The position numbers were made by a program, and so were the translations under genes. Under the pieces are notes generated by a model. That model was not told the origin of the DNA, did no database searches, and saw only the letters and a program-made list of their open reading frames with translations. 64,000 nt of DNA from Naegleria gruberi (lineage: Eukaryota). Shown piece by piece: positions 1 to 64,000 of this stretch; positions within the stretch are counted from its first letter, which is position 1, and each line of letters begins with the position of its first letter. Location of the stretch: assembly GCA_000004985.1 (NCBI GenBank), contig GG738851.1. The stretch is one strand, 5' to 3'.

Positions 1-32
1 TAATTCTTCATCATGTTGATTCGAACAATTAT

Positions 33-2786
33 ATGAATGAAGTTAAATTATTTATTCAAAGTGATGCTATGAGTACTATGAGTAGTAATACTACTACCAA
101 TTTATCTTCATCTTCAAAATTACTAACGGACGATCATCATGATGATGAAAATAATTCAACATGTACAATTAATAATAATCTAAATAATACAACTACAACA
201 ATAACAAATTCAGCAACTACAACAATATCATCACAGGAAAATAATAATTTAAATATTATTGATGCATCAACAACATCATCAGAAAATTCCGAATTATTTA
301 ATGTATTACCTGATGATAATAATAATTATCAGATGCAACAGATCAAGTCGGAATCGCCTAGAGTTTCAACTGTTATTGAAACAAAAGTAACGATTTCTAC
401 TCAATCAGCAGCTGAGGATGATCATCAGGAAGAAGAGAATGATGAACATGCTATTGATGATCCAATGCAGGAATCACCAGCAAAACCACAACAGGATAAT
501 GTACAGCAGAATAATAGTAACTTGTCACCGTTTGAATTAATGATGGCCAAGTTGGAATCAAACAAGAGTGCAACAAGTAAATTAATTTTCAAAAGGAAGA
601 ATGTTGATTTGTTGGGAGAGTCAACTAGTTCGGCATTTCAACCACAGGCATCGAGCTCAATGGATAGTTCAAACCCGATTGTGGAATCGGATGGTGTTGG
701 ATTGATTGGTGAATCTCCTGGATTGGAAGATGAAGTACTGGATTGTAAAAGAACAAATGGAGTGCTACGTTGTTCATCATTTTCACAGGATACGGATAGT
801 AAAATTGGGGATGATTACGAGGAGCCATTTCAAGATCATGACAAAGCATTGGAAAAACTCTCTGAAGGATTGTCAGATGAACAAAAACGAGTTTTTGATA
901 TGGTAAAGGAGGGGAAAAGTGTTTTAATTACTGGTTTGGCTGGTGCTGGAAAATCATTCTTGATGAAACGAATTATTGCCATGTTAAAATTGATGAGGAA
1001 AGATTATGCTGCTACTGCTGCCACAGGCATTGCAGCAGTCAATATTGGAGGAGTTACTTTGCATAGTTATATAGCTTTAGCTGATACTAATTGTGCAGGA
1101 ATTTGGGGAAAGAAAATGGATATCAAAGTATTAGATACATTGATTATTGACGAAATTTCAATGATTAGTGCAGAGCTCTTTGAACTTGTTCATTTCCTAT
1201 TGACTCTTGTTTGTTATTACTCTGATATTAAGAGACGTTACGATCTTCAAAAGCAAGATAAGAAGAAATTGACAGAGTCCATGAAAAGGATTTACGATCA
1301 AGCTCTTCCATTCCATTTAATTGATGGACTTCCACTATTTGGAGGAAAGCAATTAATTCTTTCAGGAGATTTTATGCAATTAACACCTGTACCGAGAAGA
1401 AATAGTTCAGATTCAGAAAATCACATGGAAGGAAAAGATAAGCAATTCATTTTTCAATCACCACTCTTTTCCAAAATTTTTAACTCTTCTAATATTATGG
1501 TTCTCAAGCAAATATTCAGACAAGTCGATCAACCTGATTTTTTAGAGGCACTTAATGAGATTAGAATGGGAAAAGTCTCTACAAAAACCATCAATTTTTT
1601 GAAAAGATTAAAGCAAAACAGGTTAATGCCAGTGAATGGAATTTTACCTACCCTACTCTACACAACCAACAGAGATGTGGACCAGGAAAATAACACTCAT
1701 TTAGCAAACCTGTCCAGCGACAGTCACTTTTTTGAAACTGAAACAATAGATCCAAATCATAACATTCCGAACTCTACACTGAACTATATGAAACGTATAT
1801 TTGAGAACCAAATTTCTGAAAATATAACACTGAAGGAAGGAGCACAAGTAATCCTGACAAAGAATATGGACAAGTATCATGTTAATGGATCGAGAGGAGT
1901 AGTTGTAGGATTTAAAGTTTTTTCTCAATTACAAATTGAGGAGTGGCAAAAATTCAGATTTTCTCGTTTCTCATCAAAATGGACCAACGATATTGAAATA
2001 CCAAAGATCAAATTTTTCGATGGCTCTGAGTCTTACATTCCACCTGTTGTTTTTACAATGAAAGGACCAAAGATAAATGGTGCTGAAACAGAATTGTGGA
2101 GAATGGGATTTCCACTCAGGTTGGCCTGGGCCATCACTGTTCACAAATCACAAGGTATGACTTTGGATTATTGCAAAGTGGACCTCTCACAGATATTCAC
2201 TCCTGGACTTTCGTATGTGGCACTGAGTCGTGTAAAGAATGCCAAAAATTTAGAAATTGTAAATATTAACTGGAAGAAGATTGATTATGTGAATGAGGAT
2301 GCAAAAAAGTTTTACAAGAATCTGAATAACAAGGATCTCAGCTCCTCATCTCCCCTAGGAAAGAGATCTTCAGTTGGTTCTTCATCTTCTGAAATGGGCA
2401 TTGTACCAATATTCTCAACACCCAACACTAAAAAGATCAAAACAGATGATAACATGGATCTTTCATTCACTCCTCCTCAACAACCTATGGCTTCCTCTTC
2501 TTCAGCATCTACTACTCAACAACTTCAGTGTACAACAAACGTTATTTGGAGCTGGCAAAATGGAGCTAATTGGAAATTGTACGATAGAATTTCACACCAA
2601 ATCGAACAAGGTTATAGTGAGTGGACCAATGAGAATCAACCAGAATCAAAACGATTCTACTCTGTTTCAGATGCTCACTATATTGATTTCCAATTAATGA
2701 AACAAGTGAATAAGAATGAATCATGGAGAACAAGAAAGGTCAAAAGAGAGGAGCAATTCATTACTCGTCTCACCAAACAAATGTAA
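33..2786 (+). CDS. PIF1-family 5'-3' DNA helicase with an N/S/T-rich low-complexity N-terminus and a C-terminal WWE-like domain
   Basis: Single ORF of 917 aa starting at the ATG at 33. PIF1 motifs are readable: Walker A GLAGAGKSF, motif II LIIDEISM, motif III LILSGDFMQLTPV, motif V ITVHKSQGMTLD, and VALSRVKNAKNLEIVN. The C-terminus (VIWSWQNGANWKLYDRISHQIEQGYSEW...DAHYIDFQLMKQ) fits the WWE W-W..W..Y..E pattern. There is no Rep/HUH domain upstream within the window. Confidence 0.8.
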   Translation: MNEVKLFIQSDAMSTMSSNTTTNLSSSSKLLTDDHHDDENNSTCTINNNLNNTTTTITNSATTTISSQENNNLNIIDASTTSSENSELFNVLPDDNNNYQMQQIKSESPRVSTVIETKVTISTQSAAEDDHQEEENDEHAIDDPMQESPAKPQQDNVQQNNSNLSPFELMMAKLESNKSATSKLIFKRKNVDLLGESTSSAFQPQASSSMDSSNPIVESDGVGLIGESPGLEDEVLDCKRTNGVLRCSSFSQDTDSKIGDDYEEPFQDHDKALEKLSEGLSDEQKRVFDMVKEGKSVLITGLAGAGKSFLMKRIIAMLKLMRKDYAATAATGIAAVNIGGVTLHSYIALADTNCAGIWGKKMDIKVLDTLIIDEISMISAELFELVHFLLTLVCYYSDIKRRYDLQKQDKKKLTESMKRIYDQALPFHLIDGLPLFGGKQLILSGDFMQLTPVPRRNSSDSENHMEGKDKQFIFQSPLFSKIFNSSNIMVLKQIFRQVDQPDFLEALNEIRMGKVSTKTINFLKRLKQNRLMPVNGILPTLLYTTNRDVDQENNTHLANLSSDSHFFETETIDPNHNIPNSTLNYMKRIFENQISENITLKEGAQVILTKNMDKYHVNGSRGVVVGFKVFSQLQIEEWQKFRFSRFSSKWTNDIEIPKIKFFDGSESYIPPVVFTMKGPKINGAETELWRMGFPLRLAWAITVHKSQGMTLDYCKVDLSQIFTPGLSYVALSRVKNAKNLEIVNINWKKIDYVNEDAKKFYKNLNNKDLSSSSPLGKRSSVGSSSSEMGIVPIFSTPNTKKIKTDDNMDLSFTPPQQPMASSSSASTTQQLQCTTNVIWSWQNGANWKLYDRISHQIEQGYSEWTNENQPESKRFYSVSDAHYIDFQLMKQVNKNESWRTRKVKREEQFITRLTKQM

Positions 2787-2818
2787 ACTTTTACCATTCA
2801 AATGTCATTGTGAAAAAA

Positions 2819-5467
2819 ATGTATGATCATTGGGTAGGTATACCTATTCTACTACTCTCTTCACTATCATTACGCTAGAAATACGACAGAGATCAAGTCC
2901 TCCGAATAACTCTCAACAATGGCTTTTATCTACAATATGCTGATGATAAATTTAAAAAAGATAAAGATCTTGTGTTACAGGTAATTTCTCGGTACGGAAG
3001 GGGACTCGAATTCGTAGACGAATCCCTGAAAAAAGATAAGGAGGTTGTTCTTGCAGCTGTCAAACACGATGGCTTTGCACTTAAATTTGCTCATCATTCA
3101 TTGAAAAAAGATAGAACAATAGTTTGGGAAGCAATTTCACAAAATGGAAATGCTCTTCGTTTCGCTGATGCAATATTTCAAAATGATAGAGAAATTGTGT
3201 TGCGATCGGTGAGAATCGCTGGCGGAGCATTACAACATGCCAGTGATTTGTTAAAAGTGGATCATCTAGTTGTGTTTGAAGCAGTCAAACAGAGTGGACA
3301 TGCTATTCAATTTGCGCACTCATCATTTAAGAAAGATAGAGAGCTGGCATTGAAATGTTGTAAAATAGGAGATAATTCATTTGAATATGTAGATGGATCA
3401 TTCAAGAAAGAAAGAGAGTTCGTATTGGAATCTGTTAAAAGTTTTGGAACAGCTCTTTTGCATGTACATGAACCATTTAAAAAAGATAAGGAAATAGTTT
3501 TTGAAGCTATCAAACAAAGTCCAAGTGCATTCTTCAGTGCTGATGATTCATTTAGGAAGAAAGACAGAGAATTTATATTGAAAGTCGCCAAGTGTGATGA
3601 GGGTGCAATTTATTGGACAGATTATTCTATCCAATCAGAGACATTATTTGCATTTATCTACTCGTTTAGCTTGAAAGCTGATCAAAAAGAATGGATAAAG
3701 GGTCTAAATTCAACGCTATACGAAAATATCGAGAAAGCCAAGGCTGAATCAATTCAGACATGTTTATCTAGAGATGTTATTGGAATGTATTCGAACAAGT
3801 TTTCTGAGGAAGCTTATTTATTTTGTTGCTTGGCTTTACCAGACACTTATCCTAAACCTGTAGGAAATATATTCAATTTCAATCAATCGTATTCTAGTCA
3901 ATTTGTGGAAAAACTGATTATTGTACAAATTTTGAAGAGTATTAGTTCATTGGATTCAACTTGCAGCGCATCTGTCAGTAAGACAATAGATTATTACTTG
4001 TTTTTATTCAAGTTAGACAGATTTTTAGACGAATCTAATGTTAAATCAACCAATTATTCCAAGCTTGGATCTGTTGTTATGGAAATTTCATCAAAGTTTG
4101 AAACATCATATTACTCAAAAACTGATATTGGAATTGCATTATTATTTTTCAAAGATTGGATCAGCAGATTTAAACATTTCGATGATCACCGAGAGACATT
4201 AGCTCAATACAAGCAAGTTGGAGGTGATTTCTCAAAAATTATGCGAGTTATCACGCAATTTCATTACTATTCAAATAATGATTATGATGTTGTTTCAGTA
4301 CTAGGATATGGAGGCGAAGGAGCTGCTTTTAAAGCATTTAGTAAGAAATTGAATGAATTGGTGGCCATCAAAATCAAATTTGAGAAGGAAGATGAAAAAA
4401 GCAGCGAGGAAAGAATTCAATTTATCAGGAGAAATGATATTGAAGGTAAAATCAAATGCCACGATTGTAATTTGATTGATGGTTACATGTATTCTATCAT
4501 GGAATTGGGAGAAGAGACATTATCTGATTATATTGATAGAAATAGAACTTATTATCAAAATAAGCAATATTCGAAAGAGCATTTTATTGAGATTCTAATA
4601 ATATTTAACAAGATTTTACAAGCAGTCAAATCAATTCATGACCATAATATTTCACATAGAGATTTGGATCCTAAAAATGTAGTCAAAGTGAAAGATCGTT
4701 ACAAAATTATTGACTTTGATATTGCAAAGGTCATCAAAACAGGTAATTCTATCACCCTAACTGTTGGAAAATTTGCATACATGTCACCAGAAGTGTCACA
4801 CGACAATTACAGCGAGGAAATGCTCAATAACGAAGACAAGCTTTCAAATAATATTGGAAATGTCACAACATCATGTGATATCTTCTCATTGGGATGTATT
4901 TTATTGAAACTCTTAACAAACTGTAGTTTGAGATTGGATAGAGAATTCGTAACTGTTATCAACAACTTTGAGAAATATGATGGAAATTATCAATACTTTA
5001 CAGATAATGGATTTTATTTCTATTCAATATTGATTGATTTGTTAAAGGAAAAGAAATTACATCACGCCATTCAACAGACAGTGAACCAGTTCGTGGATCC
5101 TGAATGGGAAGTTAATGAAATACTTATCAAGTGTTTAATAACAATGATTCAAAAGGATCCAACTCAAAGATTAGATTGTTTCATACATAGTAATGTCCTT
5201 ACAAAGGTAATCGATTTTTTAAAAGGTGAAAACAACATGACACTTAACCAAATTCTCAAAGATATGGAAAATTATAAGGAAATTAATGAATTGAAGGATA
5301 TTCCACAAATTATTGAAGAAAATGAGCAGCTTAAGAATGAAAATGTTGAGCTGAAGAGAATGATCGAAAATCTAGAAGAGAAAAGTCGAAAGGATAAGGA
5401 AGAAAATCAAATGCTAATGAAGAAGTTAGAGGAAATGGAGAAACGAACCAAAGAGCTTGAAAAATAA
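2819..5467 (+). CDS. DUF4116-like tandem-repeat protein fused to a protein-kinase-like domain and a C-terminal coiled coil. Model: join(2819..2833, 2879..5467).
   Basis: The long ORF has no in-frame ATG. Its frame stays open back to 2879 and still encodes the repeat there (YADDKFKKDKDLVLQ). Upstream lie ATG TAT GAT CAT TGG (MYDHW), then GTAGGT...CGCTAG; a 45-nt GT..AG intron (2834..2878) joins these in phase 0. About nine repeats of ~37 aa follow (K-DREVVLeAVKqnG-AL-fA---LKKDR). Kinase motifs are VAIKIKF, HRDLDPKNV and DFD (instead of DFG), plus an odd Gly loop LGYGGEGAAF. The C-terminus is a K/E-rich coiled coil. Confidence 0.55.
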
Positions 5468-5596
5468 ATTCATAAACTGGAATAAATAGAGAATTCAATC
5501 AAATTTCTAATAATAACTAAAGGGTATTTAAAATAATAATTATGACAACAAATTGGTGAACCGTGCTATCACGTTTTTTAATAACACAACAAAAAA

Positions 5597-6364
5597 ATGA
5601 ACAAAATCTCAAGAGGGTTAATCACCACAGGTAACAAGAGATTCTTCTCATCCACTTGCATGAACAAAAGTAAACCAATTGTTGAATTCAAAGAAATTCA
5701 GAAGGGACAAATATGGTTAATTGACAATTTATTTTCTGAAGAGGAATGCAAATCCTATATTGAATTGGCTGAATCGCAAGGATTTAATGATGCACCAGTC
5801 ACAGTTGGTGCTAATACTTTCAAAATGATGACAGATTACAGAAATAATAAGAGAGTAATTTTGGATGATCCTAACTTAGCTCAACAAATCTACACGAAAG
5901 TGAAAGATTTCGTTCCAGAATTTGCAAGTGAACTGAATGTCAATTCAAGAAAGATCAATACAGAATTCTTTCAAAAGTGTGGAGTGAACGAAAGATTCAG
6001 ATTTTACAGATATACCTCAGATGAGTATTTTAAAGCTCACTTTGATGGAAACTTTGCTAGAAACAACGTAGAGTGCACTCTTGAGAATGGAAAGACCTAC
6101 CTCTGTGAAGAATCTTCCTTCATAACCATGCTCATCTATTTAAACACTTTAGAGAAGGGAGGTGAAACAAATTTTGTGAATCCAGGTGGAGAAGAAAGAA
6201 TTCTTCACTCTGTGAATCCAAAAACAGGAAGAGTGCTATTGTTTGTCCATCGTTTGTTGCATGAAGCTGAACCAGTTGGAGAACCTTGGCAATTCAAATA
6301 TGTGTTGAGAACAGATATCATGTATAGAAGACCAATGGGTCTATTTTCATCATTTCATTGGTAA
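5597..6364 (+). CDS. 2-oxoglutarate/Fe(II)-dependent oxygenase (prolyl-4-hydroxylase-like)
   Basis: 255-aa ORF from an ATG. The HxD...H facial triad is present as KAHFDGN (H-x-D) and LFVHRLLHEAEP (distal His), and RTDIMY carries the 2OG-binding Arg. The N-terminus is basic and presequence-like. Confidence 0.6.
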   Translation: MNKISRGLITTGNKRFFSSTCMNKSKPIVEFKEIQKGQIWLIDNLFSEEECKSYIELAESQGFNDAPVTVGANTFKMMTDYRNNKRVILDDPNLAQQIYTKVKDFVPEFASELNVNSRKINTEFFQKCGVNERFRFYRYTSDEYFKAHFDGNFARNNVECTLENGKTYLCEESSFITMLIYLNTLEKGGETNFVNPGGEERILHSVNPKTGRVLLFVHRLLHEAEPVGEPWQFKYVLRTDIMYRRPMGLFSSFHW

Positions 6365-7117
6365 ATGAATAAAGCTTACCTAATAAACTTGAATCAGACA
6401 ATAATTGGAAAGAGATATCAAGTCAGCCCATCAAGGACAATTAGACACAATTCTGCTACCAAGGTCTAATTCAATTTCATAATGTCAATATTGATGACAT
6501 AAATAGTGAAGAATCGCATATCCACTGCCTATCTTAATTACGTTCATTGTTTCGGTCAATATTCAAACTGAGATTTGACCAGGTTCACTCAAACTATTTC
6601 GCTGATTCTCATTATTGTGGCCAAGATATCTGTCATGAATCATGTGGCATATTGCACCAGAGGAAATTTAGCAAAACCTCAAACTAATAAAATGTCCAAA
6701 CAGGTGGTCAATAATGATGCTAACAATATTAGTGGCACTACCACATGCATGCAAACTTTCGCATGTATCACTTCGAGAAATACACAAGAGGAGAGTTCAG
6801 AGCTCTTCAAGTTTTCTCCTCATTTGAAGTCTTTCAGATATTTTCAAGATGCTGAACGCATGTTGAATAATTATTTCCAATTTTACATGCGGAAGGTATT
6901 GGAGTTGTGTTATTTTTTTTCGTTAAGATTTTTAAAATTGGCGGGAATTTGTTTAAGGTTGTTTGCTTATTAGTGCGAGCATGTAAAAGAAACACATGTT
7001 TCAAATTCCTTAACAATTTAAACAATAGAATCGGTAAGCTAGTTTTCATTCACCTATCAAGATTAAATTTGTTTTATTGTTTTTGGGCACAGTTTGAACA
7101 ATTTTCTCTTGCATCGA

Positions 7118-8006
7118 TCATTCGACACCAATCATTTGATTATCAAGTTTCTTATCGTGCTGCTTCTTAGACTGTTGAAGAAGCATCAGAATTTGATTAT
7201 ACATTTCTTCAAGCTTCTTATCCCATTCCTCTTGTTTCTCTTGCTTATCCCATTCTTCTTGTTTCTTATCAAGATTATTAACACTTTCAACAACCTTATC
7301 GAGACCCAACAGGATTTGTGAATTTTGTTTTAATAGGTCGAGTAAAAGTTCTCTTTCCATTTTTTTCACTAGCTCAGGTGATTCGTAATTGCTGTAGAAA
7401 TTCCAATTTATTTGATAGCATTGATTAAGGGCAAAACAACTTTTGTACGAAACAATTTTAAACATTAGAATCATTTTCGAATACTTGTCTCTTTCCCAAT
7501 TTTGCTCTTCCAAATTCAATAACATATCGAATAGATTTAATCTGATTCAATAGCAATAGAATGAAAAACATTCCAATTGCAGCATATCCAAAATCGAGAT
7601 ATCTAGTGCAAATCACCAATCCAATAAAATTCAACAAACTGTAAATAAACATGCCAAGTGGATCTTTGGTAGCCATCGAATAGAAACCACAGCCAATTCC
7701 AATAATCACCAACATGGCAATCCACAATGGAGTTCCAATCCAAAATACAGAAAAGATCAATACCAATCCAATCAGCAACAATTGGAATGAAAACATGTTT
7801 GCCAAATTTTGCCATTGTACAGCAGATGCTTGATTAGTATATTGTTTTTTCTGAATGGAATCTATAAAGTGTTCAATGTTTTTAGAGAACATGTCATAGA
7901 GTGGTGTTCTTGTTGTTTCTTGTTCTTGTGGAGCTGTTGTTGTTCTTGTTGTGGTTTCGTCCAACTGTTCAGAGTTGAGTGGTTGATGCGCTTCGGAATT
8001 GTTCAT
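7118..8006 (-). CDS. Hypothetical 4-TM membrane protein with a C-terminal K/E/Q-rich coiled coil. Tentative model: complement(join(7118..7372, 7485..8006)).
   Basis: Two ORFs (7458..8006 and 7118..7525) overlap by about 65 nt in different frames. A 112-nt GT..AG intron (7373..7484; donor CAA|GTATTC, acceptor CACCTGAG|CTAGTG) joins them in frame to give a 258-aa protein. It has a Thr-rich N-terminus and four hydrophobic segments. The tail has a direct repeat (EEWDKQEKQEEWDKK) encoded by duplicated DNA. The splice is my reconstruction only. Confidence 0.4.
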
Positions 8007-8399
8007 TGTTGCTTGCTTTCGTTTTTTTTCTGTTTGGAATAATCCAAATGCCTATATATTTGGATATTTGTAGGATGGAAAAAAAACGTGTTTTTGTTGT
8101 GGTTTGGTGGATGGCATTTTGCGATTGGTTAATTTTTTTTTGTAAACTTTTTTAATATTGTAATTCTTTAATTCTTTGAATGATATTGAATTCAAACATT
8201 TAAAACTTTTGTAATGCAACCTTAGAGAAATTACAAAGTGTTGTTTGTCCTCAATTGAGTGGCAATGTGAACTTGAATTTCAATCTCAATCTTGATCTAA
8301 AAATAAATTTCAAGAAAATTGCAAATAAAAACGAGAACAATTTCAATAAACAACTTTTTCAAAAACAAAAAAACAAAACAAAACAATTAACTAGGAAAA

Positions 8400-8984
8400 A
8401 TGCACCCGGAAAAAATTACTGGAAGATTAGGAATTGCAACCAATCAAACAATTAAGAGAAATGCCTACATTCGTATACAGGAAAAGGCAGTTTCTCATTA
8501 TCAAATTGATGGAGAACAAGTTGCCTTCTCATTGAATAGACACAAAGCATGGGAATTGTTGGAAAAGCAACAAGAAATTGAAGAATCATATGACAATGTG
8601 TCAAGAAACAATGATCAAGAAAATAGACTAACTAAAAAGAAACATTTCCAACAACATCTCAATAAGAGTAAACATGACAATCGATTGCAACAAAAGGAAT
8701 TGGCAAAACTCAAGAAGAATTTAGAAAAGAAACCAATTCTATCCGAATCAACAGAAGAAGAAGCAGAACCAAAGATTGTGAAACATTTAATTGGAAGCAA
8801 AAATTATCCGAGAGGAGTTTCACTGTTCCCTGAAAATGGAATTGTCATTTCAGAAGTTATGAGTCGAGCACAAATTTACAAATTGAGTCAACACAGAGAT
8901 CGTCAACGTCATTTGGGTGTTTCAGGTAATCAGAAATCAAGACATCAGAAAAAAGCTGAATTTGAAAAGAGTATCTTTTTGTAA
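8400..8984 (+). CDS. Hypothetical K/E/Q-rich protein
   Basis: 194-aa ORF from the ATG at 8400 with no recognisable domain. Composition looks like coding sequence rather than AT-rich spacer. Confidence 0.3.
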   Translation: MHPEKITGRLGIATNQTIKRNAYIRIQEKAVSHYQIDGEQVAFSLNRHKAWELLEKQQEIEESYDNVSRNNDQENRLTKKKHFQQHLNKSKHDNRLQQKELAKLKKNLEKKPILSESTEEEAEPKIVKHLIGSKNYPRGVSLFPENGIVISEVMSRAQIYKLSQHRDRQRHLGVSGNQKSRHQKKAEFEKSIFL

Positions 8985-9121
8985 AGATTACAATTGTACG
9001 TATAGCATTCGAGAGTAGGCAATAAAGTCATGATTTTGTTCCACTGTGGAACCTGATCCAATTTCCATTGTAAAATCATTTTACTGAACTTGAAAGTCAA
9101 TCAAAAAAAAATAACACAATA

Positions 9122-10604
9122 ATGAATGCAGGATTATTTTCTTCCGGGGCTTTTAATTCCGAATCTTTTAAAGATGTTTTGAATTGTGGTAAGAGATTGC
9201 CCTCCAATTCTTCCATTACATTCGAGGGAATTATGAAGGACTACTTTTATCAGACTGGTATGATGAAGGTATCTAATAAATTATTGGAAACTGCCTATTC
9301 GATTGCTGTTGATCATGATCCGATCAGTTTGGAAAGGCAAATTCACTTGGCATTAGGATTGCACAGTTGTAAAGATGGGCTGAATGAAAGAAGGGATTTG
9401 AATTTAGTTGTAGGTTGTTTAATTATATTATATTCATACATATATAAATATATATAATTATATATTATAATTATGCAATATATTTAATAATTATTGTAAA
9501 CTAAAGATTGTATTGGATATTAGTGGATCAATGGGATCTGCCATGTCTAGCAAGGAAAAAACCAAAATGCAAGTGGCCAATCAAGTAATTTGTGAAATAA
9601 TTGACAATTTGAGAGAATTTGAAAGATTGGGAATTGTTTTATTCGATCACAAGGCCGAAACTTTACTTCCATTAACAATCGTTCAAGATTTAGATAAGAA
9701 ATCACTCAAGGAAACTGTTCTAAAGATTGAAGAGCAGGGATCTACAAATTTTGAAGCTGGTATGCAAAGAGGAATCGATTTATTTTCCACTCTAGATTCG
9801 TCTGATTTATCCAATTCTAATAGAATCATTTACTTGACAGATGCTTGTCCAAACGTGGGTGGAACTGACACTCTCGATATTCTCACAAAAGATGCAAACT
9901 CTGGTCCGTACAATATCTTTTCAACTTTTATTGGAATTGGTTTAGATTTCAATTCGGATATTGTGGAAGAATTGACTCGAGTTCGTGGTTGTAATTATTT
10001 CTCTGTTAGATCAACTGAGGATTTTACAAAGATTTTGAATCAGGATTTCAATTATATTGTAACACCGATTTGTTACAATGTCAAGTTGAGTTTGGAATGT
10101 GAAAATTATGAAATTGAAAAATGTTTTGGAACAAATATGGCGGGAGAATCAACTGGCGAGATTATGAAAGTTGATACTTGTTCTGCAAGTCAATTGGATG
10201 AAAGAGGTGTTAAGGGAGGGATGGTTTTATTAAGATTGAAAGCAAAGAATGATTTTAAAGGAGAATCGAATGTGAAATTAACACTTTCCTATGAAACTAT
10301 TGAAGGAAAGAAGGTCAGAGATGAGAAGCAAGTTAAAATTGAATCAAGTGATCAACTTGGAAATTATTACGAAACTAATGGAATTCGAAAGGCCATTGCA
10401 TTGGTTAGATATGTTGAACAGGTGAAGGGTTATTTGATGGAAATGAAGAATGGGGAAACAAAACATGAAGGATGGAATTCAAAATTCAATCAATTATTGA
10501 ACCATTTCACCAATGAAGTGCAAGAAATTGGAGACGAAACCATGAACGAACATGTTGACTCTCTTAAGAAATTAATTAAATTTTCCACTGTTGTTAGAAA
10601 ATAA
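9122..10604 (+). CDS. von Willebrand factor A (vWA/MIDAS) domain protein. Model: join(9122..9409, 9507..10604).
   Basis: Exon 1 ends ...RDLNLV before GTAGGT. A 97-nt intron that is almost pure AT ends ...CTAAAG. Exon 2 resumes IVLDISGSMGS, restoring the vWA beta1-MIDAS motif (vlDiSGSM). Later MIDAS residues are STNFEAGMQ and the LTDA region. Confidence 0.65.
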
Positions 10605-11167
10605 ATTCCTGTACAATTCAACTATGTAGCATCTCAATCACCAACTATCTAGAACTCACTTTCCAAACATTCAACATGTTAGAATTGAGTAAACTGATTT
10701 GCTTTATTGAAGAACAATGTAAGGCGTTGGTTACACTAAATCAGTTCAATGAAATACCCACTCTGTAGTTTTAATTGCAAATCTGTTCAACAGTTTCCTT
10801 TATTTATTAATTAAAATCTATAAAAGTAAATTTAAATACTTTTGCATTTGGAAATTCTAACAATATCTTTGAAAGTCAATTTAGATCTCAACTCTTTTCA
10901 TGGTGTTGCTTGACATGAACCATCATGAAGAGGTAAGTTTAGTTTACAATTTTATGAAATTTAGTCTAGTTTGAAAGTTGTATCAAGCGTCAGCTCTAAT
11001 CGTCCAAGAAAACTGACATTGTCTCTTGAACTTATGGTGTTTTCTAATACTTTTGTATGCTTGATAAGGATTGATGAACTGGTTGTAAGATTAACTTTCG
11101 TATAAATAGCAAGTAGAGTGGCTCATTAAGATATTCAAACAAACCAAAAAAAACAATACAAATAACA

Positions 11168-12505
11168 ATGATGAAAACTGTTGCTTTCAAGCTTGCAATC
11201 TTGCTTGTCTTGGCCTTGATTCTTTCTATTGGCTCAATTCAAGTCGAATCCTTTAATCTTTCGAATACTTTAACAAAGGTCATTAGCTTTGACTTTAAGA
11301 ATACCTATCTAGGCACCATGTTGAGAAACAAACTCTACGGCTCCACTGTTATTCAACACTCCATTCCTTCTTCCATCACTAAGAAATTCACTCAACAAAG
11401 ACTTCTCCAATTAAGAGCCATGACTGACAGAGATTGTGACCATTCTCATCATGGAAACAATCAAGATTCCTCCCTGATCTGCCAACAAGAATTCAACTTC
11501 CATTTCAATTCTGTCAATGGAGTTGTCAAGGGCAAGAGATGGATGCAAGATTTACTCTCCAAAATTGGAAATACACCAATTACCAAATTGAAAATTCCAG
11601 CCACTCACGATTCGGCCACCTACAACGTCTCAACAAGTCAAGATTACAGTTCTGACACTCTATCTGATCCAAGTATGCTATTAATTCCACAATTGGTTCA
11701 AATCTTCCAAGCTTATGGTTTGAACACTCAACGTGTTAAGCAATTTGTTGCTCCTTGGTTCAAGAATCAAGAATGTTCAATTTATCAACAGTTGAATCAT
11801 GGTATTAGACATTTGGATTTGAGGGTTTGTAAGCAAAGTACTGGAACAACCGCTGAAACAAAGTATGTTGCTTGTCATGGAATTGTCAGTGTGACAATTG
11901 CAAATGTCTTGAGACAAGTTAAACAATTCTTGAATGAAAATAAGAAGGAAATTGTTACTTTGGATTTCAATCACTTGTATGGATTTTCCACACAAAATGA
12001 TCATTTGGAATTCGTTAACATGAGTAGAACCATTTTAGGAAGTGACTTGTTGATTAATCCTTCCCAATTCACTACAAATAGCACACTCAATCAAATTTTC
12101 ACAACCAGTCAAAGAGTATTCTTCTATTATGTCCACACTGCAACTGTAATTAACTATGGCTCTCAATTTAATCTCTTCCCAAGTTGGAAAATTGACACTC
12201 GTTGGGCCAACAAGCAAGATATGACATCTCTCAAAACTGAAATTCTTGTCGAGTTGAACTCTAGAACTGATTTCCGATATGGATTCGTCTCCCAAATTGT
12301 AATGACTCCAGATTTGAATATGATGGTCAATGGATTATTCGAATCTCCAAAATCAGTGAAGGAATTGGCAACAATGAATTATGGAGTGATTCCAACATGG
12401 ATTTCGAATGATCTTCCAGATTCTAAGATGAATGTTGTTAATGCTGATTATTATCACTTGTTTGGTGACGATTTCGTTTCTGCAGTTATTGCACAAAACT
12501 TGTAA
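11168..12505 (+). CDS. Secreted PI-PLC X-domain (PLC-like phosphodiesterase) protein
   Basis: N-terminal signal peptide (MMKTVAFKLAILLVLALILSIGS). The X-box catalytic motif is KIPATHDSATY (PGTHDS-like), and the second catalytic His is in HGIRHLDLRV. Confidence 0.6.
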   Translation: MMKTVAFKLAILLVLALILSIGSIQVESFNLSNTLTKVISFDFKNTYLGTMLRNKLYGSTVIQHSIPSSITKKFTQQRLLQLRAMTDRDCDHSHHGNNQDSSLICQQEFNFHFNSVNGVVKGKRWMQDLLSKIGNTPITKLKIPATHDSATYNVSTSQDYSSDTLSDPSMLLIPQLVQIFQAYGLNTQRVKQFVAPWFKNQECSIYQQLNHGIRHLDLRVCKQSTGTTAETKYVACHGIVSVTIANVLRQVKQFLNENKKEIVTLDFNHLYGFSTQNDHLEFVNMSRTILGSDLLINPSQFTTNSTLNQIFTTSQRVFFYYVHTATVINYGSQFNLFPSWKIDTRWANKQDMTSLKTEILVELNSRTDFRYGFVSQIVMTPDLNMMVNGLFESPKSVKELATMNYGVIPTWISNDLPDSKMNVVNADYYHLFGDDFVSAVIAQNL

Positions 12506-12578
12506 ATAAACTAGAGCACAATTTTGATAAAAAGTATCTATCCTATTTTCTGCATTGTTAGAGAATGAAATTATTGAA

Positions 12579-14045
12579 TTATCGAGAATTGATTTTTTCA
12601 ATCATTTGTATGAGGAAAGTACGATCCTTCAAGAGGTAATTGTACTCGTCTCTTGTAATAAAATTATAGGTCATTAATGCTTCCATGATAATTTCTCTAT
12701 CGTGCTTAAAGTAAGTTCCACATTCAAAGAATGCAGATCCATTAAGTTTCACTGCTTCCAGTACGAATTCTCTGTCCTGTTTCACAATTTCTGGGCATTC
12801 CAATATAGCAAGAGTATTGTGTTTGAAATATGCCAAAATGACATCTCTGTCCTGCTTTAACTCGTCAGCAGCATATTCAGCAACTCTTGGATTAATATCG
12901 ATTGCCTCCAAAATAAACTCTTTTTCTTTGATCAAATCTGTTGAATAGGTTATAGCTCTGGGATTGATTTTGATAGCTTTCTTGATGATTTCAACATCTG
13001 ATTTTAAACTTGGAAGAGCAGCATAACCCAGAGCATACCCATTAGAGGAAACTGCCAAGTAAACCAAATCTCTATCTCTCCTTAAACTTTCGTGAGCATA
13101 TTTGAAAGCGCATCCCTCTTGAGTAATAGCTGCTGTCACAATTTCCACATCCTGTTTGAGTGATTCGTCAGCATCCTTTAGTGCATCTCCACATTGTTTT
13201 ACTGCCTCTAATACTATCTCTTTGTCCTTTCTAAATTGATGAGGAACTCTACCAAGCACTTTTCCATTTCTTTTAACGGCTTGAAGAGCAAATTCTCTGT
13301 CGTTCTGTATTTCTGGACTTGCCAGTAGAAATCCTGCAACATAATTAGGTCCAATTGATTCCAAGAGTATTTCCCTATCTTGTTTAACATATTTTGCGGC
13401 AAATTGAATAGAAGTTCCATCAAGTTTGACAGCATTTAACAAAATTTCTCTATCTTTTTTCATATTTTCTGGAATGGTCATTATTGTAATAATTGGGTTC
13501 TTTTTGACAGCCTCAAAAACTACCTCTCTATCATTTTTCAATTCCTTGCTGCAATGTGAAAAAGCACTCATCGAATTTCTGATAGCTTTCAACACTAATT
13601 CTCTATCCGACCTAAGATCTTCATTTGCAAACTCCAAGGCATCTCCACATCCATTCTCAATAGCCAATCGTACCAATTCTTGATCGTTTCGCAACTCGTT
13701 TACCATCAGTTCAAAAGCTCTCCCATTCACTCTCAAAGCCTTCATCACAAATTCTCGATTTTTCTTCAATTCATTACTTGCATCATAAATTCTACAAAAA
13801 TCCAATCGGATAGCCTTCAGCATAATCTCTTCATTGTTTCTCATACACTCAGAGATGAATAAATTATCCAACTTCATCCTCTCCAATGCCAGTCCATACA
13901 TGATCGGATCAAATTCGAATAGTTGGGCAATTTCGGAAAAGAAGGGAATTGCCTTGAGAGCCTTTCTTTCCAGGTCATATTTTTCTCGTAAAATTCGTGA
14001 TGAACAGTTTGTATCTAAAAGCAAAATTGTGCAATGTGTTGTCAT
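12579..14045 (-). CDS. DUF4116-like tandem-repeat protein (paralog of the repeat region in 2819..5467)
   Basis: 488-aa ORF from the ATG at 14045. It is built almost entirely of the same ~37-aa repeat (KNDREVVFEAVKKNP.., KQDREILLESI.., RKDKEIVLEAVKQCGDAL..). Confidence 0.6.
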   Translation of the reverse strand: MTTHCTILLLDTNCSSRILREKYDLERKALKAIPFFSEIAQLFEFDPIMYGLALERMKLDNLFISECMRNNEEIMLKAIRLDFCRIYDASNELKKNREFVMKALRVNGRAFELMVNELRNDQELVRLAIENGCGDALEFANEDLRSDRELVLKAIRNSMSAFSHCSKELKNDREVVFEAVKKNPIITIMTIPENMKKDREILLNAVKLDGTSIQFAAKYVKQDREILLESIGPNYVAGFLLASPEIQNDREFALQAVKRNGKVLGRVPHQFRKDKEIVLEAVKQCGDALKDADESLKQDVEIVTAAITQEGCAFKYAHESLRRDRDLVYLAVSSNGYALGYAALPSLKSDVEIIKKAIKINPRAITYSTDLIKEKEFILEAIDINPRVAEYAADELKQDRDVILAYFKHNTLAILECPEIVKQDREFVLEAVKLNGSAFFECGTYFKHDREIIMEALMTYNFITRDEYNYLLKDRTFLIQMIEKINSR

Positions 14046-14142
14046 TTTTTTTGTAAAGTTTTTAACAAAGAAGTTCTTGTTTCAATGTTAGTTCCTCAAT
14101 TTAGTTCTTATACGTATTCATATCTTTTTAAGATGATCGTAA

Positions 14143-14231
14143 GGCGGCTTAGCACAGTGGCAGTGCATCAGTCTTGTAGGCAGAAATGCTGAGATAACTG
14201 AGGGTCGAGGGTTCAATTCCCTCAGTCGCCT
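14143..14231 (+). tRNA. tRNA-Thr(UGU) with a 17-nt intron
   Basis: Cloverleaf read by hand: acceptor GGCGGCT/AGTCGCC (one G-U), D-arm GCAC-AGTGGCA-GTGC, anticodon stem TCAGT/ACTGA, loop CTTGTA|intron GGCAGAAATGCTGAGAT|A, T-arm GAGGG-TTCAATT-CCCTC, discriminator T. A T4 run (CCTTTTGTC) follows as a Pol III terminator. Anticodon TGT. Confidence 0.7.
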
Positions 14232-14629
14232 TTTGTCATTTTCATATTTTTTTACATTCTGTTTACTAGTATGGCAATCAGTAACCAACATATTCTTTAT
14301 TATCATAATAACTTCGGCTGATCATTTTCAAGCCTTCCTTGGTTGTATCCAGACAAGGCTTTCATAAAACTACCAAAAAAAATACATCATCACTATCTGT
14401 GGTTGAAAACACACTCATTGTAGTAGGCTTTTTGATTGTTTCGCAAACATTTCAAAGCCTTTTTTTGCTAATAGTAGTATTGTGTGATCACCATCATCAT
14501 TGTCTGCTCTGATTGTATAAACAACAAAAAGAACAATAACATCACAACGGAGGAATTTTTGATAGTACATATATAAATATTTAATATTTAATTATTATTA
14601 TTTAATAATCGAGAGAGAATATATTCAAA

Positions 14630-16018
14630 ATGGTTAGAAGTGATTTGAAAGTAAAGTGGAAATTGAGAAATTCCGGACAAGTAACAATAAGAGCAGGACA
14701 TTGTGCTGCCAATATTCCTGGAACTCCACTTATGTATGTCTTTGGAGGAAGTAATAATCACTTAGGTGATCACATACCTTCAAAGGAATTTGATGTCTAC
14801 AATTGCAATACAAACTCTTGGAGAAGAGCAGGTATTCATTCCGATGTACCTGAAGAGGATGCTAAAATTCCAAGACCAAAACCAGTAGTTGGATCTTCAC
14901 TTGTTGGTGTTGAGAGAGGACAAATGATTGGAGAATTAAGTTATGCCACTAGTACTATTGCAGAAAATCAAGAACCACACTCTGCTCTTATATTGTATGC
15001 TGGTTGGAGTAGTGATTCATTGATAAATGATCTTTGGAAATTTAATTGCAAAACAGAAAAGTGGATTAATCTTACAGATAAGCAAAAAGGATCTATTCCA
15101 TCACTTCGTTCAAATCATAGTGCTGTTGTTATTGATAATCAAATGCTTGTTTTTGGAGGAATAGGAGAAGAATTAGAAGATTTAAAGCAAGATATGTACA
15201 TTTTGGATTTACAGACATTGCATTGGAGGAAAGTTGCTCTTGAAGAAAGTGACGAAAGACCACCAGCAAGTAGATCACATGCTTGTTGTGTACATAGAAA
15301 GAGTATGATTTTATTTGGTGGAGGTACTGATAAGGTGTGCTTTAATCACTTGTATAGATTTGATCTCGAAGTGGAAAGATGGACTAAAATCAAACCAAAT
15401 AAGAGTGAAGAATTGAAAGAAGCTGAACGTGATCCAACAAAACCAATTCCTTCCAACTTGGTGTTAATAGAACCTGAGCCAAGAATGTTCCCTAATGCAG
15501 TTATATATGACACTGATAGAATGTTTTTATTTGGAGGTAGAAATGGTAAACAAAAGATTAATGAAGTGTGGCAATTTGACTTTTTGAATAATCAATGGAA
15601 TTTAATGCAGGTTGGTGACTATTCTGAGGATGATAATAGCACTCTTGTACTAAATGATGATGATATGGCTGGTGTTGAAGAAACTAATGAACCATCCTTC
15701 CCTCCAGTTCAAGCACAACATGCTATGCAAAATGATGACATGACAGATGCTTCTCCATTACCATCCCCTCTTACTCCATTCTTAAAGAAACATCCAATCA
15801 AGCCAACTCCTAGAACAGGTGGAAATATGACAGTTGTTACAACTGGTAAAACAATTGGACCAAAGTTTGACAAGATTCTTGTCTTTGGAGGTAATGATAC
15901 CAAAGGAAAATTGAACGAAGTTTGGGAATTAATTGTCAATCAAAGAACATATACTAAGAATCTCGAAAAGTTGGTTAATTCATCACTTTTTTCAGATATC
16001 GACGTAAAGTTATTGTAA
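14630..16018 (+). CDS. Kelch-repeat beta-propeller protein
   Basis: 462 aa. Repeated kelch signatures: ...FGGsnn.., SAVVIDNQMLVFGGIG, CCVHRKSMILFGGGTD, DRMFLFGGRNG, ILVFGGNDTKG. Each is followed by a W-containing strand. Confidence 0.7.
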   Translation: MVRSDLKVKWKLRNSGQVTIRAGHCAANIPGTPLMYVFGGSNNHLGDHIPSKEFDVYNCNTNSWRRAGIHSDVPEEDAKIPRPKPVVGSSLVGVERGQMIGELSYATSTIAENQEPHSALILYAGWSSDSLINDLWKFNCKTEKWINLTDKQKGSIPSLRSNHSAVVIDNQMLVFGGIGEELEDLKQDMYILDLQTLHWRKVALEESDERPPASRSHACCVHRKSMILFGGGTDKVCFNHLYRFDLEVERWTKIKPNKSEELKEAERDPTKPIPSNLVLIEPEPRMFPNAVIYDTDRMFLFGGRNGKQKINEVWQFDFLNNQWNLMQVGDYSEDDNSTLVLNDDDMAGVEETNEPSFPPVQAQHAMQNDDMTDASPLPSPLTPFLKKHPIKPTPRTGGNMTVVTTGKTIGPKFDKILVFGGNDTKGKLNEVWELIVNQRTYTKNLEKLVNSSLFSDIDVKLL

Positions 16019-16170
16019 AGAAAATAAAATCAAGAATATTCAAAATATTAAGCCTTTCAATAATGTTTGAAATATTTCATTTATTGGACTCAAATATAAA
16101 ACACAACGATACAAATAACAATTATGAAATAGTATGAATTTGAAATTGACATGACCACCTAGATTTTTAT

Positions 16171-16689
16171 TTAACCAGTTCTCAAGATGATGTGAACTCC
16201 AGAGTCAGTTGAAACAATATCACTCAATTCTCCAATCTTTAAACGGAATGAAGCATCTTCGAATGGTTTTTGCATTTGACCACGTCCAAAGAAGCCAAGA
16301 TCACCTCCTCTCTTTGCACTACTACAATCACTATGGACGGAGGCTAATTCTTGGAATTTTTCAGCCATATCTTCAGCATTGAAAATATCCTCTCTCAATC
16401 CTTCCAATATTTCCGTAGCATCCTTTTTCGATCGTGTAATATTCTTTTCCTTCCATGATGATGGATTCCTAGATTGATTATGTTTAATCAACAAGTGGCT
16501 AACCTTGACTTGCTCACCATCATCATTATTATTATTAGTATTATTATTATTGACGAGTGGTTTGGCTGATTTTGTTGGTTTTTCCCATTGTGTTTCGTTG
16601 GTAAATTTGTTGATGTAGTAGAAAACGCCTGGTCTGCTTGAGGATTCTTTAACTCTCCAGCCCTCAGGTACAGAAGGAAGATTAGACAT
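16171..16689 (-). CDS. Pin1/Ess1-type peptidyl-prolyl cis-trans isomerase (WW domain + parvulin rotamase)
   Basis: 172 aa. WW domain [31 protein letters not shown], then an Asn-rich linker, then the parvulin domain ([18 protein letters not shown]..., [37 protein letters not shown]). Confidence 0.85.
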
Positions 16690-17047
16690 TTTTTCTTATT
16701 TATTAATATTAATAATAGATTGAATTGTAACGGCTACAAATATTGTTTGAAACAAAGTATTAGGAGAAGAAGAACAAGATGGCTTGTAAAAACATGATCA
16801 TCACGTAATTTTGTTTTTCTTTTGATGAAGGAATATTATTATTATAATAATAAATATAAAGAAAATTAATTTATAGATAAATATATGATGATGATTTTAT
16901 AATATTACTCGTGTGTACGAAAAGAAGGAGAATGAAACAAGATAATTCTACGATAGAGTTTCATCTTGATTCCAATTCCACTCCCAATAATTATTCACTC
17001 ATCCTAAAAAGATTTTGAAATTCCCATGATATAATAATTTACTAAAT

Positions 17048-17472
17048 TTAATCTCTCTTGTAGTCTTGTGGATATGGAGACCAACGTTCTGATGGAATTG
17101 GATAACGAGGAGCAACTGGTCTTCTCTGTTGTTGTTCAATTTTAATTCCACAAAATGTTCAATAATAATAATATTAATTCATTTAAATATTAATTCCACG
17201 ATAAAACCACAAAATGTTCAATAATAATATTGTTGATGAAGTGTAATTCATGATGGTAATGATGGTGATAATAAAAAGCGCTCGTTCCTATTGATGATGA
17301 CAATTTAAAAACATACCTCGAAAGTGGAACTAATCTTGAAAACAGGAATAGCAACCAAGAACAAACCGAGAACGGCAAACTTGAAATTTCTGCTAGCATT
17401 CTTAGAATTGGTGTAGTAGCCACCAGTTGGTGTCCAAACGTCCTTTGGATAATTCATACGATGTCCGCCCAT
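17048..17472 (-). CDS. Small (77 aa) single-TM protein, mitochondrial-membrane-like. Model: complement(join(17048..17125, 17317..17472)).
   Basis: Exon 1 encodes MGGHRMNYPKDVWTPTGGYYTNSKNASRNFKFAVLGLFLVAIPVFKISSTFE and ends at a GTATGT donor. A 191-nt intron carries an internal ~30-bp direct repeat. Exon 2 (RRPVAPRYPIPSERWSPYPQDYKRD*) follows an ...ACAACAG acceptor. The overlapping listed ORF 17190..17423 is out of frame and is rejected. Confidence 0.4.
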
Positions 17473-17665
17473 TTTTTATTTCTGTGTTCTTTAATATTAT
17501 TTAATTATTTAATAGAGATTATTTAAGATATTTAAATTGAGGCCAGTTTCAATGGAATGTTCATTCTAATGATCATTGTTATTGAATTTGGCTCCCTATA
17601 GAATATAATGGAATTTTTGTTTTTATTTTACAAGCAATAATACAAGGAGAATGATCAATTTCTTC

Positions 17666-18262
17666 TTATTTGTGATTTCTTACCCAAGGGAATGCCTTAG
17701 CATCAAGAGCTGCCTCTGTTACAACATCCATGGAAGTTGTCAAGCCAGTCCATTCATTATGTTTGTTTCTAACTAAGAGGTGATGAATACTCTTCTTCAT
17801 CAACAATTCAGCAACTTGATCTCTCTCAATTTCTTCATTACAAAATTCGAGTTGTTTATGCATGATTTGAGTGACTGGTGTAGAGGAAGGAAGACCTTCA
17901 ACGAAACCTGCCTTCACCAAATCAGTTTTTGTGATAATTCCAACAGGATCATGAAGTGAATTGACCACAACAACACTTCCGATGTGCTTTTCCACAATAA
18001 TCTTGCTAGCTTGTTCTAAAGATGCTGATTCTTCGACACAAGCAACCTAATTGAATATATAGATGATTACAAAATTGTTGTTTGATGTAAAGTTATTAAT
18101 TTTCCAAAAACGATGATGTTCCATTCCGATCCAAAAACCAAACAACAAATAAATCAATTGATCAATAATTATCAACAAATCAACGATCACCATATGTTAG
18201 AATTATTGAAAAACTTGATTATTTACCTTTTCCTTAGGAATCATAAAAAGCTTAACCTTCAT
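17666..18262 (-). CDS. CBS-domain protein. Model: complement(join(17666..18046, 18227..18262)).
   Basis: A 12-codon first exon MKVKLFMIPKEK ends at a GTAAAT donor. After a 180-nt intron (18047..18226) with an AATTAG acceptor, exon 2 reads VACVEESASLEQASKIIVEKHIGSVVVVNS...IITKTDL.., a typical CBS pair. Confidence 0.5.
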
Positions 18263-18414
18263 TTTGTTTTCTGTATTTTTCTTCTGAATGTTCTCGAGTA
18301 TATTAATAGAAGCTTAAACTGTTGTTGGAAATTACAGTGATCCTTTCTCTAAAACAAATATGATTGGGTAATTGAATAATGGATTGTTTTTTATTGAACA
18401 CTTCCAAGATATAG

Positions 18415-20856
18415 TTATCGATTGTTATTGGGTGATGTTAGAATGTATTTGAAATGACTTGGATGAAATTGATTCCATTTCGAAAAGATTAATTCTTTCT
18501 GCTCAATTTGAGAAGTGTTATGGTAGAGAAATTTGAGCAATACAAGGGATGGATATTGTAGCGATTGCTTGGAGTGTTTGAGGTTGAGTCTTGTTCTTTT
18601 GATGAGATCTTTCAATGAGGAAATTCTATCATGTAGTGTGTAATTGGAGCTAATGTCTTGCCCTCTCCTTATTAAAAGTGGAACCGCTCTCAGTAGAATA
18701 TCTTCATAGGTGGTAATCTCTTCCTGGCTCATCTCGTTAAAATAATGAGCTTCACAGTAGGCAGCCTTATAATGTTTCAACTTTTGACTGGTACTTAACC
18801 ATGTATACTTTTCAGAGACAAGGTCTTTGATGAGGAGATGGGTTTGAGGTAGGAGATGTACACCCTTGTCTGTCAAGATTTTGAATAGTCTTGCTCGTTG
18901 ATAGTCATAGGTCATGAGCCTGTATAGAGTTAATTCACTTTCAGGAATTGGAGACATACATCCAAATATTCCGACCAGATGTTCCTCTGTGTCCTTACCT
19001 ATGCTGGATTTCAAAACAAATGTGGTAAGGAAATTCATAACCTGTTTCCTTATTGAAGTGATTGATGGAAAATTTTGCTCTGGTGAAGATTCTGTGTTTG
19101 ACGATTCAATATGCTGAACATTATTCAACTTGTTAAATCTTGACTCTAATGTTTGAGCAAGGTGGGAGATTCCTTTCTGGGGGAAGAGATCTGTATTTCC
19201 CTTTGCAATTTCTACATTATCTTCATAGGAGGAGACTGATTCTTGTAGTGTCTTAATATCAGATGTGCTAAGGGACTTGTTCAACATGTTGGATATTAAT
19301 TGTTGTATTTCCACAATGCTAGTATTGATATGTTCATCTCTTTGATGTAGGGAGGATGATGAGGGGTTGGAAATGAAATTTCGAGCTAGTTCTCTTCTTT
19401 TTTCTATCGACTGGTCGTGCATCTCAAAGAAAGCTATTCCACTTTCATCTTTGTCATTATCCAGAAACGAATAGGACGGTTTTTGTAACAGATATCTGGC
19501 AAGTCTGTGTAAATGATTATACATGCTGAGTTTGTGTTTTGCTTGTTGTTTCACTTGTGAAGTTTTGAATTCTCTGGCTTCTTCGGATTCCTTGAAGAAT
19601 TTTTGTACTACTCTATTGATTAGATGAACGGCCTCAGAATTAAATTGGAATATGTGATGGTACAAGTCACGATACTTGTCCAATTGTGATACTTCTTCAC
19701 AAAGCTTAGAATATTTGGCATCTACTTTTTCCTTAGACCCAGTTATAGTTGTGCTTTGAAAGAATGTAAACATGTCATTTAGAGAGTCTAACAGGTTTGA
19801 ATGAGAATCCGTAATGGTCTTTCCAATTGTATAGGCTCTCAAAATATCTTTCAGTTTCCAGTTTGATATCACTTCATGTCCCAGTTGACCTTCCAAAATC
19901 TTTTCCATTTCATTCCAACATTGGTCAATTGTTACTTTTACCTTACTGCAGATTGGGCTTACTCTTTGGTGGATAGATATTTCATTCAAATGTTTTGAAA
20001 TAAATCCAATGGGTACGTTTACGTGGTGGTTGAGAACGGATTGTGGAGTAATGGCTGGTGAGCGAATAAGTATTTCCAAATCTATCACATCCATTTCTCC
20101 AACTTTCAATTCATGCAGGTTGAATGAATCATCAAACTTTTGCAAGAAACACCTCATGAATCCTTCCTCCTCTTCTGGTGCTCGAAAAGTACTATCATTC
20201 AAATCCTCTCGCGTGTTATAGTCCATTTGAATATTAGAACCAATGGAAAGAGGGTTCTCAGTGGAAATAATCGAGTTCAAGACCAAATTACGTTCCTTAC
20301 TCGTTCCATAAAGTCTTTGTAATATTTCCTGATGACTTTCAATATATTGACCAGGATTGGTAACACCATTCTTCCTCAAAACATCGATTATTTTGTAATA
20401 TTCACTTTGCAAGGATTTTAAATTTTTAGAAATATGATCCGAGGTTGAGTATTGAGCATTTCTCTGAATTTTTCTTTCACTCTTTTGTATGCCATTATTT
20501 TCATCATTTTGCATACTTAGATATTTCATCAGGAATTTTGATGTAAATTTCCTTTCGCTAACCAATTTCATAAATAATTCTTCCAATTCCTTTCTCTTTA
20601 AATTCCATCGTTTTTCAAATTGTTCAATAAAACTTGTTGACAATGCCAAATAATTTGCCAATTCTTCAATCCTCTCTCCGATGACAAATATTCTGCTCTT
20701 TCCTTCCAATTTTCCTTCCACTCTGCTACTCCATTCAACAATCAAATCTTGTAGAGAATTTTCTCTCTTTACCCTGCCATTAATTAGTAAATAATTTCTC
20801 TTCTCCTTGTGCTGATGATCATTTTGTTGTCTTCCTCCGATAATAAAACCATTCAT
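18415..20856 (-). CDS. Large (about 814 aa) hypothetical cytosolic protein
   Basis: Long uninterrupted ORF. The first in-frame ATG is at 20856 (MNGFIIGG...); the listed start at 20880 is a TTG. A possible short upstream exon (MSNIWFFRFS.., donor GTAAGC near 21015) could not be phased. No domain recognised. Confidence 0.45.
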   Translation of the reverse strand: MNGFIIGGRQQNDHQHKEKRNYLLINGRVKRENSLQDLIVEWSSRVEGKLEGKSRIFVIGERIEELANYLALSTSFIEQFEKRWNLKRKELEELFMKLVSERKFTSKFLMKYLSMQNDENNGIQKSERKIQRNAQYSTSDHISKNLKSLQSEYYKIIDVLRKNGVTNPGQYIESHQEILQRLYGTSKERNLVLNSIISTENPLSIGSNIQMDYNTREDLNDSTFRAPEEEEGFMRCFLQKFDDSFNLHELKVGEMDVIDLEILIRSPAITPQSVLNHHVNVPIGFISKHLNEISIHQRVSPICSKVKVTIDQCWNEMEKILEGQLGHEVISNWKLKDILRAYTIGKTITDSHSNLLDSLNDMFTFFQSTTITGSKEKVDAKYSKLCEEVSQLDKYRDLYHHIFQFNSEAVHLINRVVQKFFKESEEAREFKTSQVKQQAKHKLSMYNHLHRLARYLLQKPSYSFLDNDKDESGIAFFEMHDQSIEKRRELARNFISNPSSSSLHQRDEHINTSIVEIQQLISNMLNKSLSTSDIKTLQESVSSYEDNVEIAKGNTDLFPQKGISHLAQTLESRFNKLNNVQHIESSNTESSPEQNFPSITSIRKQVMNFLTTFVLKSSIGKDTEEHLVGIFGCMSPIPESELTLYRLMTYDYQRARLFKILTDKGVHLLPQTHLLIKDLVSEKYTWLSTSQKLKHYKAAYCEAHYFNEMSQEEITTYEDILLRAVPLLIRRGQDISSNYTLHDRISSLKDLIKRTRLNLKHSKQSLQYPSLVLLKFLYHNTSQIEQKELIFSKWNQFHPSHFKYILTSPNNNR

Positions 20857-21150
20857 CTCATTGAGAGAACATGATTTCAAATATTTTTTCTGTGCCGTAA
20901 AAACTCCGCATAGAGAACTTCCATCATCAAAATTGAAATTGCAAATTTGCCTTCTTTGTTCACCATCACCATTTATTCTAACAACATAATTTACAAGAGA
21001 GTTGGAGGCAGCTTACTTGAAAATCTAAAAAACCAAATGTTGCTCATGATGGTCACTACACACAGTAATAAGAATCATCAATAGTATCGACCAAAACGGC
21101 TCCTCAGTTCGCAATTGCTTGGAGGACATAAAAAAACACAATCGGAAAAA

Positions 21151-23187
21151 ATGCTGCTTTCTCAAAGCAGTGAAACATCAAAAAACAACCAACAGCTAAT
21201 GAAGAGTCAGCAGAAGGTAGCCGATACTTGTTCAATACTTACGAGGAGGTTAGGACTTTCTAGTAGTAGTAACAATGGCAGAATATTGATTGGTGGCAGA
21301 GAATGTTGGATTAATTCTACATTTTCTTATTCGGATGAGAGTTTTATTGTGAATGATGATGAAGAGGATTGTACAGTTGTGAATGAACAAAGTAACACAG
21401 CCTTGGCTAGTAGTAGCAGTCAAGATTTGCATCAGGGTAGTGATGATCATATTACGGAATCGAATATGGTATTCGATGATGTTTCTCCTAATCAATTTAA
21501 TGATGAGAATAATCAAATCACAACAAGTCAGAGTCGAGGTTCTACTACACAACATGAAACATTGGACGAATTCCCAGAAATTCAAACTATTCCAAATCAA
21601 ACTGCTGGGACTTTGAAAACATCATTGGAACCATCAAGGAATAGTCAAAGCCTTTTTCTTGACGACTTGAACGATCATCACAGTCACATGATGCAATTAG
21701 TTAAAGGAGTTGATGCTGTTGCAAGAAAAAACTTTAATTTAGCACCATCTAATTTACCAGATCAACACTATTTACATCACTACATTCCTGAAAATGATGA
21801 TTCACTTTCAACAACAAAGGTTAGAACATTAAGTGATCAAGGAAGTGAGTTTAGTTCCGAACGAGGTGATATTGATAATGAGTGGTTTTTCAATTCTTGT
21901 TCAAATGTGAATGATAGTTATTTCCTTCCAGATGAGCTAATTTACAAAATTTTAACATATCTTGACTTTGATGATGTTGTTCTAAAGTCCTCTCTTGTGA
22001 ATAGACAGTTTTTCAGTGTCAGTAATTGTGGAGGTTTTTGGATTCAATTTATCAAAACAAGAAAATGTGAAGACACTGTCAATATTCTTTCCTATTATCA
22101 ATACGAGTTCCATTCAAATCATATAGTCAAACAAATCAAGCATGAACCATCCGAAGAAGTTACCCTTCAAGAAAATGATGATGCCACTACTCAAAATACA
22201 GACAATCCACCAAATACTCCGAGCGATGAAATTGTCATTCCATCTCAACAAGATTCGAGTAATTATGATCCTGCTAATCATTTAACTATTTATAGACCTA
22301 TTTTATTAAGTTATTTATACCATAAGAGAAACTTGAAGAAATGGTTTTTCTTTACAGAGGCCAACTATTACTTACTATTTTTGCTTCCGTTTGGAATTAT
22401 GACATTTTTATTCTTATCTTCATACGTTTTCCCAGTCTTTCCTCCTTTTTACAAGCTCAACTTGTTTTCCTTTTCAGCAGCTCCTTCCAAATTCTTTGCT
22501 CCCTCTCGAAGAAATATTTATATTGAAGGTATTGGAGAAAATTTTTCACAGTGGACTCTTGGAATATTTGGAGCTTCAATTCTTGTCATTATCATTTCAC
22601 TGCTATTGATACGGCCCCTCACAAAATCAGCTCTTAGACAATATTCCTTGTCTATCCAAAATGAGGATCAACTCTCCTTCACCAAGTCTATTATAACCAA
22701 AACAAAATTGGATTATTCCTCTCTGATACCACACTCAACAGAAATGTTACCAGTTTCTCTTAGAAAGAAATTAGTAAGAGACATTTTAGGACATGAAAAA
22801 TTATTTACAAAAGAACATGTTGTGAGGTGCATGGTTCTCATTCCAGTTGTATTATGTTATATCACAACTGTTTTGAAAAACTTTGTCTATATTCCATACC
22901 TTTCTGAAACCTATCACACCTTATTGAGCTTACCTGGATATTTAGTTTTGGCATATCTCATCAAGACACATTGGTATATGGTATTCAAGATTCATGGTTT
23001 CTTCTCCTTACTTGTTTGTTACGCTTGTTTCCACTTTGTACTAAATCAACTCAAGTGGGATGTTCTCATTCGACCAATGTTTTACTTCCTTTCACAGGTA
23101 TTTGGTGTGTGGTGCTACATTATTCTCAACTTTTGGGTATTGGGAGGTCCAGACAATACTCAAGGAATTCCATGTGCCAACAGTTAA
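21151..23187 (+). CDS. F-box-like N-terminal domain fused to a polytopic (about 8-9 TM) membrane domain
   Basis: ATG at 21151; the listed start at 21115 is a TTG. The F-box-like segment is LPDELIYKILTYLDFDDVVLKSSLVNRQF. The C-terminal third has multiple hydrophobic helices (LLFLLPFGIMTFLFLSSYVF, ILVIIISLLLI, VLIPVVLCYITTVL, LVLAYLIKTHWYMVF, FFSLLVCYACFHFVL, VFGVWCYIILNFWVL). Confidence 0.45.
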   Translation: MLLSQSSETSKNNQQLMKSQQKVADTCSILTRRLGLSSSSNNGRILIGGRECWINSTFSYSDESFIVNDDEEDCTVVNEQSNTALASSSSQDLHQGSDDHITESNMVFDDVSPNQFNDENNQITTSQSRGSTTQHETLDEFPEIQTIPNQTAGTLKTSLEPSRNSQSLFLDDLNDHHSHMMQLVKGVDAVARKNFNLAPSNLPDQHYLHHYIPENDDSLSTTKVRTLSDQGSEFSSERGDIDNEWFFNSCSNVNDSYFLPDELIYKILTYLDFDDVVLKSSLVNRQFFSVSNCGGFWIQFIKTRKCEDTVNILSYYQYEFHSNHIVKQIKHEPSEEVTLQENDDATTQNTDNPPNTPSDEIVIPSQQDSSNYDPANHLTIYRPILLSYLYHKRNLKKWFFFTEANYYLLFLLPFGIMTFLFLSSYVFPVFPPFYKLNLFSFSAAPSKFFAPSRRNIYIEGIGENFSQWTLGIFGASILVIIISLLLIRPLTKSALRQYSLSIQNEDQLSFTKSIITKTKLDYSSLIPHSTEMLPVSLRKKLVRDILGHEKLFTKEHVVRCMVLIPVVLCYITTVLKNFVYIPYLSETYHTLLSLPGYLVLAYLIKTHWYMVFKIHGFFSLLVCYACFHFVLNQLKWDVLIRPMFYFLSQVFGVWCYIILNFWVLGGPDNTQGIPCANS

Positions 23188-23500
23188 AATAAAACTGTGG
23201 GTTAAATCTTTTATTTATTATTCAATCAACATTACAATTAATTGATCTCTAACAATACTCTTGGTAATTTAGTAAGCATTGTATATGATGTTCTAAATAA
23301 TAGAAGAAACTAAGTTTGAGCTTTTGCATACTTTAAATTAATACATTCTTTTTCATTAGTCATCCATTTTCATAAAACTTAAATTCAAATTTATAAATTA
23401 AAAAAAATGCTCAAAGTTGTGCGGAGGGGTTTTCATCTTAAAAGAAGAGAAGGTTTTTAGGAGTGTATCATCTTCTCTGTTGATAATAATTGCCATCATC

Positions 23501-24832
23501 ATGATTGTAATGGTGAATTTTTGTGATTTTCTTCGGGCTGATGATACAGTGACATCCGAAGGTATAATACAGGTTCAGGTAATTTCGAGACATTGCGATC
23601 GTATGCCAATATCACCTCTGACTATTCCGAAGGATCCTGTTGATTTCCCCAAGTTGGCTGATTTAAATTTGGGAGATTTAACTGGGTTAGGACAACACCA
23701 ATGTAATCAACTTGGTGATGTTATCTATGATAGATATATTGATGTAAATTCAAAGACTAAAATCAAGGGAATTGTTCCACATTATGAATCAAAACAGTAT
23801 AGTTTTAGATCGACGGATTTGGATAGAACATTGATGAGTATGTGGTCCATTTCAATGGGCTTATTTAAAGAAGGAACTGGAAGAAGAGCTATCGTTAATT
23901 ATAAGGATGCTCATGATATGGGACGGGAAGTTTTTGCATTACCGAACGGAACACAGGCAGTTCCTATTCATACTGTTTCTGAGGATATGGACTCTTTGTT
24001 ACTTGGATTTTCATTTTGTAATACAGTTTTGAATAGAATGAGTATTATAAGATCATCAAAGGGATACATCGATTTTTTCAAAAAGCATAGGGTAGTCATT
24101 GATAAATTATATAACGAAACAGGATGGAAAGCACAACCAAATGATGGAAATATTGGAGTTTTATTTGATTTACTGACAGTGCAGAGATCACATGATTTAT
24201 TATCAATTAGATGGGTTAATGAAAATTGGGAAGTCATAGATTCCATTAGAAATAATTTTCTTTTAATGATCTATAATTATAATGTCATTGGAAAAGAAGG
24301 AAGTAGTGAATTGATCAAGACTCTCAAATCAAACATGGACAGTACAACCAAATACAAGTATATTCACTACAGTGCCCACGACACAACTCTTCAATCTCTC
24401 GCTGCTAGTTTGAAATTAACAAATGATTATCCATTTTTGGGATATCAACCAAATTATGGTGCCTGGTTGGCCTTGGAATTACACGAAATGACTGACGGTA
24501 CTGCAGCTGTCAGAATTGTCCACGGAAAGCAGTACAATGATACAAGTACACCTCTCAAATTAACCTCCTTGGGCTGCAATACAGAATTTTGTCCCCTCAC
24601 CGAGTTTGAAAAGCATATTACTCGAGACTCAATAGTTACCAATTGGTGTAGAGCTTGTGATAACTCTCAAAGAAATATTTGTGCTTCTGAATATCTGAAA
24701 AGTTCAGAAGAGTCATATATTGCCTTCCTAGTTTCAACACCAACATTGGCTTTCACAAATGCTATTACCCTTATTGCCTTGGTGTTTGCTTGTGCTAGAT
24801 CAAGAAGACAAAAGTATAAAGAAATGGATTAA
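23501..24832 (+). CDS. Histidine acid phosphatase (branch 2, lysosomal/prostatic-type), type I membrane
   Basis: The N-terminal signature is ISRHCDRMP, i.e. RHGxRxP with Cys in place of Gly. The C-terminal catalytic HD is in YSAHDTTL. A C-terminal TM (LAFTNAITLIALVFACA) is followed by a basic tail. The start is uncertain: the ATG at 23501 is in frame, but the frame is open from 23417 where the listed start is a TTG. Confidence 0.6.
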   Translation: MIVMVNFCDFLRADDTVTSEGIIQVQVISRHCDRMPISPLTIPKDPVDFPKLADLNLGDLTGLGQHQCNQLGDVIYDRYIDVNSKTKIKGIVPHYESKQYSFRSTDLDRTLMSMWSISMGLFKEGTGRRAIVNYKDAHDMGREVFALPNGTQAVPIHTVSEDMDSLLLGFSFCNTVLNRMSIIRSSKGYIDFFKKHRVVIDKLYNETGWKAQPNDGNIGVLFDLLTVQRSHDLLSIRWVNENWEVIDSIRNNFLLMIYNYNVIGKEGSSELIKTLKSNMDSTTKYKYIHYSAHDTTLQSLAASLKLTNDYPFLGYQPNYGAWLALELHEMTDGTAAVRIVHGKQYNDTSTPLKLTSLGCNTEFCPLTEFEKHITRDSIVTNWCRACDNSQRNICASEYLKSSEESYIAFLVSTPTLAFTNAITLIALVFACARSRRQKYKEMD

Positions 24833-24844
24833 TAAACATCCAAA

Positions 24845-26515
24845 TTATAATGAATAGTATTTTCCCGAATTGTTTACACTATTGTCACCCTCTTCAGAAG
24901 TTGATGAGATTAGTGAAACACTCTTATCATCTACATTGCCCTTCTTCTGGAATCTCTTGACAAAAGTGAAATCTTCCTTATTGAATTCATAGTATAAAAC
25001 AGATGAAGAAAATACAAACGCCATAACAATGGCACATGATCTCAGTAAGGAATAGAGAGTTATTTCATCTGTTAGTTTGGCAGCCAATAAATTTAAATCA
25101 ATTGCTGTGAACCCTTGTAAAATTGCAAGGCAAAAGGCACCCAATTTGAAATACTAATTTAACATACAGTAAAAATCATAAAAATGAAGAAAATGGAAAC
25201 TTACCTTTGTGCTAAATGCTGAGACATCTGAAATTTTCTTTAGAGTAAAATAGATTATCAGTAGGAATACAAAGCAAGCGGCATGAATAAGGAATTCAAT
25301 GGCCCAAGAAACTGAAATCCACCCAATAACCATGTAAAGTGGACCCACAGTAAATTGGAATATTGCACTAATCAGAACACAACAAGTAATTAAAATAATA
25401 AATATTGAAAATGTTAGACAATAGGAGAGGATGGAGTTTGGTTTCTTTTGTGTCTTGACATACTTCATCAGGCCATACAAGTTAACTAGAATTGGAATAA
25501 GTGCAAAATAATTCACAAATTCTGAAATGGTAGCCAAATATCTAAATGCTGATATCAAATTCAGCAATTCGAAAACTAGAGATAATACTCTCAAAACAGA
25601 AGCCAAAAATATGGCAAGGGATGGTAGTAATTTCATCAAAGAGTATTGATTTCTATCCCTATCCTTTTGAAGTAAATTGATAAGCTTTGGAATGAGGGAA
25701 GAAAAAAGAATGAAAAGAGATAGAGCTGAAAATGAAATTATCCCAGTGTATGCAGTGAAATCTATAATAAATTCGGTAAGAGCTCTCTTTTTGCACCCCA
25801 TACCAAACATGTTAGAATTCACACAATAGCACAAGTATGAATAATCTAGATATGGTGAAATGAATGGCACTCCAAAGTTACTATGTCCACAAAATCTAGC
25901 ATCTCTCGGAAAATCCTCCAACATGGATCGTATTGTAGCATTTGAATTTTTACAATTATTATTTTCAATTCTCTCATTAAATGATTTGTATCCTTTTGCA
26001 TTACTACAATATTTACAATAATTAATAAAATCAAATATCTCACTTCGATTGTATGCATAATTTTCACACAAATCAATGCATGTCAAATTATTTCTCTCTT
26101 CCACAATTTTAAACGATTGACAAACATCCAATAAACTCAAATCACTAATTTCAGGGAAGGCAATGGTTGGATAATCCTCCACATGCCAAAACTCTTCCAC
26201 AGGAAGAGGAACTGTGTTATCGGGCAGAATGACCCTTTCACATTCTACAGATGGCATCTTTGGATTTTTAAATATTTCATATTTTGATCCTAACTTTCCA
26301 ATCAAGGAAGCACTCGATGATTTACATTTCCATTGTCCCAACATTTCGGAAGATGATGATTCTACCACTCCACAATATATTATTTCCATCATGAATATTA
26401 TAATTAATAATAAATTAAAATTATTCCGCCGACACTTCCAATTCATCGAATTAATCGAATGTGATGAGGAATGGAGAAAAACACTCAGTGAAGGGTTGAC
26501 TAGAGGTTTTGCCAT
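24845..26515 (-). CDS. Cys-rich ectodomain + 7TM receptor-like protein (frizzled/smoothened-like architecture). Model: complement(join(24845..25153, 25205..26515)).
   Basis: N-terminal signal, then a roughly 230-aa region with about 20 Cys, then six to seven hydrophobic helices. A 51-nt intron (25154..25204; donor AAG|GTAAGT, acceptor TTAAATTAG|) joins in phase 0 to the listed ORF 24845..25144, continuing ...STK|YFKLGAFCLAILQGF.... Confidence 0.5.
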
Positions 26516-27161
26516 TTTTTTTGCTTACGATGAATTTTCGCGCTCATTTTAAGGTTCATAATTACAATTTTAAAAAAAACTAAAATAATGATTTTTAAAT
26601 GCAGCAACAGAACACATAGTTATTTATTACGGCCCAAGTGTTGTTCCATAAAGTTGGCTTCAGTGTTTGGAAGTGATCTTGTTGGATTGCCAGGAATGAT
26701 GGATTTCTATGTAGTCCAAAAGTAGTTCTTTGATTGGCAAAGAATGGCAGATGGTTGACTTTTTGGAATAACAGCTGGTAAGGAACCAAAAGAGGAATGA
26801 AGAAGGAATTTATGAAGAAAGAGAGAAGGAATTGAAACGGAAGAGGAAGTACCTTACGAAAGAATGTTTTGATCTTTTGGCAGAAACTGACAAAATGGCA
26901 AAGCTCAAAACCACAAGCAAGACAAATTATTAATATGATAATGTTAAGGTTAGAATTGGTATAATCGAAAGGATGTTATTTTAACCGAATAGTGACTAAA
27001 CAATGAACTGTTTGTTTTATACAATTTTTTGATAAGTTATTTTTCAAAGATGAATATTTGTAAATACTCAATTTGAAAAAGTAAGAGTCAATCTTGTCAT
27101 ATCTTTGATTCTAAACTTGATAAATTGAACACATTAAGGCGTTGTTGAACCTTAATGTGAA

Positions 27162-27242
27162 GCAGGGGTTCCCGAGTGGTCAAAGGGGGTAGACTCAAGT
27201 TCTACTGCGCAAGCTTCGTGGGTTCAAATCCCACCTTCTGCA
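27162..27242 (+). tRNA. tRNA-Leu(CAA), class II with long variable arm, no intron
   Basis: Acceptor GCAGGGG/CTTCTGC (two G-U), D-loop GAGTGGTCAAA, anticodon stem GTAGA/TCTAC, loop CTCAAGT, long variable arm, T-arm GTGGG-TTCAAAT-CCCAC, discriminator A. A T4 run (GTTTTGTC) follows. Confidence 0.7.
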
Positions 27243-27776
27243 GTTTTGTCTCCTAAAATTTTTCCTTGAGAGGTTTACCGAACTTGTTAATTGCATTACC
27301 TTCCAGATGATGTCTAGTATATATTATGTAAATATTGTGCCTTCATTATATGTATTCACAAAGACAATCGATTATGATGACATGCATATCAAAGTGTTGA
27401 AAATAGTTTAGCTCTAAAAACAAATTACTGATGAAAATTAAATTTATGAATGTGAGCTGAGTGAATGAAATTGTCTCTTGTTCAATTAAAAAAAAAGAAA
27501 CCTTCATGGCGCCGAACAGCAAAAGAGCTACCATTGCTATTCCTATCACTCAGTATTTGCAGTACTGTAAATCCACAGCAGTTTTGAAATTCCTTAAATA
27601 TCAAGAACACATTGAATGATATCAGATTGAAAAAATTCATTTTCAATACAGTCTAGTATATCAAAATGTTTTAATTGATTGAACTGCGAATGAATAGTGT
27701 CGATATGAAAACATCTAGATTTCCACATCTTAGTGCTTTTTGAAAAGCGGTGTATGGTTTGAATACTTACATCGTC

Positions 27777-27827
27777 GTTAACTAGATTTCTGATAGAGTT
27801 GAACAGTGAATGATTAAGAAAGTAATT
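27777..27827 (+). promoter_or_regulatory. Conserved 51-bp element immediately upstream of 5S copy 1 (shared with copy 3)
   Basis: GTTAACTAGATTTCTGATAGAGTTGAACAGTGAATGATTAAGAAAGTAATT matches 52652..52702 (reverse complement) with only a few mismatches. Flanks beyond this are unrelated, and copy 2 lacks it. Confidence 0.4.
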
Positions 27828-27945
27828 GGCTACGGCCATATCACGATGAATGCACCTCATCCCGTCCGATTTGAGAAGTTAAGCATCGTCGAGCCACATC
27901 AATACTGAGGTTGGAGACAACTTGGGAACCTGTGGTGCAGTAGTC
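27828..27945 (+). rRNA. 5S rRNA gene, copy 1
   Basis: GGCTACGGCCATATCACG...CATCCCGTCCGATTTGAGAAGTTAAGC...GGTTGGAGACAACTTGGGAACCTGTGGTGCAGTAGTC. The core CATCCCGTCCGATyTGnGAAGTTAAGC and the helix I pairing GGCTAC/GTAGTC match eukaryotic 5S. It differs from copies 2 and 3 at GCAGTAG versus GCTGTAG. The first T5 run lies about 25 nt past the 3' end rather than immediately after it. Confidence 0.85.
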
Positions 27946-28113
27946 ATGGCTTATTTAGATTTCTTTTTCTTTTAAATCCAAGAATGATTTAATTTCTTCC
28001 ACTTGTTACCGTTCCACCATGCATAAAGAGGTTTCACACCCTTTTTTACATGTCTATGAGCCTTCCTATCAGCCCATCCCTTTTCTCTTCTTCAAAGAAC
28101 TTGTTATTTGGTC

Positions 28114-28323
28114 TCAATCATCAACTTCAAATGGACCCAATATAAATGGTGATAATTTACAATAATCACCTCTCGAAGCAGAGAAAACTTCAATTGTTTC
28201 ATAACCTTCCTTAGTCACCTTTTTACTTCTATATGAGTGTTTAGCACATTCAACTTTTCCTCTCATTTTTTTATATTGAATTGAATCAATCCATTTAATC
28301 AGTGTTATGGTCAATGGAGACAA
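28114..28323 (-). CDS. Small hypothetical protein (69 aa)
   Basis: ORF MSPLTITLIKWIDSIQYKKMRGKVECAKHSYRSKKVTKEGYETIEVFSASRGDYCKLSPFILGPFEVDD with no recognisable family. It lies 170 bp downstream of 5S copy 1. Confidence 0.25.
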   Translation of the reverse strand: MSPLTITLIKWIDSIQYKKMRGKVECAKHSYRSKKVTKEGYETIEVFSASRGDYCKLSPFILGPFEVDD

Positions 28324-28743
28324 CTCTACTCAAGCATTAATATATTCTAATCAAAACATGTCATCCAATGCCAATATCAACCACACTGCAGAGCAAACTT
28401 CCACACCCAGTGTTACTCTTGCAGAGAACGCTTTGTTCCAAAAATAAAATTATAATTTCTGCTATTATTGGAATTTTATTAGACATTAATATTTATAAAT
28501 CAACTTTTATTCCTTTATGTTATCAAGATTTATTCAAAATCATAAGGTATTCCATTATACATTTTCAAGTACTTGGAATCACTTCTTTTTACAAATCCAA
28601 AACAAAATCATTTATTGTTAAAATATCATTTCGTCTTCACACGTATCAAGAACTCCACAAGATCATTGCAAGCTGTCTTAATATTATTTGCTATTGTCAT
28701 ACTTTTTGTTTCTTCGTTCTGTTCACCAAAGTCTCCAGGAGCC

Positions 28744-29652
28744 TCATTCAACAATTCGATTGACTTGTTTGGCCAAAATATGACCATCATCATCATATTC
28801 GCTCTTAACATAATTAAATATCGATTCAGCATCGAAAGCTACTACACATATTTCCTTTGGCTCCATCATCCCAAATACAAAGTCACTACTAACTCCACAA
28901 TGGTAATTGAGCTTATTCCATTCCATTTTTCTAATATGACAGTAAAAAGATGTACAAAATCTATCTTTCACTCCTTGTCCTGATTTACCAACATATAATA
29001 TTGGTAACCTCTTTGAAACAATAAAATAGATAGAATTTGGTTTGTAAATGCCGACTGAGTGTTTTTTGAAAAAGTTAGAGCTCACAATTTCGGCAAGTAC
29101 TTGTGAAGGCCATGTGGGGTATGGTTTTTCGTCAATAATGGTATCATCCGAGATAGTACATTCTTTATATTTGCCAGAATTGCCTACAAAGAATGGAATA
29201 TTACGGTATTCGCTCTTCTTCCAATCGCCATCTTTCCAGTCATAATACTTGTCTATTTGATTGAAAAACAATTCCTCTAAACTATACGGAAATTTGGCAC
29301 CAGGCAAGACATTGTTTGGGAATCTATTCCTCAATTCTTTCTTCAACTCTACCAATGATTTCTTTTTAAACAACTCACTTAATTGTTTATCTTGTTCGAT
29401 GATTTTAGGTATACATGGTTTGACATGAGCCTTATTGATCAATATAGGTGAAGAAGTAATTTGAAAGGGTTCATTCTTTACGAATAGTGAATACATGTTA
29501 CCTTTGTCCACAACTCCTGATACGTTTCCATCATTATCCAGAAACAGTTTAACATCGATACTACCTTGCTTGAGCTTGTTTGTAATCTCCTCGTATGAAA
29601 TGTCAAAGAATTGAACCTCAATTCTTAGATTTGAATTGCTTTTGTTCATCAT
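28744..29652 (-). CDS. Orphan protein with a C-terminal GIY-YIG-like nuclease motif
   Basis: 302 aa from the ATG at 29652. The C-terminal segment SIYFIVSKRLPILYVGKSGQGVKDRFCTSFYCHIRK fits the GIY-(10-11)-YIG-...-R-...-H spacing of GIY-YIG modules. The rest is unrelated to known families. Its paralog is 31423..31890. Confidence 0.45.
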   Translation of the reverse strand: MMNKSNSNLRIEVQFFDISYEEITNKLKQGSIDVKLFLDNDGNVSGVVDKGNMYSLFVKNEPFQITSSPILINKAHVKPCIPKIIEQDKQLSELFKKKSLVELKKELRNRFPNNVLPGAKFPYSLEELFFNQIDKYYDWKDGDWKKSEYRNIPFFVGNSGKYKECTISDDTIIDEKPYPTWPSQVLAEIVSSNFFKKHSVGIYKPNSIYFIVSKRLPILYVGKSGQGVKDRFCTSFYCHIRKMEWNKLNYHCGVSSDFVFGMMEPKEICVVAFDAESIFNYVKSEYDDDGHILAKQVNRIVE

Positions 29653-29901
29653 TTTCGTTTATATTTGTTACATTTATTTCTTTATAATTAAGATTTCTAT
29701 TTACAAACTGTATTATCTATTTCTCATTGGTTGCTTGACTCCTCTTTCCAAACCCTGTCTGAGTTCCTCCATTAATGTAAGAATGTTTTGCCCAATGTGA
29801 TTGGGGCACCTAGTGATTGTATAATTTTAATGTTCCGAGTCATACAAGGCAGAACAAGGAGGCCTTTAAACAGCAGTTTATTGTTCTGATGATTTGCAAT
29901 T

Positions 29902-30351
29902 TCATTCGTCCTCAATTTTACACTTTACAGCAAGCATCTTGCTCAACAAAAGAATGCAAATTTCTTTTTGTTCTTTTTCGTCACAAGTTTCAAGAACTTC
30001 GGTTATAGCTTGATATTTTTCTAGTATCTGAGCTTTTCCTTGTTCATCATTTGCTTCTTGTTTGTTAAATTCTTCTCTAAAAATCTTTTCTCCTATGATG
30101 ATTTTATTGGTTGACTTGGCGTTTTTAAATTCAGCATTATCTGACAATTGTGAATAATTTAATTGAAAGCCTTTGCAATGAAAAGTAATTTTTTCATAAT
30201 ATTCACTACCCGGATTGCTCTTCAACTGTGCAACATCTTTCAAATAGCTACTAAAACTTTGATATTTTTCATCTATTAAACCATCTTTAATCTGCTTTGC
30301 AGTATCGCGATCTCCATCATATACAACCGAAATCAACTCTTCGCTGTCCAT
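29902..30351 (-). CDS. Hypothetical protein (149 aa)
   Basis: ATG-initiated ORF with coding-like composition. It is transcribed divergently from 30410..31318 with only 58 bp between the two start codons. Confidence 0.35.
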   Translation of the reverse strand: MDSEELISVVYDGDRDTAKQIKDGLIDEKYQSFSSYLKDVAQLKSNPGSEYYEKITFHCKGFQLNYSQLSDNAEFKNAKSTNKIIIGEKIFREEFNKQEANDEQGKAQILEKYQAITEVLETCDEKEQKEICILLLSKMLAVKCKIEDE

Positions 30352-30409
30352 TTTTTTTTGAGGAATTTTTCTAAAAATAACATGAAAAGAATCTATTCAA
30401 CGTGAAAAA

Positions 30410-31318
30410 ATGACTAAAGCATCAGCAAGCAAAACACTCCACGAAACTGTTACAACATTGCACAATAGTGCACAAAGCAGCAATATTTGTGATGATCTTG
30501 CATACTTTTATTTTTTACTAAAGGTAATAAAAGAGGGTGTACATAACTTTACAGATATCCAGAATTTTGATGCAAAAACGAAGGTGAAGAACAGTGCTTT
30601 TTTTGAACAGCTCGTTGAAAAAAGGGTTGGGAATTGTATTGTTCATACTTGTGCGAATTTTGAAGCTATCACGAAAGAATTCTTGAAGAAATGTATTCGC
30701 GAGTCCAAAACACAAGATCTAACGAACAGGCAAGAGCAAGAATATAACGAAATCGCAAAACGCGCATTGAAGCTTGTCCATTGCGAATTATTCGATGCTG
30801 AATGGAATGTAAAGGACAACTATCATTTTGCTCTGAAATTTAACAATAGCATTTTAGATAGTGTCAGGAAAGACCTTTATTGCATTGACATTAACGGAAA
30901 TTTAGTAGATAATAATTTGGAATTTTGGAGATTCGATAAGGAACTGGATTGTAAATATACTGTAATGGAGGTTGACGTAAAGACTGTTCTTAAAGATAAT
31001 TTTTTTGCTTACTTTGATAATTTAAACCTTGAAGATATTAAAAATTTGAATGTAAAGTCTGTTACCGCCGCCAAGATCAGGGACAAAACAGCGGACAATT
31101 ACTCATACAATGATGATGGTATTCAGTTTTATTTTGAAGATTTCGCAAAGAAAAGGGGTTATTTTGTAATTCAACACTGGTGTCTTGTGAAACATATAAT
31201 GGGATGGGAGACATGTATTGAATCAGACTTCAGTAAGCTTAAAGGATGTACTTTACCATCCAATGACCAAAATACAAGCAACGACGAGATTGATGATGTT
31301 TTGAATTTTACTTTATAA
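30410..31318 (+). CDS. Hypothetical protein (302 aa)
   Basis: ATG-initiated ORF with no recognisable domain. Head-to-head partner of 29902..30351. Confidence 0.4.
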   Translation: MTKASASKTLHETVTTLHNSAQSSNICDDLAYFYFLLKVIKEGVHNFTDIQNFDAKTKVKNSAFFEQLVEKRVGNCIVHTCANFEAITKEFLKKCIRESKTQDLTNRQEQEYNEIAKRALKLVHCELFDAEWNVKDNYHFALKFNNSILDSVRKDLYCIDINGNLVDNNLEFWRFDKELDCKYTVMEVDVKTVLKDNFFAYFDNLNLEDIKNLNVKSVTAAKIRDKTADNYSYNDDGIQFYFEDFAKKRGYFVIQHWCLVKHIMGWETCIESDFSKLKGCTLPSNDQNTSNDEIDDVLNFTL

Positions 31319-31422
31319 TTTGATCATGATTGCCAAACACTTATGAAAATTACAGTATGAAAAACTCCATATGAAAAACTCATCTATAAATGACTTCAAT
31401 TTAAACCAAACAGTTTACAAGA

Positions 31423-31890
31423 TCATTTCTTTATATTGTTAAGATTTAATTTTACAATTCTTTGGCGAATATGTTTAATATCAACGGAGTGTTTTTTGCA
31501 AAACTTTGAGTCCAATATAGTAGCCAACTCTAATGATGACCAAGTAACAACTGGATCCTTGTTCTTAATTATAGAGTCAGATATGGTGCATTCTTCATAC
31601 TTTAAAGATCTGTTTGCCAAGAAGAATGGAATGTGACAGTATTCATTATTTTTCCAATCCCCACCTTTCCAATTGTTAAGGTTGTCAATCTTATTGAAAT
31701 AAGACTCCTCTCCGTTTCCAGATAAACTTGGTAATATATTCGTTGGGTATCTTTTTCTAGTTTGTTCCTTCATTTTAACAAACAATTTTTCATCGAACAA
31801 TTTCTTCAATTCTTTATCTTGTACAACGAACAAAGGCAGGTATTTGATGGGACCTTGATTGAGTGAAGTTGATTTGTCCTCTTGATTCAA
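31423..31890 (-). pseudogene. 5'- and 3'-truncated duplicate of the 28744..29652 gene (lacks the N-terminal ~55 aa, any ATG, and the GIY-YIG-like C-terminus)
   Basis: The translated region HVFIKSELNQEDKSTSLNQGPIKYLPLFVVQDKELKKLFDEK...KRYPTNILPS...GGDWKNNEYCHIPFF...YEECTISDS...KKHSV aligns along its length to residues ~56-215 of the intact copy. The listed start is a TTG and the frame has no ATG. The 5' flank motif CATTTCTTTATAATTA(TTA)AGATTTCTATTTACAA is shared (29670..29705 versus 31975..32010). Confidence 0.45.
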
Positions 31891-32175
31891 TTCACTCTTT
31901 ATAAAAACATGTCATGCTGAGTTGAAATTTTACTCGCATCTTCTCCTGGTATCATTTCATTGACATTTTAATGTTTCATTTCTTTATAATTATTAAGATT
32001 TCTATTTACAATCAATAGATTCGTTGCATTCACTGTTCAAACATTCAAAGACTGTAGCGGGATAGTCGCCATATTCCTGGCAGGCTTCTGGTCTTAATTG
32101 TAAAATGAAATAACAAATATTTATTCTGATGTTTAATTAATTTTTAAAAGCAAAACTGATTCAAAAATTTAGACT

Positions 32176-32586
32176 TTAAGAAATTGATTTCTGTTTCAAT
32201 TTACGCTTGTAAATATCAACTTTCTTATTCTTCTTGCCACCTCTTCTATTCTTTCTATTCTTTCTATTCTTCTTTCTGTAAGTGTCAATTCTTCTCTTCT
32301 TATTAAATCTTCTCTTCTTTCCATAAACATCAATCTTCTTTCTGATAATTCCCTTCTTTCCAAATTTCTTCCATCCTCTTCTCTTTCTTCCATAGGTGTC
32401 AATGTAGTTGTTGAGCTTTCTATTCTTCTTTCTCTTCTTGAGATTTCTCTTCTTGTTATTCTTTCTAATGAACAAGGAAAGTGTTGAGGCAGCAGTTGAT
32501 TCTTCTGCAGAAACTCCAGAAGTGAAAGAAAGTGCAAGAATGGCCAAAGTCAAGGCAATCAATAAGATTGAAACAAATCTTTTCAT
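32176..32586 (-). CDS. Secreted, extremely basic tandem-repeat protein
   Basis: Signal peptide MKRFVSILLIALTLAILALSFTSGVSA, then four to five repeats of (I/V)D(T/V/I)YG(R/K)KRR embedded in K/R runs. The alternative listed frame 32196..32537 (RRE-rich) is an artefact of the same repeat DNA. Confidence 0.4.
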   Translation of the reverse strand: MKRFVSILLIALTLAILALSFTSGVSAEESTAASTLSLFIRKNNKKRNLKKRKKNRKLNNYIDTYGRKRRGWKKFGKKGIIRKKIDVYGKKRRFNKKRRIDTYRKKNRKNRKNRRGGKKNKKVDIYKRKLKQKSIS

Positions 32587-33328
32587 TTTTTGTTTTTTGA
32601 TTGTGTTTGAGAAGTGAAACATGTTTCAACAGTATTTAAATGTTTGAAAAGAATAGTTTGATTAGTATATTGATTTTTATGATTTTCCATAAAGAGAGTA
32701 GCCACAGATTTTGGACATTGTACATTTGGTCTTTGTTAATCGGTGCGGATAATTGAACAAGAACAGAATGAAAGAACTTCAATGGTTGGATTGTGCTCAA
32801 AGATGTGGAATATCTTGGAATGAAAAAAGTTCCAATATTTAAAGAACGAAAGGACTCTGTAAACTGTTGGTGGACTTTTTGAATTAATCTGATACATCGT
32901 ACTTTTTTTATTCTTGTGCTAGTAGTTTCAAGTTGTCCAATGAAGAGTGGGAATCCTCTCTTTAACTTTCGTATATTTTGAAAATGAGATAAACAAGAGG
33001 TGCTTACCACTCTATACCAAGTTATTGTTAGATGAATTTGCACTCGAGTCAAATTTTTGACACTATTGCCAATAATTGAGTTTTGATTTTTTCACCTTAG
33101 GAGTAATGATATCTTAGCTACCTCTCATTTAATTTTAAAGATTTCATCTCTAAAAACCACAGAGAAAATAATAAAAGATTGGACTCTTTCATTTTTTTTT
33201 ACAAAAAACAAGGTAATATACAAGTTATGAGATAGGTTTTGGATATAATAGTATATATTTCTTTGCAAAGAAATTCAATAAACCTTACCAAGTATGTGAG
33301 AACACAAATTAAGGAACAAAGATAAAAA

Positions 33329-33446
33329 GACTACAGCACCACAGGTTCCCAAGTTGTCTCCAACCTCAGTACTGATGTGGCTCGACGATGCTTAACTTCT
33401 CAAATCGGACGGGATGAGGTGCATTCATCGTGATATGGCCATAGCC
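33329..33446 (-). rRNA. 5S rRNA gene, copy 2 (inverted relative to copy 1)
   Basis: Reverse complement matches copy 1 along the full 118 nt apart from GGCTATGG (versus GGCTACGG) and GCTGTAGTC (versus GCAGTAGTC). It is immediately followed on its own strand by TTTTTATC, a Pol III terminator. Confidence 0.85.
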
Positions 33447-33513
33447 ATTCATCTCTCAAATACAATGAATATAAAGAACATTAGTTATTAAAATATTGTA
33501 AACTGGATAAAAA

Positions 33514-34970
33514 ATGTCGCAACATAAGAACGTTGTTATCATTGGTGGAGGAGTGGCCGGTTTGTATGCTGCCAAAACACTTTCGGATAACCAAGTTTCG
33601 AATTTTATAATTTTGGAAGCAAGTTCAAGACTTGGAGGAAGAGTTTGCTCTGATTCCGAAAGAGGTATCGAATTAGGAGGTGTGTTTACAACCAACACAT
33701 TTAAATACTAATATTTAAACTACTTTTAAAACAGCTGAATATGTTCATGGAGAGGAAACTATTTTGTGGGATATTTTGGTCAACCAATTAAATGTGGAAT
33801 TGGAATTTAATCATGACATGACAAAACTAACTCCAAAAGAATGTGGATTGGGATTAGTAGTTGGTGCGTAATTTATCAAATTATTGAAATTGGAATTAAT
33901 GAAATTTCAAAGATGGGAAAATGCTTCAAGCTGACAATCCTATATTTGCAGAATTGGATGAAATTCTTGAAAAGCTAATAAATGATGAAGAGCTAAAATT
34001 TGCAAAAGATATGACACTTAAGGAATGGCTGATTTGGAGGGAAATTCCAGAAAAGTATCACTTGTTAGTTGACTCAACAATTGCCCAGGAAAATGCAACT
34101 TGTATTGATGTGTACAGCGCTAAGGGAGCTCAAGAAGATTTAATTGCTGAGTTTAATAGTGAATTTGGAGATGGGAATTACTTTCTTAAGGGAAAGAATA
34201 CTTTGGAAAATTTGATAATTCCATATTTGGTTAAATCCATCCAACAAGAACAAATTAGATTGGATTATGCTGTGGATTCCATTGATTACACTTCCAACCA
34301 AATCAAAATTAATGGAGGCGATATTATTTGTGATAAGATTATCCTCACTGTTCCATTAACAACTTTACAACATAATTTAATTCAATTTACTCCAGATTTA
34401 TCACCAATCAAAAAGCATTTAATTCAAAATCAATTCAACATGAATGGTGGCACCAAGATTATTCTCAATTATAAGAAACCATTTTGGAGAGAACAATTCC
34501 CAAATGTGAATGTTGTTTGTGTTGGAGATGATGATCCCTTAATTTCTCAATTCTGGTTTTCGAGCACATCTGAGGAACAATCTGAGAAATTTGGACACGT
34601 AATTACTGGATTTTCAATGAGTAATAGAGCAAATTATGGAATTGTGATGGGAGAGGAGAAGGTTAAGGATCATTTCAGAAAAATGATTCAAAATATTTGT
34701 GGATTAACAAGTGAAAATGATGGATTTATTGGTGGAATGGTAAGGAATTGGCAAGATGTTGAGCACATTTCTGGAGCTTATGCATCGGTCAATACTTCAG
34801 AAGAATCGAGACAAAACTATATTGGAAACCCTAGATTGGCCCTCTCTCAACCTATTGAATCAAAGATTTATTTTGCAGGTGAATTGTTCTGTACTCATTC
34901 GCCTGCTACTATTCATGGAGCAATGGAAACTGGAAGAGATGCTGCTTTGAGAGTAATAGCCGAAATGTAA
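33514..34970 (+). CDS. Flavin-containing amine oxidase (polyamine-oxidase-like). Model: join(33514..33679, 33735..33863, 33913..34970).
   Basis: Exon 1 has the FAD Rossmann fold VVIIGGGVAGLYAAKTLS...ILEASSRLGGRV. A 55-nt intron (GG|GTGTGT...AAAACAG|) and a 49-nt intron (VV|GTGCGT...TTCAAAG|) restore ...RGIELGAEYVHGEETILWD...GLGLVVDGKMLQADNPIF.... The total is 1353 nt (451 codons). The C-terminus has the amine-oxidase motif ...YFAGELFC..HGAMETG. Confidence 0.7.
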
Positions 34971-35208
34971 AGTTTATTCGAAAGTGTTTGTTTTTACCTT
35001 AGATACTCAGTTGACCAGATTTCAGCTAATTCTTAAGAAATCAAAAAATTTTTAAGAAAGATTTAATTTCTAAATAGCCATCAATCACATGCCAATAAAT
35101 ATGGGGAAATAAAAGTCAAAAAGTCAATGACTAGTCTTGAAAGGTGTTTCCAAAAGTAATGTGAATGGCAACTTTGCACTTATTGAAATTGTTATTTAAA
35201 CCAACCGA

Positions 35209-35946
35209 ATGTTTCTAATAGAAAACAATAACAAAAAAAGAAACAAAATGATTATGCAAGAATTTGAACCAAAGAGAAGAAACACAAAGATTTCAACAAG
35301 TTTTGATGAAAGTCCAATTACTAATATTTCACTTTCGAATAAGAATACTTCAAGTTTCGATGAACAAGTTCCAATTTTCAAAGCAAAGAGACAAACACCA
35401 TTCCCATATTTGAAGAGAAAGTCAATCAGAATTGACTTGGTATTGAAGCAACAAAAACTTGCTCAAAAGAAGAAGAATGAACAAAAGTTATTGGAATCTT
35501 TGAGAAATGACAAGAAACTGTTAGAAAATGAAAACATGACCTTGAAGGGAAGAATTATGCAAATGGAATTTATACTTCAACAATTAAAATCTACCAGACC
35601 TAGCACACAAACTCACTCAACTCAACCAAAGAAATCTAACAAGTCAACTGACTCAATTCAATGCACCAAATGTCAAAAGTGCCTCTCCTCCAAATATTTC
35701 AAATATCATGATAGAATTTGTGGAAACACCAAGCTCAATCGTTTACTTTCAGAAACGGATTTGAAAAGATTACAATTTCTAAGAAAGAATCAAAAAACTG
35801 TATTAAATTTCTCACCAAAGAATGACTGGAGAAGAAAGAGGGAAGAGTTTTTGGCTCAAATTAAGAGCGCCCAAAAGAAGCACTCTTCAAATTGTATTAT
35901 TTTCTTTAGAACACAAGAAAAGAGTTTCTATAAATCAATAAAGTAA
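35209..35946 (+). CDS. Hypothetical basic protein with a coiled-coil/leucine-zipper-like segment and a C-terminal C2HC-like Cys cluster
   Basis: 245 aa from an ATG. Contains KRKSIRIDLVLKQQKLAQKKKNEQKLLESLRNDKKLLENENMTLKGRIMQMEFILQQLK, then CTKCQKCLSSKYFKYHDRICGN. Confidence 0.35.
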   Translation: MFLIENNNKKRNKMIMQEFEPKRRNTKISTSFDESPITNISLSNKNTSSFDEQVPIFKAKRQTPFPYLKRKSIRIDLVLKQQKLAQKKKNEQKLLESLRNDKKLLENENMTLKGRIMQMEFILQQLKSTRPSTQTHSTQPKKSNKSTDSIQCTKCQKCLSSKYFKYHDRICGNTKLNRLLSETDLKRLQFLRKNQKTVLNFSPKNDWRRKREEFLAQIKSAQKKHSSNCIIFFRTQEKSFYKSIK

Positions 35947-35985
35947 AACACTTGCTCATAAAAAATTGATAAAAGCGTTAAAAGA

Positions 35986-36069
35986 TCCGATGAGACGGAA
36001 TCGAACCGCCGACCACAGGATAACAGTTTCAGCTACAGTCCCATGCTCTACCAGCTGAGCTATCATCGG
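35986..36069 (-). tRNA. tRNA-Tyr(GUA) with an 11-nt intron
   Basis: Reverse complement reads CCGATGA-TA-GCTC-AGCTGGTA-GAGC-A-TGGGA-CTGTAG|CTGAAACTGTT|A-TCCTG-TGGTC-GGCGG-TTCGATT-CCGTC-TCATCGG-A. The acceptor stem is perfect, the anticodon is GTA, and the intron sits at the canonical 37/38 position. A T4 run follows on the gene strand. Confidence 0.8.
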
Positions 36070-36211
36070 TTACATTAACTTTTCCAAAATATTCTAAATA
36101 AATCAAAAATACGATTCAACATTATGTTTAATATTACCCCTCCATGTGAATTAATACTTACCAATTCTATTACTGTACGTTCCCAATCAAAAACAATAAT
36201 CAAGAAAAAAA

Positions 36212-37279
36212 ATGAATCAATTACTCAGACGTTCTTCTCTCGCCAATTTTTCAAAAATCAAAAATTTCAAAGCCTTCATCATTTCATCAAATTGCTCTGC
36301 ATTGGCTGTGCATTGTAATTTTCCAGTCTTTGGAATGACATCCACTCCACAATATTTCCATTCCTCCCTACAATTAAAATCCAATACAGAAGCCGAAGAA
36401 AAGAGAAGAAGAGAAAAATACGAATCTGTTATTATCGAAGCACGTAATGCCTATTATAATAAGGAATTTGATAAAGCCATCATGATGTGTAGTAATGTTT
36501 TAAAATTGGATAAAGATTATAAGGATGCTATCGGACTTCGTGGACTTTGTTATTATTATGTTGGAAAATATGAAAGTTCTTTGGCTGATTTGGATAAATA
36601 TTTGGAACAGAATGTTATTGATTTTGAAACTACATTACATAGAGCTTATTGTAATTTTAAATTAATGAGATTTGAAGATATGTTAACTGATTTGAATGCT
36701 ATTATTTTCGTTACTTCACCATCTGAATTTCCAAATAGATTTATTGATGCTCGATTAATGAGAGCTAATTATTATTTAATGACCAGGGATGTTGATTTGG
36801 CATTTGCTGATTTACATGCTATTGAAAATAATTTGGGAAATTCAAGTTTTGCCTTGCAAAATGAACAACTTGCTCAATTCTATGAAGGAATTGCTCTTTG
36901 TTATGCTGCCAGATCACAACACGATAAATCAGCATTCTACTTGACTGAATTAATTGAAAAGGGATACAAAAATCAAGGAAAGACACCAGATGCTAATATT
37001 AATTTGAAGAGAGCTCTCTCCTATGTCGAATGTTGCAATTTTGAAAAAGCCATTGAAGATATTGACCTTTACATTTCCTCTAAAGGATTTATGGAAATGC
37101 CAGGTGTCTTTATTTTGAAAGCCAAAGCACTCTTTGGAATGAAACAATACCAAAAAGCACTCGAAGAAGTATCTACCTTTGAAGAATTGGACTTTGTCAA
37201 GAGAAATCCCTTCATGATTGCACCAGAATGGTTAGACGAAGCCAAACACATCAAGGAAGAATGCAAAAAGCATTTATAA
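36212..37279 (+). CDS. TPR-repeat protein with presequence-like N-terminus
   Basis: 355 aa from an ATG. The N-terminus is MNQLLRRSSLANFSKIKNFKAF. Multiple 34-aa TPR-like units follow (AIMMCSNVLKLDKDYKDAIGLRGLCYYYVGKYESSLADLDKYLEQN..., etc.). Confidence 0.5.
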   Translation: MNQLLRRSSLANFSKIKNFKAFIISSNCSALAVHCNFPVFGMTSTPQYFHSSLQLKSNTEAEEKRRREKYESVIIEARNAYYNKEFDKAIMMCSNVLKLDKDYKDAIGLRGLCYYYVGKYESSLADLDKYLEQNVIDFETTLHRAYCNFKLMRFEDMLTDLNAIIFVTSPSEFPNRFIDARLMRANYYLMTRDVDLAFADLHAIENNLGNSSFALQNEQLAQFYEGIALCYAARSQHDKSAFYLTELIEKGYKNQGKTPDANINLKRALSYVECCNFEKAIEDIDLYISSKGFMEMPGVFILKAKALFGMKQYQKALEEVSTFEELDFVKRNPFMIAPEWLDEAKHIKEECKKHL

Positions 37280-37439
37280 ATCAAAATAATCACTTCCACA
37301 CAACCCACTTTCCTCAAATAATAATAATACTTGAACAATTGCCACATCAACCACAACCAATAGGTGAATTGTACTTGTGTGTGAAACTTTTCACACAAAC
37401 TGTTGTTATCCAACCCATCAAAGAACTTCAATTAAAAAA

Positions 37440-38815
37440 ATGAGCAGCAGCAACAAGTTCTTCCGTGTGTTGCATCAATCAAAGAAGAGCAAAGCACGTG
37501 TTGGTCAAATCATTACACAGCACGGAATTATCGAAACTCCAAACTTTGTACCAGTTGGAACGAATGGAACACTCAAAGGAATTGATAATCACTCACTTTC
37601 ATCATTGGATGTTCAGTTAATGTTTTCCAATACCTATCACTTGTTGATTCATCCGGGAGTTGAGGCAATTGAACAAGCAGGAGGATTACACAAGTATGTC
37701 TCTTGATTTTTATGTTAAACATATTCACATTCATATTCACATCCACATGAAAATATTAAATATTGAATGTGATGATGATTGAATATTTCAGATTTATTTC
37801 AAGGAAACATCCAATTATTACTGATTCGGGAGGTTTTCAAGTTTTTTCACTTCAATCAACACCAACAGAGGAAGGAGTTTTTGAAGGAGAATCACCGAGG
37901 AAATTGATTGAATTGAAAGGACAATCGAAGAATAAGGCACATTCAGAAAGTTTAGTTGAGAGAGTTTCTGAGGATGGTGTGACTTTTAGATCGTATAGGG
38001 ATGGTAAATTACTTCAGCTCACTCCTGAAACATCTGTCACTGCTCAACATAAATTTGGATCTGATATTATAATTCCATTTGATGAGCTGTTACCTGAACA
38101 TGTACCAATGACTGTTATTGAAGAATCTCTGGAAAGAACTCATAGATGGGAATTACGTTCATTGAAATGTCATTTGGAATTATCAAAACAATGTAACAAA
38201 CATCAACATATGTATTGTGTTTTACATGGTGGAACTAATTTGGATTTGAGAAAGAAATCAATGGATACTCTGCTGGATCCTTCATGTTTCCAATTTAGAG
38301 ATACTGAAGATGGTTTACCAAATGGATTTGAAGGAATTGCTATTGGAGGAAGTTTAGGATCGAATAGAGAGGAAATGTTGGATGTGTTAAAATTTACCTA
38401 CAATTATTTGGAAGAGAAGATTCCACAAGATTGTTTCGTACCTAATCATATCTTAGGCATTGGTGATATTGCCTCAATGAAATCATTTATTGAACTTGGA
38501 TTTGATACATGTGATTCGGCCTATCCAACTAGATTGGCAAGACATGGTAATTTAATTGTTGGTGCTGCCTCTGGAAATCCAACAACATTATCTATTAAGA
38601 GCTCAGCCTCTCTCGGAATGCACGATAGACCAATTGATACAACTTGTGATTGTCCAGTTTGTTCTGGGCCAGATGCCTACTCTGTGGCCTACTTGCACCA
38701 TCTATTCAAGATGAGTGAACCAACTTATATAACCCTCTCAACCATTCACAACGTTAGACAAATGATGATTTGGATGAAGACGATAAGAGAGAGAATAAAG
38801 AATGATGAATTGTAA
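37440..38815 (+). CDS. QTRT1: Queuine tRNA-ribosyltransferase, catalytic subunit. Model: join(37440..37693, 37792..38815).
   Basis: Exon 1 reads ...ARVGQIITQHGIIETPNFVPVGTNGTLKG...MFSNTYHLLIHPGVEAIEQAGGLHK. A 98-nt GTATGT..TTTCAG intron follows in phase 2. Exon 2 resumes FISRKHPIITDSGGFQVFSL, carrying the nucleophile Asp motif TDSGGFQ. The second catalytic Asp is in GFDTCDSAYPTR, and the zinc site is CDCPVCSG...LHHLF. Confidence 0.8.
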
Positions 38816-38822
38816 TGTTGTT

Positions 38823-40847
38823 CTACTGTGAATTGACAGATCTTTTTTCAAACATTTCATTCTCGATTCTTGCCTTTCTCAATAAATCATCCAGTTTGTC
38901 TCTACCGAGTGGAATTACTGGAAGCTCTCTCAGATGATTCAAACGATCCTCAATGTCATTTAACTTGTTTTTGTGCTCTCTTTCAAGTCTTGCCTCCCTT
39001 ACATAGTCTCCCTTCTCAGCTTTTTCCTCTTGTTTGGTTACCTGAACAGTTTTGTTCAGAGAGGTCCATCCTCCTTGCTCATAGCTTTCATGGATTTCAA
39101 ATAAATACCTTCTCTCTACAGGCACAATTGATTTTAGCTTTTCATCTATTGATTCTAATTTTTGAATTTCATCCTTTGATGGTTCAAAACCCATTCCATA
39201 TGGAATCCCTTCTGGAGGATCATCTTCTTTGATAATTTCAATAAGTCTCTTTTCTTCCTCATCAGTCAAGGTAAAGTAAACAGCATCGTCTTTCATTTCT
39301 TGATTTTTCTTCAAAAACGTATTTTCTTCAGCTCTTGGTGTAAGCTTTTTTCTTGTTATACCAGATTTGGCAGAGTCTCCTCTTATGAGGGAATGGTTTG
39401 ATGAGATTTTTCGTCTCGAGGAATCAAGAGCTTCTGTGGGATTTTTGTTTGATTCTCTTACAAATTTCATTAAACTGGTTTTCTTTAGAATTTCCTTCTC
39501 AGATTTATGCCTTTCCACAATAATCCTTATGCTTTCATTCAATGGCTTTCCCTTAACTTCTTTCTGTTGGAGTAATAAGTCTAATTTATGTATCTTCTTC
39601 ATGTAATCTGAAGAAATGTCTCCTTCCTTAATTTCCTCGTAAGCTTCTTCAGTGGTGATAGCACTAGCTTGAGCTAAATGGAAAATGACATCATCTCTCA
39701 TCTCAAAAATTTCAGTGTTTACAGATTTTGTTAAAATATCCAAGTCAGGTGGAAGAATCACATCCACTTGTCCGTCTTCTGTGTCAATAACTATTTTTCT
39801 TGAGGTTACCTCTTGAACAAATTCTTCTAATTCCTTCCTAATTTCATCCTTTTTAATTTCAGTAATGTCTACATCAGAAGAGTCACCAACGGAACCAGCA
39901 ACTGAACTAGGTCTAGAAGAATATCTGTTGGTCAACATGTCATAGACTGTTCCAATATTTACAAATTCACTTCTAGAGATATCACCCTCTGTTGCTTCCG
40001 ATACCATATTACTTTCTTTGGATCTTGCTGAGAGGGCTGTTATTTCTGAAATCATGTCATTAATTTCTTCAGTGTTTGTAGCTTCTTGTTCCATCGATTC
40101 ATTCTTATCACTAGAACTGATAAAAGAAGTAATTGATGCATCTGTTGAAATAGTTTCATTCATACAAACAACATCCATCAGCTCATCATTAGTATTCAAA
40201 ATATCATCCAACTCCAATTCATCCCCAATTTGAGTCTGTTCAAGATCAATATTAAAGTTGGGAATTATATTTTTGAGGTTTTGCAAACTCTCCCTTAAAT
40301 CGAAAAAATCACTGTCTTCCATTCTATCCTTCATATCTTCAATGCATGAATCGCTACACATCGAAAGATTGTCATCCTCAATAAACTTAGTAACTGGTGT
40401 TGAGACTTCCGATCGGCTAACTCCAACATTATTACTCAATGGAATTTGTTCCAAGCTAGTAAGAGATGAATTAAGAGAGGAATTGAGAGAGGATGGTATT
40501 GATTCAACTCCACTCAATTTCTTTGTAGTACCACCAGATGAGACTGCCCTCTTTCTCAACTTTGAGGAAGGCAACGATGTAAGGAAGGTACCAATTGTCT
40601 GATCTTGGCTACCATTGGATGAAGAACTCTTAACAGAAGAAACAGATTCCGACAATGATATTGTTGAATCTACACTGCCAGGTCTTGTCCTACTTGAATT
40701 AATTCCCTGAGAGGTTGAAGATCTCTTATGAATAGGAGGAAATTTAAGGGAAGGAGAAGATGAAATACTACTACCAATAGAAGGCTCCTTTTTAAGAGAA
40801 GAGGCAGATGATGGCTTCTTTCTCGAAGGGGTTGATAGCATCGACAT
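38823..40847 (-). CDS. Ser-rich hypothetical protein (about 674 aa) with a conserved-looking C-terminal domain
   Basis: First in-frame ATG at 40847 (MSMLSTPSRKKPSS...); the listed start at 40922 is a TTG. Long S/T-rich low-complexity region. The C-terminal roughly 150 aa (EEEKRLIEIIKEDDPPEGIPYGMGFEPS...YLFEIHESYEQGGWTSLNKT...) is better conserved in character. It converges on the TGT gene with a 7-bp gap. Confidence 0.45.
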   Translation of the reverse strand: MSMLSTPSRKKPSSASSLKKEPSIGSSISSSPSLKFPPIHKRSSTSQGINSSRTRPGSVDSTISLSESVSSVKSSSSNGSQDQTIGTFLTSLPSSKLRKRAVSSGGTTKKLSGVESIPSSLNSSLNSSLTSLEQIPLSNNVGVSRSEVSTPVTKFIEDDNLSMCSDSCIEDMKDRMEDSDFFDLRESLQNLKNIIPNFNIDLEQTQIGDELELDDILNTNDELMDVVCMNETISTDASITSFISSSDKNESMEQEATNTEEINDMISEITALSARSKESNMVSEATEGDISRSEFVNIGTVYDMLTNRYSSRPSSVAGSVGDSSDVDITEIKKDEIRKELEEFVQEVTSRKIVIDTEDGQVDVILPPDLDILTKSVNTEIFEMRDDVIFHLAQASAITTEEAYEEIKEGDISSDYMKKIHKLDLLLQQKEVKGKPLNESIRIIVERHKSEKEILKKTSLMKFVRESNKNPTEALDSSRRKISSNHSLIRGDSAKSGITRKKLTPRAEENTFLKKNQEMKDDAVYFTLTDEEEKRLIEIIKEDDPPEGIPYGMGFEPSKDEIQKLESIDEKLKSIVPVERRYLFEIHESYEQGGWTSLNKTVQVTKQEEKAEKGDYVREARLEREHKNKLNDIEDRLNHLRELPVIPLGRDKLDDLLRKARIENEMFEKRSVNSQ

Positions 40848-41156
40848 CAAAGACTTTTTTTTGTAGTTTGAAAAGAAGAGAAATTGGCGCCATTTTAAGA
40901 CAGCAGAAAAAACGAAACTCAAGAATTGGTTGTCTAGTCAAATTTTCAGATTGTCATGCAACAAATATCATTGGAAAGATAATAGTTTTCTTGATCCTAT
41001 CCAAAATGTTTCAAGCAAGTATTATCTTCTTCCTCTTGATGAAATAAAATTGATTAAAATTATTTTAAAGTTTTTTTGTTATTTTGTGATTGTTGTTGTT
41101 GTGAATTTTCTTCATCGTTAATAAATTAATTCCCTCTAGTATATATTTACTAAAAT

Positions 41157-41375
41157 TTAGTGATGTTTATCATCGTGACCATGTCCGTGGTTTCCGTGAT
41201 GTCCACCAGATGAAGGAATAACGCCAACTTTTTCAAGTCCAAGATAAAGAACAAAAGCAGCAATACCCCAAGAAGCTCCAGGCCAAACAAGACCCCAATT
41301 ACGTGGGCTACGGATAGCTTTGCTAAAGTTGAGTTTTGGGTGTTCTCTCCAAGTATCGTATTTTTCAAAGACCAT
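41157..41375 (-). CDS. NDUFB3: NADH dehydrogenase (ubiquinone) 1 beta subcomplex subunit 3 (B12)-like
   Basis: 72 aa from the ATG at 41375: MVFEKYDTWREHPKL...NWGLVWPGASWGIAAFVLYLGLEKV...SSGGHHGNHGHGHDDKHH. The TM segment WG(F/I)AAFV and the terminal KHH match NDUFB3. The His-rich tract is C-terminal here. Confidence 0.55.
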   Translation of the reverse strand: MVFEKYDTWREHPKLNFSKAIRSPRNWGLVWPGASWGIAAFVLYLGLEKVGVIPSSGGHHGNHGHGHDDKHH

Positions 41376-41672
41376 TTTTTTAAAATATTTATTTTTAAAA
41401 TTTGGAATTGATTTTATTGTTTTCTTTGTTTGATAATCAACAAAACAGAAAGTGAAAACACTTGTGCTAAGCTTACTTGAAACAACAAGAAAAGATATCA
41501 AATTTATAATATTTAAAGACCCAGTTGTATTGTTTAGGATTGAAATAATTTAAAGAAAATAAATACATGATATTCTCAATGTGTGTTGAAAATTATAGCA
41601 TCATATTCAATTCTTGTCCATTAGTTCATGTCGGAATGTGTGTTTGATTATTCTTATTTTCTCTCGGTGTAT

Positions 41673-42191
41673 TTATTGTTGTGGTTGTTGAGCAGCAGCT
41701 TGCATTTGTTTCACTTCTTCTGGTGTAAATTCAGTTTCATAAACACCATTCCATTGTAAGAACTTCATCTTTGGTGGAATGTGGTCCTTTGGTATATCAC
41801 AGTCATATTCAAGAGTAATAGCTTCATCCTTTTCATATTTGACATCATCAGCGTCAATTTCCCAAGCTCTCCATTCGGCAACCTTTGGAATTAAATCAAG
41901 TTGATCTTCCAATAAAACAATAATTTCTTCAACTTGTCCTCTGTTCAAAGTGTCTTCAACAACTTGATAATCATCAGTTGATCTACAAACTTGACTAATA
42001 TATTTAAAGTTATTTTCGTTTGATGTTCTGAAAAAGGTTCCCTTTGGAATGTTGCATGAATCCAACTTGTTCAATCCGTCATCACAGAGCATTAAAATCA
42101 TTTCTCTCCATCTTGGTTGGGCAGGGAAACCGACGATACCAGTCATGGTCTTGACTCTTGGAGCCAATAATTTGGAGCAAGCACGAAACAT
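41673..42191 (-). CDS. NDUFA5: NADH dehydrogenase (ubiquinone) 1 alpha subcomplex subunit 5 (B13)-like
   Basis: 172 aa. TMTGIVGFPAQPRWREMILML..., then ...TLNRGQVEEIIVLLEDQLDLIPKVAEWRAWE, parallels the NDUFA5 core (TTGLVGL..., [34 protein letters not shown]). Confidence 0.6.
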   Translation of the reverse strand: MFRACSKLLAPRVKTMTGIVGFPAQPRWREMILMLCDDGLNKLDSCNIPKGTFFRTSNENNFKYISQVCRSTDDYQVVEDTLNRGQVEEIIVLLEDQLDLIPKVAEWRAWEIDADDVKYEKDEAITLEYDCDIPKDHIPPKMKFLQWNGVYETEFTPEEVKQMQAAAQQPQQ

Positions 42192-42865
42192 TTTTTGTTT
42201 GATGATTTTAAAAATATTTTAATTTTATTAAATTTTGCTTTTCTCTTCTTCCGTGGTGGTACAAGGTGTTGTAGTTAAACATATTTGATATATCATTGAA
42301 TTTCTTATTGGAATGAATGGTCAGTTTATTGGAATGAATTGTATTCCAATTATGTTTTGTTAAAATTTTAAATAATTGTAGAGTTATTCTATTTGATTGT
42401 AGTTATACTATATGATAATTTTAAGAATTAATTTTCTTCTGTTATCTTTCTCTTGTACATTTACGAGAATAGAGTGATTAGCCATTGATGATTGATTCTA
42501 ATTCCATTATTATTTAATTATTAGAATATGCTCCACCTCCGAGATGGTATTCCAAAAAATCAAAAAGATATGAATATCTGCTTTATTCATCCAATACATT
42601 TAATCTTTCCATAGATCATCTATTCCAACAAATATTACATTAATTTCATCCAATCCAGTCTGTATGCTGTTCCTCATCATTTTAATACCATCGATTTTTT
42701 TTACTCATTTCTTGCTTGCCAAACTTCCATTGTAAAAATACTGTCAACCCTAAGTTTTATAAAAATTTGTTGAAAAAAAAATAATCAAAGGTAATGTCGT
42801 CAATATCATCATCATTTTTTACTAACTAATTTCCTCTAAATTATTTTCTTGTTGCAACACAGACA

Positions 42866-43288
42866 ATGGTCAGAAACGCTGCTACACCAGTTGTTGGTAA
42901 GAAGGTTAAGGGAGTCAAGAAGACTAGACAAATTACCTACAAGTTCCACGTTGATGCTCACATCCCAGTTCAAGATGGTATCCTTGATTTGGATCACTTC
43001 GAACAATACATTAGAGATAAGTTCAAGGTTGACGGAAAGGCTGGTAACTTGAAGGATAAGGTCAGATTCCACAAGAAGTTGAACAGACTCTATGTTTTCA
43101 CTGAAGTTAAGACATCCAAGAGATATTTGAAGTATCTTACCAAGAAGTACCTCAAGAAGCACAGTTTGAGAGATTGGTTGCACGTTGTCTCCAAGCAAAA
43201 CCAAAGAGCTTATGAATTGAGATACTACAATATTGCCGGTGATCAAGAAGAAGCTGCTGAACAAGAAGAAGAAGAAACCAAGCAATAA
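42866..43288 (+). CDS. RPL22: 60S ribosomal protein eL22
   Basis: ITYKFHVDAHIPVQDGILDLDHFEQYIRDKFKVDGKAGNLKDKV...SKRYLKYLTKKYLKKHSLRDWLHVVSKQNQRAYELRYYNI plus an acidic tail. SKRYLKYLTKKYLKK matches eL22 almost exactly. Confidence 0.85.
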   Translation: MVRNAATPVVGKKVKGVKKTRQITYKFHVDAHIPVQDGILDLDHFEQYIRDKFKVDGKAGNLKDKVRFHKKLNRLYVFTEVKTSKRYLKYLTKKYLKKHSLRDWLHVVSKQNQRAYELRYYNIAGDQEEAAEQEEEETKQ

Positions 43289-43454
43289 ATTTATCAAAAA
43301 ACCATTTAAAATTATTAAATTCAATTCTCTATTATTTTTTGCAGTATTAAGTTGGTAAGATAATCAATGAATTTCCGAAGTTGTTCACTTTTCCACCATC
43401 CACTTGAATCCTTTCAAGTTGGTTGATAAAAAGAAAATAATATTAAGATAAAGA

Positions 43455-43580
43455 TTTTTGAGAGTCATGAAGCCTGCAGCGTGTATTGAAAGGAGCTGGA
43501 GGAGAACAAACAATCTAGGCTATATGAGGTAGTTCGAGCAGGTCAAAGGTCGAAATCAATGACCCGCAGATACGTACCCA
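43455..43580. other. Isolated GC-rich ~125-nt island in AT-rich spacer between convergent genes (candidate small ncRNA)
   Basis: ATGAAGCCTGCAGCGTGTATTGAAAGGAGCTGGAGGAGAACAAACAATCTAGGCTATATGAGGTAGTTCGAGCAGGTCAAAGGTCGAAATCAATGACCCGCAGATACGTACCCAATGG is about 48% GC against roughly 20% in its flanks. It contains the hairpin GGTCA-(14 nt)-TGACC. There is no long ORF and it does not fold as a tRNA. Confidence 0.2.
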
Positions 43581-43923
43581 ATGGTAGTAATCATTTTCAC
43601 CAATTATCAACCTTTCCTTCACACTTTTCATTTTATCGAGAACAACATTTTGGTTTATTAATTTGTTTATTTCTAAAAAATTAATCACCCAAATATTTCA
43701 AATTATCTTTGAACAATTAATGTAGCATTGTTTTATTAGCAAAATTTGTGGTCCTAGTAGCATCTTAGCTGAAAAAACTCCTCAATGATAAAAACATGAT
43801 GATTCTCTCTAAAAATTAACACCCAAACAAATGAAAGTACTCTTTTCCAAACTCTCAAAACTTGAAATCAAGCCCATCATCTTTTGTCAGGTATTCTCAC
43901 ACTCACTTGATATATCTGTTTAT

Positions 43924-44910
43924 CTATCTCAATCTATCAACAAGTGTTTCAAAAATCAAATCCAAATTTAATCCCTGTTTGGCACTCGTCTCAAAATATT
44001 GCATATCATTGTCCATTGCAAATTCACGAGCAATCTTTTCTGAAATGACTCTCTTATCGGTGAGATCTACCTTATTTCCAACTAGAATGGAAACAACATT
44101 GGGTGCTGAGAACTTTTTCACTTCTCTATGAATTTCACATGTATTGAATTAATTGAATTTCATTTGAATTTTACACAAATTATTCATCAATATTTGAATA
44201 ATTTAACAGAATTGCAAATTATTTAATGACATTGAGGTTAATTTATCCAATTAAAATAGTAAATCTTACTTACTTGATCCATTTTTGAACATTTGCCAAT
44301 GCCCTATCATCAGTCAAATCAAAAACCACAATTACAGCAGGTATTCCTCTATAATATGAATTTGTAATCTGTTATTAAAATCAATTTTTCCAAATAAAAT
44401 TGCAAAATTCCAAAAATCCCCAAATTTTCATTCCACTTACAGTTCTATATCTTTCCTATTTGTAATTTCAATGAATTTATAATAAATAAATGGGGTTTAA
44501 AAAATACAAACCTGTCCAGCAGTATCCCATATTTGTATTGCTATTGTTTTATCTCCTTTTTTCAAATACTTTAGTTTAAAATCGACTCCGATAGTAGAAA
44601 CTAATCCTTCATCAAATTTTCCTTCTGTATATTTCAAAACAAGTGAACTTTTACCACAATTCGAATCTCCAATGACCAACATTTTGACCATTTCATCACT
44701 GAAATTTGTTAGAAAGCATGAAAACTAAGTCGAAACTTACTATTTTTGTTTCTCGTTGTTGTTCGAATCAAGTGTGATGATAGTATTATTGTGCACCGGA
44801 TTAGATAGAATTAAATCATTACTGGCCGAATAATTATTCGGACGAGAAACTTCACTGTTCGAAGAAGGGACATTAGTTTGGTTTCTTCCATGATGATTGC
44901 AATTTCCCAT
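43924..44910 (-). CDS. Rab/Ras-like small GTPase with an N-terminal MGxC (myristoylation/palmitoylation) extension and no C-terminal Cys. Model: complement(join(43924..44125, 44274..44368, 44512..44698, 44741..44910)).
   Basis: Four exons joined by GTAAGT/GTTTGT...AG introns of 42, 143 and 148 nt, all restoring frame: MGNCNHHGRNQTNVPSSNSEVSRP...NNNEKQKY|DEMVKMLVIGDSNCGKSSLV...IQIWDTAGQ|ITNSYYRGIPAVIVVFDLTDDRALANVQKWIK|EVKKFSAPNVVSILVGNKVDL...FETSAKQGLNLDLIFETLVDRLR*. G1 GDSNCGKS, G3 DTAGQ, G4 NKVD and G5 ETSAK are present. The ERF of switch II is absent. Confidence 0.6.
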
Positions 44911-45206
44911 TATTTCCACTTTCTTTAAGATAATTGTGATGATAACTTGTAAAACAGAGAATAGTTTGTGTCCTGTGTATGTGTGGTTTCGAAAAGAACA
45001 ATTCGAACTAGTGTATTTTTTTTATGCGAAACGAAATGTGACAAATAAACTAAACTGGCTAATTAACTTTGATATCCACTAAAGTGAATACAATTCTCTA
45101 TTGCAATCCATCATTTCAGTTCTACAAAACCTTTTCTAAATTCATTAAAGTTCGTCAGCTTTACAATTTTATTTACATTTAATACTTTAACTATTTACAA
45201 AAAATT

Positions 45207-45857
45207 TTACAAGGCAAGTGCCAAAATTAATGCAATCACACCAATAATTACCAAACCAGTTACCACTACAGCTGCAGAAATGTAAATCCATCTCTTTGCC
45301 ATGGCCCATTTGAGCTTTCTTCCTCCACGTTGGAAAATTTCTGCTTGTTCTCTCAGCGAATCAGTTTCAACAATTAATTCGTGCATCTTTTTCTGATTAT
45401 CCAAAATTTTATCAATGTTGATAATCATGACATTCTTGACTTCATCTACTGCATTTTGTAATTTGGAGATCTTGTCATTGTTTGTATCGTTGTGGAATTG
45501 CATGAGCTTGGTCAAGTTGACTTGTTTCTTGTGTTGATGATATTCTGTGGACATGGATTCAATCATATTCCAACAGATACGTTGCTTGCCATCTTGTGTA
45601 CTAATGACAACATAGAATAAATCACCAAGAGATGATCTTTCTCTCTTGATGAAGAAATTGAACATTTCATGAGTGAGAATGAGCTTGTCATAATTTGACA
45701 TATTTTCCTTATTGACCATTTTTGGAATGACTTTTTGTTCAATGACCATTCTCAAAGTCTTTTGGCAAGATGTTTCAGCAATGACTGAAATATTGACGGA
45801 ATTATCCATTGTACTCTTGATAATTCCTTCAGCAATCAATGCATAAGTAATTGACAT
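45207..45857 (-). CDS. Longin-domain R-SNARE (Sec22/VAMP7-like) with C-terminal TM anchor
   Basis: 216 aa. N-terminal longin-like fold, then the SNARE heptads KISKLQNAVDEVKNVMIINIDKILDNQKKMHELIVETDSLREQAEIFQRGGRKLK, then the TM segment WIYISAAVVVTGLVIIGVIALILALAL. Confidence 0.55.
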   Translation of the reverse strand: MSITYALIAEGIIKSTMDNSVNISVIAETSCQKTLRMVIEQKVIPKMVNKENMSNYDKLILTHEMFNFFIKRERSSLGDLFYVVISTQDGKQRICWNMIESMSTEYHQHKKQVNLTKLMQFHNDTNNDKISKLQNAVDEVKNVMIINIDKILDNQKKMHELIVETDSLREQAEIFQRGGRKLKWAMAKRWIYISAAVVVTGLVIIGVIALILALAL

Positions 45858-46576
45858 TTTTCGATATTTATTTGATAGAAAAGAAACTAAAAAAACGTTA
45901 TATTCGATTAGTAGACAATCTCTAGTTTGAATTTATGTTGTTTTTTTCATTGTTTCCATTCAACTTTGCTCTTAAATAATTAAATTCTTTACTAGTATTG
46001 ACAAGAATTTTTTATTTTTAGCTGCACGGTTCAATGTTAAACGTTTTTCCTTTTTACTGAAATGTTGAATGGATTCTAGAAGGCAACGGTCAAGTGATGA
46101 CGAAAGCAATTATCATCGTACCTCCAACGTTAATTTGTTAATTCTGAAAAACTGTTCTTGCAATGTTCTATTTACAAGATTTTCAATGATTTTCTGAAAG
46201 TGTTGTTGATCCGAATGTGATTTAGAATGCAGTAATTGACAAGTTATTTGAAAACATGGTTAGATAATTGATCTTTCAGGTTCCTTTTCAATTTGAATGT
46301 GTGTTTCTAAAAGGTGTGAGTGGGCCCCAGCGTTTTACTTTTATTAGAAACCAAATAAGATTCAAAAACTATTGACGTAATTTACCTTTTTATTTAAATT
46401 GGACAAGAACATGGAAATTCTAACTCCTTTTGAATAATAGAAGATCTATAGGAATAGAATTTCCTCAAACCTAAATTAACCTTTTTTGGAAATTGGTCCT
46501 ATTGAGATATTTGATCAACTCACTTTTATTGGCCCTTGCATTGCTTTTCATCAAACCAAACAAGAAAAAAAGAATA

Positions 46577-47845
46577 ATGCGATCCAGAGTTAAATTTTGC
46601 CTATCATTGTTTGTTATTTTGATGTTTTTGTTTGTTGTCTATTGTCAAGTAGACGAAAGTCCAACACCAGAGTTTTCATTAGAAACACCAACACCTGAAG
46701 AATCCTCAGCTCCTGAGCAACCTACTCCAGAACAATCAGTTAGTCAACCAACACCTGAAGAGTCAAGTCCAAATGAGCAGCCTACACCTGAAGTATCAGA
46801 TACACCAATTCCAGAAGAATCTACTAGTCAACCAACACCTGAAACCTCAAGTGAACAACCTGAGCCTGAAGCTTCTACTGAGCAACCAACACCTGAATCA
46901 TCAACAGAAACTCCAATTCCAGAAGAATCTTCAAGTCAACCAACACCTGAAACTTCAAGTGAGCAACCAACACCAGAAGAATCAACTAGTCAACCAACAC
47001 CAGAAGTATCTGAAACTCCATTTCCAGAAGAATCTACTAGTCAACCTACTCCTGAGACATCTAGTGAACAGCCAACACCTGAATCATCAACTGAACAACC
47101 AACACCAGAAACATCTGATGTGCCAACACCTGAAACATCAAGTGAACAACCTGTTCCAGAAGAATCTACTAGTCAACCAACACCTGAAACTTCAAGTGAA
47201 CAACCAACACCAGAAGTGTCAGATCCACCAGTTCCAGAAGATTCTAATAGTCAACCAACACCTGAAACATCTGTAGATCAACCAACTCCAGAAGTATCTG
47301 AAACTCCAATTCCAGAGGAATCAATTTCACCTGAAACATCTGAAACTCCACAACCAGAAAGCTCAACTGAAACACCAACACCTGAAGAATCAATTGCTCC
47401 TGAACCTTCTGAACCAACAACTCCAGAAACATCAAGTGAACAACCAACTCCAGAGGAATCTTCCACCACTCAACCAGAAACATCTTCAACAACTAGTCCA
47501 GAAACTTCTCAAGAAACCACTCAACCAGAATCATCCACTGCATCAGAAAATCCAACCACTCCAGAATCATCAAGTCAATCCACTGATTCCACTGACTCAA
47601 CTGATGATACAAGCTCACAAACAGAAGATTTTGAAAATACCCTCTTCTCAGCAGAAGAAGATGAAGACGATTCAATTATCGGAGCTCAAGTATTAAGCAA
47701 TGCACCAAGTTTCAAGATTAGAGTTAAGAATCAAGCAAGATGTAAACGTTCCTTGCAGGGATGTGTTGCCTTGATGAAGAATTGTAAGCAAGAACCTAAA
47801 TTCTTCTTGGATGGAAATGGATGTATTCTATGTGAATGTCATTGA
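46577..47845 (+). CDS. Secreted Pro/Thr/Glu/Ser-rich tandem-repeat (mucin-like) protein with a C-terminal 6-Cys module
   Basis: Signal peptide MRSRVKFCLSLFVILMFLFVVYCQV. About 25 imperfect repeats of ~11-12 aa follow (QPTPE(E/T)S(T/S)S(E/Q)). The C-terminus is CKRSLQGCVALMKNCKQEPKFFLDGNGCILCEC. The antisense and alternate-frame ORFs over this region are repeat artefacts. Confidence 0.6.
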   Translation: MRSRVKFCLSLFVILMFLFVVYCQVDESPTPEFSLETPTPEESSAPEQPTPEQSVSQPTPEESSPNEQPTPEVSDTPIPEESTSQPTPETSSEQPEPEASTEQPTPESSTETPIPEESSSQPTPETSSEQPTPEESTSQPTPEVSETPFPEESTSQPTPETSSEQPTPESSTEQPTPETSDVPTPETSSEQPVPEESTSQPTPETSSEQPTPEVSDPPVPEDSNSQPTPETSVDQPTPEVSETPIPEESISPETSETPQPESSTETPTPEESIAPEPSEPTTPETSSEQPTPEESSTTQPETSSTTSPETSQETTQPESSTASENPTTPESSSQSTDSTDSTDDTSSQTEDFENTLFSAEEDEDDSIIGAQVLSNAPSFKIRVKNQARCKRSLQGCVALMKNCKQEPKFFLDGNGCILCECH

Positions 47846-48093
47846 TAGGAGATTTAATATTATTATTTATTATTATTATTATCTATTTGTAAACATATAT
47901 ATTTAAATAAATTGTGAGAGTTAAAGAATTAAAAATAATTTTACATATTCTTAATTTACATCTAAAGTAGCATGATCCGATTATTAAATAATTAAATATT
48001 TAATATTTAATATTGAATTTAATTTAGTGTGATGAGAAACATTTTTAGGCTTTGGGAATTAAAATCTAAAAAAAAATATTATACAACAAGACA

Positions 48094-49050
48094 ATGAAAT
48101 TCTTCCCATTCCATTCTTCTTCTACTGGTGATGTATCATCGGATGTTGAGATCAAACAATTGTTACAACAAGCTGAGTTTTGTATGATCTCCGTACCTAG
48201 TATCGGAAATGTTGGACAATTGGCTATGGATTTTATGATTTCAACTTTTTATAATTCGAAATGTGCTCATATTAGTAAATTGGGATATTTAGAGACAGGA
48301 TTCTTGTTGCATTGTGTTGGTAATGATCCATATGTTCATCATAGAGATAATCATGTTGGAGAGGTGCACTCTGCTCTTGAAGTTTACTCTTTGCAATTCC
48401 ACACTCCTGGAAAACCAGAAGAAAAAGTTGGATCAAATATTGTTTTGATTCACTGTCGTTCTATTATAATTTATCCAACACTTTTTGTCAGAGATCTTAA
48501 TGAGTGGTTAGCTCAAGGAAATGATGATTACTTTTTGAAGAGTTTGCAAAATCTCATTATTTTGAGCTCTGCTAATGCAGGATTGCAAGATGATAGCTTT
48601 ATTCAATTTTTACAAGAAAAGCCACTTGAATTTGGTTTGGCAACTCTCTCATGTGATGTAAATGTAGTAGATGAAACAACCTTCCCACATGATCAATATC
48701 TTTCAAATATTCCAAAACTCGACAGACAAAAGTATCCACTATTTGTTTCAGGTGTAAATGCTAAATTAATGGAAAATCAAGAAACTTTTGGAAAGAATGG
48801 TGAAAGTAATGGACAAGTTAGAAAGTTGAACAGAGCTATTGTCTTTATGATTTGTAATGAAGGAGAAAACTCAATTCATGGTACTGCATTATGTAGAGTT
48901 GTGACTGGAGAAATTATTTTACCATTTATCAAGAACAATAATAAGGGAACACTTCCATTTGAAACATTGGACTCTATTGAATGGAAGATTCCACACAGTT
49001 GGAGACATTTCTATGGTAATCCAATTTCTGATTTAAATTTGTACAATTAA
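48094..49050 (+). CDS. PSMG2: Proteasome assembly chaperone 2 (PAC2)
   Basis: FCMISVPSIGNVGQLAMDFMISTF matches the PSMG2 N-terminal motif (..VGNVGQLAMDLIIST). The C-terminal WKIPHSWRHFYGNPIS matches WKIPSSWRLLFG. Confidence 0.65.
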   Translation: MKFFPFHSSSTGDVSSDVEIKQLLQQAEFCMISVPSIGNVGQLAMDFMISTFYNSKCAHISKLGYLETGFLLHCVGNDPYVHHRDNHVGEVHSALEVYSLQFHTPGKPEEKVGSNIVLIHCRSIIIYPTLFVRDLNEWLAQGNDDYFLKSLQNLIILSSANAGLQDDSFIQFLQEKPLEFGLATLSCDVNVVDETTFPHDQYLSNIPKLDRQKYPLFVSGVNAKLMENQETFGKNGESNGQVRKLNRAIVFMICNEGENSIHGTALCRVVTGEIILPFIKNNNKGTLPFETLDSIEWKIPHSWRHFYGNPISDLNLYN

Positions 49051-49074
49051 TCCTATAAATAAGGTATTCCACAC

Positions 49075-52000
49075 TCAATTTATACTCAAATTCATCAAGA
49101 CAATTACAATTACTATCCAATTCAGATGCACTTTTTTAGAGCTATTAATCGTCAAGTTTCCCAAGTGTGAGGACTTAATTGGTGAAGGTATTGGCTTGTT
49201 GACAGGGTAACTGGAATGTGTTGGAGATGGCGTTGGCACATTGGTTGAGTTGTTGGCTGTGCTATTTGAAATTGGTTGAGGAGAAGATATTGGGTTTAGC
49301 TGTTCCACAATATTCCACTTGAATGGAATGGATATTAATTGTGAAATTCCATTCAATCCAACACCTTTCATTACCTTTTCCATTGGAATGCCCAATCTCA
49401 AAACTGAACAATTGGTTGTTGAATTGTGAACCAAGACAGGAAAGGTAATATTGTCAAATACCATATTTGCTTCTAATCCAGTGCAATTCACACTCGATAA
49501 TGGAATATCTTCCCTCAGCACTCTTCTAGTATCAATCTCAATACTCACATTACTATTTCCAGTTAAGGAAAGACTAAAGAATGAAGTGAGAAGTAGAGTT
49601 TGGGGCCATGTTGAATATCTCTCAACTATAACACTTGGTGTCGATTCAGAAACCACTGGTCCATCAACGTCTACATTTTCCACGTAAATTCTAACTCCAT
49701 TATCTGGTTCCCATCCATTTTCGTTTAGTTTCTTAATGAGAGGAATGTACTTTTTAAAGAGCTCTCTGTGTGGGTTATACAACAATGGATTATCCCAATA
49801 TCTTGAATTCATGGCATCTGCAGAGAAGAATGATGGATAAATGGCATAGAATGCACAATGTCTGAAATATGTTTCCACAAATTCCAAATTAATCATTGAG
49901 AATTTCACATTAAGGATAGTACTATATGGTTTCTTATAGGCCAAAGTTCGTATAAAACTCAACTTGGCTTCAGAATAAGGTGCATACTTAGCATTATTAT
50001 AATTAATCCAAACTACTTCTGTTCCCAAATTGTCAATCATGTTAAATCCGAAAAAGTATTCAGAAAGAACTCCATTACTCATTCCCAATCCACCATGTTC
50101 ATGCAAGAATTTGGTGATCATATCTACATAATCTATGGAAGAGAACCATTCAACCATTCCTACTCTAGAGTTGTAATATGTGAAGCACAGATGTGATTGA
50201 TTGAGGACTGACAAGTGATCTTGACTGAAATCCAATTCGTAGCCATTACTACCCCATGAATCAAAGAATTCTCCACTCAAATTATGAAACTTATGTTGAG
50301 GATTGAGGTAGATATTCCTTGCATCCTCATTCCATTCAGATTCTTCCTTACTCAGATAATTCAATGGAATTGGTGGCTTGGCTCTAATTCCTGGCTGTGA
50401 GTTTACAATGAAGACAGCACAAGGTTTTGTACACCACGGATAGTCAACATCCTGATAATTGTAAAACCCATTCTTGTTCTTAATTCCACTCACTAGCGCT
50501 GTCTGACACTGAACTCTATCGTATTCAATGAGTGCTGAATTATTTCCACAATCAATTGTTGCCTGAATTACTTGCGTGTAATTGGAAGGATCTGTTTGAG
50601 GTGAAAATCTTTGAAGATGAATATAAGCAGATGAAGATTCTGTCAAATATCTGAAGGTTCTAATATTGTGTTGCGCTCCAAATGGAATATCTCTATCTGA
50701 ATCTCCAATTTGATGAACACCAATTCCAAAATCTTCTATCTTTTCAATTTGTGTTAAATCACTGAAAGCTACCCATAATCCTTGTTGTGAATTTGGAATT
50801 CTTACTTTAAAGTAATCTGGGAATATCAAGGAGTAATCATCAATGGCTGATCTGAAAGGATAAGCCAATGGTTTTCCAAATGAATCCTCAGTTTTTGACA
50901 ATTTAAATAAACTCAACTGAACAGTTGCCTTATTAGGCGATAGAGTTTGAAGAGCACTTAACCCAATGTCAAATGCCACATATAATAATCTAGTGCCAGG
51001 ATTGAATGCCAATCTGAATATTCTTGGCTTGTCTGCTGGCACTCCAATTCCTATTCCAACATTTGAAGAGTTAACCATTCGAGTAGCCAAAGCTGCTAAA
51101 GGATACAAACCAATAAGACCATTATTGGATCCAAGATTTCCAAAGGTTGTCAAAGAGGAAAATTCAGAGCTTGTTTCTTTTACAGATCTTGACATTCTAA
51201 TAAAATCTCCCCATAACCAATTCATGGAAAAATCAGAGATTGGAATGCCAATATAAACAGTCAAAGCTCTTTCTGATTGTTGTGAATCAATATTCTCAAT
51301 AATACACTCAATATCAATGGAAAGATTTGTTGCCCTGTATGTGGTTTTTGTTGATAACATCAGTTCACTATTTCTTGAATTCACCTCAAGTGTTGACGAA
51401 TCTGAATTATTCAAAACTGAACCAGTCATTAAAATGAAAGAAGCATTATTTGATTGCTGACTATTGAAATCTTTCACAAACACTCCACCAACATAGAAAT
51501 CCGAAAGTGGTGACAATTCAGTCCCATTAATACTTGTTCCAATAATACTTCCATATTCAGAATCGAATGAAAGAGCCAATCCATTCCCACTCTCAATCTT
51601 TCTAATCCGTTTGCTTAAATCTATTGGTGGTAACGATTCTGGAACTCTTGCCACAGTGAAAGATTTATCAAATTTAGTAACCAAATTAGTCTTGAGCTCA
51701 CCAACAAAGATATCATCAAAATAGACAGTTCCAGTATGACCCCACCTAAATATACAATAAATAGTTAAGAATAGAATGGGTTTCTCTGGAAATATCACAC
51801 CATACTTATATTCCCAATCATGACTTCCAACAGAGAAGTGAACTTGCTGACCCCACAATGATTTCCAATCCGTATAGGTCACATCAATATAGAAACTGTA
51901 ACCATCATCCCCCACACCTGTAACATTCACTGCCTTAGACCAAGCAGAAAAGAACATGGCCTTTGGTTCTGTGTGAAATAAATTCATATACTGATAGGCA

Positions 52001-52347
52001 ACCATTCCTTCCATGGTTTCATTCTTGAACATTTTAAGGGCATATCCTTGAGTTTCATTCAACCGATCATTCAATACCCTCTCATAATCCCAATACTCTT
52101 GATGGTTCTCACTCATGGATCCCCAATTATCGGCATGACCAGTTGGAATACCTTGTTGGATGGATGGATTTTTCACAAGGTTCGGGCTGAGCCATCTCTG
52201 ATAGACATCCTCTGCCCGATTGAGGATTTGATAAGCTTGGACATGAGGAAAACAAATTATTTCATGATTATTTAATATTAATAGTGAAATAAGAGGAAGA
52301 ATGATGAAGATGATGAAATATTTAGGGAATGGAGAGGATTTGATCAT
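49075..52347 (-). CDS. Large (1090 aa) heavily N-glycosylation-site-rich secreted/membrane protein, unknown family
   Basis: ATG at 52347. N-terminal hydrophobic signal/anchor (FIIFIILPLISLLILN), a very long ectodomain with dozens of N-x-S/T sites, a P/S/T-rich stalk, and a C-terminal hydrophobic stretch (LNWIVIVIVLMNL). Single uninterrupted ORF. Confidence 0.5.
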   Translation of the reverse strand: MIKSSPFPKYFIIFIILPLISLLILNNHEIICFPHVQAYQILNRAEDVYQRWLSPNLVKNPSIQQGIPTGHADNWGSMSENHQEYWDYERVLNDRLNETQGYALKMFKNETMEGMVAYQYMNLFHTEPKAMFFSAWSKAVNVTGVGDDGYSFYIDVTYTDWKSLWGQQVHFSVGSHDWEYKYGVIFPEKPILFLTIYCIFRWGHTGTVYFDDIFVGELKTNLVTKFDKSFTVARVPESLPPIDLSKRIRKIESGNGLALSFDSEYGSIIGTSINGTELSPLSDFYVGGVFVKDFNSQQSNNASFILMTGSVLNNSDSSTLEVNSRNSELMLSTKTTYRATNLSIDIECIIENIDSQQSERALTVYIGIPISDFSMNWLWGDFIRMSRSVKETSSEFSSLTTFGNLGSNNGLIGLYPLAALATRMVNSSNVGIGIGVPADKPRIFRLAFNPGTRLLYVAFDIGLSALQTLSPNKATVQLSLFKLSKTEDSFGKPLAYPFRSAIDDYSLIFPDYFKVRIPNSQQGLWVAFSDLTQIEKIEDFGIGVHQIGDSDRDIPFGAQHNIRTFRYLTESSSAYIHLQRFSPQTDPSNYTQVIQATIDCGNNSALIEYDRVQCQTALVSGIKNKNGFYNYQDVDYPWCTKPCAVFIVNSQPGIRAKPPIPLNYLSKEESEWNEDARNIYLNPQHKFHNLSGEFFDSWGSNGYELDFSQDHLSVLNQSHLCFTYYNSRVGMVEWFSSIDYVDMITKFLHEHGGLGMSNGVLSEYFFGFNMIDNLGTEVVWINYNNAKYAPYSEAKLSFIRTLAYKKPYSTILNVKFSMINLEFVETYFRHCAFYAIYPSFFSADAMNSRYWDNPLLYNPHRELFKKYIPLIKKLNENGWEPDNGVRIYVENVDVDGPVVSESTPSVIVERYSTWPQTLLLTSFFSLSLTGNSNVSIEIDTRRVLREDIPLSSVNCTGLEANMVFDNITFPVLVHNSTTNCSVLRLGIPMEKVMKGVGLNGISQLISIPFKWNIVEQLNPISSPQPISNSTANNSTNVPTPSPTHSSYPVNKPIPSPIKSSHLGNLTINSSKKVHLNWIVIVIVLMNLSIN

Positions 52348-52533
52348 CGGAGGAAGAAGAATTGAAGTTGGAGAGGTGTCCTCTATAAATCTTTTTTTAC
52401 TGTTGTTTTTGAATTGTTATGATTGTTCAATTAAGGAAATTTACATTCCCGCCAAATATTAAATTCTCATTGTAAAGATCTTGAATCGAACAAAAAATTT
52501 GAGTTAAAGTGATATTTGTTGAAGAAAACAAAA

Positions 52534-52651
52534 GACTACAGCACCACAGGTTCCCAAGTTGTCTCCAACCTCAGTACTGATGTGGCTCGACGATGCTTAA
52601 CTTCTCAAATCGGACGGGATGAGGTGCATTCATCGTGATATGGCCGTAGCC
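52534..52651 (-). rRNA. 5S rRNA gene, copy 3
   Basis: Identical in length (118 nt) and nearly identical in sequence to copy 2. It has GGCTACGG at the 5' end like copy 1, and a Pol III terminator TTTTGTTTTC directly after the 3' end. It shares the 51-bp upstream element with copy 1. Confidence 0.85.
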
Positions 52652-52702
52652 ATTCACTTTCTTAATCATTCACTCTTCAACTCTATCAGAAATCTAGTTA
52701 AC
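52652..52702 (-). promoter_or_regulatory. Conserved 51-bp 5S upstream element (copy 3)
   Basis: Reverse complement GTTAACTAGATTTCTGATAGAGTTGAAGAGTGAATGATTAAGAAAGTGAAT matches 27777..27827. Confidence 0.4.
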
Positions 52703-52742
52703 AATTTACAAAACACAAACTTTCTAATAATCTACTATTTAT

Positions 52743-53288
52743 TTAAACAAAGAATGAAACAATAATCATCAATGCAATCAAAATGCTTGATCCAATCATC
52801 TTTTCAGCACCAGAACAAACATATTTAGTTCCAGAAAGACAAACTCCATTATATGCAGAATAATCAACAGTTTGTTTAACACTTGAACAGGCACTATCAT
52901 AATAAACAGTCAAATATCTACAGGCAGTACTCTTATAAGAACCAGCACCTGGAATAACAACACAAGTATCCAATGGGAAGATTTGTGAGACAACTAAATT
53001 GGAAGTAGCACAAGTAGTGTCAGAATAAATTGATAATTGTAAAGTATTCTTGGAACCAATGGAAGGAACAGTTGAAGTACATTGACTAGTGGTATAGAGT
53101 GAGGTGGTGTTACTACCAGTACAGGTTGGGTTGGAAGTACAGTTAGAAGTTGGAGTGTAGAGATCCAACATTGGGAGAGAGCTTGAACACTTGGAGTCAG
53201 TGAAGAGGGAAGATCTGATGTATTGACCACTGACTGATGTGATGGCAATGAGAGCAAAGAGGACAATGGAGAGAATGATAGTTTTCAT
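52743..53288 (-). CDS. Small secreted Cys-rich protein with GPI-anchor-like C-terminus (ponticulin-like), paralog A
   Basis: 181 aa. Signal peptide ending ..SVSGQY, eight Cys conserved with paralog B, S/T-rich, and a C-terminal hydrophobic tail (ILIALMIIVSFFV) preceded by small residues (SGAE). Confidence 0.55.
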   Translation of the reverse strand: MKTIILSIVLFALIAITSVSGQYIRSSLFTDSKCSSSLPMLDLYTPTSNCTSNPTCTGSNTTSLYTTSQCTSTVPSIGSKNTLQLSIYSDTTCATSNLVVSQIFPLDTCVVIPGAGSYKSTACRYLTVYYDSACSSVKQTVDYSAYNGVCLSGTKYVCSGAEKMIGSSILIALMIIVSFFV

Positions 53289-53582
53289 TTTCTTGAGATT
53301 GTTTGTTTTTTTGAGTGAAGAAATGAGTTGAAAGTTTTGTTGAATTTATTCGAAAGTGCAAGTTCATTAATTTCATGTGGCTTCACTAATGTGACAAGTG
53401 GTTACAACGAGTGTAAGATGCAATTATTGAAATAAAATGTAAAAGGAAACTTTTCCAACTCAATTCCTACATGAAATGTGACAACTCGAAGAAATTTAGG
53501 TTTCGAATATTTCCTTCCTTACATTTCGTTCAGTGAAAAAGGTTGTAAATTCATTCAATACACAAATTACAATATCTCATCC

Positions 53583-54108
53583 AATTCTTTACAAAATTAA
53601 AGGTAACCCACAGCTGGCAATTTCTAGCTGGTTTGTTTGCTTGTGTGGTTAACGTTCACTAGATTCAAAATTTACCCATCAGTTGAGGAAAAAATTTATT
53701 TCCCACTTTCCAGCTTGCTTCCAACCCACAAAAATAAAACAAGAATTTTTAACAACAACAAGCTAAATTTTTATTTGTCTTATATTCGTGTTGGTTGAAA
53801 GCCAACTCTAACCCATAGGTTAAAGTACTGTAATTCTAACACCAATCCATATTCTCCAAAACCTACATGAAACCATCCTAAAGAGGTGGTTTTAGTATGT
53901 TAGTACTACTATGTTTTGGATTTTGATGTTGTGGACTAATTTTCGAGTTATTTCCCCAAGTTTCAAAGGCCAAATTTCATTCGCACCTGTCATCGCACTG
54001 GTTTGACGGATTCTTGAATCTTCTCACACAGATTCTCATGCACCAATACAATTGAAAAAACACCAGCGTAAAAACCGAGCTGTGGGCAGTTTTAATTTTG
54101 TAAAGAAT
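53583..54108. repeat. About 526-bp element bounded by ~35-bp imperfect terminal inverted repeats (MITE-like or a regulatory palindrome)
   Basis: 53583..53617 AATTCTTTACAAAATTAAAGGTAACCCACAGCTGG matches the reverse complement of 54070..54108 (AATTCTTTACAAAATTAAAACTGCCCACAGCTCGG): 19/19, then 9/9 after a 4-nt mismatch block. It lies between the tandem paralogs, in the 5' flank of paralog A. Confidence 0.35.
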
Positions 54109-54344
54109 TACATACCACCATTCACAATTATTTTGAGCAACTGAAATACGTACCACGTAATCCATCTCCATTTACACTTCACTTGTTACTAACAACATGT
54201 CAACACCATTCAAAAACCTCAAAAAGGAAAGCAATATTCACCCTTTAATATAACTACATATCAAACAACAACAACTACAGTAAAGCATAGGGAAAAGTTG
54301 TGAAAAAACATGTTCATATAATATATTTAAGGCATTTAATTTAT

Positions 54345-54881
54345 TTAAAAAACAATGGAAAGCAAAGCAGCAACCATCATTACAACAGTGGTAAGACCAA
54401 TCTTTTGAGCATTGTTACACAAGTACTTGGTACCCAAATTACAGACACCATTGAAAGCAGCATAATCAACAGTGTTCTTAACAGTCTTACAGTCAGCATC
54501 AGAGTAGAGAGTCATAGTCTTACATCCAGTACTCTTCATGCTTGAACCATCAGTAGATGAAATACATGTGTCAATTGGCAAGATTTGTGAGATGGAGATG
54601 GCTCCACAGGTGTTATCAGCATAAATGTTGACTTGCAAAGTGTTCTTACCACCAACTGGGACAGCAGAAGCACATGCAAGAGAGGTGTAAACAGATGTGG
54701 AATTGACACAAGTCACTGGAACAATCGAGCTGGCGCAATTGTCAGTTTTAACATACATATCCAAGTAAGCTGGAGAAGCAGTACATGTTGAATCCTTGTA
54801 CAAGGTGGTTCTCATGTATTGAGCATTGACGCTAGCAAGAGCAGCAATGAGTAAGGCAGCAATAATGAAGATGGATTTCAT
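54345..54881 (-). CDS. Small secreted Cys-rich GPI-anchor-like protein (ponticulin-like), paralog B
   Basis: 178 aa. The signal ends ..ASVNAQY. Alignable to paralog A throughout (QYMRTTLYKDSTCTA versus QYIRSSLFTDSKCSS; GKNTLQVNIYADNTCG versus SKNTLQLSIYSDTTCA; TVDYAAFNGVCNLGTKYLC versus TVDYSAYNGVCLSGTKYVC). Confidence 0.55.
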   Translation of the reverse strand: MKSIFIIAALLIAALASVNAQYMRTTLYKDSTCTASPAYLDMYVKTDNCASSIVPVTCVNSTSVYTSLACASAVPVGGKNTLQVNIYADNTCGAISISQILPIDTCISSTDGSSMKSTGCKTMTLYSDADCKTVKNTVDYAAFNGVCNLGTKYLCNNAQKIGLTTVVMMVAALLSIVF

Positions 54882-55128
54882 ATTGTTGAGTGTTTTGTTT
54901 TTTTAAGGCATCTTTAATATTCACAGACTTTGTGCATGTTTATTGCCTTAAAAAAACAAAACACGATTCTGCACTACGGCTCCTTACTGCGGCTGTTGAG
55001 CAGTTGATGAACCTTCAAACACTACAAGCAAATGAAGCTTTTGGTCGTAACAAATTAGTCTTGCCTACCCTAGTACAGGTCGCGTTTAGTGTTTTTTAGA
55101 ACAGATAATTTACAGAAAGTATAATAAT

Positions 55129-57280
55129 TTATCGATGTTTGAGTTTGTGTTTCAATTGTCTCTTGTCTGAGAGTGCCTTCTTCCACTTCTTTTCGTTTTG
55201 ACCCATGGTATTCTTGTGTCTGACGTTTCTGGACATCTTCAACATCATGTATGGCTTGTTCTTCTTCTTTTGCTTTTGAGTTTCTCCAGGTTGTTCCCAC
55301 TTTCTTCTGTTGAATTTCTTCTTTTCTGGTTCAAATTCATTGTCTGAATCGTCACCCTTAGAAATGTCACCAATATCATCTTCGTCAACATTTTCATTGC
55401 TAAAGATTGGGGTTTCTCTCTTTCTCTTCTTACCCATAAGCTTTTCCATTTCCTTGCTCTTTTTGAGTTTCTTAATCAACTCAAAGTCTTCTTGTGTAAG
55501 AATTCTGGTTTGATCAATTCTTGGGCCCTTTGGTTCCTCTGAAGCTTGTTCACCATCTTCAATGACTTCTTCTTCTTCACTGTCCAATTCGAAAACATCT
55601 TCCAAGTTCAACAATTCACCACCTTCCTCGTTATCAGATCCCTCAGAATCATCAGAGTCATCCATAGCAATATTGACATCATCTTCACCGTCGCTTGGAA
55701 CATCAATCCATTCACCTTCTTCATCAGAATCTTCACCATCAACAGCCATGAGATCCTTTTCAGATTCCTTTCTCTTATTGTATTCTTCCAATAATTCAAT
55801 GCCATCAACACCTTCAGCAACTCTTTGAGTACCAAATTCTGGAATGACTGCTTCAGGATCGTGATCTTTACCTCTGTCTTTCTTGTTCAACATCTTTGGA
55901 GAAAGTTCTCTGAAGAGTGTTATAATACCTCTAGCAGCATGGAAAACTTGTTTATCCTTATGTTTAGAATATTGAGATAAATCTCTCAAGAGGGTCTTGG
56001 TCATAACTCTTGGTTGTCTTGAACAAATAACTCTAATTGTATTCAAACCAGCTGCAATAACTTCTGGTTTGGAATGGTCATTAGCAAAATTGTTAGCAAT
56101 AGTCATGACGACTGGATGAATAACATCAGGAGGAACAAAATCGTGAACTGATTGGGCAGTAATGGCAAGAATCTTGGTAACATCTAAAAAATTGAAATAT
56201 ATCAGAAATTAAAATGTCACAAAACTTACTGGCTTGGGCAGGGAGTAAATATTTTTGAATGAAAGGATAAAAATTGAGAAGAACTAATTGATTTGAGGAA
56301 ACACATCTTGAAATAACGTCCAACATTAAAATTCTTACTTCAAATTTGTCATTTGAACTCTTCAATTTAGCAAAGAGTTTTTCAGAGAAACCTTGTGGAT
56401 CATTCAACATGTTGAGAACGTTCAATGATTCAATTTCCATACCCTTTTCCTTATGTTTATCCTTCTTTTTAAGTTGTTTGAGAGCTTTCTTAAATTTGTT
56501 TTCCTTTTTCTTTGTCTTTTTAGAGTGAATATTGTTAACTTTAAACTTTAAATCTCTAATCAAGTGACCAAGATCTCTATCATCTGATTTTTGTTTTGTT
56601 CCGTCTTCATCTTCTTCAGCTTCATCAACTAATTCACCCAAGAAGAATTTAAGTGCAATAACAACAAGAGCAGTATCTTCAGCAAAACATGATTGGGAAA
56701 TAACATTGACACATCTATCATCATTCCAAATACCTCTTCTATAAAGTGTAATTAAAAGTTGCAAACTCTTCTTTGCAGCAATACGGAATGAATCTTTCAA
56801 CATGGAAAAGACAAAGTTTTGCAATGATCTATTTACATTAGGATTCTTCTTCTTCATATTGATTTTAGTAATATCGGAGAGAATGTGTTTATAAACCATA
56901 CTTCTAAGAGTCTTATCATGTACTCGGAAAAGTTTAAATAATACTGGTATTAAAGTTTTAGAGTCAAGAATGTCGTTATTACGGAAAGCAATGAGTGTGA
57001 TAGCAAGTTGTCTTCTCAATTTTGGTTCTAATTCTAATTGTTTTGTTTCCAACAAATCCAAAATCATTGGTGCTGCAGTTTTGGTTTCTGCTTTATAAAC
57101 TTTGCAAGCAACACTCAAAAATTGCAACAATTTGACAAAATATTTAGCATCATCGGCTGGTCTCAATTTTGCAACTTCGGTTTGATTTTCCAAGTGTTTC
57201 AATTGAAGGAGGAAATCATCTTTATAAGCCTTTGGATCTTTAAAAACTTGTTCTTGAAGATGAAGGAGATCGATACTCAT
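55129..57280 (-). CDS. SDA1: SDA1 (ribosome-biogenesis / nucleolar protein). Model: complement(join(55129..56183, 56230..57280)).
   Basis: The N-terminus MSIDLLHLQEQVFKDPKAYKDDFLLQLKHLEN matches the SDA1 start (LQNLIKRDPE.YKEEFLQQ). A 46-nt intron (A|GTAAGT...TTTTTTAG|) joins the two listed ORFs in phase 1 to give 701 aa. The C-terminal half has the characteristic D/E-rich acidic block and K-rich tail. Confidence 0.7.
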
Positions 57281-57504
57281 TTTTTTTGAAGGTCAAAAAT
57301 AAAAATATTTTTGTTGAACAAGACAAAATTCGGATCGAGAGAATATTCATTATTTGATGAGAAATATTTGAATATTTCAAATATAATGATGAGAAGAGCT
57401 TTTTCACCATCGTTGGACCAGATTACATGATAAATTAAATTTGTTCGGAATAATGACTATTTGATGAAGAATTTAATATCAAATTTCTAATAAGAAAAAA
57501 AATA

Positions 57505-59135
57505 ATGAAAAAGTTGTTGCTTTCTCATCGAATTCAGCTTCTTCTTCGGTATTATCTAGAAGAGGAGTTCAACATATAGAAAGTAGTATTAGGAAGGGAA
57601 GTGGAGCATTAGGATTTTCTCTATTGAATTCTTCAAAGAATAGAGATTTTCATGGGAACTCTTATAAGCGAGGATACAATTTTAAAGGAACAGAATTGGT
57701 CAGAGATTTCATTCATGATTCATTATATAATCCAGAATATGGATACTTCAACAAGAGTCATGAATTAATTATCAGTCATCCATTGTTTGAAGGAAAGGAA
57801 AATGTGGGAGAAATTTCATCATCCGAAGCCTTTGAAGAATTACTTTTAAATAATACTCTTCCAAGAGAAGAACAAACAATTTTACCATTTACTGAATTAG
57901 AAGATCATTTGGATTACTTGGAAAATTTATCTGAATTGTATCAAAGAGGTCCACAAAGTTGGGGTACTCCAATCGAAATATTTCAACCTTACTATGGTAT
58001 TGCAGTGGCAGAACACATTTTGAAAACACAATATGGATCATCTATTAATCAATCTTTGGATAGACCTTTGAAGATTTATGAAATGGGTGGCGGTATGGGC
58101 ACTTGTTGCAGAAATATTTTGGATTATTTGGAGACTGATTATCCAGAAATTTACAAGAATACAGAATATCACATTATTGAAATTTCTTCACAATTACACG
58201 AGCAACAGAAAATCAGATGTGCTCATCATGTAACCAATGGAAAACTCAAATTACATCACGACTCGTTTATGGATTGGAAACAAGTGGAGCAGGATGAATG
58301 CCACGTTATTGCTATGGAAGTTTTGGACAATTGTGCTCACGATAAGATTTCAATTGATGCTGATGGAAATGTTAAGGAATGTCATGTATTTTTCGATAAG
58401 GGTAAAAATTACTATGAGGAAGTTTACCTTGATTGTAGAGACGAGTTAATTATTAGATATTTGACGCTGGCTGGGGTTATTGAGACTTCTAACACAAAAA
58501 CCAAATTTTCTCCTAATTTTACCTACACCTCTCTGCAGGATAAGACTAAAGGAGCATTTACCAAACTGATTCAATCATTCTCTTCCAAATCCACAAATGG
58601 GATGAGATCACTCCTCATGAACTCCATTGGAGGAGACCATGTATTTTACATCCCAACAGTACAATTACAAATTATTGAAAAATTACAACAAAATTTCCCA
58701 AAACACCACTTTATTTGTGCCGATTTTGACTACTTGGGAACAGATGAATCTGGAGAAAGCAACAGACCACTCGTACAAAAGAAATTCAAATTCATGAAAA
58801 CCTCTAATTTATTAAGAAAGATCAGAGAGAAACGAACACTCTTTCTAAGTCCTGAAGATATCTCATCAGAGGACAATTTCTCCATAGAGTCACATGCATT
58901 CAGATCGTATCTAGTTCCAAAAGGAGAGTGTGATATTTTCTTTGCCACCGACTTCAATATCATGCAACAAGTTTACAGCAAAGTTTGTCAAGATCAAGGT
59001 GGCCTAAGAGGATCACTCGTCATGAAATCATCTCAATTCATGAAAGAATATGCAGAGTATGAAAATTTTACTACAAAATCAGGATACAATCCATTATTGA
59101 AAGATTACACAAACTTTTCATTCTTCCTCAGTTAA
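57505..59135 (+). CDS. NDUFAF7: NDUFAF7 / MidA (DUF185 arginine methyltransferase, complex-I assembly factor). Tentative model: join(57505..57548, 57587..59135).
   Basis: The long ORF (listed start is a TTG) carries the MidA hallmarks FIHDSLYNPEYGYFN, the SAM-fold YEMGGGMGT..., and a long C-terminal DUF185 domain. The only upstream ATG (57505, MKKLLLSHRIQLLLR, presequence-like) is in another frame. A 38-nt intron (CG|GTATTA...AAGTAG|, 57549..57586) or a 32-nt alternative (..ATATAG|) joins it in frame. Which acceptor is used is unresolved. Confidence 0.65.
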
Positions 59136-59221
59136 ATTGATTTAAAAATACAAGTCAATCACGTTTTGTTCACCACCATAATTATGGCGCGTCTACTTTT
59201 TATGGAATTACATAAGAAAAA

Positions 59222-60763
59222 ATGTACACCAAGCACATTGTGGCCTTGTTTTGTTTCGTCTTGTTGTGTGATGTTGTTGCTGTCAATGCAGCAGCAGACA
59301 TTCTCTCACAAATGATGGAACAAATTCAACAAGTAAAATCATCATCGTGCAGGTACACTGCCACAGGTGTTGATTTCTCACAATGTAACGGTTATTCTAA
59401 AGGCATACTTCCTCCCATGTATGCAATGTTAGGATATAATCCAACCTCGACCGATCTATTCACCCTTCCTATCACCGAACCGAGTACAAACATTATTGTT
59501 GAGGGATATTTTAACCCTCAGGATGTTCTGCCGAATGTATGCGAATTCGAAAGTGGCTATTCTACACTCTTCCAAAATTCAACACCTAATAACTCTGAAT
59601 TTACACCAAATTTATTTTGGAATTTCAATACTAATGACTATTCAAATATATTTGGAAATGTTCTTGACATTCAACATTCGTGTTCACTTCAAAGTGAAAC
59701 CTTTGTTGCGTACAAAACTAATTCAGCAAATCTTGATTCTAATTTCAAGAAAATTATTTCACTACTTCCTATGGAGTATAATGAACAAGTTTATTCTTTA
59801 TTTTACAATAGTTATGGACCTTTAGTTTCAAAAGGTAAATATGGAGGAAGTAGAATTGAGACAATTGTAAAATCTTCAAATTTAGGTGTGAATAGAGATA
59901 GTTCAAAAGTGAAAATTGTTGGTGGTTATTCTGAAAAGGATAAACAGAGTTGGTCTTATTCTGTCTATAGGAATCCAACTATGGTTGATGTTGAGTTGAT
60001 TAGGATGAGTGATTTTATTAGAAATTTGAATTTGGCCTCTAGTAAGGTGATCAAAAACATGATTAGATTTGAAAAATCATTGTTAACAAGTATTTCTAGT
60101 AGAGATGTATACCAATCGATCTTGGAGCAAAACCGTCCTTGTAAGAATATTATACTTTCTAATATGTATGAAATCTATATACACTATGCATGCTATGTTC
60201 CAAACGTGTACACAAATGACTTAATTTCAAGAACCTATGGTTATCAAACCAAATCAGAAAACATTTTCAAATATGGGGTTATGGGAAAGGTTTGGAATTT
60301 AGATTTAAAATGTGGTCCTTCAGAAACAATGAATTTTGACAGAAATCATAAATCAAAATTCTTTTCATTGCGTTCCAATAATGAGCCACCTCAATACCCT
60401 TTCACTAGACCAGTATATTTTGATTTGAATGAATTTAATAGCCAAAACAAAAATGACTACCGACATTTCAGAGAGGCAGCACCCTATTGGAAATCAGATA
60501 TTGGAAGTAGGACACCTTTAGGAATTTTGGGTTACTGCTCTCCAGTCAAGTTAAAAGGTATGAAGCCATTGAATTTATACAAGTATAGCATCAATGAAGG
60601 GTTTGGACATTATTTGAGTATTTATTCACCTTCAACACCACCTTTAGAATACAATATTGGTTATACATATCCTCCAGATACTGGTATTGTACAGAAACAA
60701 ATCGAATCAGGAGATCCTGATTTGATATATTTCAAAGTTTGTGTGGAATTGGAAACAGATTAA
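59222..60763 (+). CDS. Secreted protein with MACPF-like signature, paralog 1
   Basis: 513 aa. Signal MYTKHIVALFCFVLLCDVVAVNA. YNSYGPLVSKGKYGGS resembles the MACPF motif (Y/F)G(T)H(F/Y)-x6-GG. Homologous to the convergent gene 60760..62124 (e.g. GILGYCSPVKLKGMKPLN versus IGYCSSKQYAGMIELN). Confidence 0.45.
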   Translation: MYTKHIVALFCFVLLCDVVAVNAAADILSQMMEQIQQVKSSSCRYTATGVDFSQCNGYSKGILPPMYAMLGYNPTSTDLFTLPITEPSTNIIVEGYFNPQDVLPNVCEFESGYSTLFQNSTPNNSEFTPNLFWNFNTNDYSNIFGNVLDIQHSCSLQSETFVAYKTNSANLDSNFKKIISLLPMEYNEQVYSLFYNSYGPLVSKGKYGGSRIETIVKSSNLGVNRDSSKVKIVGGYSEKDKQSWSYSVYRNPTMVDVELIRMSDFIRNLNLASSKVIKNMIRFEKSLLTSISSRDVYQSILEQNRPCKNIILSNMYEIYIHYACYVPNVYTNDLISRTYGYQTKSENIFKYGVMGKVWNLDLKCGPSETMNFDRNHKSKFFSLRSNNEPPQYPFTRPVYFDLNEFNSQNKNDYRHFREAAPYWKSDIGSRTPLGILGYCSPVKLKGMKPLNLYKYSINEGFGHYLSIYSPSTPPLEYNIGYTYPPDTGIVQKQIESGDPDLIYFKVCVELETD

Positions 60764-62124
60764 GAGGCAGGATAAATATAACACATAAAATATTCTTTTT
60801 TGAATTGTGAGGGTGCTGTGCTTCCATAATAATGATAATAATTAAAATACCTATTAAGCTCAATCATTCCCGCATATTGCTTTGAAGAACAGTATCCTAT
60901 TGGATAAACATATGTGTTTGAGTCTTTTGCCACCTTGTCAACTTCTGCTTTGGAACCAGTCACAAATGATTCATAAGCTATCTTTTGGTATTGAATTTTG
61001 TAATTTTGAGCCAAATAAATTGGCAAATCATACTTGTCAGATTTTTCGTGAGAAAGAATTCCAATAGCCCTTTTTCTTAAAATTCTATAATTCATAAAAT
61101 TAATATAGTTTAAACTCTCTGAAAATGGAACCAATTTGTAAAACCATTTGTAATAACTTAAATATTGAGATTGATCCTTATTCGATTCAGCTGTGATTTC
61201 GCCAAACATGAATAAATTATTCGTGCAACTATCTGAAAGTGAGTACCAATTATCAAAGGATTGATCAATGTAATTTGTGTCCAGAAGTGGTAAATTTGAC
61301 TGGCTCAACATTTGTAATACTCTTTCATTGGTTAGTTCATACTTTTTAAGATATTCACTCAAAGTCATAATTGAAAAACCGGCTTTTCCTGGATATTGAA
61401 TTATATCTTGTTCGAAAGTTGTCGAATTTCCTTTCCCTCCTATTAATATTTCATCTTGATTACTAATTATTTGCGAAGAAGCACAAGAACTACTACTATA
61501 ATTAGCAAACAATCGAATTCCTCCATATTTGATATTTGTCACAACATAGGGACCATAAATTTGAAAGAAATTATTGAAAATTTTCTCATCTGTACTTCTT
61601 TCAAGAGCTGCAAGAGCACTCATCATTTCACTATTGTGTGAAATTGACATTTTCTCATCTGCTTCACTTGTAATGTAGTACTGAGCACTAATTGTGCACG
61701 ATAACTTTAGTTTCAATACATTAGAATAGAAACTCTTGTATCTATTCATTGTAAAAGGCCATAGTGGTGAATGTGGACTCATACTTTCTGATAATACTTT
61801 GTTTAGTCCATTCGTAGTGATTGTAGAGGAAAGTAACGTTTCACCCAACAAGGAAGTGTTACCTACCCCCTGATCACACACTCCATCTACAGTGTATTCC
61901 ACTGGTTTCGGCAATGAATATTTGGTTTTGTAATTTGTGAAGGCAATATTCTTGGAGAATGTGATTCCACCATTTTGTGAATATTTTGCAGTGACAGAGA
62001 AGGGTCTTGTTTGTTGTTGATGAGTTGGATGACCACACAGAAGGAGAAGATGCAACAACAGAATGACTGCAAGTCTCATTACACATTCTCTTTCCATTTT
62101 TTCATGTTTTAAAACATATCGCAT
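60760..62124 (-). CDS. Secreted protein with MACPF-like signature, paralog 2
   Basis: 454 aa from the ATG at 62124. A second in-frame ATG at 62079 (MRLAVILLLHLLLLCG) sits immediately before the hydrophobic core. FFQIYGPYVVTNIKYGGIRLF fits Y-G-x-(Y)-x-x6-G-G exactly in spacing. Its stop codon overlaps the stop of 59222..60763 on the palindrome TTAA. Confidence 0.45.
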   Translation of the reverse strand: MRYVLKHEKMERECVMRLAVILLLHLLLLCGHPTHQQQTRPFSVTAKYSQNGGITFSKNIAFTNYKTKYSLPKPVEYTVDGVCDQGVGNTSLLGETLLSSTITTNGLNKVLSESMSPHSPLWPFTMNRYKSFYSNVLKLKLSCTISAQYYITSEADEKMSISHNSEMMSALAALERSTDEKIFNNFFQIYGPYVVTNIKYGGIRLFANYSSSSCASSQIISNQDEILIGGKGNSTTFEQDIIQYPGKAGFSIMTLSEYLKKYELTNERVLQMLSQSNLPLLDTNYIDQSFDNWYSLSDSCTNNLFMFGEITAESNKDQSQYLSYYKWFYKLVPFSESLNYINFMNYRILRKRAIGILSHEKSDKYDLPIYLAQNYKIQYQKIAYESFVTGSKAEVDKVAKDSNTYVYPIGYCSSKQYAGMIELNRYFNYYHYYGSTAPSQFKKEYFMCYIYPAS

Positions 62125-62130
62125 TAGTTA

Positions 62131-64000
62131 TTGGAAAATGGCCGAAACGTGATTAAAGGTCAATATGAGAAAAAAATGAAACAGCTTCAGAGGAAATACA
62201 TTGCTCACCAAGTGCTTATTCTATTGTTTGTCTTTTTAGCATTGTTTTCAAAAAGAACAATGTGTAACAAAGCTCTTGGGATCTCAACAATTGTTGTGGG
62301 AAACTTGACTAATCCGTTTGGCCTCTCCATAACCAATCAATCACTACTAGTGGCCAATACCATTGGTCAGACAATCCTCTATGTAGATTTGAATAATTAC
62401 TTTAATTATAGTGTCATTGTGGGTGTGAAAGATGTTGCTGGATTTAACGGAGATGGTCAATTGACATATTTAAATATTACACTTGCCAATCCACAAAAAG
62501 CTTTTAAATATAATTCATTGATTTATGTGGCCGACACTTGGAATCAGAGAATTAGAGTTATTGATGGGAATTTTATGTATACTTTAATTGGTGATGGTGA
62601 ATGTGGTGATTCCAAGAATGGAAATGATTTAAAATCTTTTCAATTATGTAATCCAACGGATATATTCGTATTGGATGATATAATTTATATATGTGATTCT
62701 AATAATCATAAAATAAGAAAGATACAAAATGGAACTGTTGAAACCATATGTGGAAATGGTGACAATGGATTTAATGGAGATGATATCAAGGCAGTTGACG
62801 CAAGTTTGAATGAGCCTCAATCTATATACGTTACCAGAAACACTAAAGGAACAGACCATATATTATATATAGCCGATACAAGCAATCATCGAATTAGGAA
62901 AGTGGAAAACGGAATTATTTCAACTATTTGTGGAAATGGTGAAAGTAAATATAATGGGGATTTGATTCCTGCTAAAGAAGCTTCTCTAAACAATCCAAAA
63001 TCTGTATTGGTAACATCTGTTGGTGAGGTTTATTTCAGATTTTTCAAATAATAGAATTAGAAAAATTTTGACAAATCAAACAATAATGACAGTAACAGAT
63101 TTAATAGATTCTCCAACAGGAATGAGTTTGGATGAAAAGAATAGCACTTTATATGTTTCTGAATTTCTTAAAGGTCAAGTGAAAAAGATTAGTTTTCAAT
63201 GTTCATATGGATATAAGATAGATTCGTATTTCAATTGTGAACCATTCTGCGAAAATGAATGTAAACATGATGGAATATGTATTGCACCAAACAAATGTGA
63301 TTGCTACTCTAAATATGATGGAGATTATTGTCAATATCCTATTTGCTATGGAATTCCAAGTAATATTAATTCCACATGTTCCAAAAATGGGGAATGTCAA
63401 GATTTTAACAAATGCCAATGTTATGATGGATATTTTGGAGATGATTGTACAGGAATACTTTGCTTTGGAAAGAACACAACAGATGCAACTGTTTGTTCTG
63501 GGCATGGTAAATGCATTGCCAAGAATCAGTGTTCCTGTACAGATGACATGTTTGGAGGATTGGAGTGTCAATATCCTAAATGCAGGGGAATAGAATCTGA
63601 TAAGAAAGAAGTATGCTCATCACATGGTAAATGTGAAGCTCCAAATACGTGTTCATGCTTTGAAAACTATGTTGGAGAGGACTGCCAGTTTATTTCTTGC
63701 TTTGGAAAATATTCGAATGATTCTAATGTGTGCTTTGGAAATGGCAATTGTTCTTCACCAGATTTTTGCGCGTGTAGAAAAGGTTATACAGGAACTGAGT
63801 GTGAATATACTACTTGCTTTTGGAAAGTTTCAAACGATTCCTCTGTTTGTTCAGGACATGGCAAGTGTGTGAAACCTGACACTTGTGAATGTTCCAATCA
63901 TGATCAGTTTACCGGTATTCAATGTGAAATACCAATCTGTTATGGTGTTCCAGCAAATAATAACAGTGTTTGCTCTTCACAAGGTACTTGTATTGATGTA
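62131..64000 (+). CDS. NHL-repeat + tenascin-type EGF-repeat extracellular protein, 3'-incomplete at window end, with an apparent +1 frame break near 63034
   Basis: Signal/anchor LILLFVFLALF. NHL-like blades (IYVADTWNQRIRVIDG, IYICDSNNHKIRKIQNG, LYIADTSNHRIRKVENG). After the listed stop at 63049-63051 the next blade (SDFSNNRIRKILT...LYVSEF) continues in frame +1 starting at 63050. At least nine CxxxxxGxCxxxxxCxCxxGYxGxxC EGF repeats follow to the window end. Confidence 0.5.

What the first reader, a model, noticed from the sequence alone, without database searches (positions are those of the whole stretch)
2819..14045. Two DUF4116-like repeat proteins, one with an atypical kinase domain (DFD, odd Gly-loop), flanking a 7-kb segment in convergent orientation
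Both proteins are built of the same ~37-aa repeat (K.DRE(V/I)VL.AVK.NG.AL..A...LK.DRE). The + copy adds a kinase-like domain with intact VAIK and HRDLDPKN but DFD for DFG and a degenerate glycine loop, plus a coiled-coil tail. It could be a pseudokinase or an unusual active kinase. This repeat is an under-characterised family, and the paired arrangement suggests local family expansion.
Basis: partly seen in the sequence, partly recalled or inferred. Interest (0 to 1): 0.5.

Follow-up and report, generated by a model that had tools for sequence, protein, structure and literature searches.

The report
Naegleria repeat proteins, one rewired kinase
Two nearby genes of the amoeba Naegleria gruberi encode proteins built from a 25-residue helical repeat of unknown function; one also carries a protein-kinase domain in which a normally essential active-site lysine appears to have moved to a neighbouring loop, possibly an alternative way to build a working kinase.

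Summary
The window is Naegleria gruberi NEG-M. Gene A (2819-5467, +, one 45-nt intron, 867 aa) has ten DUF4116 units, an orphan helical domain, a protein-kinase domain and a coiled-coil-like tail. Gene B (14045-12579, -, 488 aa) has 16 DUF4116 units.

- The repeat period is 25 aa, not ~37.
- The glycine loop (GYGGEG) fits GxGxxG.
- HRDLDPKN is not intact. It carries Asp where the catalytic-loop Lys (PKA K168) should be.

That Asp always occurs with Lys in place of the P+1-loop Thr (PKA T201), the residue that normally hydrogen-bonds K168. All 14 domains of a monophyletic N. gruberi clade show the pair. Their Naegleria relatives keep K+T but already have DF[D/E] or DLD. Bacterial PknB-like kinases show the same pairing independently (S/A + K). 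DFD alone is known in active kinases (MNK1/2, plant AGCVIII).

The closest solved kinase is TTK/Mps1. The repeat array models confidently as an alpha-solenoid with no close solved relative.

The convergent pairing means little. The two arrays are only 30-35% identical, DNA similarity is negligible, and the genes between them are unrelated.

Best reading: a scaffold-tethered, probably active kinase with a relocated lysine. A pseudokinase is the main rival.

The parts
2819..2833 (+). Gene A exon 1 (MYDHW)
   Evidence: This is the only in-frame ATG upstream of the repeat array. The N-terminus resembles paralogue P0001: 'EWADRKYVLEAV' against 'HW|KYDRDQVLRI'.
2834..2878 (+). Gene A intron, 45 nt, GT..AG, with an in-frame TAG
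   Evidence: Sequence read. A near-identical metagenome strain (L001) has a 1-nt indel inside it, as expected for non-coding DNA.
2879..5467 (+). Gene A exon 2, including the TAA stop; the spliced product is 867 aa
   Evidence: Open reading frame.
2879..3649 (+). DUF4116 array of gene A: ten 25-aa units (aa 6-262), consensus KKDREiVLeavKq.G.ALqfADdSF
   Evidence: Pfam PF13475 E 8e-67. Period 25. Own unit HMM E 2e-82. Consensus.
3650..4282 (+). Orphan helical middle domain (aa 263-473), shared with Naegleria paralogues only
4283..5221 (+). Protein-kinase domain (aa 474-786), TTK/Mps1-like
   Evidence: Pkinase E 6e-26. Best solved relative TTK, E 2.6e-15.
4301..4330 (+). Glycine loop LGYGGEGAAF (GxGxxG intact)
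4361..4372 (+). VAIK; the beta3 Lys is K503
   Evidence: Invariant in 13 paralogues.
4655..4678 (+). Catalytic loop HRDLDPKN. D600 is the catalytic Asp, D602 replaces the catalytic-loop Lys (PKA K168), and N605 is kept.
4712..4720 (+). DFD in place of DFG (D619 replaces the Gly)
4766..4792 (+). P+1 loop GKFAYMSPE. K636 replaces the conserved Thr (PKA T201, TTK T686), seven residues before the APE Glu.
5297..5464 (+). C-terminal coiled-coil-like tail (aa 812-867)
   Evidence: One heptad register has 48% hydrophobic residues at a/d positions against 22% elsewhere. 48% of residues are charged. Only weak Pfam hits to coiled-coil families. No dedicated predictor was run.
12579..14045 (-). Gene B: 488-aa stand-alone DUF4116 protein (coordinates include the stop)
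   Evidence: ORF. PF13475 E 5e-148.
12621..13838 (-). DUF4116 array of gene B: 16 units (aa 70-475)
   Evidence: Own HMM gives 16 hits. Unit starts listed. AF2 model pLDDT 86.8, pTM 0.78; each unit forms three short helices of about 10, 6 and 4 residues.

Best explanation
SHOWN
- Gene A encodes a four-part signalling protein of a Naegleria-restricted family. The parts are: (i) an N-terminal alpha-solenoid of ten 25-residue DUF4116 units; (ii) a family-specific helical domain; (iii) a Ser/Thr-type kinase domain whose closest solved relative is TTK/Mps1; (iv) a coiled-coil-like tail.
- The kinase keeps every residue normally used to call a kinase active: the GxGxxG loop, beta3 Lys K503, HRD Asp D600, Asn N605 and DFG Asp D617.
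- Three positions around the phosphate site are changed: catalytic-loop Lys to Asp (D602), P+1-loop Thr to Lys (K636), and DFG Gly to Asp (D619).
- In canonical kinases the first two positions are hydrogen-bonded to each other.

INFERRED
- The enzyme is active. K636 reaches back from the P+1 loop and supplies the positive charge that the catalytic-loop Lys normally offers to the ATP gamma-phosphate and catalytic Asp. D602 anchors K636. This is a side-chain swap, loosely comparable to the relocated beta3 Lys of WNK kinases.
- The DUF4116 solenoid serves as a protein-binding or targeting module.
- The tail clusters or dimerises the kinase, as clustering does for Mps1 activation.
- Gene B is a stand-alone DUF4116 scaffold. 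Its position 7 kb away in convergent orientation is incidental.
For: IDENTITY
- Neighbouring Pin1 and Kelch proteins are exact matches to N. gruberi NEG-M entries.

FAMILY
- At least 13 N. gruberi paralogues share the middle domain and kinase.
- Only 11 clusters among 1.84 billion representatives reach E<=1e-30. Every one that carries a name is Naegleria.

ACTIVE-SITE CONSERVATION
- 81 columns are invariant across 13 paralogues that are only about 30-70% identical. They include G481, G483, G486, K503, H598, D600, D602, N605, D617, K636, E643 and activation-loop S629/T631.

COUPLING OF THE TWO SUBSTITUTIONS
- All 14 domains with HRDLDPxN have Lys at the T201 position.
- All 8 related Naegleria-family domains with HRD[LI]K..N have Thr there.
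- No intermediate state was seen.
- In an NJ tree the 14 HRDLDPxN domains group together to the exclusion of all K+T domains; a 12-member inner clade has bootstrap 95.

INDEPENDENT RECURRENCE
- Among 375 kinase domains fetched, all 19 with Lys at T201 lack Lys at K168. Six of these are bacterial PknB-like kinases (HRD[LI][SA]PDN ... GK..Y..PE), and the two that carry a name come from Acidobacteriota and Planctomycetota.

LITERATURE
- The T201 hydroxyl bonds D166 and K168 (PMC2604893).
- Distances are 2.4-3.5 A in seven kinase groups, and single mutations of this Thr inactivate 45 of 46 kinases tested, including TTK T686 (PMC12141571).
- K168 binds the gamma-phosphate (PMC9704751).
- DFD occurs in active MNK1/2 and AGCVIIIa kinases.
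- Mps1 is activated by clustering or dimerisation (PMC5863767).

SOLENOID
- AF2 pLDDT 86.8.
Against: - No biochemical, structural or expression data exist.
- Within Naegleria the swap arose once, so the '14 of 14' coupling is one evolutionary event plus retention.
- The net charge of the site falls by two units (K to D, G to D, T to K), which could equally abolish ATP gamma-phosphate binding.
- According to the survey in PMC12141571, no human Ser/Thr kinase is listed with Lys at the P+1 Thr position.
- Gene A has no near-identical entry in the N. gruberi reference protein set.
- Its ATG lies only 33 nt after the PIF1 stop codon.
- In a 98.5%-identical metagenome strain the orthologue carries a frameshifting 22-nt insertion and a premature stop.
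- The function of DUF4116 is unknown. 'Targeting module' is an analogy.
Confidence: 0.5

Rival explanations
1. Gene A and its clade are pseudokinases. Loss of the catalytic-loop Lys and of the P+1 Thr, plus an acidic residue after DF, abolish phosphotransfer. The D602-K636 pair is only a structural salt bridge that locks the activation segment. The protein acts as a nucleotide-binding scaffold or allosteric partner, tethered by its DUF4116 array and coiled coil.
For: - K168 is described as indispensable for catalysis (PMC9704751).
- Substituting the P+1 Thr inactivates 45 of 46 kinases tested (PMC12141571).
- The site becomes two charge units more negative.
- One clade member, P0114 domain 1, has gone further, to NFN, and is fused to a second, canonical-looking kinase domain. 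This is a typical pseudokinase-kinase tandem.
Against: - The three residues whose loss conventionally defines pseudokinases (beta3 Lys, HRD Asp, DFG Asp) are invariant. So are the Gly loop and the metal-binding Asn, across 13 paralogues only about 30-70% identical.
- Pseudokinases usually erode these residues.
- The same K168-loss / T201K pairing recurs in bacterial PknB-like kinases that also keep all catalytic residues.
- DFD is compatible with activity.
Confidence: 0.3
2. Gene A, and perhaps gene B, is a redundant and decaying member of a large paralogous family. It would be unexpressed or on its way to becoming a pseudogene, so its motif oddities have no present function in this copy.
For: - Neither gene has a near-identical protein in the NCBI/UniRef/EukProt N. 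gruberi sets, although their neighbours do.
- The intergenic gap before gene A is 33 nt.
- The orthologue in a 98.5%-identical strain (L001) has a 22-nt insertion and E444*.
- Between the two strains gene A shows 8 non-synonymous against 4 synonymous changes. PIF1 next door shows 2 against 6.
Against: - In this window gene A is an uninterrupted 862-codon exon and gene B a 488-codon ORF, in a 33% GC genome where stops are frequent.
- All family-invariant residues are intact in gene A.
- The 8:4 against 2:6 contrast is not significant (Fisher p = 0.17).
- The L001 lesions could be metagenome assembly errors.
- Missing annotation may simply reflect repeat masking.
Confidence: 0.12
3. The two DUF4116 genes form a meaningful unit: either a recent local (inverted) duplication or the boundaries of a 7-kb cassette.
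For: Only their proximity and convergent orientation. Elsewhere in the genome five kinase paralogues share one 573-kb scaffold, so clustering does occur in this family.
Against: - Protein identity between the A and B arrays is 30-35% in any register. That is no higher than B against bacterial or metagenome proteins.
- The best inverted DNA match is 50 nt at 76%.
- B lacks the middle domain, the kinase and the tail.
- The genes in between are unrelated and show no mobile-element signature: a 2OG-Fe(II) oxygenase, a membrane protein, a VWA protein and a PI-PLC-X protein.
- No further copy exists in the 64 kb.
Confidence: 0.03

Closest known systems
DUF4116 (Pfam PF13475) repeat proteins
   Same: Both genes match far above threshold. 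Tandem helical units give an alpha-solenoid, as predicted earlier by trRosetta for this family (PMC8078820) and by AF2 here. The same repeat occurs in Naegleria spp., Symbiodinium and Chrysophaeum. It also occurs in Legionella, Parachlamydiaceae, Saganbacteria and Mycoplasmopsis.
TTK/Mps1 dual-specificity kinase
   Same: It is the best solved match (E 2.6e-15, against 4e-12 for the next family). Mps1 proteins are the first named non-Naegleria hits. Both have a GxGGxx-type Gly loop and a long insert between APE and subdomain IX. The overall layout is also similar: N-terminal helical-repeat module, then linker, then C-terminal kinase. In Mps1 the N-terminal module is a TPR domain (my knowledge, and PMC5863767).
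   Different: Mps1 has DFG, HSDLKPAN and a P+1 Thr (T686) that is autophosphorylated for activation. Gene A has DFD, HRDLDPKN and Lys at that position. It carries DUF4116 instead of TPR, and adds an orphan middle domain and a coiled-coil tail. Orthology was not established.
WNK kinases (relocated catalytic lysine)
   Same: Conceptual parallel only, from my knowledge of the family. An invariant active-site Lys is missing from its canonical position and is supplied from another element of the same domain, with activity retained.
   Different: In WNK it is the beta3 (VAIK) Lys that moves to the Gly loop. Here the beta3 Lys is intact, and it is the catalytic-loop Lys that is lost, with a Lys appearing in the P+1 loop. 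No sequence relationship was found.
Tyrosine kinases (HRDLAARN + P+1-loop Pro)
   Same: This is another lineage in which the catalytic-loop Lys and the P+1 Thr are replaced together (Lys replaced by an Arg, Thr by Pro) while catalysis is kept (PMC12141571). Gene A itself has a Lys at the D+4 position, where my own knowledge of HRDLAARN places the tyrosine-kinase Arg.
   Different: The D+4 residue is Gln or Asn in most paralogues, so it cannot be the family's general solution. The P+1 residue is Lys, not Pro. There is no TK-specific similarity: PK_Tyr_Ser-Thr scores only 32 bits against 92 for Pkinase.
MNK1/2 and plant AGCVIIIa kinases (DFD motif)
   Same: DFD replaces DFG in kinases known to be active.
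   Different: They keep the catalytic-loop Lys and P+1 Thr, as far as I know. They are not among the close sequence matches.
Bacterial PknB-like kinases with HRD[LI][SA]PDN ... GK..Y..PE (e.g. UCF80288 Acidobacteriota, NRA95953 Planctomycetota)
   Same: They show the same pairing: no Lys at the K168 position and Lys at the T201 position, with all other catalytic residues kept.
   Different: Ser or Ala rather than Asp at the K168 position. Normal DFG. Different kinase lineage (best PDB match PknB, E 8e-44). No DUF4116. Also uncharacterised.

Membership tests
DUF4116 (PF13475) | Match to the Pfam HMM above the gathering score | tested here: met
   A scores 221 bits and B 480.9 bits, against a cut-off of 24.9.
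DUF4116 (PF13475) | Tandem array of short helical units forming an alpha-solenoid | tested here: met
   Period 25 aa. 10 and 16 units. AF2 model pLDDT 86.8, three helices per unit.
Eukaryotic protein kinase (Pkinase, PF00069) | Match to the HMM above the gathering score over the whole domain | tested here: met
   91.8 bits against 31.7; profile positions 1-252 of 263.
Eukaryotic protein kinase, predicted active | Beta3 Lys, HRD Asp and DFG Asp present, plus the Gly loop and catalytic-loop Asn | tested here: met
   K503, D600, D617, G481/G483/G486 and N605 are all invariant in 13 paralogues.
Eukaryotic protein kinase, canonical Ser/Thr active site | Catalytic-loop Lys (HRDxKxxN) and P+1-loop Thr/Ser that hydrogen-bonds it | tested here: not met
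   D602 and K636 occupy these positions.
Eukaryotic protein kinase, canonical Ser/Thr active site | DFG glycine | tested here: not met
   DFD at aa 617-619. The whole Naegleria family has D[FL][DE].
Eukaryotic protein kinase | Phosphotransfer activity | not testable with these tools
   Needs an in vitro kinase assay.
Pseudokinase (conventional definition) | Loss of at least one of beta3 Lys, HRD Asp or DFG Asp | tested here: not met
   All three are present and invariant.
TTK/Mps1 | Closest kinase family by sequence | tested here: met
   TTK is the best PDB hit at E 2.6e-15, with the next family at 4e-12. Mps1 proteins are the first named outgroup hits.
TTK/Mps1 | Orthology (groups inside Mps1 in a kinome-wide tree, or reciprocal best hit) | not tested
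   The N. gruberi proteome or genome was not available as a search target. The only tree used Mps1 as an outgroup.
TTK/Mps1 | N-terminal TPR domain and a P+1-loop Thr (T686) autophosphorylation site | tested here: not met
   No TPR hit; the N-terminus is DUF4116. The T686 equivalent is K636.
Sel1/TPR/HEAT/ARM repeats | Profile match, or close structural match of the array | tested here: not met

The most novel reading that the evidence does not exclude
The N. gruberi clade represents an undescribed, catalytically competent design of the protein-kinase active site. In it, the phosphate-contacting Lys of the catalytic loop has been relocated to the P+1 loop (K168D + T201K in PKA numbering). The same solution has arisen independently in bacterial PknB-like kinases (K168S/A + T201K). 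This would be a second 'WNK-like' case of lysine relocation, and a natural compensated double mutant at two positions that are individually intolerant to change.
Probability: 0.4. Interest if true: 0.65.

Novelty: new variant of a known kind. Interest (0 to 1): 0.45.

Why it matters
Kinase activity is routinely predicted from a handful of invariant residues. The catalytic-loop Lys and the P+1 Thr are treated as near-universal in Ser/Thr kinases, and each is intolerant to single substitution.

A clade that swaps the two and then expands to at least 14 copies, plus an independent bacterial recurrence, would give a natural experiment on how the phosphate-transfer site can be rebuilt. It would also refine the rules used to label kinases as 'pseudo'.

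It further gives the uncharacterised DUF4116 repeat a concrete context. The repeat is fused repeatedly to kinases in protists. It is also present in amoeba-associated bacteria such as Legionella and Parachlamydiaceae.

The pairing of the two genes in this window has no evident significance.

Tried and rejected
- **Local duplication or inverted repeat of A and B.** Rejected.
- **Sel1/TPR/HEAT assignment of the repeat.** Rejected.
- **Tyrosine-kinase-like rescue by the Lys at D+4 (HRDLDPKN).** Rejected as a general mechanism, because most paralogues have Gln or Asn there.
- **DFD as evidence of a dead kinase.** Rejected.
- **P0114 as a K+T 'outgroup'.** My first regex picked its second kinase domain. 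Its first domain is a clade member with HRDLDPKN/NFN/RK.
- **Genomic context of paralogues and of the reference annotation.** The look-up of encoding contigs has no record for P0002 or for the Kelch neighbour. The paralogue cluster on the 573-kb scaffold and the reference gene calls here could therefore not be inspected.
- **Literature.** The string 'HRDLDP' occurs in no paper of the library. 'Naegleria kinome' gave nothing on this family.
- **Not achievable.** Model coordinates (to measure the K636-D602 distance), a genome-wide DUF4116 copy count, and dN/dS between paralogues, because their DNA is not held.

Full report
**Source and setting.** The window is nuclear DNA of the amoeboflagellate Naegleria gruberi NEG-M. 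Two neighbouring ORFs are exact matches to XP_002681178 and XP_002681032 on a 693,645-bp scaffold: Pin1-type rotamase (16171-16689, -) and a Kelch protein (14630-16018, +). GC content is 31-37% throughout. Genes are closely packed, with short introns.

**Observation check.**
- Gene A begins at ATG 2819. After five codons there is a 45-nt GT..AG intron (2834-2878) containing an in-frame TAG. The frame then runs open from 2879 to the TAA at 5465-5467, giving 867 aa.
- The splice is inferred from three things. No other in-frame ATG precedes the repeats. The spliced N-terminus resembles that of paralogue P0001. A near-identical strain has a 1-nt indel inside the proposed intron.
- Gene B is an uninterrupted 488-codon ORF on the minus strand (14045 to 12579).
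- Pfam gives DUF4116 (PF13475) at E 8e-67 for A and 5e-148 for B, and Pkinase at E 6e-26 for A. No Sel1, TPR or other repeat family is hit.
- The genes are convergent, with 7.1 kb between their 3' ends.

**Corrections to the observation.**
- The repeat period is 25 residues. BLOSUM autocorrelation peaks at 25/50/75 in A and at 25/51/76 in B, and motif spacing is 25-26.
- A has ten units (aa 6-262) and B has sixteen (aa 70-475).
- The glycine loop LGYGGEGAAF fits GxGxxG. It aligns with GSGGSS of human TTK, and its glycines are invariant in the family.
- HRDLDPKN is not 'intact'. Its fifth residue is Asp where Ser/Thr kinases have Lys.

**The repeat.**
- An AlphaFold2 model of gene B, built on a 63-sequence alignment, is confident (mean pLDDT 86.8, pTM 0.78; above 90 over aa 70-340). 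Each 25-residue unit forms three short helices of about 10, 6 and 4 residues, stacked into an alpha-solenoid.
- The array is therefore a solenoid without a close solved relative. This agrees with an earlier contact-based prediction for the family (PMC8078820).
- Homologues come from Naegleria spp., Symbiodinium, Chrysophaeum and marine transcriptomes. They also come from Legionella, Parachlamydiaceae, Saganbacteria, Mycoplasmopsis and many metagenome contigs.
- DUF4116 arrays are fused to several unrelated, canonical kinases in either order, for example P0232, P0015, P0073 and P0246. The repeat-plus-kinase architecture is therefore recurrent rather than unique.

**The kinase.**
- The closest solved structures are human TTK/Mps1 (E 2.6e-15; next family 4e-12). 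The first named non-Naegleria hits are plant and fungal Mps1.
- Shared features include the GxGGxx loop and a long insert between APE and subdomain IX.
- Gene A belongs to a family that shares a roughly 210-residue helical middle domain, the kinase and a coiled-coil-like tail. At least 13 N. gruberi paralogues exist, at 37-69% identity. More distant members occur in N. lovaniensis and on unnamed contigs.
- An exhaustive HMMER search of 1.84 billion representatives finds only 11 clusters at E<=1e-30.

**The coupled substitution.** Motifs were tabulated domain by domain.
- 14 N. gruberi domains have HRDLDPxN (P0111 reads HGDLDPQN), then DF[D/E] (NFN in one), then (G/R)K..YM.PE.
- 8 related domains have HRD[LI]K..N, then D[FL][D/E] in seven (P0330 domain 1 has lost the motif), then GT..Y..PE. 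These are N. lovaniensis P0119, P0120 and both domains of P0330; N. gruberi P0332 and P0114 domain 2; and unnamed P0331 and P0333.
- The Mps1 outgroups have DFG, Lys and Thr.
- In PKA numbering, G186 to D/E therefore came first, across the whole family. K168D and T201K then appeared together, with no intermediate state seen. In an NJ tree the 14 HRDLDPxN domains group together to the exclusion of all K+T domains, and a 12-member inner clade has bootstrap 95.
- Because this is a single origin, the 14-of-14 coupling counts as one event. Both residues have nevertheless been retained in paralogues that have diverged to about 30-70% identity. The retained set also includes the Gly loop, K503, D600, N605, D617 and activation-loop S629/T631, among 81 invariant columns.
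All 19 with Lys at the T201 position lack Lys at K168. Six of them are bacterial PknB-like kinases with HRD[LI][SA]PDN, normal DFG and GK..Y..PE. The two that carry a name are from Acidobacteriota and Planctomycetota, and they align column for column with PknB.

**Why these two positions matter.**
- In PKA and MARK the P+1-loop Thr/Ser hydrogen-bonds the catalytic Asp and the catalytic-loop Lys (PMC2604893).
- The distances are 2.4-3.5 A in representatives of seven kinase groups. [quoted passage not shown] Mutating it inactivated 45 of 46 kinases tested, including TTK T686 and PKA T201. Tyrosine kinases replace the pair jointly, with Pro and Arg (PMC12141571).
- K168 binds the ATP gamma-phosphate (PMC9704751).
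- DFD on its own is found in active MNK1/2 and plant AGCVIIIa kinases.
- The string HRDLDP occurs in no paper of the searchable library.

**Mechanism proposed.**
- Shown: the domain architecture, the family, the motif states, their coupling, and the retention of all other catalytic residues.
- Inferred: K636 substitutes spatially for the lost catalytic-loop Lys, with D602 as its anchor, so the enzyme remains active. D619 adds a carboxylate near the metal site, as in other DFD kinases.
- Also inferred: the DUF4116 solenoid targets or recruits partners, and the tail (heptad signal) clusters the kinase. Mps1 is likewise activated by clustering or dimerisation (PMC5863767).
- In Mps1 the P+1 Thr is itself an activating autophosphorylation site. 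Replacing it with Lys removes that control point.
- I put this reading at about 0.5.

**Rivals.**
- Pseudokinase scaffold, about 0.3. It is supported by the intolerance of both positions to single changes, the more acidic site, and a clade member that has decayed further (P0114 domain 1, NFN). It is opposed by the strict retention of the residues that pseudokinases typically lose.
- Decaying or unexpressed copy, about 0.12. Neither gene A nor gene B has a near-identical protein in the NCBI/UniRef/EukProt N. gruberi sets, although the neighbours do. Gene A starts 33 nt after the PIF1 stop.
- Also bearing on this rival, a 98.5%-identical metagenome contig (L001) carries a 22-nt insertion and E444* in the orthologue, with 8 non-synonymous to 4 synonymous changes. 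PIF1 shows 2 to 6; Fisher p = 0.17. In this window both ORFs are intact.
- Meaningful gene pair or cassette, about 0.03. This is refuted as far as it can be tested.

**The arrangement.**
- The two arrays are 30-35% identical in any register. This is no closer than gene B is to bacterial proteins.
- The best inverted DNA match is 50 nt at 76%.
- A unit HMM finds no third copy in the six-frame translation of the 64 kb.
- The intervening genes are unrelated: a 2OG-Fe(II) oxygenase, a membrane protein, a Lys/Glu-rich protein, a VWA protein and a PI-PLC-X protein.
- Family clustering does occur elsewhere. Five kinase paralogues lie on one 573-kb scaffold. That does not apply to this pair.

**Comparison and novelty.**
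- Both proteins are members of DUF4116. Gene A is a member of the protein-kinase superfamily, closest to Mps1/TTK. It is not shown to be an Mps1 orthologue, and it fails Mps1's TPR and T686 features.
- The active site fails three canonical features: the catalytic-loop Lys, the P+1 Thr and the DFG Gly. It passes all features used to call a kinase active.
- I file it as a new variant of a known kind. The paralogues are in databases as 'predicted protein', and the repeat is a named DUF. The K168/T201 swap and its bacterial recurrence appear not to have been described in the library searched.
- Interest is 0.45. This is a clear, testable structural hypothesis of moderate surprise to kinase specialists, resting so far on sequence alone.

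Noticed in passing
window 33-2786 (+): A 917-aa PIF1-family helicase carries a C-terminal WWE domain (PF02825, E 2.6e-6), a module best known from PARPs and E3 ligases. Its stop codon lies only 33 nt before gene A's ATG.
   Followed up: no
L001 1-3634 (ENA ERZ929261 k127_180527), equivalent to window 1439-5045: A metagenome contig is 98.5% identical to the window. In it the gene A orthologue has a 22-nt local duplication (a frameshift near window position 3050) and CGAGAG>CTATAG, giving E444* before the kinase domain. PIF1 has only in-frame indels and mostly synonymous changes.
   Followed up: partly
window 2819-5467 and 12579-14045: Neither gene has a near-identical entry in the NCBI/UniRef/EukProt N. 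gruberi protein sets, although adjacent genes do. Both seem to be unannotated in the reference, perhaps because of repeat masking.
   Followed up: partly
proteins P0410, P0412, P0463, P0467, P0418 (domain 2), P0465: These bacterial PknB-like kinases have HRD[LI][SA]PDN plus GK..Y..PE: no catalytic-loop Lys, and Lys at the P+1 Thr position, with normal DFG. The two that carry a name are MAGs from Acidobacteriota and Planctomycetota. In five of the six the protein also carries a canonical kinase domain; the odd one is the N-terminal domain in P0410, P0412, P0463 and P0467 and the C-terminal one in P0418.
   Followed up: partly
proteins P0114 (N. gruberi) and P0330 (N. lovaniensis): These are tandem-kinase members of the family. 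P0114 domain 1 has HRDLDPKN with NFN (DFG Asp lost), followed by a canonical-looking second domain. P0330 domain 1 has lost the DFG motif.
   Followed up: partly
window 9122-9457 and 9513-10604 (+): The VWA-domain ORF starts with TTG and is preceded by an ATG-initiated 111-aa ORF on the same strand. It is probably one gene split by a short intron.
   Followed up: no
window 59222-60760 (+): A 513-aa ORF has a weak MACPF/perforin-domain match (E 2.8e-6).
   Followed up: no
window 18418-20880 (-), 21115-23184 (+), 38826-40922 (-), 49078-52347 (-): Several large ORFs (690-1090 aa) have no Pfam match at E<=1e-5. They are presumably lineage-specific genes.
   Followed up: no

What the first reader, a model, noticed from the sequence alone, without database searches (positions are those of the whole stretch)
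27162..33446. Pol III gene cluster: tRNA-Leu next to an inverted pair of 5S rRNA genes bracketing a 5.4-kb block of orphan genes
5S copy 1 (+, 27828..27945) and copy 2 (-, 33329..33446) are near-identical 118-nt genes in inverted orientation. tRNA-Leu(CAA) sits 585 bp upstream of copy 1. The bracketed interval contains no housekeeping gene. It holds a small orphan ORF, a GIY-YIG-like gene, its decayed duplicate, a head-to-head pair of unknown genes 58 bp apart, and a secreted poly-basic repeat protein. Dispersed 5S genes are often dragged around by, or serve as targets for, mobile DNA. The combination of inverted identical repeats, nuclease-motif genes and duplicate decay makes this the most accessory-looking segment of the window.
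Basis: partly seen in the sequence, partly recalled or inferred. Interest (0 to 1): 0.75.

Follow-up and report, generated by a model that had tools for sequence, protein, structure and literature searches.

The report
Naegleria 5S genes flanking orphan genes
Two of the roughly 279 scattered 5S rRNA genes of the amoeba Naegleria gruberi bracket a 5.4-kb patch of genes with no recognisable relatives; this layout is ordinary for the genome and nothing shows the patch to be mobile DNA, although a close relative differs right at one 5S boundary.

Summary
The window is Naegleria gruberi NEG-M scaffold_7, about 160-224 kb.

The inverted repeat is only the 119-nt 5S gene itself (97.5% identical). I found no extended terminal repeat, no target-site duplication, and no transposase, integrase or reverse transcriptase.

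These three 5S copies are already in a published list of 279. In that list 35 neighbouring pairs lie 6 kb or less apart, so tight pairs are common in this genome.

None of the five ORFs in the interval matches a Pfam family. The 302-aa gene has one truncated copy 2.3 kb away, and synonymous sites between the two are saturated, so the duplication is old. Only one other relative turned up among 1.84 billion protein cluster representatives, on a contig with no 5S or tRNA gene. Its GIY-YIG assignment is unproven: Pfam gives E=0.034, below the cutoff, and the profile and structure tests failed.

One supporting point remains. A metagenomic contig that is 97% identical across the neighbouring amine-oxidase gene loses all similarity 24-34 bp outside 5S copy 2.

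Interest is low.

The parts
27162..27242 (+). tRNA-Leu(CAA), 81 nt, no intron
   Evidence: ARAGORN; Rfam RF00005, 48.7 bits
27777..27946 (+). 5S rRNA copy 1 (gene 27828-27946) plus 50 nt of 5' flank shared with copy 3. This is a weakened variant: loop E AGUA changed to AAUA, a helix I G.A mismatch, and no T-run immediately 3' of the gene.
   Evidence: Rfam, 95 bits. 169 nt are 97% identical to 52534-52702 in inverted orientation. Listed as scaffold_7:187831-187942 in Table S1 of PMC3369914.
28114..28323 (-). 69-aa ORF, probably not a gene, or a decayed remnant
   Evidence: About 4 ORFs of this length are expected by chance. It is not in the protein collection. No Pfam or PDB match, even for joined neighbouring frames.
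28744..29652 (-). 302-aa near-orphan gene, annotated 'predicted protein' of N. gruberi. It has a central domain shared with the truncated paralogue and a C-terminal domain shared with P0003.
   Evidence: 100% identical to an NCBI N. gruberi protein and the only hit among 5.8 bn protein clusters. phmmer over 1.84 bn cluster representatives finds only P0003. No Pfam hit at E<=0.1 apart from noise.
28807..29040 (-). C-terminal conserved domain (about aa 205-282) with a GIY-YIG-like signature: IY-x10-YVGKS-x6-R...H...AFDAE
   Evidence: 39% identity to P0003 over 64 aa, pairwise E=2e-12. Pfam PF01541 E=0.034 at 14.9 bits, against a cutoff of 22.6. hhalign against six validated GIY-YIG domains gives E=0.23. 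AF2 pLDDT 34-42.
29902..30351 (-). 149-aa acidic protein, D2V402 / NAEGRDRAFT_78468, no known domain
30410..31318 (+). 302-aa protein, D2V403 / NAEGRDRAFT_46517, no known domain, divergent from the previous gene with a 58-bp gap
   Evidence: The weak hit to yeast Pop2 (E=0.002) was not reproduced.
31423..32011 (-). Truncated old paralogue of the 302-aa gene (homology 31477-31908) plus a remnant of its promoter region (31951-32011). It has no in-frame ATG and lacks the C-terminal domain.
   Evidence: BLASTP E=4e-36 at 49% identity; tblastn; DNA 64% identical in the coding part and 81% in the upstream part; alignment; pS 0.75 (saturated), pN 0.30
32176..32622 (-). Small poly-basic repeat protein with a signal-like N-terminus. 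The likely start is the Met at 32586.
   Evidence: Translation. K+R make up 45% after the hydrophobic segment, with four [IV]D[TVI]Y repeats. Internal DNA repeats D2 and D3. No family hit.
33328..33446 (-). 5S rRNA copy 2, intact, followed by TTTTT. It is 99.2% identical to copy 3 over 127 nt.
   Evidence: Rfam, 104 bits; scaffold_7:193327-193443 in Table S1 of PMC3369914
33470..33480 (.). The point where 97% similarity to the close relative's contig L003 ends. It lies 24-34 bp outside the 5' end of 5S copy 2, at its TATA-like box.
   Evidence: blastn aligns L003 224-2436 to window 33480-35700 at 97.3%. L003 1-223 has no comparable match anywhere in the window and carries no 5S.
33514..34970 (+). 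Flanking amine oxidase gene D2V405 (two exons, 33514-33711 and 33921-34970). It is divergent from 5S copy 2, with 67 bp between them.
   Evidence: Pfam PF01593, E=3e-31; cluster membership
52533..52702 (-). 5S rRNA copy 3 (gene 52533-52651) plus the 5' flank shared with copy 1
   Evidence: Rfam, 105 bits; scaffold_7:212532-212648

Best explanation
This is an ordinary stretch of the Naegleria gruberi chromosome. Two of the genome's roughly 279 dispersed 5S rRNA genes lie 5.4 kb apart in convergent orientation. Each is an independent RNA polymerase III unit with an internal control region, a short upstream TATA-like element and a T-run terminator. A tRNA-Leu gene lies nearby.

Between the 5S genes are four or five fast-evolving, lineage-restricted protein-coding genes. 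One of them was partly duplicated locally long ago, and that copy has since lost its start codon and its C-terminal domain.

The near-identity of the two 5S genes reflects selection on 5S rRNA, and possibly concerted evolution. It does not indicate a recent insertion. The interval is a variable, accessory-type region, but it is not a transposon, a homing element or a viral insert.

Shown: the identity and positions of the genes, the extent of the repeats, the rarity of the gene family, the genome-wide habit of 5S pairing, and the breakpoint in the relative.

Inferred: how the Pol III units work (from the published N. gruberi 5S analysis and general knowledge) and that the block does not move.
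For: - Organism and position: one search identifies N. gruberi. The 5S spacings of 5496 and 19205 bp match scaffold_7 entries in Table S1 of PMC3369914.
- 5S pairing genome-wide: of 264 full-length 5S copies, 35 neighbouring pairs lie 6 kb or less apart. 25% of copies have a neighbour within 6 kb, against 7.4% expected under uniform scatter.
- The inverted repeat is confined to the gene. The block has no other DNA similarity to the rest of the window.
- 5S conservation is independent of locus. Contig L011, from another organism, is 96-98% identical.
- No mobile-element protein domains were found. No relatives were found in viral contigs.
- The gene family has no other N. gruberi member, and its sole foreign relative is not next to a Pol III gene.
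- The internal duplication is old: pS 0.75 (saturated) and 64% nucleotide identity.
- Base composition matches the flanks, at GC 0.32-0.33.
Against: - A 97%-identical contig from a close relative (L003) diverges completely just outside 5S copy 2 and has another gene there instead. Some structural change has therefore happened exactly at a 5S boundary.
- A run of five domain-less ORFs is unusual for this window. A rough Fisher-type count of 0 of 5 against 16 of 23 gives P of about 0.01.
- The 302-aa protein carries a GIY-YIG-like motif with the right spacing, conserved in its one relative.
- I could not read the other 34 tight 5S pairs of the genome, and I could not search the three other block genes for homologues in other Naegleria species.
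Confidence: 0.7

Rival explanations
1. A 5S-flanked cassette, as with the wtf/wag genes of fission yeasts. In this reading the dispersed 5S copies act as portable homology. Lineage-specific genes lying between or beside them are gained, lost or moved by non-allelic recombination or gene conversion between 5S copies, which makes 5S sites hot spots of structural change.
For: - The block is bracketed by 5S genes.
- Tight 5S pairs are 3-4 times commoner than chance genome-wide.
- Copies 1 and 3 share an extra 50 nt of flank in inverted orientation, which shows 5S-containing segments have been duplicated locally.
- The close relative L003 differs right at the edge of copy 2.
- Lineage-specific secreted paralogues also sit beside copy 3.
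- There is precedent in Schizosaccharomyces (PMC9562144).
Against: - The cassette genes are not a multi-copy family. The 302-aa family has no other N. gruberi member.
- The flanking 5S genes are inverted, so excision as a circle is impossible.
- L003 has no 5S at the junction. Recombination within 5S, or insertion into a pre-existing 5S site, would leave one there.
- The internal duplication is ancient.
Confidence: 0.13
2. 5S and tRNA genes act as chromatin boundary elements, through TFIIIC/Pol III insulator activity. They persist around a patch of differently regulated, lineage-specific genes. In this reading the pairing is functional rather than a relic of duplication.
For: - The block is delimited by Pol III genes, with tRNA-Leu plus 5S on one side and 5S on the other.
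- 5S copy 2 sits only 67 bp from the start codon of a divergent Pol II gene.
- Insulation by Pol III genes is established in yeasts and mammals (my own knowledge, not tested here).
Against: - No chromatin or expression data are available.
- Copy 1 looks functionally weakened.
- Nothing in the sequence distinguishes this from chance placement in a genome where 5S pairs are common.
Confidence: 0.08
3. A mobile or selfish element whose GIY-YIG-type nuclease (the 302-aa protein) targets Pol III genes. In this reading the inverted 5S genes act as its ends. An integrated viral or horizontally transferred island is a variant of the same idea.
For: - The GIY-YIG-like motif has compatible spacing and conserved Arg and Glu positions in both family members.
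- Pfam PF01541 is the second-listed weak hit, at E=0.034.
- The block consists of orphan genes.
Against: - The Pfam score is below the cutoff. The profile-profile test gives E=0.23, the PDB profile search finds nothing, and the structure models are too poor to use.
- There are no terminal repeats beyond 5S, no target-site duplication, no integrase, transposase or reverse transcriptase, and no capsid or viral relatives.
- The element would be single-copy.
- Base composition is that of the host.
- The paralogue has decayed and the duplication is saturated.
Confidence: 0.04

Closest known systems
Dispersed 5S rRNA genes of Naegleria gruberi (279 putative copies; Table S1 of PMC3369914)
   Same: The three copies in this window are entries in that list: scaffold_7 187831, 193327 and 212532. 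They are unlinked to the rDNA unit, carry an internal control region and an upstream TATA-like box, and often lie in close pairs.
   Different: Nothing differs in kind. Copy 1 is a slightly degenerate variant. The paper did not examine what lies between the pairs.
[quoted passage not shown]
   Same: Lineage-restricted, fast-evolving genes sit between dispersed 5S genes, one gene pair is divergently transcribed, and there is structural variation at 5S sites.
   Different: - wtf and wag are multi-copy families found at most 5S sites, and sequences are highly similar between loci. Here the genes are single-copy apart from one old local duplicate.
- wtf loci are usually flanked by direct 5S repeats, whereas these are inverted.
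- Sites lacking wtf keep a lone 5S gene, whereas L003 has none.
GIY-YIG nucleases (Pfam PF01541; I-TevI, UvrC N-terminal domain, Slx1)
   Same: The C-terminal domain has IY-x10-YVG, an Arg 9 residues after the Gly, a His or Tyr soon after, and a Glu about 45 residues later. All are conserved in the one relative. The low-confidence model predicts the strand-strand-helix...strand-helix order.
   Different: No test is significant: Pfam 14.9 bits against a 22.6 cutoff, hhalign E=0.23, and no PDB or fold match. The domain is only about 80 aa at the extreme C-terminus, and no conserved Asn was identified.
Mobile elements that target Pol III genes (Dictyostelium TRE retrotransposons, yeast Ty3, tRNA/snRNA-targeting Dada DNA transposons); recalled from my own knowledge
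   Same: Accessory DNA lies next to tRNA and 5S genes.
   Different: There is no reverse transcriptase, integrase or transposase, no LTRs or TIRs, no target-site duplication and no additional copies.

Membership tests
5S rRNA (Rfam RF00001) | Covariance-model score above the gathering threshold over the full model | tested here: met
   95, 104 and 105 bits against a threshold of 38, covering model positions 1-120 for all three copies
5S rRNA (Rfam RF00001) | Intact helices, a conserved loop E, and a Pol III T-run terminator (a functional gene rather than a pseudogene) | tested here: inconclusive
   Copies 2 and 3 have all pairs standard and TTTT(T) directly 3' of the gene. Copy 1 has AGUA changed to AAUA, one G.A mismatch in helix I, and its first T-run of 4 or more about 20 nt downstream. 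Expression was not testable.
GIY-YIG nuclease (Pfam PF01541) | Profile match at or above the curated cutoff | tested here: not met
   E=0.034 at 14.9 bits against a 22.6 cutoff, covering only profile positions 3-30. The relative P0003 gives no hit. Positive controls (I-TevI, two UvrC, two Slx1, YhbQ) score 41-70 bits.
GIY-YIG nuclease (Pfam PF01541) | GIY and YIG strands about 10-11 residues apart, a catalytic Arg about 8-9 residues after YIG, and a distal Glu | tested here: inconclusive
   By eye the motif reads SIYFIVSKRLPILYVGKSGQGVKDRF...H...AFDAE, conserved in P0003. hhalign puts YVG...R...H in the expected register, but at E=0.23.
GIY-YIG nuclease (Pfam PF01541) | Alpha/beta GIY-YIG fold | tested here: inconclusive
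   AF2 mean pLDDT is 34 for the full length and 42 for the domain with a 2-sequence alignment. Foldseek against PDB finds nothing at E<=0.001.
Composite or TIR DNA transposon | Terminal inverted repeats that belong to the element, extending beyond a host gene | tested here: not met
   The inverted repeat is exactly the 119-nt 5S gene. The flanks are unrelated.
Composite or TIR DNA transposon | Transposase or integrase gene, and a target-site duplication | tested here: not met
   No such Pfam or NCBIfam domain appears in any ORF or in the six-frame translation of the spacers. No matching short direct repeats are visible at the outer 5S edges.
Composite or TIR DNA transposon | More than one copy in the genome | tested here: not met
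   Nothing in the window resembles the block. There is no second N. gruberi protein of the 302-aa family. Unannotated genomic copies could not be searched.
5S-flanked cassette (wtf/wag type) | The cassette gene family recurs at many 5S sites | tested here: not met
   The family consists of one full copy and one truncated copy, both inside this block. The foreign relative's contig has no 5S.
5S-flanked cassette (wtf/wag type) | The syntenic site in relatives lacking the cassette keeps a single 5S gene | tested here: not met
   L003 is 97% identical up to 33480 and has no 5S in its remaining 223 nt. L003 is short, so a 5S further away is not excluded.

The most novel reading that the evidence does not exclude
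In Naegleria gruberi the roughly 279 dispersed 5S genes could mark hot spots where gene order breaks and lineage-specific genes accumulate. The many tight 5S pairs (35 pairs 6 kb or less apart) would then bracket variable gene cassettes genome-wide. That would be a protist counterpart of the 5S-associated wtf/wag system, with the 302-aa GIY-YIG-like protein as a possible selfish nuclease. My evidence leaves this open. A close relative does differ exactly at the edge of one 5S gene, and orphan or lineage-specific genes lie beside two of the three 5S genes in the window. I could not read the other 5S loci.
Probability: 0.1. Interest if true: 0.6.

Novelty: already known. Interest (0 to 1): 0.2.

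Why it matters
As it stands this is routine. The 5S copies are already catalogued and the genes between them are annotated hypothetical proteins.

It would matter only if the boundary difference seen in one close relative turned out to be general. In that case dispersed 5S genes would be drivers or markers of genome rearrangement and gene turnover in a free-living excavate. The near-orphan C-terminal domain would then deserve a test as a new, very divergent GIY-YIG-type nuclease.

Tried and rejected
- **Structure of the 302-aa protein.** AF2 gave pLDDT 34 for the full length and 42 for the C-terminal domain with a 2-sequence alignment. Foldseek against PDB was therefore meaningless.
- **GIY-YIG by profile.** Pfam is sub-threshold. 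The PDB profile search found nothing. hhalign against an alignment of six Pfam-validated GIY-YIG domains gave E=0.23.
- **Spurious homologue.** The ZP-domain protein P0002 matched a short low-information stretch only, so I rejected it.
- **Viral origin.** No relatives of the 302-aa family or of the 30410-31318 protein were found in IMG/VR contigs.
- **Weak Pop2 hit.** The 30410-31318 protein hit yeast Pop2/CAF1 at E=0.002. Neither Pfam (no CAF1 hit at E<=10) nor BLASTP against human CNOT7 reproduced it, so I treat it as chance.
- **Synteny with other Naegleria species.** I compared N. lovaniensis (L004), a contig whose amine oxidase clusters at 90% or more with an N. fowleri protein (L005), and another Naegleria-like contig (L006). 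Only the amine-oxidase gene is shared, there is no 5S within 10 kb, and the upstream neighbour is a Peptidase_M50B gene that is absent from the window. This is uninformative, because these may be orthologues of a paralogue.
- **The extra gene in L003.** Its N-terminus shows no similarity to the Peptidase_M50B genes or to anything in the window. A 46-nt, 80% match of L003 156-198 to 33185-33228 is far below the 97% seen next door, so I treat it as inconclusive.
- **JGI metagenome scans for the N. gruberi 5S sequence.** A 49-mer gave no hits and a 24-mer gave 14 short contigs. Each has a single 5S and none is syntenic with the window or carries block genes.
- **Source organism of P0003.** I could not identify it (GCA_037189345.1).
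- **Bacterial promoter and terminator scan.** It is irrelevant for a eukaryote.
- **Exact-sequence look-up.** The 302-aa protein is not on record in the contig index.

Full report
**Identity of the window.** The 302-aa ORF at 28744-29652(-) is 100% identical to an NCBI "predicted protein" of Naegleria gruberi on a 693,645-bp contig. The start-to-start spacings of the three 5S genes in the window are 5,496 and 19,205 bp. These match scaffold_7 entries 187831, 193327 and 212532 in Table S1 of a published survey of N. gruberi 5S genes (PMC3369914). The window is therefore roughly scaffold_7:160,004-224,003 of strain NEG-M. It is AT-rich (GC 0.31-0.37 throughout) and gene-dense.

**Check of the observation.** Rfam finds 5S rRNA at 27828-27946(+) with 95 bits, at 33328-33446(-) with 104 bits and at 52533-52651(-) with 105 bits. 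ARAGORN and Rfam both find tRNA-Leu(CAA) at 27162-27242(+).

Copies 1 and 2 are convergent. They form a 119-nt inverted repeat, 97.5% identical, that ends exactly at the gene borders. The longer repeat actually involves copy 3. Copies 1 and 3 share 169 nt at 97%, which is the gene plus 50 nt of 5' flank, again inverted. Copies 2 and 3 are 99.2% identical over 127 nt.

Copy 1 is the weakest of the three. It has a G-to-A change in the conserved loop-E AGUA, a G.U-to-G.A change in helix I, and ATGG instead of TTTT directly after the gene. A 5S gene on a metagenomic contig from another organism (L011) is still 96-98% identical to these copies. Near-identity of 5S copies is therefore what selection on the RNA produces, and it is not evidence of a recent event.

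**Genome-wide context.** The published list holds 279 putative 5S genes, of which 264 are at least 110 nt long. I parsed the table and found 35 neighbouring pairs 6 kb or less apart, 21 of them 3 kb or less. 66 of 264 copies (25%) have a neighbour within 6 kb, against 7.4% expected under uniform scatter over 41 Mb. Scaffold_7 alone carries 14 full-length copies. A pair 5.5 kb apart is thus one of many, and the paper already scores N. gruberi 5S genes as partly clustered and unlinked to the rDNA. The table gives no strands, so I cannot say how often pairs are inverted.

**Content of the interval.** ORFs of 148, 149, 155, 302 and 302 aa cannot be chance in this composition, since 0.01 or fewer are expected. 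The 69-aa ORF can be, with about 4 expected. None of the five matches Pfam or NCBIfam or PDB sequences convincingly. By contrast, 16 of 23 scanned genes elsewhere in the window carry a Pfam domain.

Three of the ORFs are annotated N. gruberi proteins: the 302-aa protein P0001, D2V402 and D2V403. The poly-basic ORF has a signal-like N-terminus. After it, 45% of residues are K or R, with four [IV]D[TVI]Y-led repeats. For the other three genes, "orphan" means only "no known domain".

**The 302-aa family.** The word-indexed search of 5.8 bn protein clusters finds only the protein itself. A full phmmer pass over 1.84 bn cluster representatives adds one true relative, P0003 (312 aa, E=1.8e-4), and one spurious ZP-domain hit. 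A profile search adds nothing more.

P0003 comes from a 2.7-kb contig of an unidentified, highly fragmented assembly (GCA_037189345.1, GC 44%). That contig carries no 5S or tRNA gene. Only the C-terminal ~65 residues are significantly similar (39% identity, pairwise E=2e-12).

That domain reads IY-x10-YVGKS-x6-R-x7-H ... AFDAE, with the Tyr, Gly, Arg, His and Glu conserved in both proteins. The spacing fits GIY-YIG nucleases. However:
- Pfam PF01541 reaches only E=0.034 at 14.9 bits, against a cutoff of 22.6.
- hhalign against six sequences that I first validated as GIY-YIG by Pfam gives E=0.23.
- A PDB profile search finds nothing.
- The AF2 models are unusable, with pLDDT 34 and 42.

GIY-YIG is a reasonable lead, at roughly even odds by my judgement. 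It is not an established membership.

**The duplicate.** The ORF at 31423-31890(-) matches aa 56-202 of the 302-aa protein (49% identity, E=4e-36). About 60 nt of the region upstream of the start codon is also duplicated, at 81% identity. The two copies are in direct orientation, 2.3-2.4 kb apart, with the divergent 149-aa/302-aa gene pair between them.

The copy has no in-frame ATG at its start, lacks the N-terminal 55 residues, and lacks precisely the conserved C-terminal domain. Over 143 aligned codons, synonymous differences are saturated (pS 0.75) while pN is 0.30. The duplication is therefore old, and the shared central domain was under constraint for much of that time. This is local segmental duplication followed by truncation. 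It is not the signature of a recently arrived element.

**Tests for mobility.** I found none of the following:
- terminal repeat beyond the 5S gene
- target-site duplication at the outer 5S edges
- transposase, integrase, reverse transcriptase or capsid gene, including in six-frame translations of the spacers
- similarity of the block to the rest of the window
- relative in viral contigs
- compositional difference from the flanks

It is met as far as it can be tested, because the family has no other member in the N. gruberi proteome.

**Comparative evidence.** I spent the last homology search on the flanking amine oxidase (D2V405), whose start codon lies only 67 bp from the 5' end of 5S copy 2.

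The homologous loci from N. lovaniensis (L004), an N. fowleri-like contig (L005) and a further Naegleria-like contig (L006) share only that gene with the window. They have a Peptidase_M50B gene upstream and no 5S within 10 kb. At 55-57% identity they may correspond to a paralogue, so they say little.

The informative case is L003, a 2,436-bp ENA metagenome contig. It is 97.3% identical to window 33480-35700. Its remaining 223 nt have no counterpart of comparable identity anywhere in the 64-kb window. They contain no 5S gene, and they encode the N-terminus of a different gene divergent from the amine oxidase. Similarity stops 24-34 bp outside the 5' end of copy 2, at its TATA-like box.

So in a very close relative the neighbourhood changes exactly at a 5S boundary. 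This does not prove the block is absent there. L003 is short, the extra gene could be an insertion in that lineage or a deletion in NEG-M, and the block might lie beyond it.

**Interpretation.** The best-supported reading (about 0.7) is an ordinary chromosomal region. Two independent Pol III 5S units and a tRNA gene happen to flank a patch of fast-evolving, lineage-restricted Pol II genes with an old internal duplication.

The most interesting alternative (about 0.13) is that dispersed 5S genes promote gain, loss or movement of neighbouring genes through non-allelic recombination. [quoted passage not shown] Three of that system's defining features fail here. The genes are not a multi-copy family, the flanking 5S genes are inverted, and the relative's junction retains no 5S.

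A boundary or insulator role for the Pol III genes (about 0.08) cannot be tested from sequence. A nuclease-driven or viral mobile element (about 0.04) has no positive evidence beyond the unproven motif.

**Verdict.** The 5S copies are already catalogued and the genes are annotated hypothetical proteins, so interest is low. Two leads may be worth a cheap follow-up: the 5S-edge breakpoint in a close relative, and the conserved GIY-YIG-like C-terminal domain.

Noticed in passing
window 27777-27945 (+) and 52534-52702 (-): 5S copies 1 and 3 share 50 nt of 5' flank in addition to the gene (169 nt, 97%), in inverted orientation 24.6 kb apart. Copy 2 has an unrelated 5' flank.
   Followed up: yes
window 35986-36069 (-): ARAGORN, run without intron modelling, calls this tRNA-Thr(TGT). 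With canonical numbering the loop reads C32 U33 G34 U35 A36, followed by an insert of about 11 nt. It is more probably an intron-containing tRNA-Tyr(GUA). The other 'Thr(TGT)' at 14142-14232(+) is a different sequence that does fit Thr(UGU) with an intron.
   Followed up: partly
window 52743-53288 (-) and 54345-54881 (-): Two paralogous small Cys-rich proteins (181 and 178 aa, 45% identical, E=2e-47) lie just beside 5S copy 3. Each has a signal-like N-terminus and a hydrophobic C-terminus. This is another lineage-specific tandem pair next to a 5S gene.
   Followed up: partly
window 33446-33514: The 5' end of 5S copy 2 and the ATG of the divergent amine-oxidase gene D2V405 are only 67 bp apart. 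The Pol III upstream element and the Pol II promoter must therefore overlap. The close relative L003 has a 94-bp divergent intergenic region with a different gene in place of the 5S.
   Followed up: partly
window 33-2786 (+): A 917-aa ORF combines a PIF1-like helicase domain with a C-terminal WWE domain. PIF1-type helicases are sometimes parts of Helitron-like elements. I did not examine this.
   Followed up: no
window 2972-5467 (+) and 12579-14045 (-): Two proteins are built from DUF4116 repeats (5 and 13 copies). The first is fused to a protein kinase domain.
   Followed up: no
window 30410-31318 (+), aa 134-206: There is a weak phmmer match to S. cerevisiae Pop2/CAF1 (E=0.002 against PDB sequences). 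Pfam (no CAF1 hit at E<=10) and BLASTP against human CNOT7 do not reproduce it, so it is probably chance.
   Followed up: yes
window 27947-28323 (-): Downstream of the 69-aa ORF, the two other reading frames continue with protein-like stretches (...PNNKFFEEEKRDGLIGRLIDM, ...KGVKPLYAWWNGNKWKK). This might be a frameshifted gene remnant abutting 5S copy 1. No family or PDB match was found.
   Followed up: partly
L001 1294-2232 (GCA_037189345.1 contig JBBCKJ010059794.1): The only other member of the 302-aa family (P0003, 312 aa) sits on a 2.7-kb, 44% GC contig of an unidentified, very fragmented assembly, and also in SRA run SRR27999909. I could not determine the organism, so the family's phylogenetic spread is unknown.
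   Followed up: partly
window 55129-57280 (-): The SDA1 ribosome-biogenesis gene appears as two adjacent ORFs (384 and 325 aa) separated by 19 bp. This is consistent with a short intron or a frameshift.
   Followed up: no

Follow-up and report, generated by a model that had tools for sequence, protein, structure and literature searches.

The window, that is, the whole 64-kb stretch of DNA analysed, carries three full-length matches to the Rfam 5S rRNA model RF00001, each covering model positions 1-120 of 120 and each above the gathering threshold of 38 bits over the full model: copy 1 at 27828-27946 on the plus strand (95.0 bits), copy 2 at 33328-33446 on the minus strand (104.1 bits), and copy 3 at 52533-52651 on the minus strand (105.4 bits). 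The genes themselves were placed at 27828-27945 (+), 33329-33446 (-), and 52534-52651 (-), respectively. They differ at three positions and at no others: position 6 is C, T, and C, position 75 is A, G, and G, and position 112 is A, T, and T in copies 1, 2, and 3, respectively. Copy 1, with A75 and A112, is a variant whose match has a mismatch flagged in the NC line; copy 2 has U6, which gives a U.G wobble in helix I, and a unique upstream flank; and copy 3 has the canonical sequence and is identical to a locus from a metagenome (L019). A box A consensus at +50 and a box C at +80 (16 of 18 positions) were found by sequence match in all three copies. Helix I and the AGUA of loop E are intact in copies 2 and 3 and both are altered in copy 1, which also has the weakest predicted fold, with -33.9 kcal/mol in comparison to -37.8 and -40.3 kcal/mol for the other two. 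The genes do not form a tandem array, being 5.4 and 19 kb apart and on different strands. Judged from these sequence features, the three appear to be dispersed nuclear 5S genes of the ordinary RNA polymerase III type 1, in which the internal control region (box A at +50, box C at +80) would serve as promoter, and copies 2 and 3 would be canonical members of the family.

The DNA around the three genes is gene-dense, with a GC content of 33% and long uninterrupted ORFs, and matches with 100% identity to the window were found in one ENA metagenome only (ERZ929261). Four long ATG ORFs of the window were looked up as exact protein matches, and none was on record. The Pfam domains detected in the window are those of typical eukaryotic genes and include SDA1, PIF1 helicase, kelch, F-box, and DUF4116 repeat proteins. 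The SDA1 gene (55129-57280, -) is divided into two ORFs in different frames, and the same division is found in the independent contig L001 described below, which speaks for a small intron rather than a sequencing error. DUF4116 repeat proteins are encoded at 2972-5467 (+) and 12579-14045 (-), of which one has a protein kinase domain fused to it and the other contains 14 repeats; since a DUF4116 protein is also encoded in a contig of a sister species (L022, 2237-3568), the family appears expanded in the lineage. For the queuine tRNA-ribosyltransferase (TGT) gene at 37763-38815 (+), the best named eukaryotic match was Willaertia magna with 67%, and the other named matches were all to bacterial Tgt proteins of Chlamydiota or Babeliales (45-49%); the gene may be of bacterial (chlamydial) type and may have entered heteroloboseans by an old horizontal transfer. 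The match to Willaertia, together with the similarity of the antisense 5S translation to a Naegleria lovaniensis protein described below, indicates that the host is a Naegleria-like heterolobosean. Between 5S copies 1 and 2 there is a local gene duplication, represented by paralogous ORFs of 302 and 155 amino acids at 28744-29722 and 31423-32027, which both carry the motif ...NWK.GDWK..EY..IPFF... and whose 70-nt upstream regions are also alike (29653-29722 against 31955-32027, 71-74%). The ORF at 46493-47845 (+) contains a long array of 27-nt (9-amino acid) repeats rich in Pro, Thr, Glu, and Ser, of the type E-x-S-S-E-Q-P-T-P, and its product is probably a mucin-like surface or secreted protein. 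The window also has three tRNA genes, at least the first of which has an intron. Two of them, at 14142-14232 (+) and 35986-36069 (-), were both assigned as Thr(UGU) by ARAGORN, even though their sequences are quite different and 91 and 84 nt long, respectively; Rfam places a 19-nt insertion after the anticodon loop of the former, and the anticodon assignment of the two may be affected by introns.

The three 5S copies can be further distinguished by what follows the gene. After the common end ...GTAGTC, copy 2 runs directly into a T5 at +1 (33324-33328, -) and copy 3 into a T4 at +1 (52530-52533, -), which is followed by G and then by another T4, while copy 1 continues with ATGGCTTATTTAGATTTC, so that its first run of at least four T residues, a T5 and the displaced candidate terminator for pol III, lies at +19 to +23 (27964-27968, +). 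All seven other loci of the lineage (copies 2 and 3 and five loci with T4 to T6) have a T-run of at least 4 nt at +1, copy 1 being the sole exception. The tRNA genes of the window end at T4 within a few nucleotides, and T4 thus appears to be the termination signal of this organism. Because box A and box C are intact in copy 1, this copy could still be transcribed, and it would in that case give an RNA extended by about 20 nt. The preliminary description had reported three scattered 5S genes, T-runs directly behind copies 2 and 3, a displaced T5 behind copy 1, and a 3'-extended transcript from the latter; the genes are borne out by the three full-length RF00001 matches, the placement of the terminators was correct, and the extended transcript agrees with the sequence, in which no run of at least four T is found before +19.

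The substitutions of copy 1 fall at conserved positions of the molecule. Position 75, the G of the loop E AGUA and an upper-case letter in the Rfam consensus, is G in 17 of the 18 complete loci and A only in copy 1, where G75A converts AGUA to AAUA. Position 112 is T in 15 of these 18 loci, and A112 of copy 1 turns the conserved G7.U wobble into a G.A mismatch in helix I, which was flagged by cmscan. Since it is the sole locus with G75A and carries the helix I mismatch in addition, copy 1 looks like a decaying gene and not like a second functional class; we read it as a copy in decay, or at the most as a minor variant, and infer its loss of function from these changes.

A repeat search of the window returned an inverted repeat of 169 nt with 97% complementarity, the arms of which lie at 27777-27945 and 52534-52702 and correspond to positions -51 to +118 of copies 1 and 3. 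Both ends of this block are sharp and the flanks beyond them are unrelated. Inside the block, the gene part differs between copies 1 and 3 at 2 of 118 positions, and the 51-bp part upstream of the gene (27777-27827, +, at copy 1, and 52652-52702, -, at copy 3), hereafter the element, differs at 3 of 51 positions (94% identity). In a three-way alignment with 300-nt flanks, the similarity between copies 1 and 2 was found to be the 119-nt gene with about 5 nt on either side. It had been claimed earlier that 51 bp upstream are common to copies 1 and 3 and missing at copy 2, which is confirmed by these comparisons, and the repeat search arrived at exactly the same coordinates. When the 27-nt and 19-nt halves of the element were searched for in the window with up to three mismatches allowed, only these two sites were found, and none of 100 shuffles gave two matches. 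The Rfam E-value scan of 27600-28100 returned nothing in the element, only the 5S gene and a meaningless 13-bit match to SCARNA7. The surroundings of the element are not the same at the two sites. At copy 3 it begins 40 nt past the stop codon of a 181-amino acid ORF of secreted type (52743-53288, -) and is for this reason likely to be part of the 3' region of that gene, while at copy 1 it is found in 2.2 kb of DNA that lacks long ORFs, with a distance of 585 nt to the tRNA-Leu gene upstream.

The copy-3 locus was also found in an independent metagenome contig from another strain (L001), which is 96-99% identical to the window. The element is joined to the 5S start in this contig and its sequence is identical to that at copy 3. 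As the intergenic DNA around the element is itself 96-98% identical between L001 and the window, the identity of the element is uninformative on selection. The contig departs from the window after nucleotide 28 of the 5S gene: positions 4662-5377 of L001 match 52625-53375 of the window through this nucleotide with one extra A, and are followed by unrelated sequence and then by an inverted paralogue (89.6%) of the 181-amino acid ORF. The break at the 5S gene could be either a strain rearrangement or an assembly chimera. The tail past nucleotide 28 was also considered as a deleted or decayed 5S remnant, and this was rejected (p = 0.21).

To compare the flanks more broadly, we collected 21 5S loci, consisting of the three copies of the window and 18 loci recovered from metagenomes. 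When metagenome contigs were scanned for a 24-mer of the gene that is specific to the lineage, 14 loci were obtained, among which L007 has a 5S gene one base away from that of copy 3 and the others belong to more distant organisms. An indirect route made use of spurious ORFs called antisense over 5S genes, the antisense strand being open for 34 codons. The search of the antisense 5S peptide against 1.84 billion representative proteins gave 59 such ORFs, and a word-indexed protein collection gave 10 antisense-5S ORFs with retrievable contigs, which yielded the loci L019, L020, L021, and L022. The first two come from the same metagenome as L001 and have the 5S type of the window, while the latter two belong to a sister species whose 5S has compensatory helix changes. 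The 5S loci of the same species type that lie outside the window and have a readable upstream flank are thus two, L007 and L020.

Several observations were made on these loci and searches in their own right. In L020 (region 1-1354), the 5S gene is a variant that has gained 2 nt by insertion and carries a substitution in loop C (CCTCACCCCTCGTCC), and it lies in a tight cluster of pol III genes, with same-strand tRNA genes about 100 nt upstream and about 190 nt downstream; the contig has two more tRNAs besides these. The loci L003-L015, on VFQM01 and VFQO01 contigs, represent a second organism with dispersed 5S paralogues. In these paralogues, the helix II/III stem shows compensatory double changes (TTGCATAG..CTGTGCCAA, TTGTGTAG..CTGCACCAA, TTGCGTAG..CTGCGCCAA, and TTGCTGAG..CTCAGCCAA), and the sister-species loci L021 and L022 have compensatory changes relative to the window in helices I, II, and V. 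Spurious antisense-5S ORFs occur in public protein sets (P0175-P0233), and where the antisense 5S peptide matched several stretches of one protein, the protein is a translation of a tandem 5S array from another eukaryote. Part of an annotated protein of Naegleria lovaniensis, the kelch-like 'hypothetical protein' KAG2381711.1, shows 93% identity to the antisense 5S translation, and the N-terminal part of this protein is antisense 5S.

The all-against-all comparison of the 300-nt upstream and downstream flanks of the 21 loci showed that the sole upstream similarity is the one between copy 1 and copy 3, and that there is one downstream similarity, between L004 and L014, which are probably allelic. 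The element is present at two of the seven lineage loci. It is absent upstream of L020, which has the same 5S type, and of L021 and L022 from the sister species, and the upstream 70 nt of copy 2 and L007 showed no significant similarity to it when compared with shuffles (p = 0.2-0.7). Some motifs in common (GTTGAA...GAAT...TTAA and AACTA) had been picked out by eye upstream of L007 and copy 2, and these flanks were considered as a diverged form of the element, a proposal that was dropped in view of the same local alignment p values of 0.2-0.7. Scans of viral contigs with the 5S core and with the element, and of genome contigs with the element, returned zero matches, and no 5S gene was found at the syntenic loci of relatives that were reached via SDA1 (L002) and TGT (L017, and L018 from Willaertia).

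These results bear directly on the proposal that the 51 bp are a functional external control element, i.e., a TFIIIB-binding site, upstream promoter, or regulator that defines a 5S subfamily, is kept by selection, and recurs elsewhere in the genome. The position of the element would suit this role, as it adjoins +1 and spans -51 to -1, a zone with which TFIIIB makes contact in the pol III systems of other eukaryotes such as yeast and vertebrates, and its sequence is the same in the second strain. It may also be said in favor of the proposal that the sample includes only two unbiased loci of the same species, and that a TATA box has been proposed upstream of N. gruberi 5S genes (PMC3369914). 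However, the element has no canonical TATA, it is missing from the intact copy 2 and from L007, L020, L021, and L022, and of the two copies that carry it one is copy 1, which looks defective, while the identity in L001 carries little weight with surroundings that are 96-98% identical. In addition, a chimeric peptide made from the antisense translation of the element and the 5S gene was compared with 5.8 billion proteins and gave no additional element-bearing ORFs, which is a weak negative. We therefore regard a selected control element as unlikely. With respect to a general external promoter of 5S genes, which was one of the two possibilities raised in the preliminary description, most or all 5S paralogues would be expected to have a conserved upstream sequence at the same distance from the gene, and no such sequence was seen among the 21 loci. 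The finding that was named there as speaking against a promoter, other 5S copies that lack the element, is thus the one obtained as far as the data reach (21 loci), and the promoter reading is not upheld. A more specific version combines the two peculiarities of the locus, with the 51 bp as a subfamily-specific upstream control element and copy 1 (A75, A112, 3'-extended) as an expressed 5S variant with a regulation of its own, which might for instance be confined to one stage in the life cycle of the amoeboflagellate. Separately regulated 5S variants have an analogue in the oocyte and somatic 5S classes of Xenopus, but for the present locus we consider such a combination very unlikely. Since the 51 bp coincide with the zone where TFIIIB would sit, some effect on transcription efficiency is nevertheless conceivable by analogy.

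The other possibility raised in the preliminary description was that copies 1 and 3 descend from a larger duplicated unit. The duplication part of this claim is favored by a discrete block and by the only upstream flank match among the 21 loci, but the large size is not, the block reaching only from -51 to +118. Taken together, the data suggest that copies 1 and 3 probably share the block through a small duplication of DNA, that copy 1 is a terminator-less and decaying copy, and that the 51 bp are not a selected promoter. In this proposed course of events, a short stretch of DNA (-51 to +118, 169 bp) would have been copied from one 5S locus to another, most likely from a locus of the copy-3 type to the site of copy 1, and the piece would have consisted of the 5' flank and the gene without the terminator. 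Copy 1 would afterwards have gained its changes at conserved positions (G75A in loop E, G.A in helix I), and the 51 bp would be alike because the duplication is recent and not through selection on a promoter.

Several lines of evidence lead to this reading. The ends of the block can be taken as the ends of the duplication because they are abrupt, the identity being 94-97% within the block and absent beyond it. As non-homologous flanks are out of reach of gene conversion, a unique flank common to two copies should be part of the duplicated segment. The lack of a T-run at copy 1 until +19 is what would result if the duplicated piece had left the terminator behind. No selection is needed to account for the likeness of the element, because 3 of 51 and 2 of 118 differences are within the between-strain intergenic divergence at this locus. 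As for the direction, copy 1 would most economically be the derived copy, because it is without a terminator and carries derived, unfavorable substitutions.

What speaks against a duplication of this kind is that the 3' end of the block falls exactly on the end of the gene, a coincidence that a random DNA duplication leaves unexplained. The same boundary at the last nucleotide of the 5S gene, with the terminator T-run uncopied, would favor a rival in which a 5S transcript extended at its 5' end gave rise to copy 1 by an RNA-mediated route (retroposition) or by some other form of mobility. As transcription of 5S genes by pol III begins at +1, however, the 51-nt leader that retroposition would require is not expected. 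Copy 1 also has no A-rich or U-run tail, none of the LINE-like tail expected of a 5S-derived SINE, and no convincing target-site duplication, the 14-nt near-repeat at 27778-27791 and 27951-27964 (12 of 14 positions) being at the background level. Only two copies of the block were found in the window and the fetched loci, and retroposition is on the whole very improbable. The near-repeat has a second possible meaning, as its downstream arm, which agrees with the start of the element at 12 of 14 positions, follows copy 1 after 5 nt and is 173 nt away from its counterpart, and there are weak element-like fragments at 27678-27695 and 27713-27723; copy 1 and its element could be what is left of a short and decayed tandem array of 5S genes, repeated about every 173 bp. 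The shuffle p values for these matches are marginal (0.03-0.05), equal or better partial matches to the element, including exact 14-mers, are found elsewhere in the window, and Tandem Repeats Finder found nothing in 26500-29000. The fragments are furthermore not collinear with a tandem unit, and the spacer of such an array would be without a terminator, all of which makes a former array very unlikely. The short DNA duplication is accordingly preferred here, with its mechanism and its direction inferred from the boundaries of the block and the state of copy 1.

The arrangement of the 5S genes agrees with that published for N. gruberi, in which 279 putative 5S loci were listed, distributed among many scaffolds and frequently separated by a few kb (PMC3369914, Table S1). 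The large rRNA genes of Naegleria are on a plasmid (PMC12482156). In N. gruberi and in the present window alike, the 5S genes are unlinked to the rDNA plasmid and occur singly or in loose clusters a few kb apart, and dispersed 5S genes are an already known and ordinary feature of Naegleria. The published set was reported to have an internal control region and T-run terminators, together with a TATA box upstream, and TFIIIA was reported not to be detectable (PMC3369914); in contrast to the reported TATA box, the upstream regions of the loci compared here showed no conserved motif. The significance of the present results is thus little beyond annotation: the 5S genes occur one by one at scattered sites whose flanks are unrelated, as published, and the suitable annotation for copy 1 is that of a variant or probable pseudogene. 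They also suggest that new 5S copies can arise through very short DNA duplications that may leave the terminator behind. Recurrence of the 51-bp block throughout the genome would make it a rare case, for a protist, of a long element outside a type-1 pol III gene, but the evidence points the other way.

Among the better known 5S systems, the type-1 promoter of Xenopus consists of an A box at +50-64, an intermediate element, and a C box at +80-97, and it is matched in all three copies by box A at +50 and box C at +80 (16 of 18). Termination at a short T-run is a further feature in common. Upstream elements at the same place, directly ahead of +1, are known from the 5S genes of plants, S. pombe, and Trichomonas, where a TATA-like box of 6-10 bp near -30 precedes essentially all copies. 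The present block differs from them in its length of 51 bp, in its presence at only two of the seven lineage loci, and in having no canonical TATA. The dispersed 5S genes of Neurospora crassa, which together with isolated 5S pseudogenes are said to have been described by Selker, Metzenberg and co-workers in the 1980s, reportedly have in common a short TATA-like box near -29; no such box was seen in the loci here. In other respects there is a likeness to Neurospora, as copy 1 resembles the isolated defective 5S copies known from that organism, and as the 5S genes of this fungus are reported to be scattered and to have unrelated flanks, with defective copies occurring now and then and with 5S genes included in local duplications.

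Follow-up and report, generated by a model that had tools for sequence, protein, structure and literature searches.

An unannotated Naegleria gruberi gene encoding a probably secreted, extremely basic protein with recurring DxY cores

An open reading frame at positions 32176..32586 (-) of a 64,000-nucleotide stretch of Naegleria gruberi DNA (contig GG738851.1; hereafter the window) encodes a product so rich in lysine and arginine that two questions arise: whether it is a gene at all, and what such a protein would do. The frame runs from ATG to TAA, as the ORF list and translation show. The coordinates proposed in the first-pass annotation are confirmed but the product has 136 amino acids plus a stop, not 137. 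Its extreme basicity, put at about 45% K/R over a mature part of some 110 residues, is borne out: the 109 mature residues include 31 lysines and 18 arginines (45.0% K+R) and 6 acidic residues (D/E), giving a net charge of +43. The mature part has no cysteine and five tyrosines, and all four of its Asp and four of the five Tyr fall inside four short [IV]DxY cores.

Comparison with the paralogous DNA of another family member (L002) gives a dN/dS of 0.26, differences of 11, 10 and 26 at codon positions 1, 2 and 3, and indels that are all in frame. The remaining five frames contain stops in the same comparison and have dN/dS values of 0.63-1.75, which makes the ORF frame the only one of the six without stops and with omega below 0.6. 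It had been cautioned that open alternative frames would point to an artefact of repetitive AAGAAG-rich DNA. Such frames are partly open (ORFs of 113 amino acids in another sense frame and of 69 and 40 amino acids antisense), but none is conserved, and a pure artefact is ruled out because the selective constraint is specific to the gene frame. On the evidence of these substitutions, 32176..32586 (-) is an intact, selectively constrained and currently unannotated gene of N. gruberi NEG-M. The exact 136-amino acid protein had no match in a collection of 15 billion proteins.

The gene had been taken for an orphan, a view that does not survive the finding of five paralogues in the same genome and of environmental homologues. 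In BLASTP searches four N. gruberi proteins (P0001-P0004) match the product with E values of 2.4e-49 to 2.4e-26 and 57-95% query coverage, and one ENA cluster is also matched. Identity to the paralogues is 71-85% in the BLASTP local alignments and 68-93% over aligned columns. The annotated paralogues, all recorded as "predicted protein", are NAEGRDRAFT_71365 (EFC40780), NAEGRDRAFT_71069 (EFC41070), NAEGRDRAFT_68008 (EFC43980), NAEGRDRAFT_68479 (EFC43417) and the N-terminal 130 amino acids of NAEGRDRAFT_50395 (EFC42503). They sit on five different scaffolds, none of them that of the window, and a tblastn search with the protein found no second copy within the 64,000 nucleotides. Three environmental contigs also carry family members. 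Outside the Naegleria-type group no relatives were found when a family profile was run exhaustively against 1.84 billion proteins, which returned five clusters only, nor in JGI metagenome contigs scanned once with peptide patterns and once with a DNA pattern for the signal peptide. Judged by these searches, the window copy is the sixth detectable N. gruberi copy of a small Naegleria-only family with at least six copies. It shares with the annotated paralogues the signal peptide, propiece, cores, basic spacers and charge, and differs from them in being unannotated, in a 7-residue extension and in small in-frame indels in spacers of the NRK type. The annotated relatives are already on record as uncharacterised proteins without a family name, and the window copy is new to the annotation. 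Ten accessions and locus tags of the family, comprising the tags of all five annotated members and the protein and UniProt accessions of most, are absent from the main text of 8 million searchable papers, as are six family identifiers from the 19 supplements of an N. fowleri/N. gruberi omics paper (PMC8296547).

The N-terminus of the product, MKRFVSILLIALTLAILALSFTSGVSA followed after the predicted cut by EE, reads as a signal peptide of residues 1-27 (32506..32586 (-)), with MKR as n-region, FVSILLIALTLAILALSF as h-region and TSGVSA as c-region and with predicted cleavage after A27. Its peak Kyte-Doolittle hydropathy is 2.96 in a 15-residue window. An n-region of MKR and a strong hydrophobic core are found in all eight of the family members compared, and so are V at position -3 and A, C or G at position -1 (VSA, VNC, VNG, VRG), followed by acidic EE. 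The earlier reading of a clean signal peptide is upheld in so far as the predicted N-terminus obeys the rules for signal peptides in every member and the cleavage-site rule still holds where the residues themselves have changed. This is the best conserved part of the family and the one under the strongest constraint (dN/dS 0.14), and the sole segment that AF2 models with a pLDDT near 80. Residues 28-40, EESTAASTLSLFI (32467..32505 (-)), form an acidic to neutral propiece that is kept in the family alignment as EE..ASTLSx[YF]I and gives a net charge of -2 across the 13 residues after the predicted cleavage site. The window copy thus has the complete family N-terminus, from MKR[FI][VI]SILLIALTL through the -3/-1 rule and EE to ASTLSx[YF]I.

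Next follows a polybasic region, residues 41-129 (32200..32466 (-)), in which runs of K and R with N and G surround the four DxY cores and which is predicted to be disordered; residues 41-136 are 51% K+R. The cores start at residues 62, 85, 100 and 123. Core 1, IDTYG (residues 62-66; 32389..32403 (-)), is followed by RKRR and is kept in the N. gruberi paralogues but replaced by YIGKKS in the distant homologue P0005. Core 2, IDVYG (residues 85-89; 32320..32334 (-)) between RKK and KKRR, has been deleted from both P0005 and P0007. Conservation within the family is highest in core 3, IDTY (residues 100-103; 32278..32289 (-)) in the context KKRRIDTYRKK, where no aligned member, not even the one at 44% identity, departs from R98, R99, D101, T102 and Y103. 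In core 4, VDIY (residues 123-126; 32209..32220 (-)) in the context KKVDIYKRK, D124 and Y126 are invariant, and in all other members this core stands at the extreme C-terminus as VD[ILF]YK[RK]K followed by the stop. Four cores are not expected from composition, as none of 200,000 composition-preserving shuffles reached four and the shuffle maximum was two.

These comparisons change the description of the cores given in the first-pass annotation, which saw tandem (I/V)DxYG(R/K)KRR units with a conserved aromatic-Gly centre. Two of the four have the full form (IDTYGRKRR and IDVYGKKRR), and the other two read IDTYRKKNRK and VDIYKRK. The motif is short and recurs at irregular spacings of 23, 15 and 23 residues without forming a regular array, and TRF finds just short 9-27-nt repeats of AAG/AGA type in the DNA. 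The glycine is variable, and it is Asp and Tyr that are invariant in cores 3 and 4 (D101, T102, Y103, D124, Y126).

A Pfam search of the product found no domain. The only PDB line returned, a match to a ribosomal protein with an E value of 0.64, was set aside as compositional noise. AF2 with the family alignment gives a pLDDT of 60 and a pTM of 0.18, with about 50-60 in the polybasic region, and the all-helix model that it proposes is not credible at these values. The mature polycation is accordingly predicted by these models to be intrinsically disordered and to lack a confident fold.

The net charge of the mature part is held within narrow limits in most of the family. Five of the seven intact members have +43 or +44 (window copy +43, P0001 +44, P0002 +43, P0005 +44 and P0007 +44), and the deepest pair keeps +43/+44 at 44% identity and with large indels. 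P0003 (+32) and the N-terminal part of P0009 (+37) deviate, possibly as a result of faulty gene models. Despite 14 non-synonymous differences, L001 and L003 are both at +44; positive selection between them (14 non-synonymous changes against 1 synonymous, omega 3.3) was considered but is not significant (Fisher p = 0.32). The window copy combines the KRRIDTY core with the mature charge of about +43/+44. From these comparisons the polycation appears to be a selected property of the family, even though the conservation of charge rests on essentially one deep independent comparison.

With neither cysteines nor a Pfam or PDB domain, and with no fold predicted confidently, the product agrees with a disordered electrostatic binder and not with an enzyme or a folded toxin. 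Naegleria feeds on bacteria, and strongly cationic peptides are potent killers. The explanation preferred here, at a probability of about 0.42, is a secreted or vacuolar polycation that binds polyanionic targets such as bacterial surfaces. The protein would enter the secretory or endolysosomal pathway by way of its predicted, cleavable-looking ER signal peptide. What follows the 13-residue propiece would be a disordered polycation of about 90-100 residues with a net charge of +43, carrying in the family two to five [IVLF]DxY(G) cores, and it would act in soluble form, either intact or as large basic fragments. It might bind bacterial envelopes electrostatically, in food vacuoles or outside the cell, with nucleic acids or polyphosphate as secondary targets. 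The DxY cores, sparse but hydrophobic and aromatic, might provide points of contact or anchorage. Killing or permeabilisation of the kind exerted by protamine, Tat or PR-39 would suit a bacterivorous amoeba.

The basic domain of HIV Tat is YGRKKRR, and the YGRKRR and YGKKRR of the product are similar to it, a resemblance of composition only. With PR-39, molluscidin, protamine and Tat, as representatives of cationic antimicrobial and cell-penetrating polypeptides, the product shares a very high density of K/R, dibasic repeats and the lack of a stable fold. High net positive charge in a secreted polypeptide is one mark of this class, and here a net +43 on 109 residues stands behind an N-terminus resembling a signal peptide. 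The product differs from these peptides in being much longer (about 109 amino acids, +43), made by a protist, equipped with conserved cores that contain Asp, and without homology to them. PR-39, itself strongly cationic, kills N. gruberi (bioRxiv 10.64898/2026.08.23.746575).

Naegleriapores, reportedly the subject of work by Herbst and colleagues in 2004, are pore formers of the saposin type that arise in Naegleria from precursors containing several peptides. They have in common with the product the genus, a proposed role as secretory-pathway effectors on ingested or target cells, and a precedent for the processing of precursors. Naegleriapores have Cys-rich folded saposin-like domains (saposin B-type, six conserved cysteines), whereas the product has no cysteine, no SapB match in Pfam and no predicted fold. 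If the family does encode secreted polycationic effectors, it would be a second type of amoebal weapon against bacteria or competitors, unrelated to the saposin-like pore formers, and an unusually long natural polycation of the Tat or protamine kind in which net charge and not sequence is held constant.

Several observations fit the secreted polycation less well. Charge alone leaves the invariance of RRIDTY(G)KK and of KKVDxYK[RK]K-stop unexplained, including an Asp among K and R. A content of 45% K/R with few hydrophobic residues lies far outside that of typical amphipathic antimicrobial peptides. The deviating charges of P0003 and P0009 count in the same direction.

The main rival is a multi-copy precursor, in which, once the signal peptide is gone, a protease cutting at multibasic sites, in the Golgi or vacuole, and carboxypeptidase trimming would release several copies of tiny conserved xIDTY, IDVY and VDIY peptides. 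The K/R runs would then be processing sites and spacers, and the peptides would serve as signals of a pheromone or quorum-like kind or undergo further modification; a Gly before a basic cluster could allow C-terminal amidation. Comparable precursors are known in the fungal Kex2-processed repeat proteins, the ustiloxin-type YAIG precursors, TRH and yeast alpha-factor. Every core has two or more basic residues on each side, the Asp and Tyr never change in cores 3 and 4 as the spacers vary freely, and the number of cores varies from two to five among members, as in multi-copy peptide precursors. The Tyr is followed by Gly and two basic residues in two of the product's four cores and in the third core of P0002, P0005 and P0007, and the last core, K[RK]K and the stop of all other members form the pattern of carboxypeptidase trimming. 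Within Naegleria there is a precedent in the naegleriapores, which the literature links with precursors and several of which are known to come from one precursor.

Like the fungal KEPs of alpha-factor and ustiloxin type (PMC6339444, PMC7329392), the product has a predicted signal peptide and short cores between KR, RR or KK sites, with a core number that varies among paralogues. Three of the four KEP criteria of PMC6339444 appear in the product, namely at least three repeats (here the four [IV]DxY cores), KR/RR/KK between them and, going by heuristic sequence rules, a signal peptide. The fourth asks for compactly clustered repeats that make up at least 15% of the protein, and the product falls short of it: the cores are 16-20 of the 136 residues (about 12-15%), at or below this threshold, and the spacers are long and irregular, unlike compact and regular KEP units. 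The product is also non-fungal, has no sequence homology to KEPs, and differs from them in near-pure K/R spacers and in the conservation of total charge. For mere cleavage sites, 45% K/R and a conserved +43/+44 are unnecessary. The distant homologue has lost cores 1 and 2, and the Gly is not conserved, since that of core 3 in P0002, P0005 and P0007 is absent in the window copy and core 4 never has one.

What the literature offers on the enzymes for such processing hints against the precursor. A Kex2/kexin-type convertase is a trait of fungal KEPs, and none is documented for Naegleria in the literature. A domain survey from 2009, which covered N. gruberi and counted it among the Discicristata, recorded the kexin/furin P-domain for three groups only, namely Opisthokonta, Heterokonta and, with one species, Excavata. 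A literature search found no link between the peptide-amidating enzyme (peptidylglycine alpha-amidating monooxygenase, PAM) and Naegleria in the four papers that mention both, and no cluster of modifying enzymes is evident beside the gene. Weighed together, release of small peptides from the product is unlikely, though a serious competitor to the polycation. The more specific proposal of a heterolobosean multi-copy peptide-signal precursor, some of whose xDxY peptides might be amidated and which would serve density sensing, encystment or differentiation cues, is more doubtful still. A multi-peptide precursor, if that is what the product is, would be a sign of peptide signalling among Heterolobosea and of peptide-hormone-style processing in a deep-branching protist lineage where none has been described.

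The predicted signal peptide, disorder and conserved charge that suggest a polycation acting on bacteria would serve equally well for a lumenal or extracellular polycation with a role in packaging or adhesion. Without attacking other cells, it might neutralise and condense one of the amoeba's own polyanions (polyphosphate, extracellular DNA, or acidic glycans in the wall of the cyst or in the surface coat) or mediate adhesion to a substrate through the chemistry of Lys and Tyr. Marine invertebrate polybasic cement proteins have a composition of this K/G/Y/N kind, and the product recalls them by resemblance only. This role is improbable given the low Tyr content (5 of 109 residues) and the lack of a cyst-wall or adhesion domain in the Pfam search.

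With 18 residues in a stretch of 24 that carries no charge, the hydrophobic core is longer than usual in a signal peptide and could instead act as a signal anchor. The product would then be a type II membrane-anchored or otherwise intracellular protein, with an uncleaved N-terminal anchor and a basic tail that attaches to membranes or nucleic acid within the cell. The charges (MKR before the core and net -2 after it) favour the N-in orientation and cleavage, and the small-residue rule at -3/-1 is strictly kept in all members, which makes an anchor very improbable.

The window copy differs from the family at its C-terminus. KKVDxYK[RK]K is present, but where L001, L002 and L003 have the stop TAG (directly after YKKK in L001 and L003) the window copy has TTG (32197..32199 (-)), as a comparison of ...AAGCGTAAATTGAAA in the window with ...AAGCGTAAATAGATT in L002 shows. 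This substitution adds the seven residues LKQKSIS (32179..32199 (-)), an extension unique to the window copy. From the alignment, the loss of the stop is a derived state of this copy and no ground for excluding it from the family. That this copy is a decaying or silent duplicate, or its ORF an artefact of AAG/AGA-rich DNA, has only a slight chance of being true: the reference proteome lacks it, the family stop is lost and alternative frames are open in part, but the ORF is intact with signal peptide, propiece, four cores and +43 charge all kept, the frame-specific constraint excludes the pure artefact, and any processing at basic sites would remove an extension that comes after KRK.

The missing annotation is weak evidence for decay because the family as a whole is poorly modelled: in P0009 it is joined to a NOT2/3/5 domain, and the model of P0004 begins with an aberrant N-terminal sequence. 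The reference annotation of N. gruberi has missed one copy, fused another to a CCR4-NOT subunit and given a third a false N-terminus, with the consequence that the family would escape notice in proteomic and transcriptomic work on this species.

The gene had also been placed inside a block bracketed by 5S genes. Such genes are found at 27828-27946 (+) and 33328-33446 (-), but comparison of their flanks shows nothing in common beyond about 50 nt, a stretch common to copies a and c only. They are two dispersed 5S genes, and a mobile or duplicated block between them is rejected because the flanks do not align beyond that distance. A neighbouring ORF is 100% identical to NAEGRDRAFT_46517 (EFC48291), which places the window in the NEG-M reference genome.

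Upstream of the gene, a 28-nt block AAAGACCAAATGTACAATGTCCAAAATC (32707..32734 (-)), 121-148 nt before the ATG, has 26 of its 28 positions in common with L002. It is unique in the window, where the chance expectation is 0 matches, and is a possible promoter or 5' leader element. Closer to the gene, direct reading of the sequence reveals a TATA-like element TTTAAATA (32633..32640 (-)), 47-54 nt upstream of the ATG, which is a weak candidate for part of a promoter; L002 carries TTTAAAT at the aligned position.

The open reading frame at 32176-32586 on the minus strand (136 codons, ATG to TAA) is a real, selectively constrained gene. Its DNA was compared with that of L002, an environmental contig carrying a close relative of the annotated Naegleria gruberi paralogue P0001. 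In the annotated frame, dS is 0.35 and dN 0.089 across 127 aligned codons (omega 0.26), the differences are distributed as 11, 10 and 26 over codon positions 1, 2 and 3, and the three indels measure 3, 15 and 6 nt. Constraint is strongest in the signal-peptide codons, with an omega of 0.14 compared with 0.32 in the mature part. The other five frames have 4-17 stop-containing codon pairs each and omega values of 0.63-1.75, which refutes the AAG-repeat artefact that the first-pass annotation had feared. There are indeed alternate open frames, as it had observed, of 113 aa on the same strand and of 69 and 40 aa on the opposite one, but these are by-products of the AAG/AGA-rich sequence.

The protein starts with MKRFVSILLIALTLAILALSFTSGVSA, followed by EE after the predicted cut. 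The 109 residues of the mature part include 31 lysines and 18 arginines (45.0%, in agreement with the earlier estimate of about 45%) and only six acidic residues, giving a net charge of +43; cysteine and histidine are absent. Four [IV]DxY cores, at residues 62, 85, 100 and 123, contain all four aspartates and four of the five tyrosines of the mature part, and none of 200,000 shuffled mature sequences had more than two such cores. The first description, a tandem-repeat protein built up by (I/V)DxYG(R/K)KRR units, was essentially correct in its numbers, but the complete xDxYG(K/R)KRR form occurs in only two of the four cores. They are unevenly spaced (23, 15 and 23 residues), and TRF detects only short AAG/AGA-type repeats of 9-27 nt in the DNA. 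The structure is that of a recurrent motif within a low-complexity basic matrix and not a regular tandem array. Codon usage is skewed, with AAG for 81% of the lysines and AGA for 18 of 19 arginines, compared with 42% and 66% across the long ORFs of the window, consistent with codon bias linked to expression as well as with slippage of repeats. Neither a Pfam family nor a meaningful PDB match was found for the protein. An AlphaFold2 model built with the family alignment has a mean pLDDT of 60 and a pTM of 0.18, with only the N-terminal hydrophobic helix at about 80; on this prediction, intrinsic disorder is the best description of the mature part.

A word-indexed protein search with the target matched one environmental cluster (P0005, 44% identity) and four N. 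gruberi 'predicted proteins', NAEGRDRAFT_71365, _71069, _68008 and _68479 (E 2e-49 to 2e-26), on scaffolds of 350, 352, 418 and 462 kb. These annotated paralogues and environmental homologues show that the gene is not an orphan, as it was first called. When 1.84 billion representatives were searched exhaustively with a HMMER profile, only five clusters scored at E<=1e-3, of which one, P0009, was new. The window copy is an unannotated sixth member of the family, because the exact protein, in both start-codon versions, is absent from 15 billion collected sequences and no family match lies on its own 693-kb scaffold. Apart from N. gruberi, relatives turned up in these searches only on three short metagenome contigs from ENA (L001-L003), and two scans of JGI metagenome contigs found none. 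That annotated proteomes from other Naegleria species lack the family says little about its range, since small ORFs of low complexity are readily overlooked. Ten family identifiers gave no mention in the searchable literature. The family is uncharacterised, taxonomically restricted and multi-copy.

All eight members compared have a signal-peptide-like N-terminus with an MKR n-region, V at -3, a small residue at -1 and then acidic EE, and a strongly hydrophobic core (maximum Kyte-Doolittle hydropathy of 2.8-3.0 over 15 residues). The small residue is kept despite sequence change (VSA, VNC, VNG and VRG variants), and the family alignment also conserves a brief propiece, EE..ASTLSx[YF]I. Cores 3 and 4 are invariant down to 44% identity (R98, R99, D101, T102 and Y103; D124 and Y126), while the distant homologue lacks cores 1 and 2 and P0009 has five cores. 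The C-terminus is KKVD[ILF]YK[RK]K with an immediate stop in all members except the window copy, where TTG replaces the family stop codon TAG and adds LKQKSIS. The net charge of the mature part is +43 in the window copy and in paralogue P0002 and +44 in P0001, P0005 and P0007 (a member that lacks core 2, as P0005 does), even though the sequences have turned over and carry large indels; L001 and L003, separated by 14 non-synonymous changes, are both +44. The outliers are paralogue P0003 (+32) and the truncated part of P0009 (+37), possibly because of their gene models. Across the family the mature region is a cysteine-free polycation with no confident fold, in which multibasic runs flank the conserved xDxY cores.

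Gene models in this family are of poor quality. P0009 (NAEGRDRAFT_50395, on a 384-kb scaffold) is a family member with signal peptide and five xDxY cores in residues 1-130 but has a NOT2/NOT3/NOT5 domain (PF04153, E 4e-35) in residues 436-557, and is very likely a chimeric prediction in which GGTAAG, formed by Gly-Lys codons, may have been mistaken for a splice donor. NAEGRDRAFT_68479 (P0004) has an aberrant HTQTQTQ N-terminus where the signal peptide is expected. In the ENA gene calls for L001 (526-601) and L003 (546-621), an in-frame TAG is translated as Q, which lengthens the products by 24 spurious residues (QISFNNF...). With the standard code both proteins end in VD[FL]YKKK, and the DNA shows TAG there.

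L001 (1-616) and L003 (1-636), which carry the distant homologue, come from different samples. They end at exactly the same point and begin within about 5-8 nt of one another. Their 87-nt 3' flanks are 100% identical while the coding sequences differ at 15 sites and the 5' flanks diverge, with an 11-nt indel. The near coincidence of the ends, the identical 3' flank and an Illumina adapter remnant at the start of L003 (CGACGCTCTTCCGATCT) suggest that these contigs may be transcript-derived. Upstream of the target, a 28-nt block at 32707-32734 on the minus strand, 121-148 nt before the ATG, is identical to the L002 locus at 26 of 28 positions amid much less similar sequence, and may be a promoter or leader element specific to the family.

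The kind of protein is known in outline, as a secreted cationic effector or a processed precursor, but its architecture, in which a disordered polycation some 100 residues long combines a conserved net charge of +43/+44 with Asp-Tyr cores, is not known from elsewhere. The reading ranked first, with a probability of about 0.4, is that the protein would enter the secretory or endolysosomal pathway and act as a polycation on polyanionic targets. It is placed first because total charge is constant while the sequence varies, because the organism is a bacterivore, and because so high a charge density is by itself active on membranes and nucleic acids, as in protamine, Tat and PR-39. N. gruberi itself is killed by PR-39 (bioRxiv 10.64898/2026.08.23.746575). 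The antimicrobial or nucleic-acid-binding effector proposed at first pass is plausible, but it has a serious rival, judged somewhat less likely, in a peptide precursor with multi-basic sites. Cores with invariant Asp/Tyr that vary in copy number, the Gly-basic-basic that follows several of them and a C-terminus of core-KRK-stop recall the fungal KEX2-processed repeat proteins (KEPs; criteria in PMC6339444) and the alpha-factor, TRH and ustiloxin precursors. A precursor would, however, not need 45% K/R, the spacers are long and irregular, the cores make up about 12-15% of the protein, which does not exceed the KEP threshold (PMC6339444), and the distant homologue has lost cores 1 and 2; nor is a kexin P-domain or an amidating enzyme documented for Naegleria. 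The polycation and precursor readings are compatible in that cleavage at basic sites could yield large cationic fragments together with small core peptides. The lesser rivals are a polycation serving in packaging or adhesion, a membrane anchor that stays uncleaved, and a copy in decay.

The window has a G+C content of 33% and three dispersed 5S rRNA genes, at 27828-27946 (plus), 33328-33446 (minus) and 52533-52651 (minus). The '5S-bracketed block' in which the target was said to lie is no repeat unit, because the 5S copies have no longer flank in common within the window; the first and third share only a block of about 50 nt directly upstream (TCGTTAACTAGATTTCTGATAGAGTTGAA.AGTGAATGATTAAGAAAGT), which the second lacks. 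The two tRNA-Thr(TGT) genes, at 14142-14232 (plus) and 35986-36069 (minus), probably contain introns since their 91 and 84 nt exceed a standard tRNA; a tRNA-Leu(CAA) gene is found at 27162-27242 (plus). The neighbouring ORF at 30410-31318 (plus) matches EFC48291 (NAEGRDRAFT_46517, on the 693,645-bp scaffold) with 100% identity across 302 aa, which places the window in the N. gruberi NEG-M reference genome. EFC48291 itself lacks a Pfam domain, and at E<=1e-5 its homologues are confined to N. gruberi. Pfam gave no match at E<=0.01 for the neighbouring ORFs at 28744-29652 (minus), 31423-31890 (minus), 35209-35946 (plus) and 25154-26515 (minus), whose products measure 155-453 aa; like the target, these may be Naegleria-restricted genes. 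A flavin amine oxidase gene on the plus strand consists of two ORFs, presumably separated by a roughly 210-nt intron: 33514-33711 encodes the N-terminus with the FAD-binding GxGxxG motif (positions 1-37 of the Amino_oxidase profile) and 33921-34970 covers profile positions 190-443.
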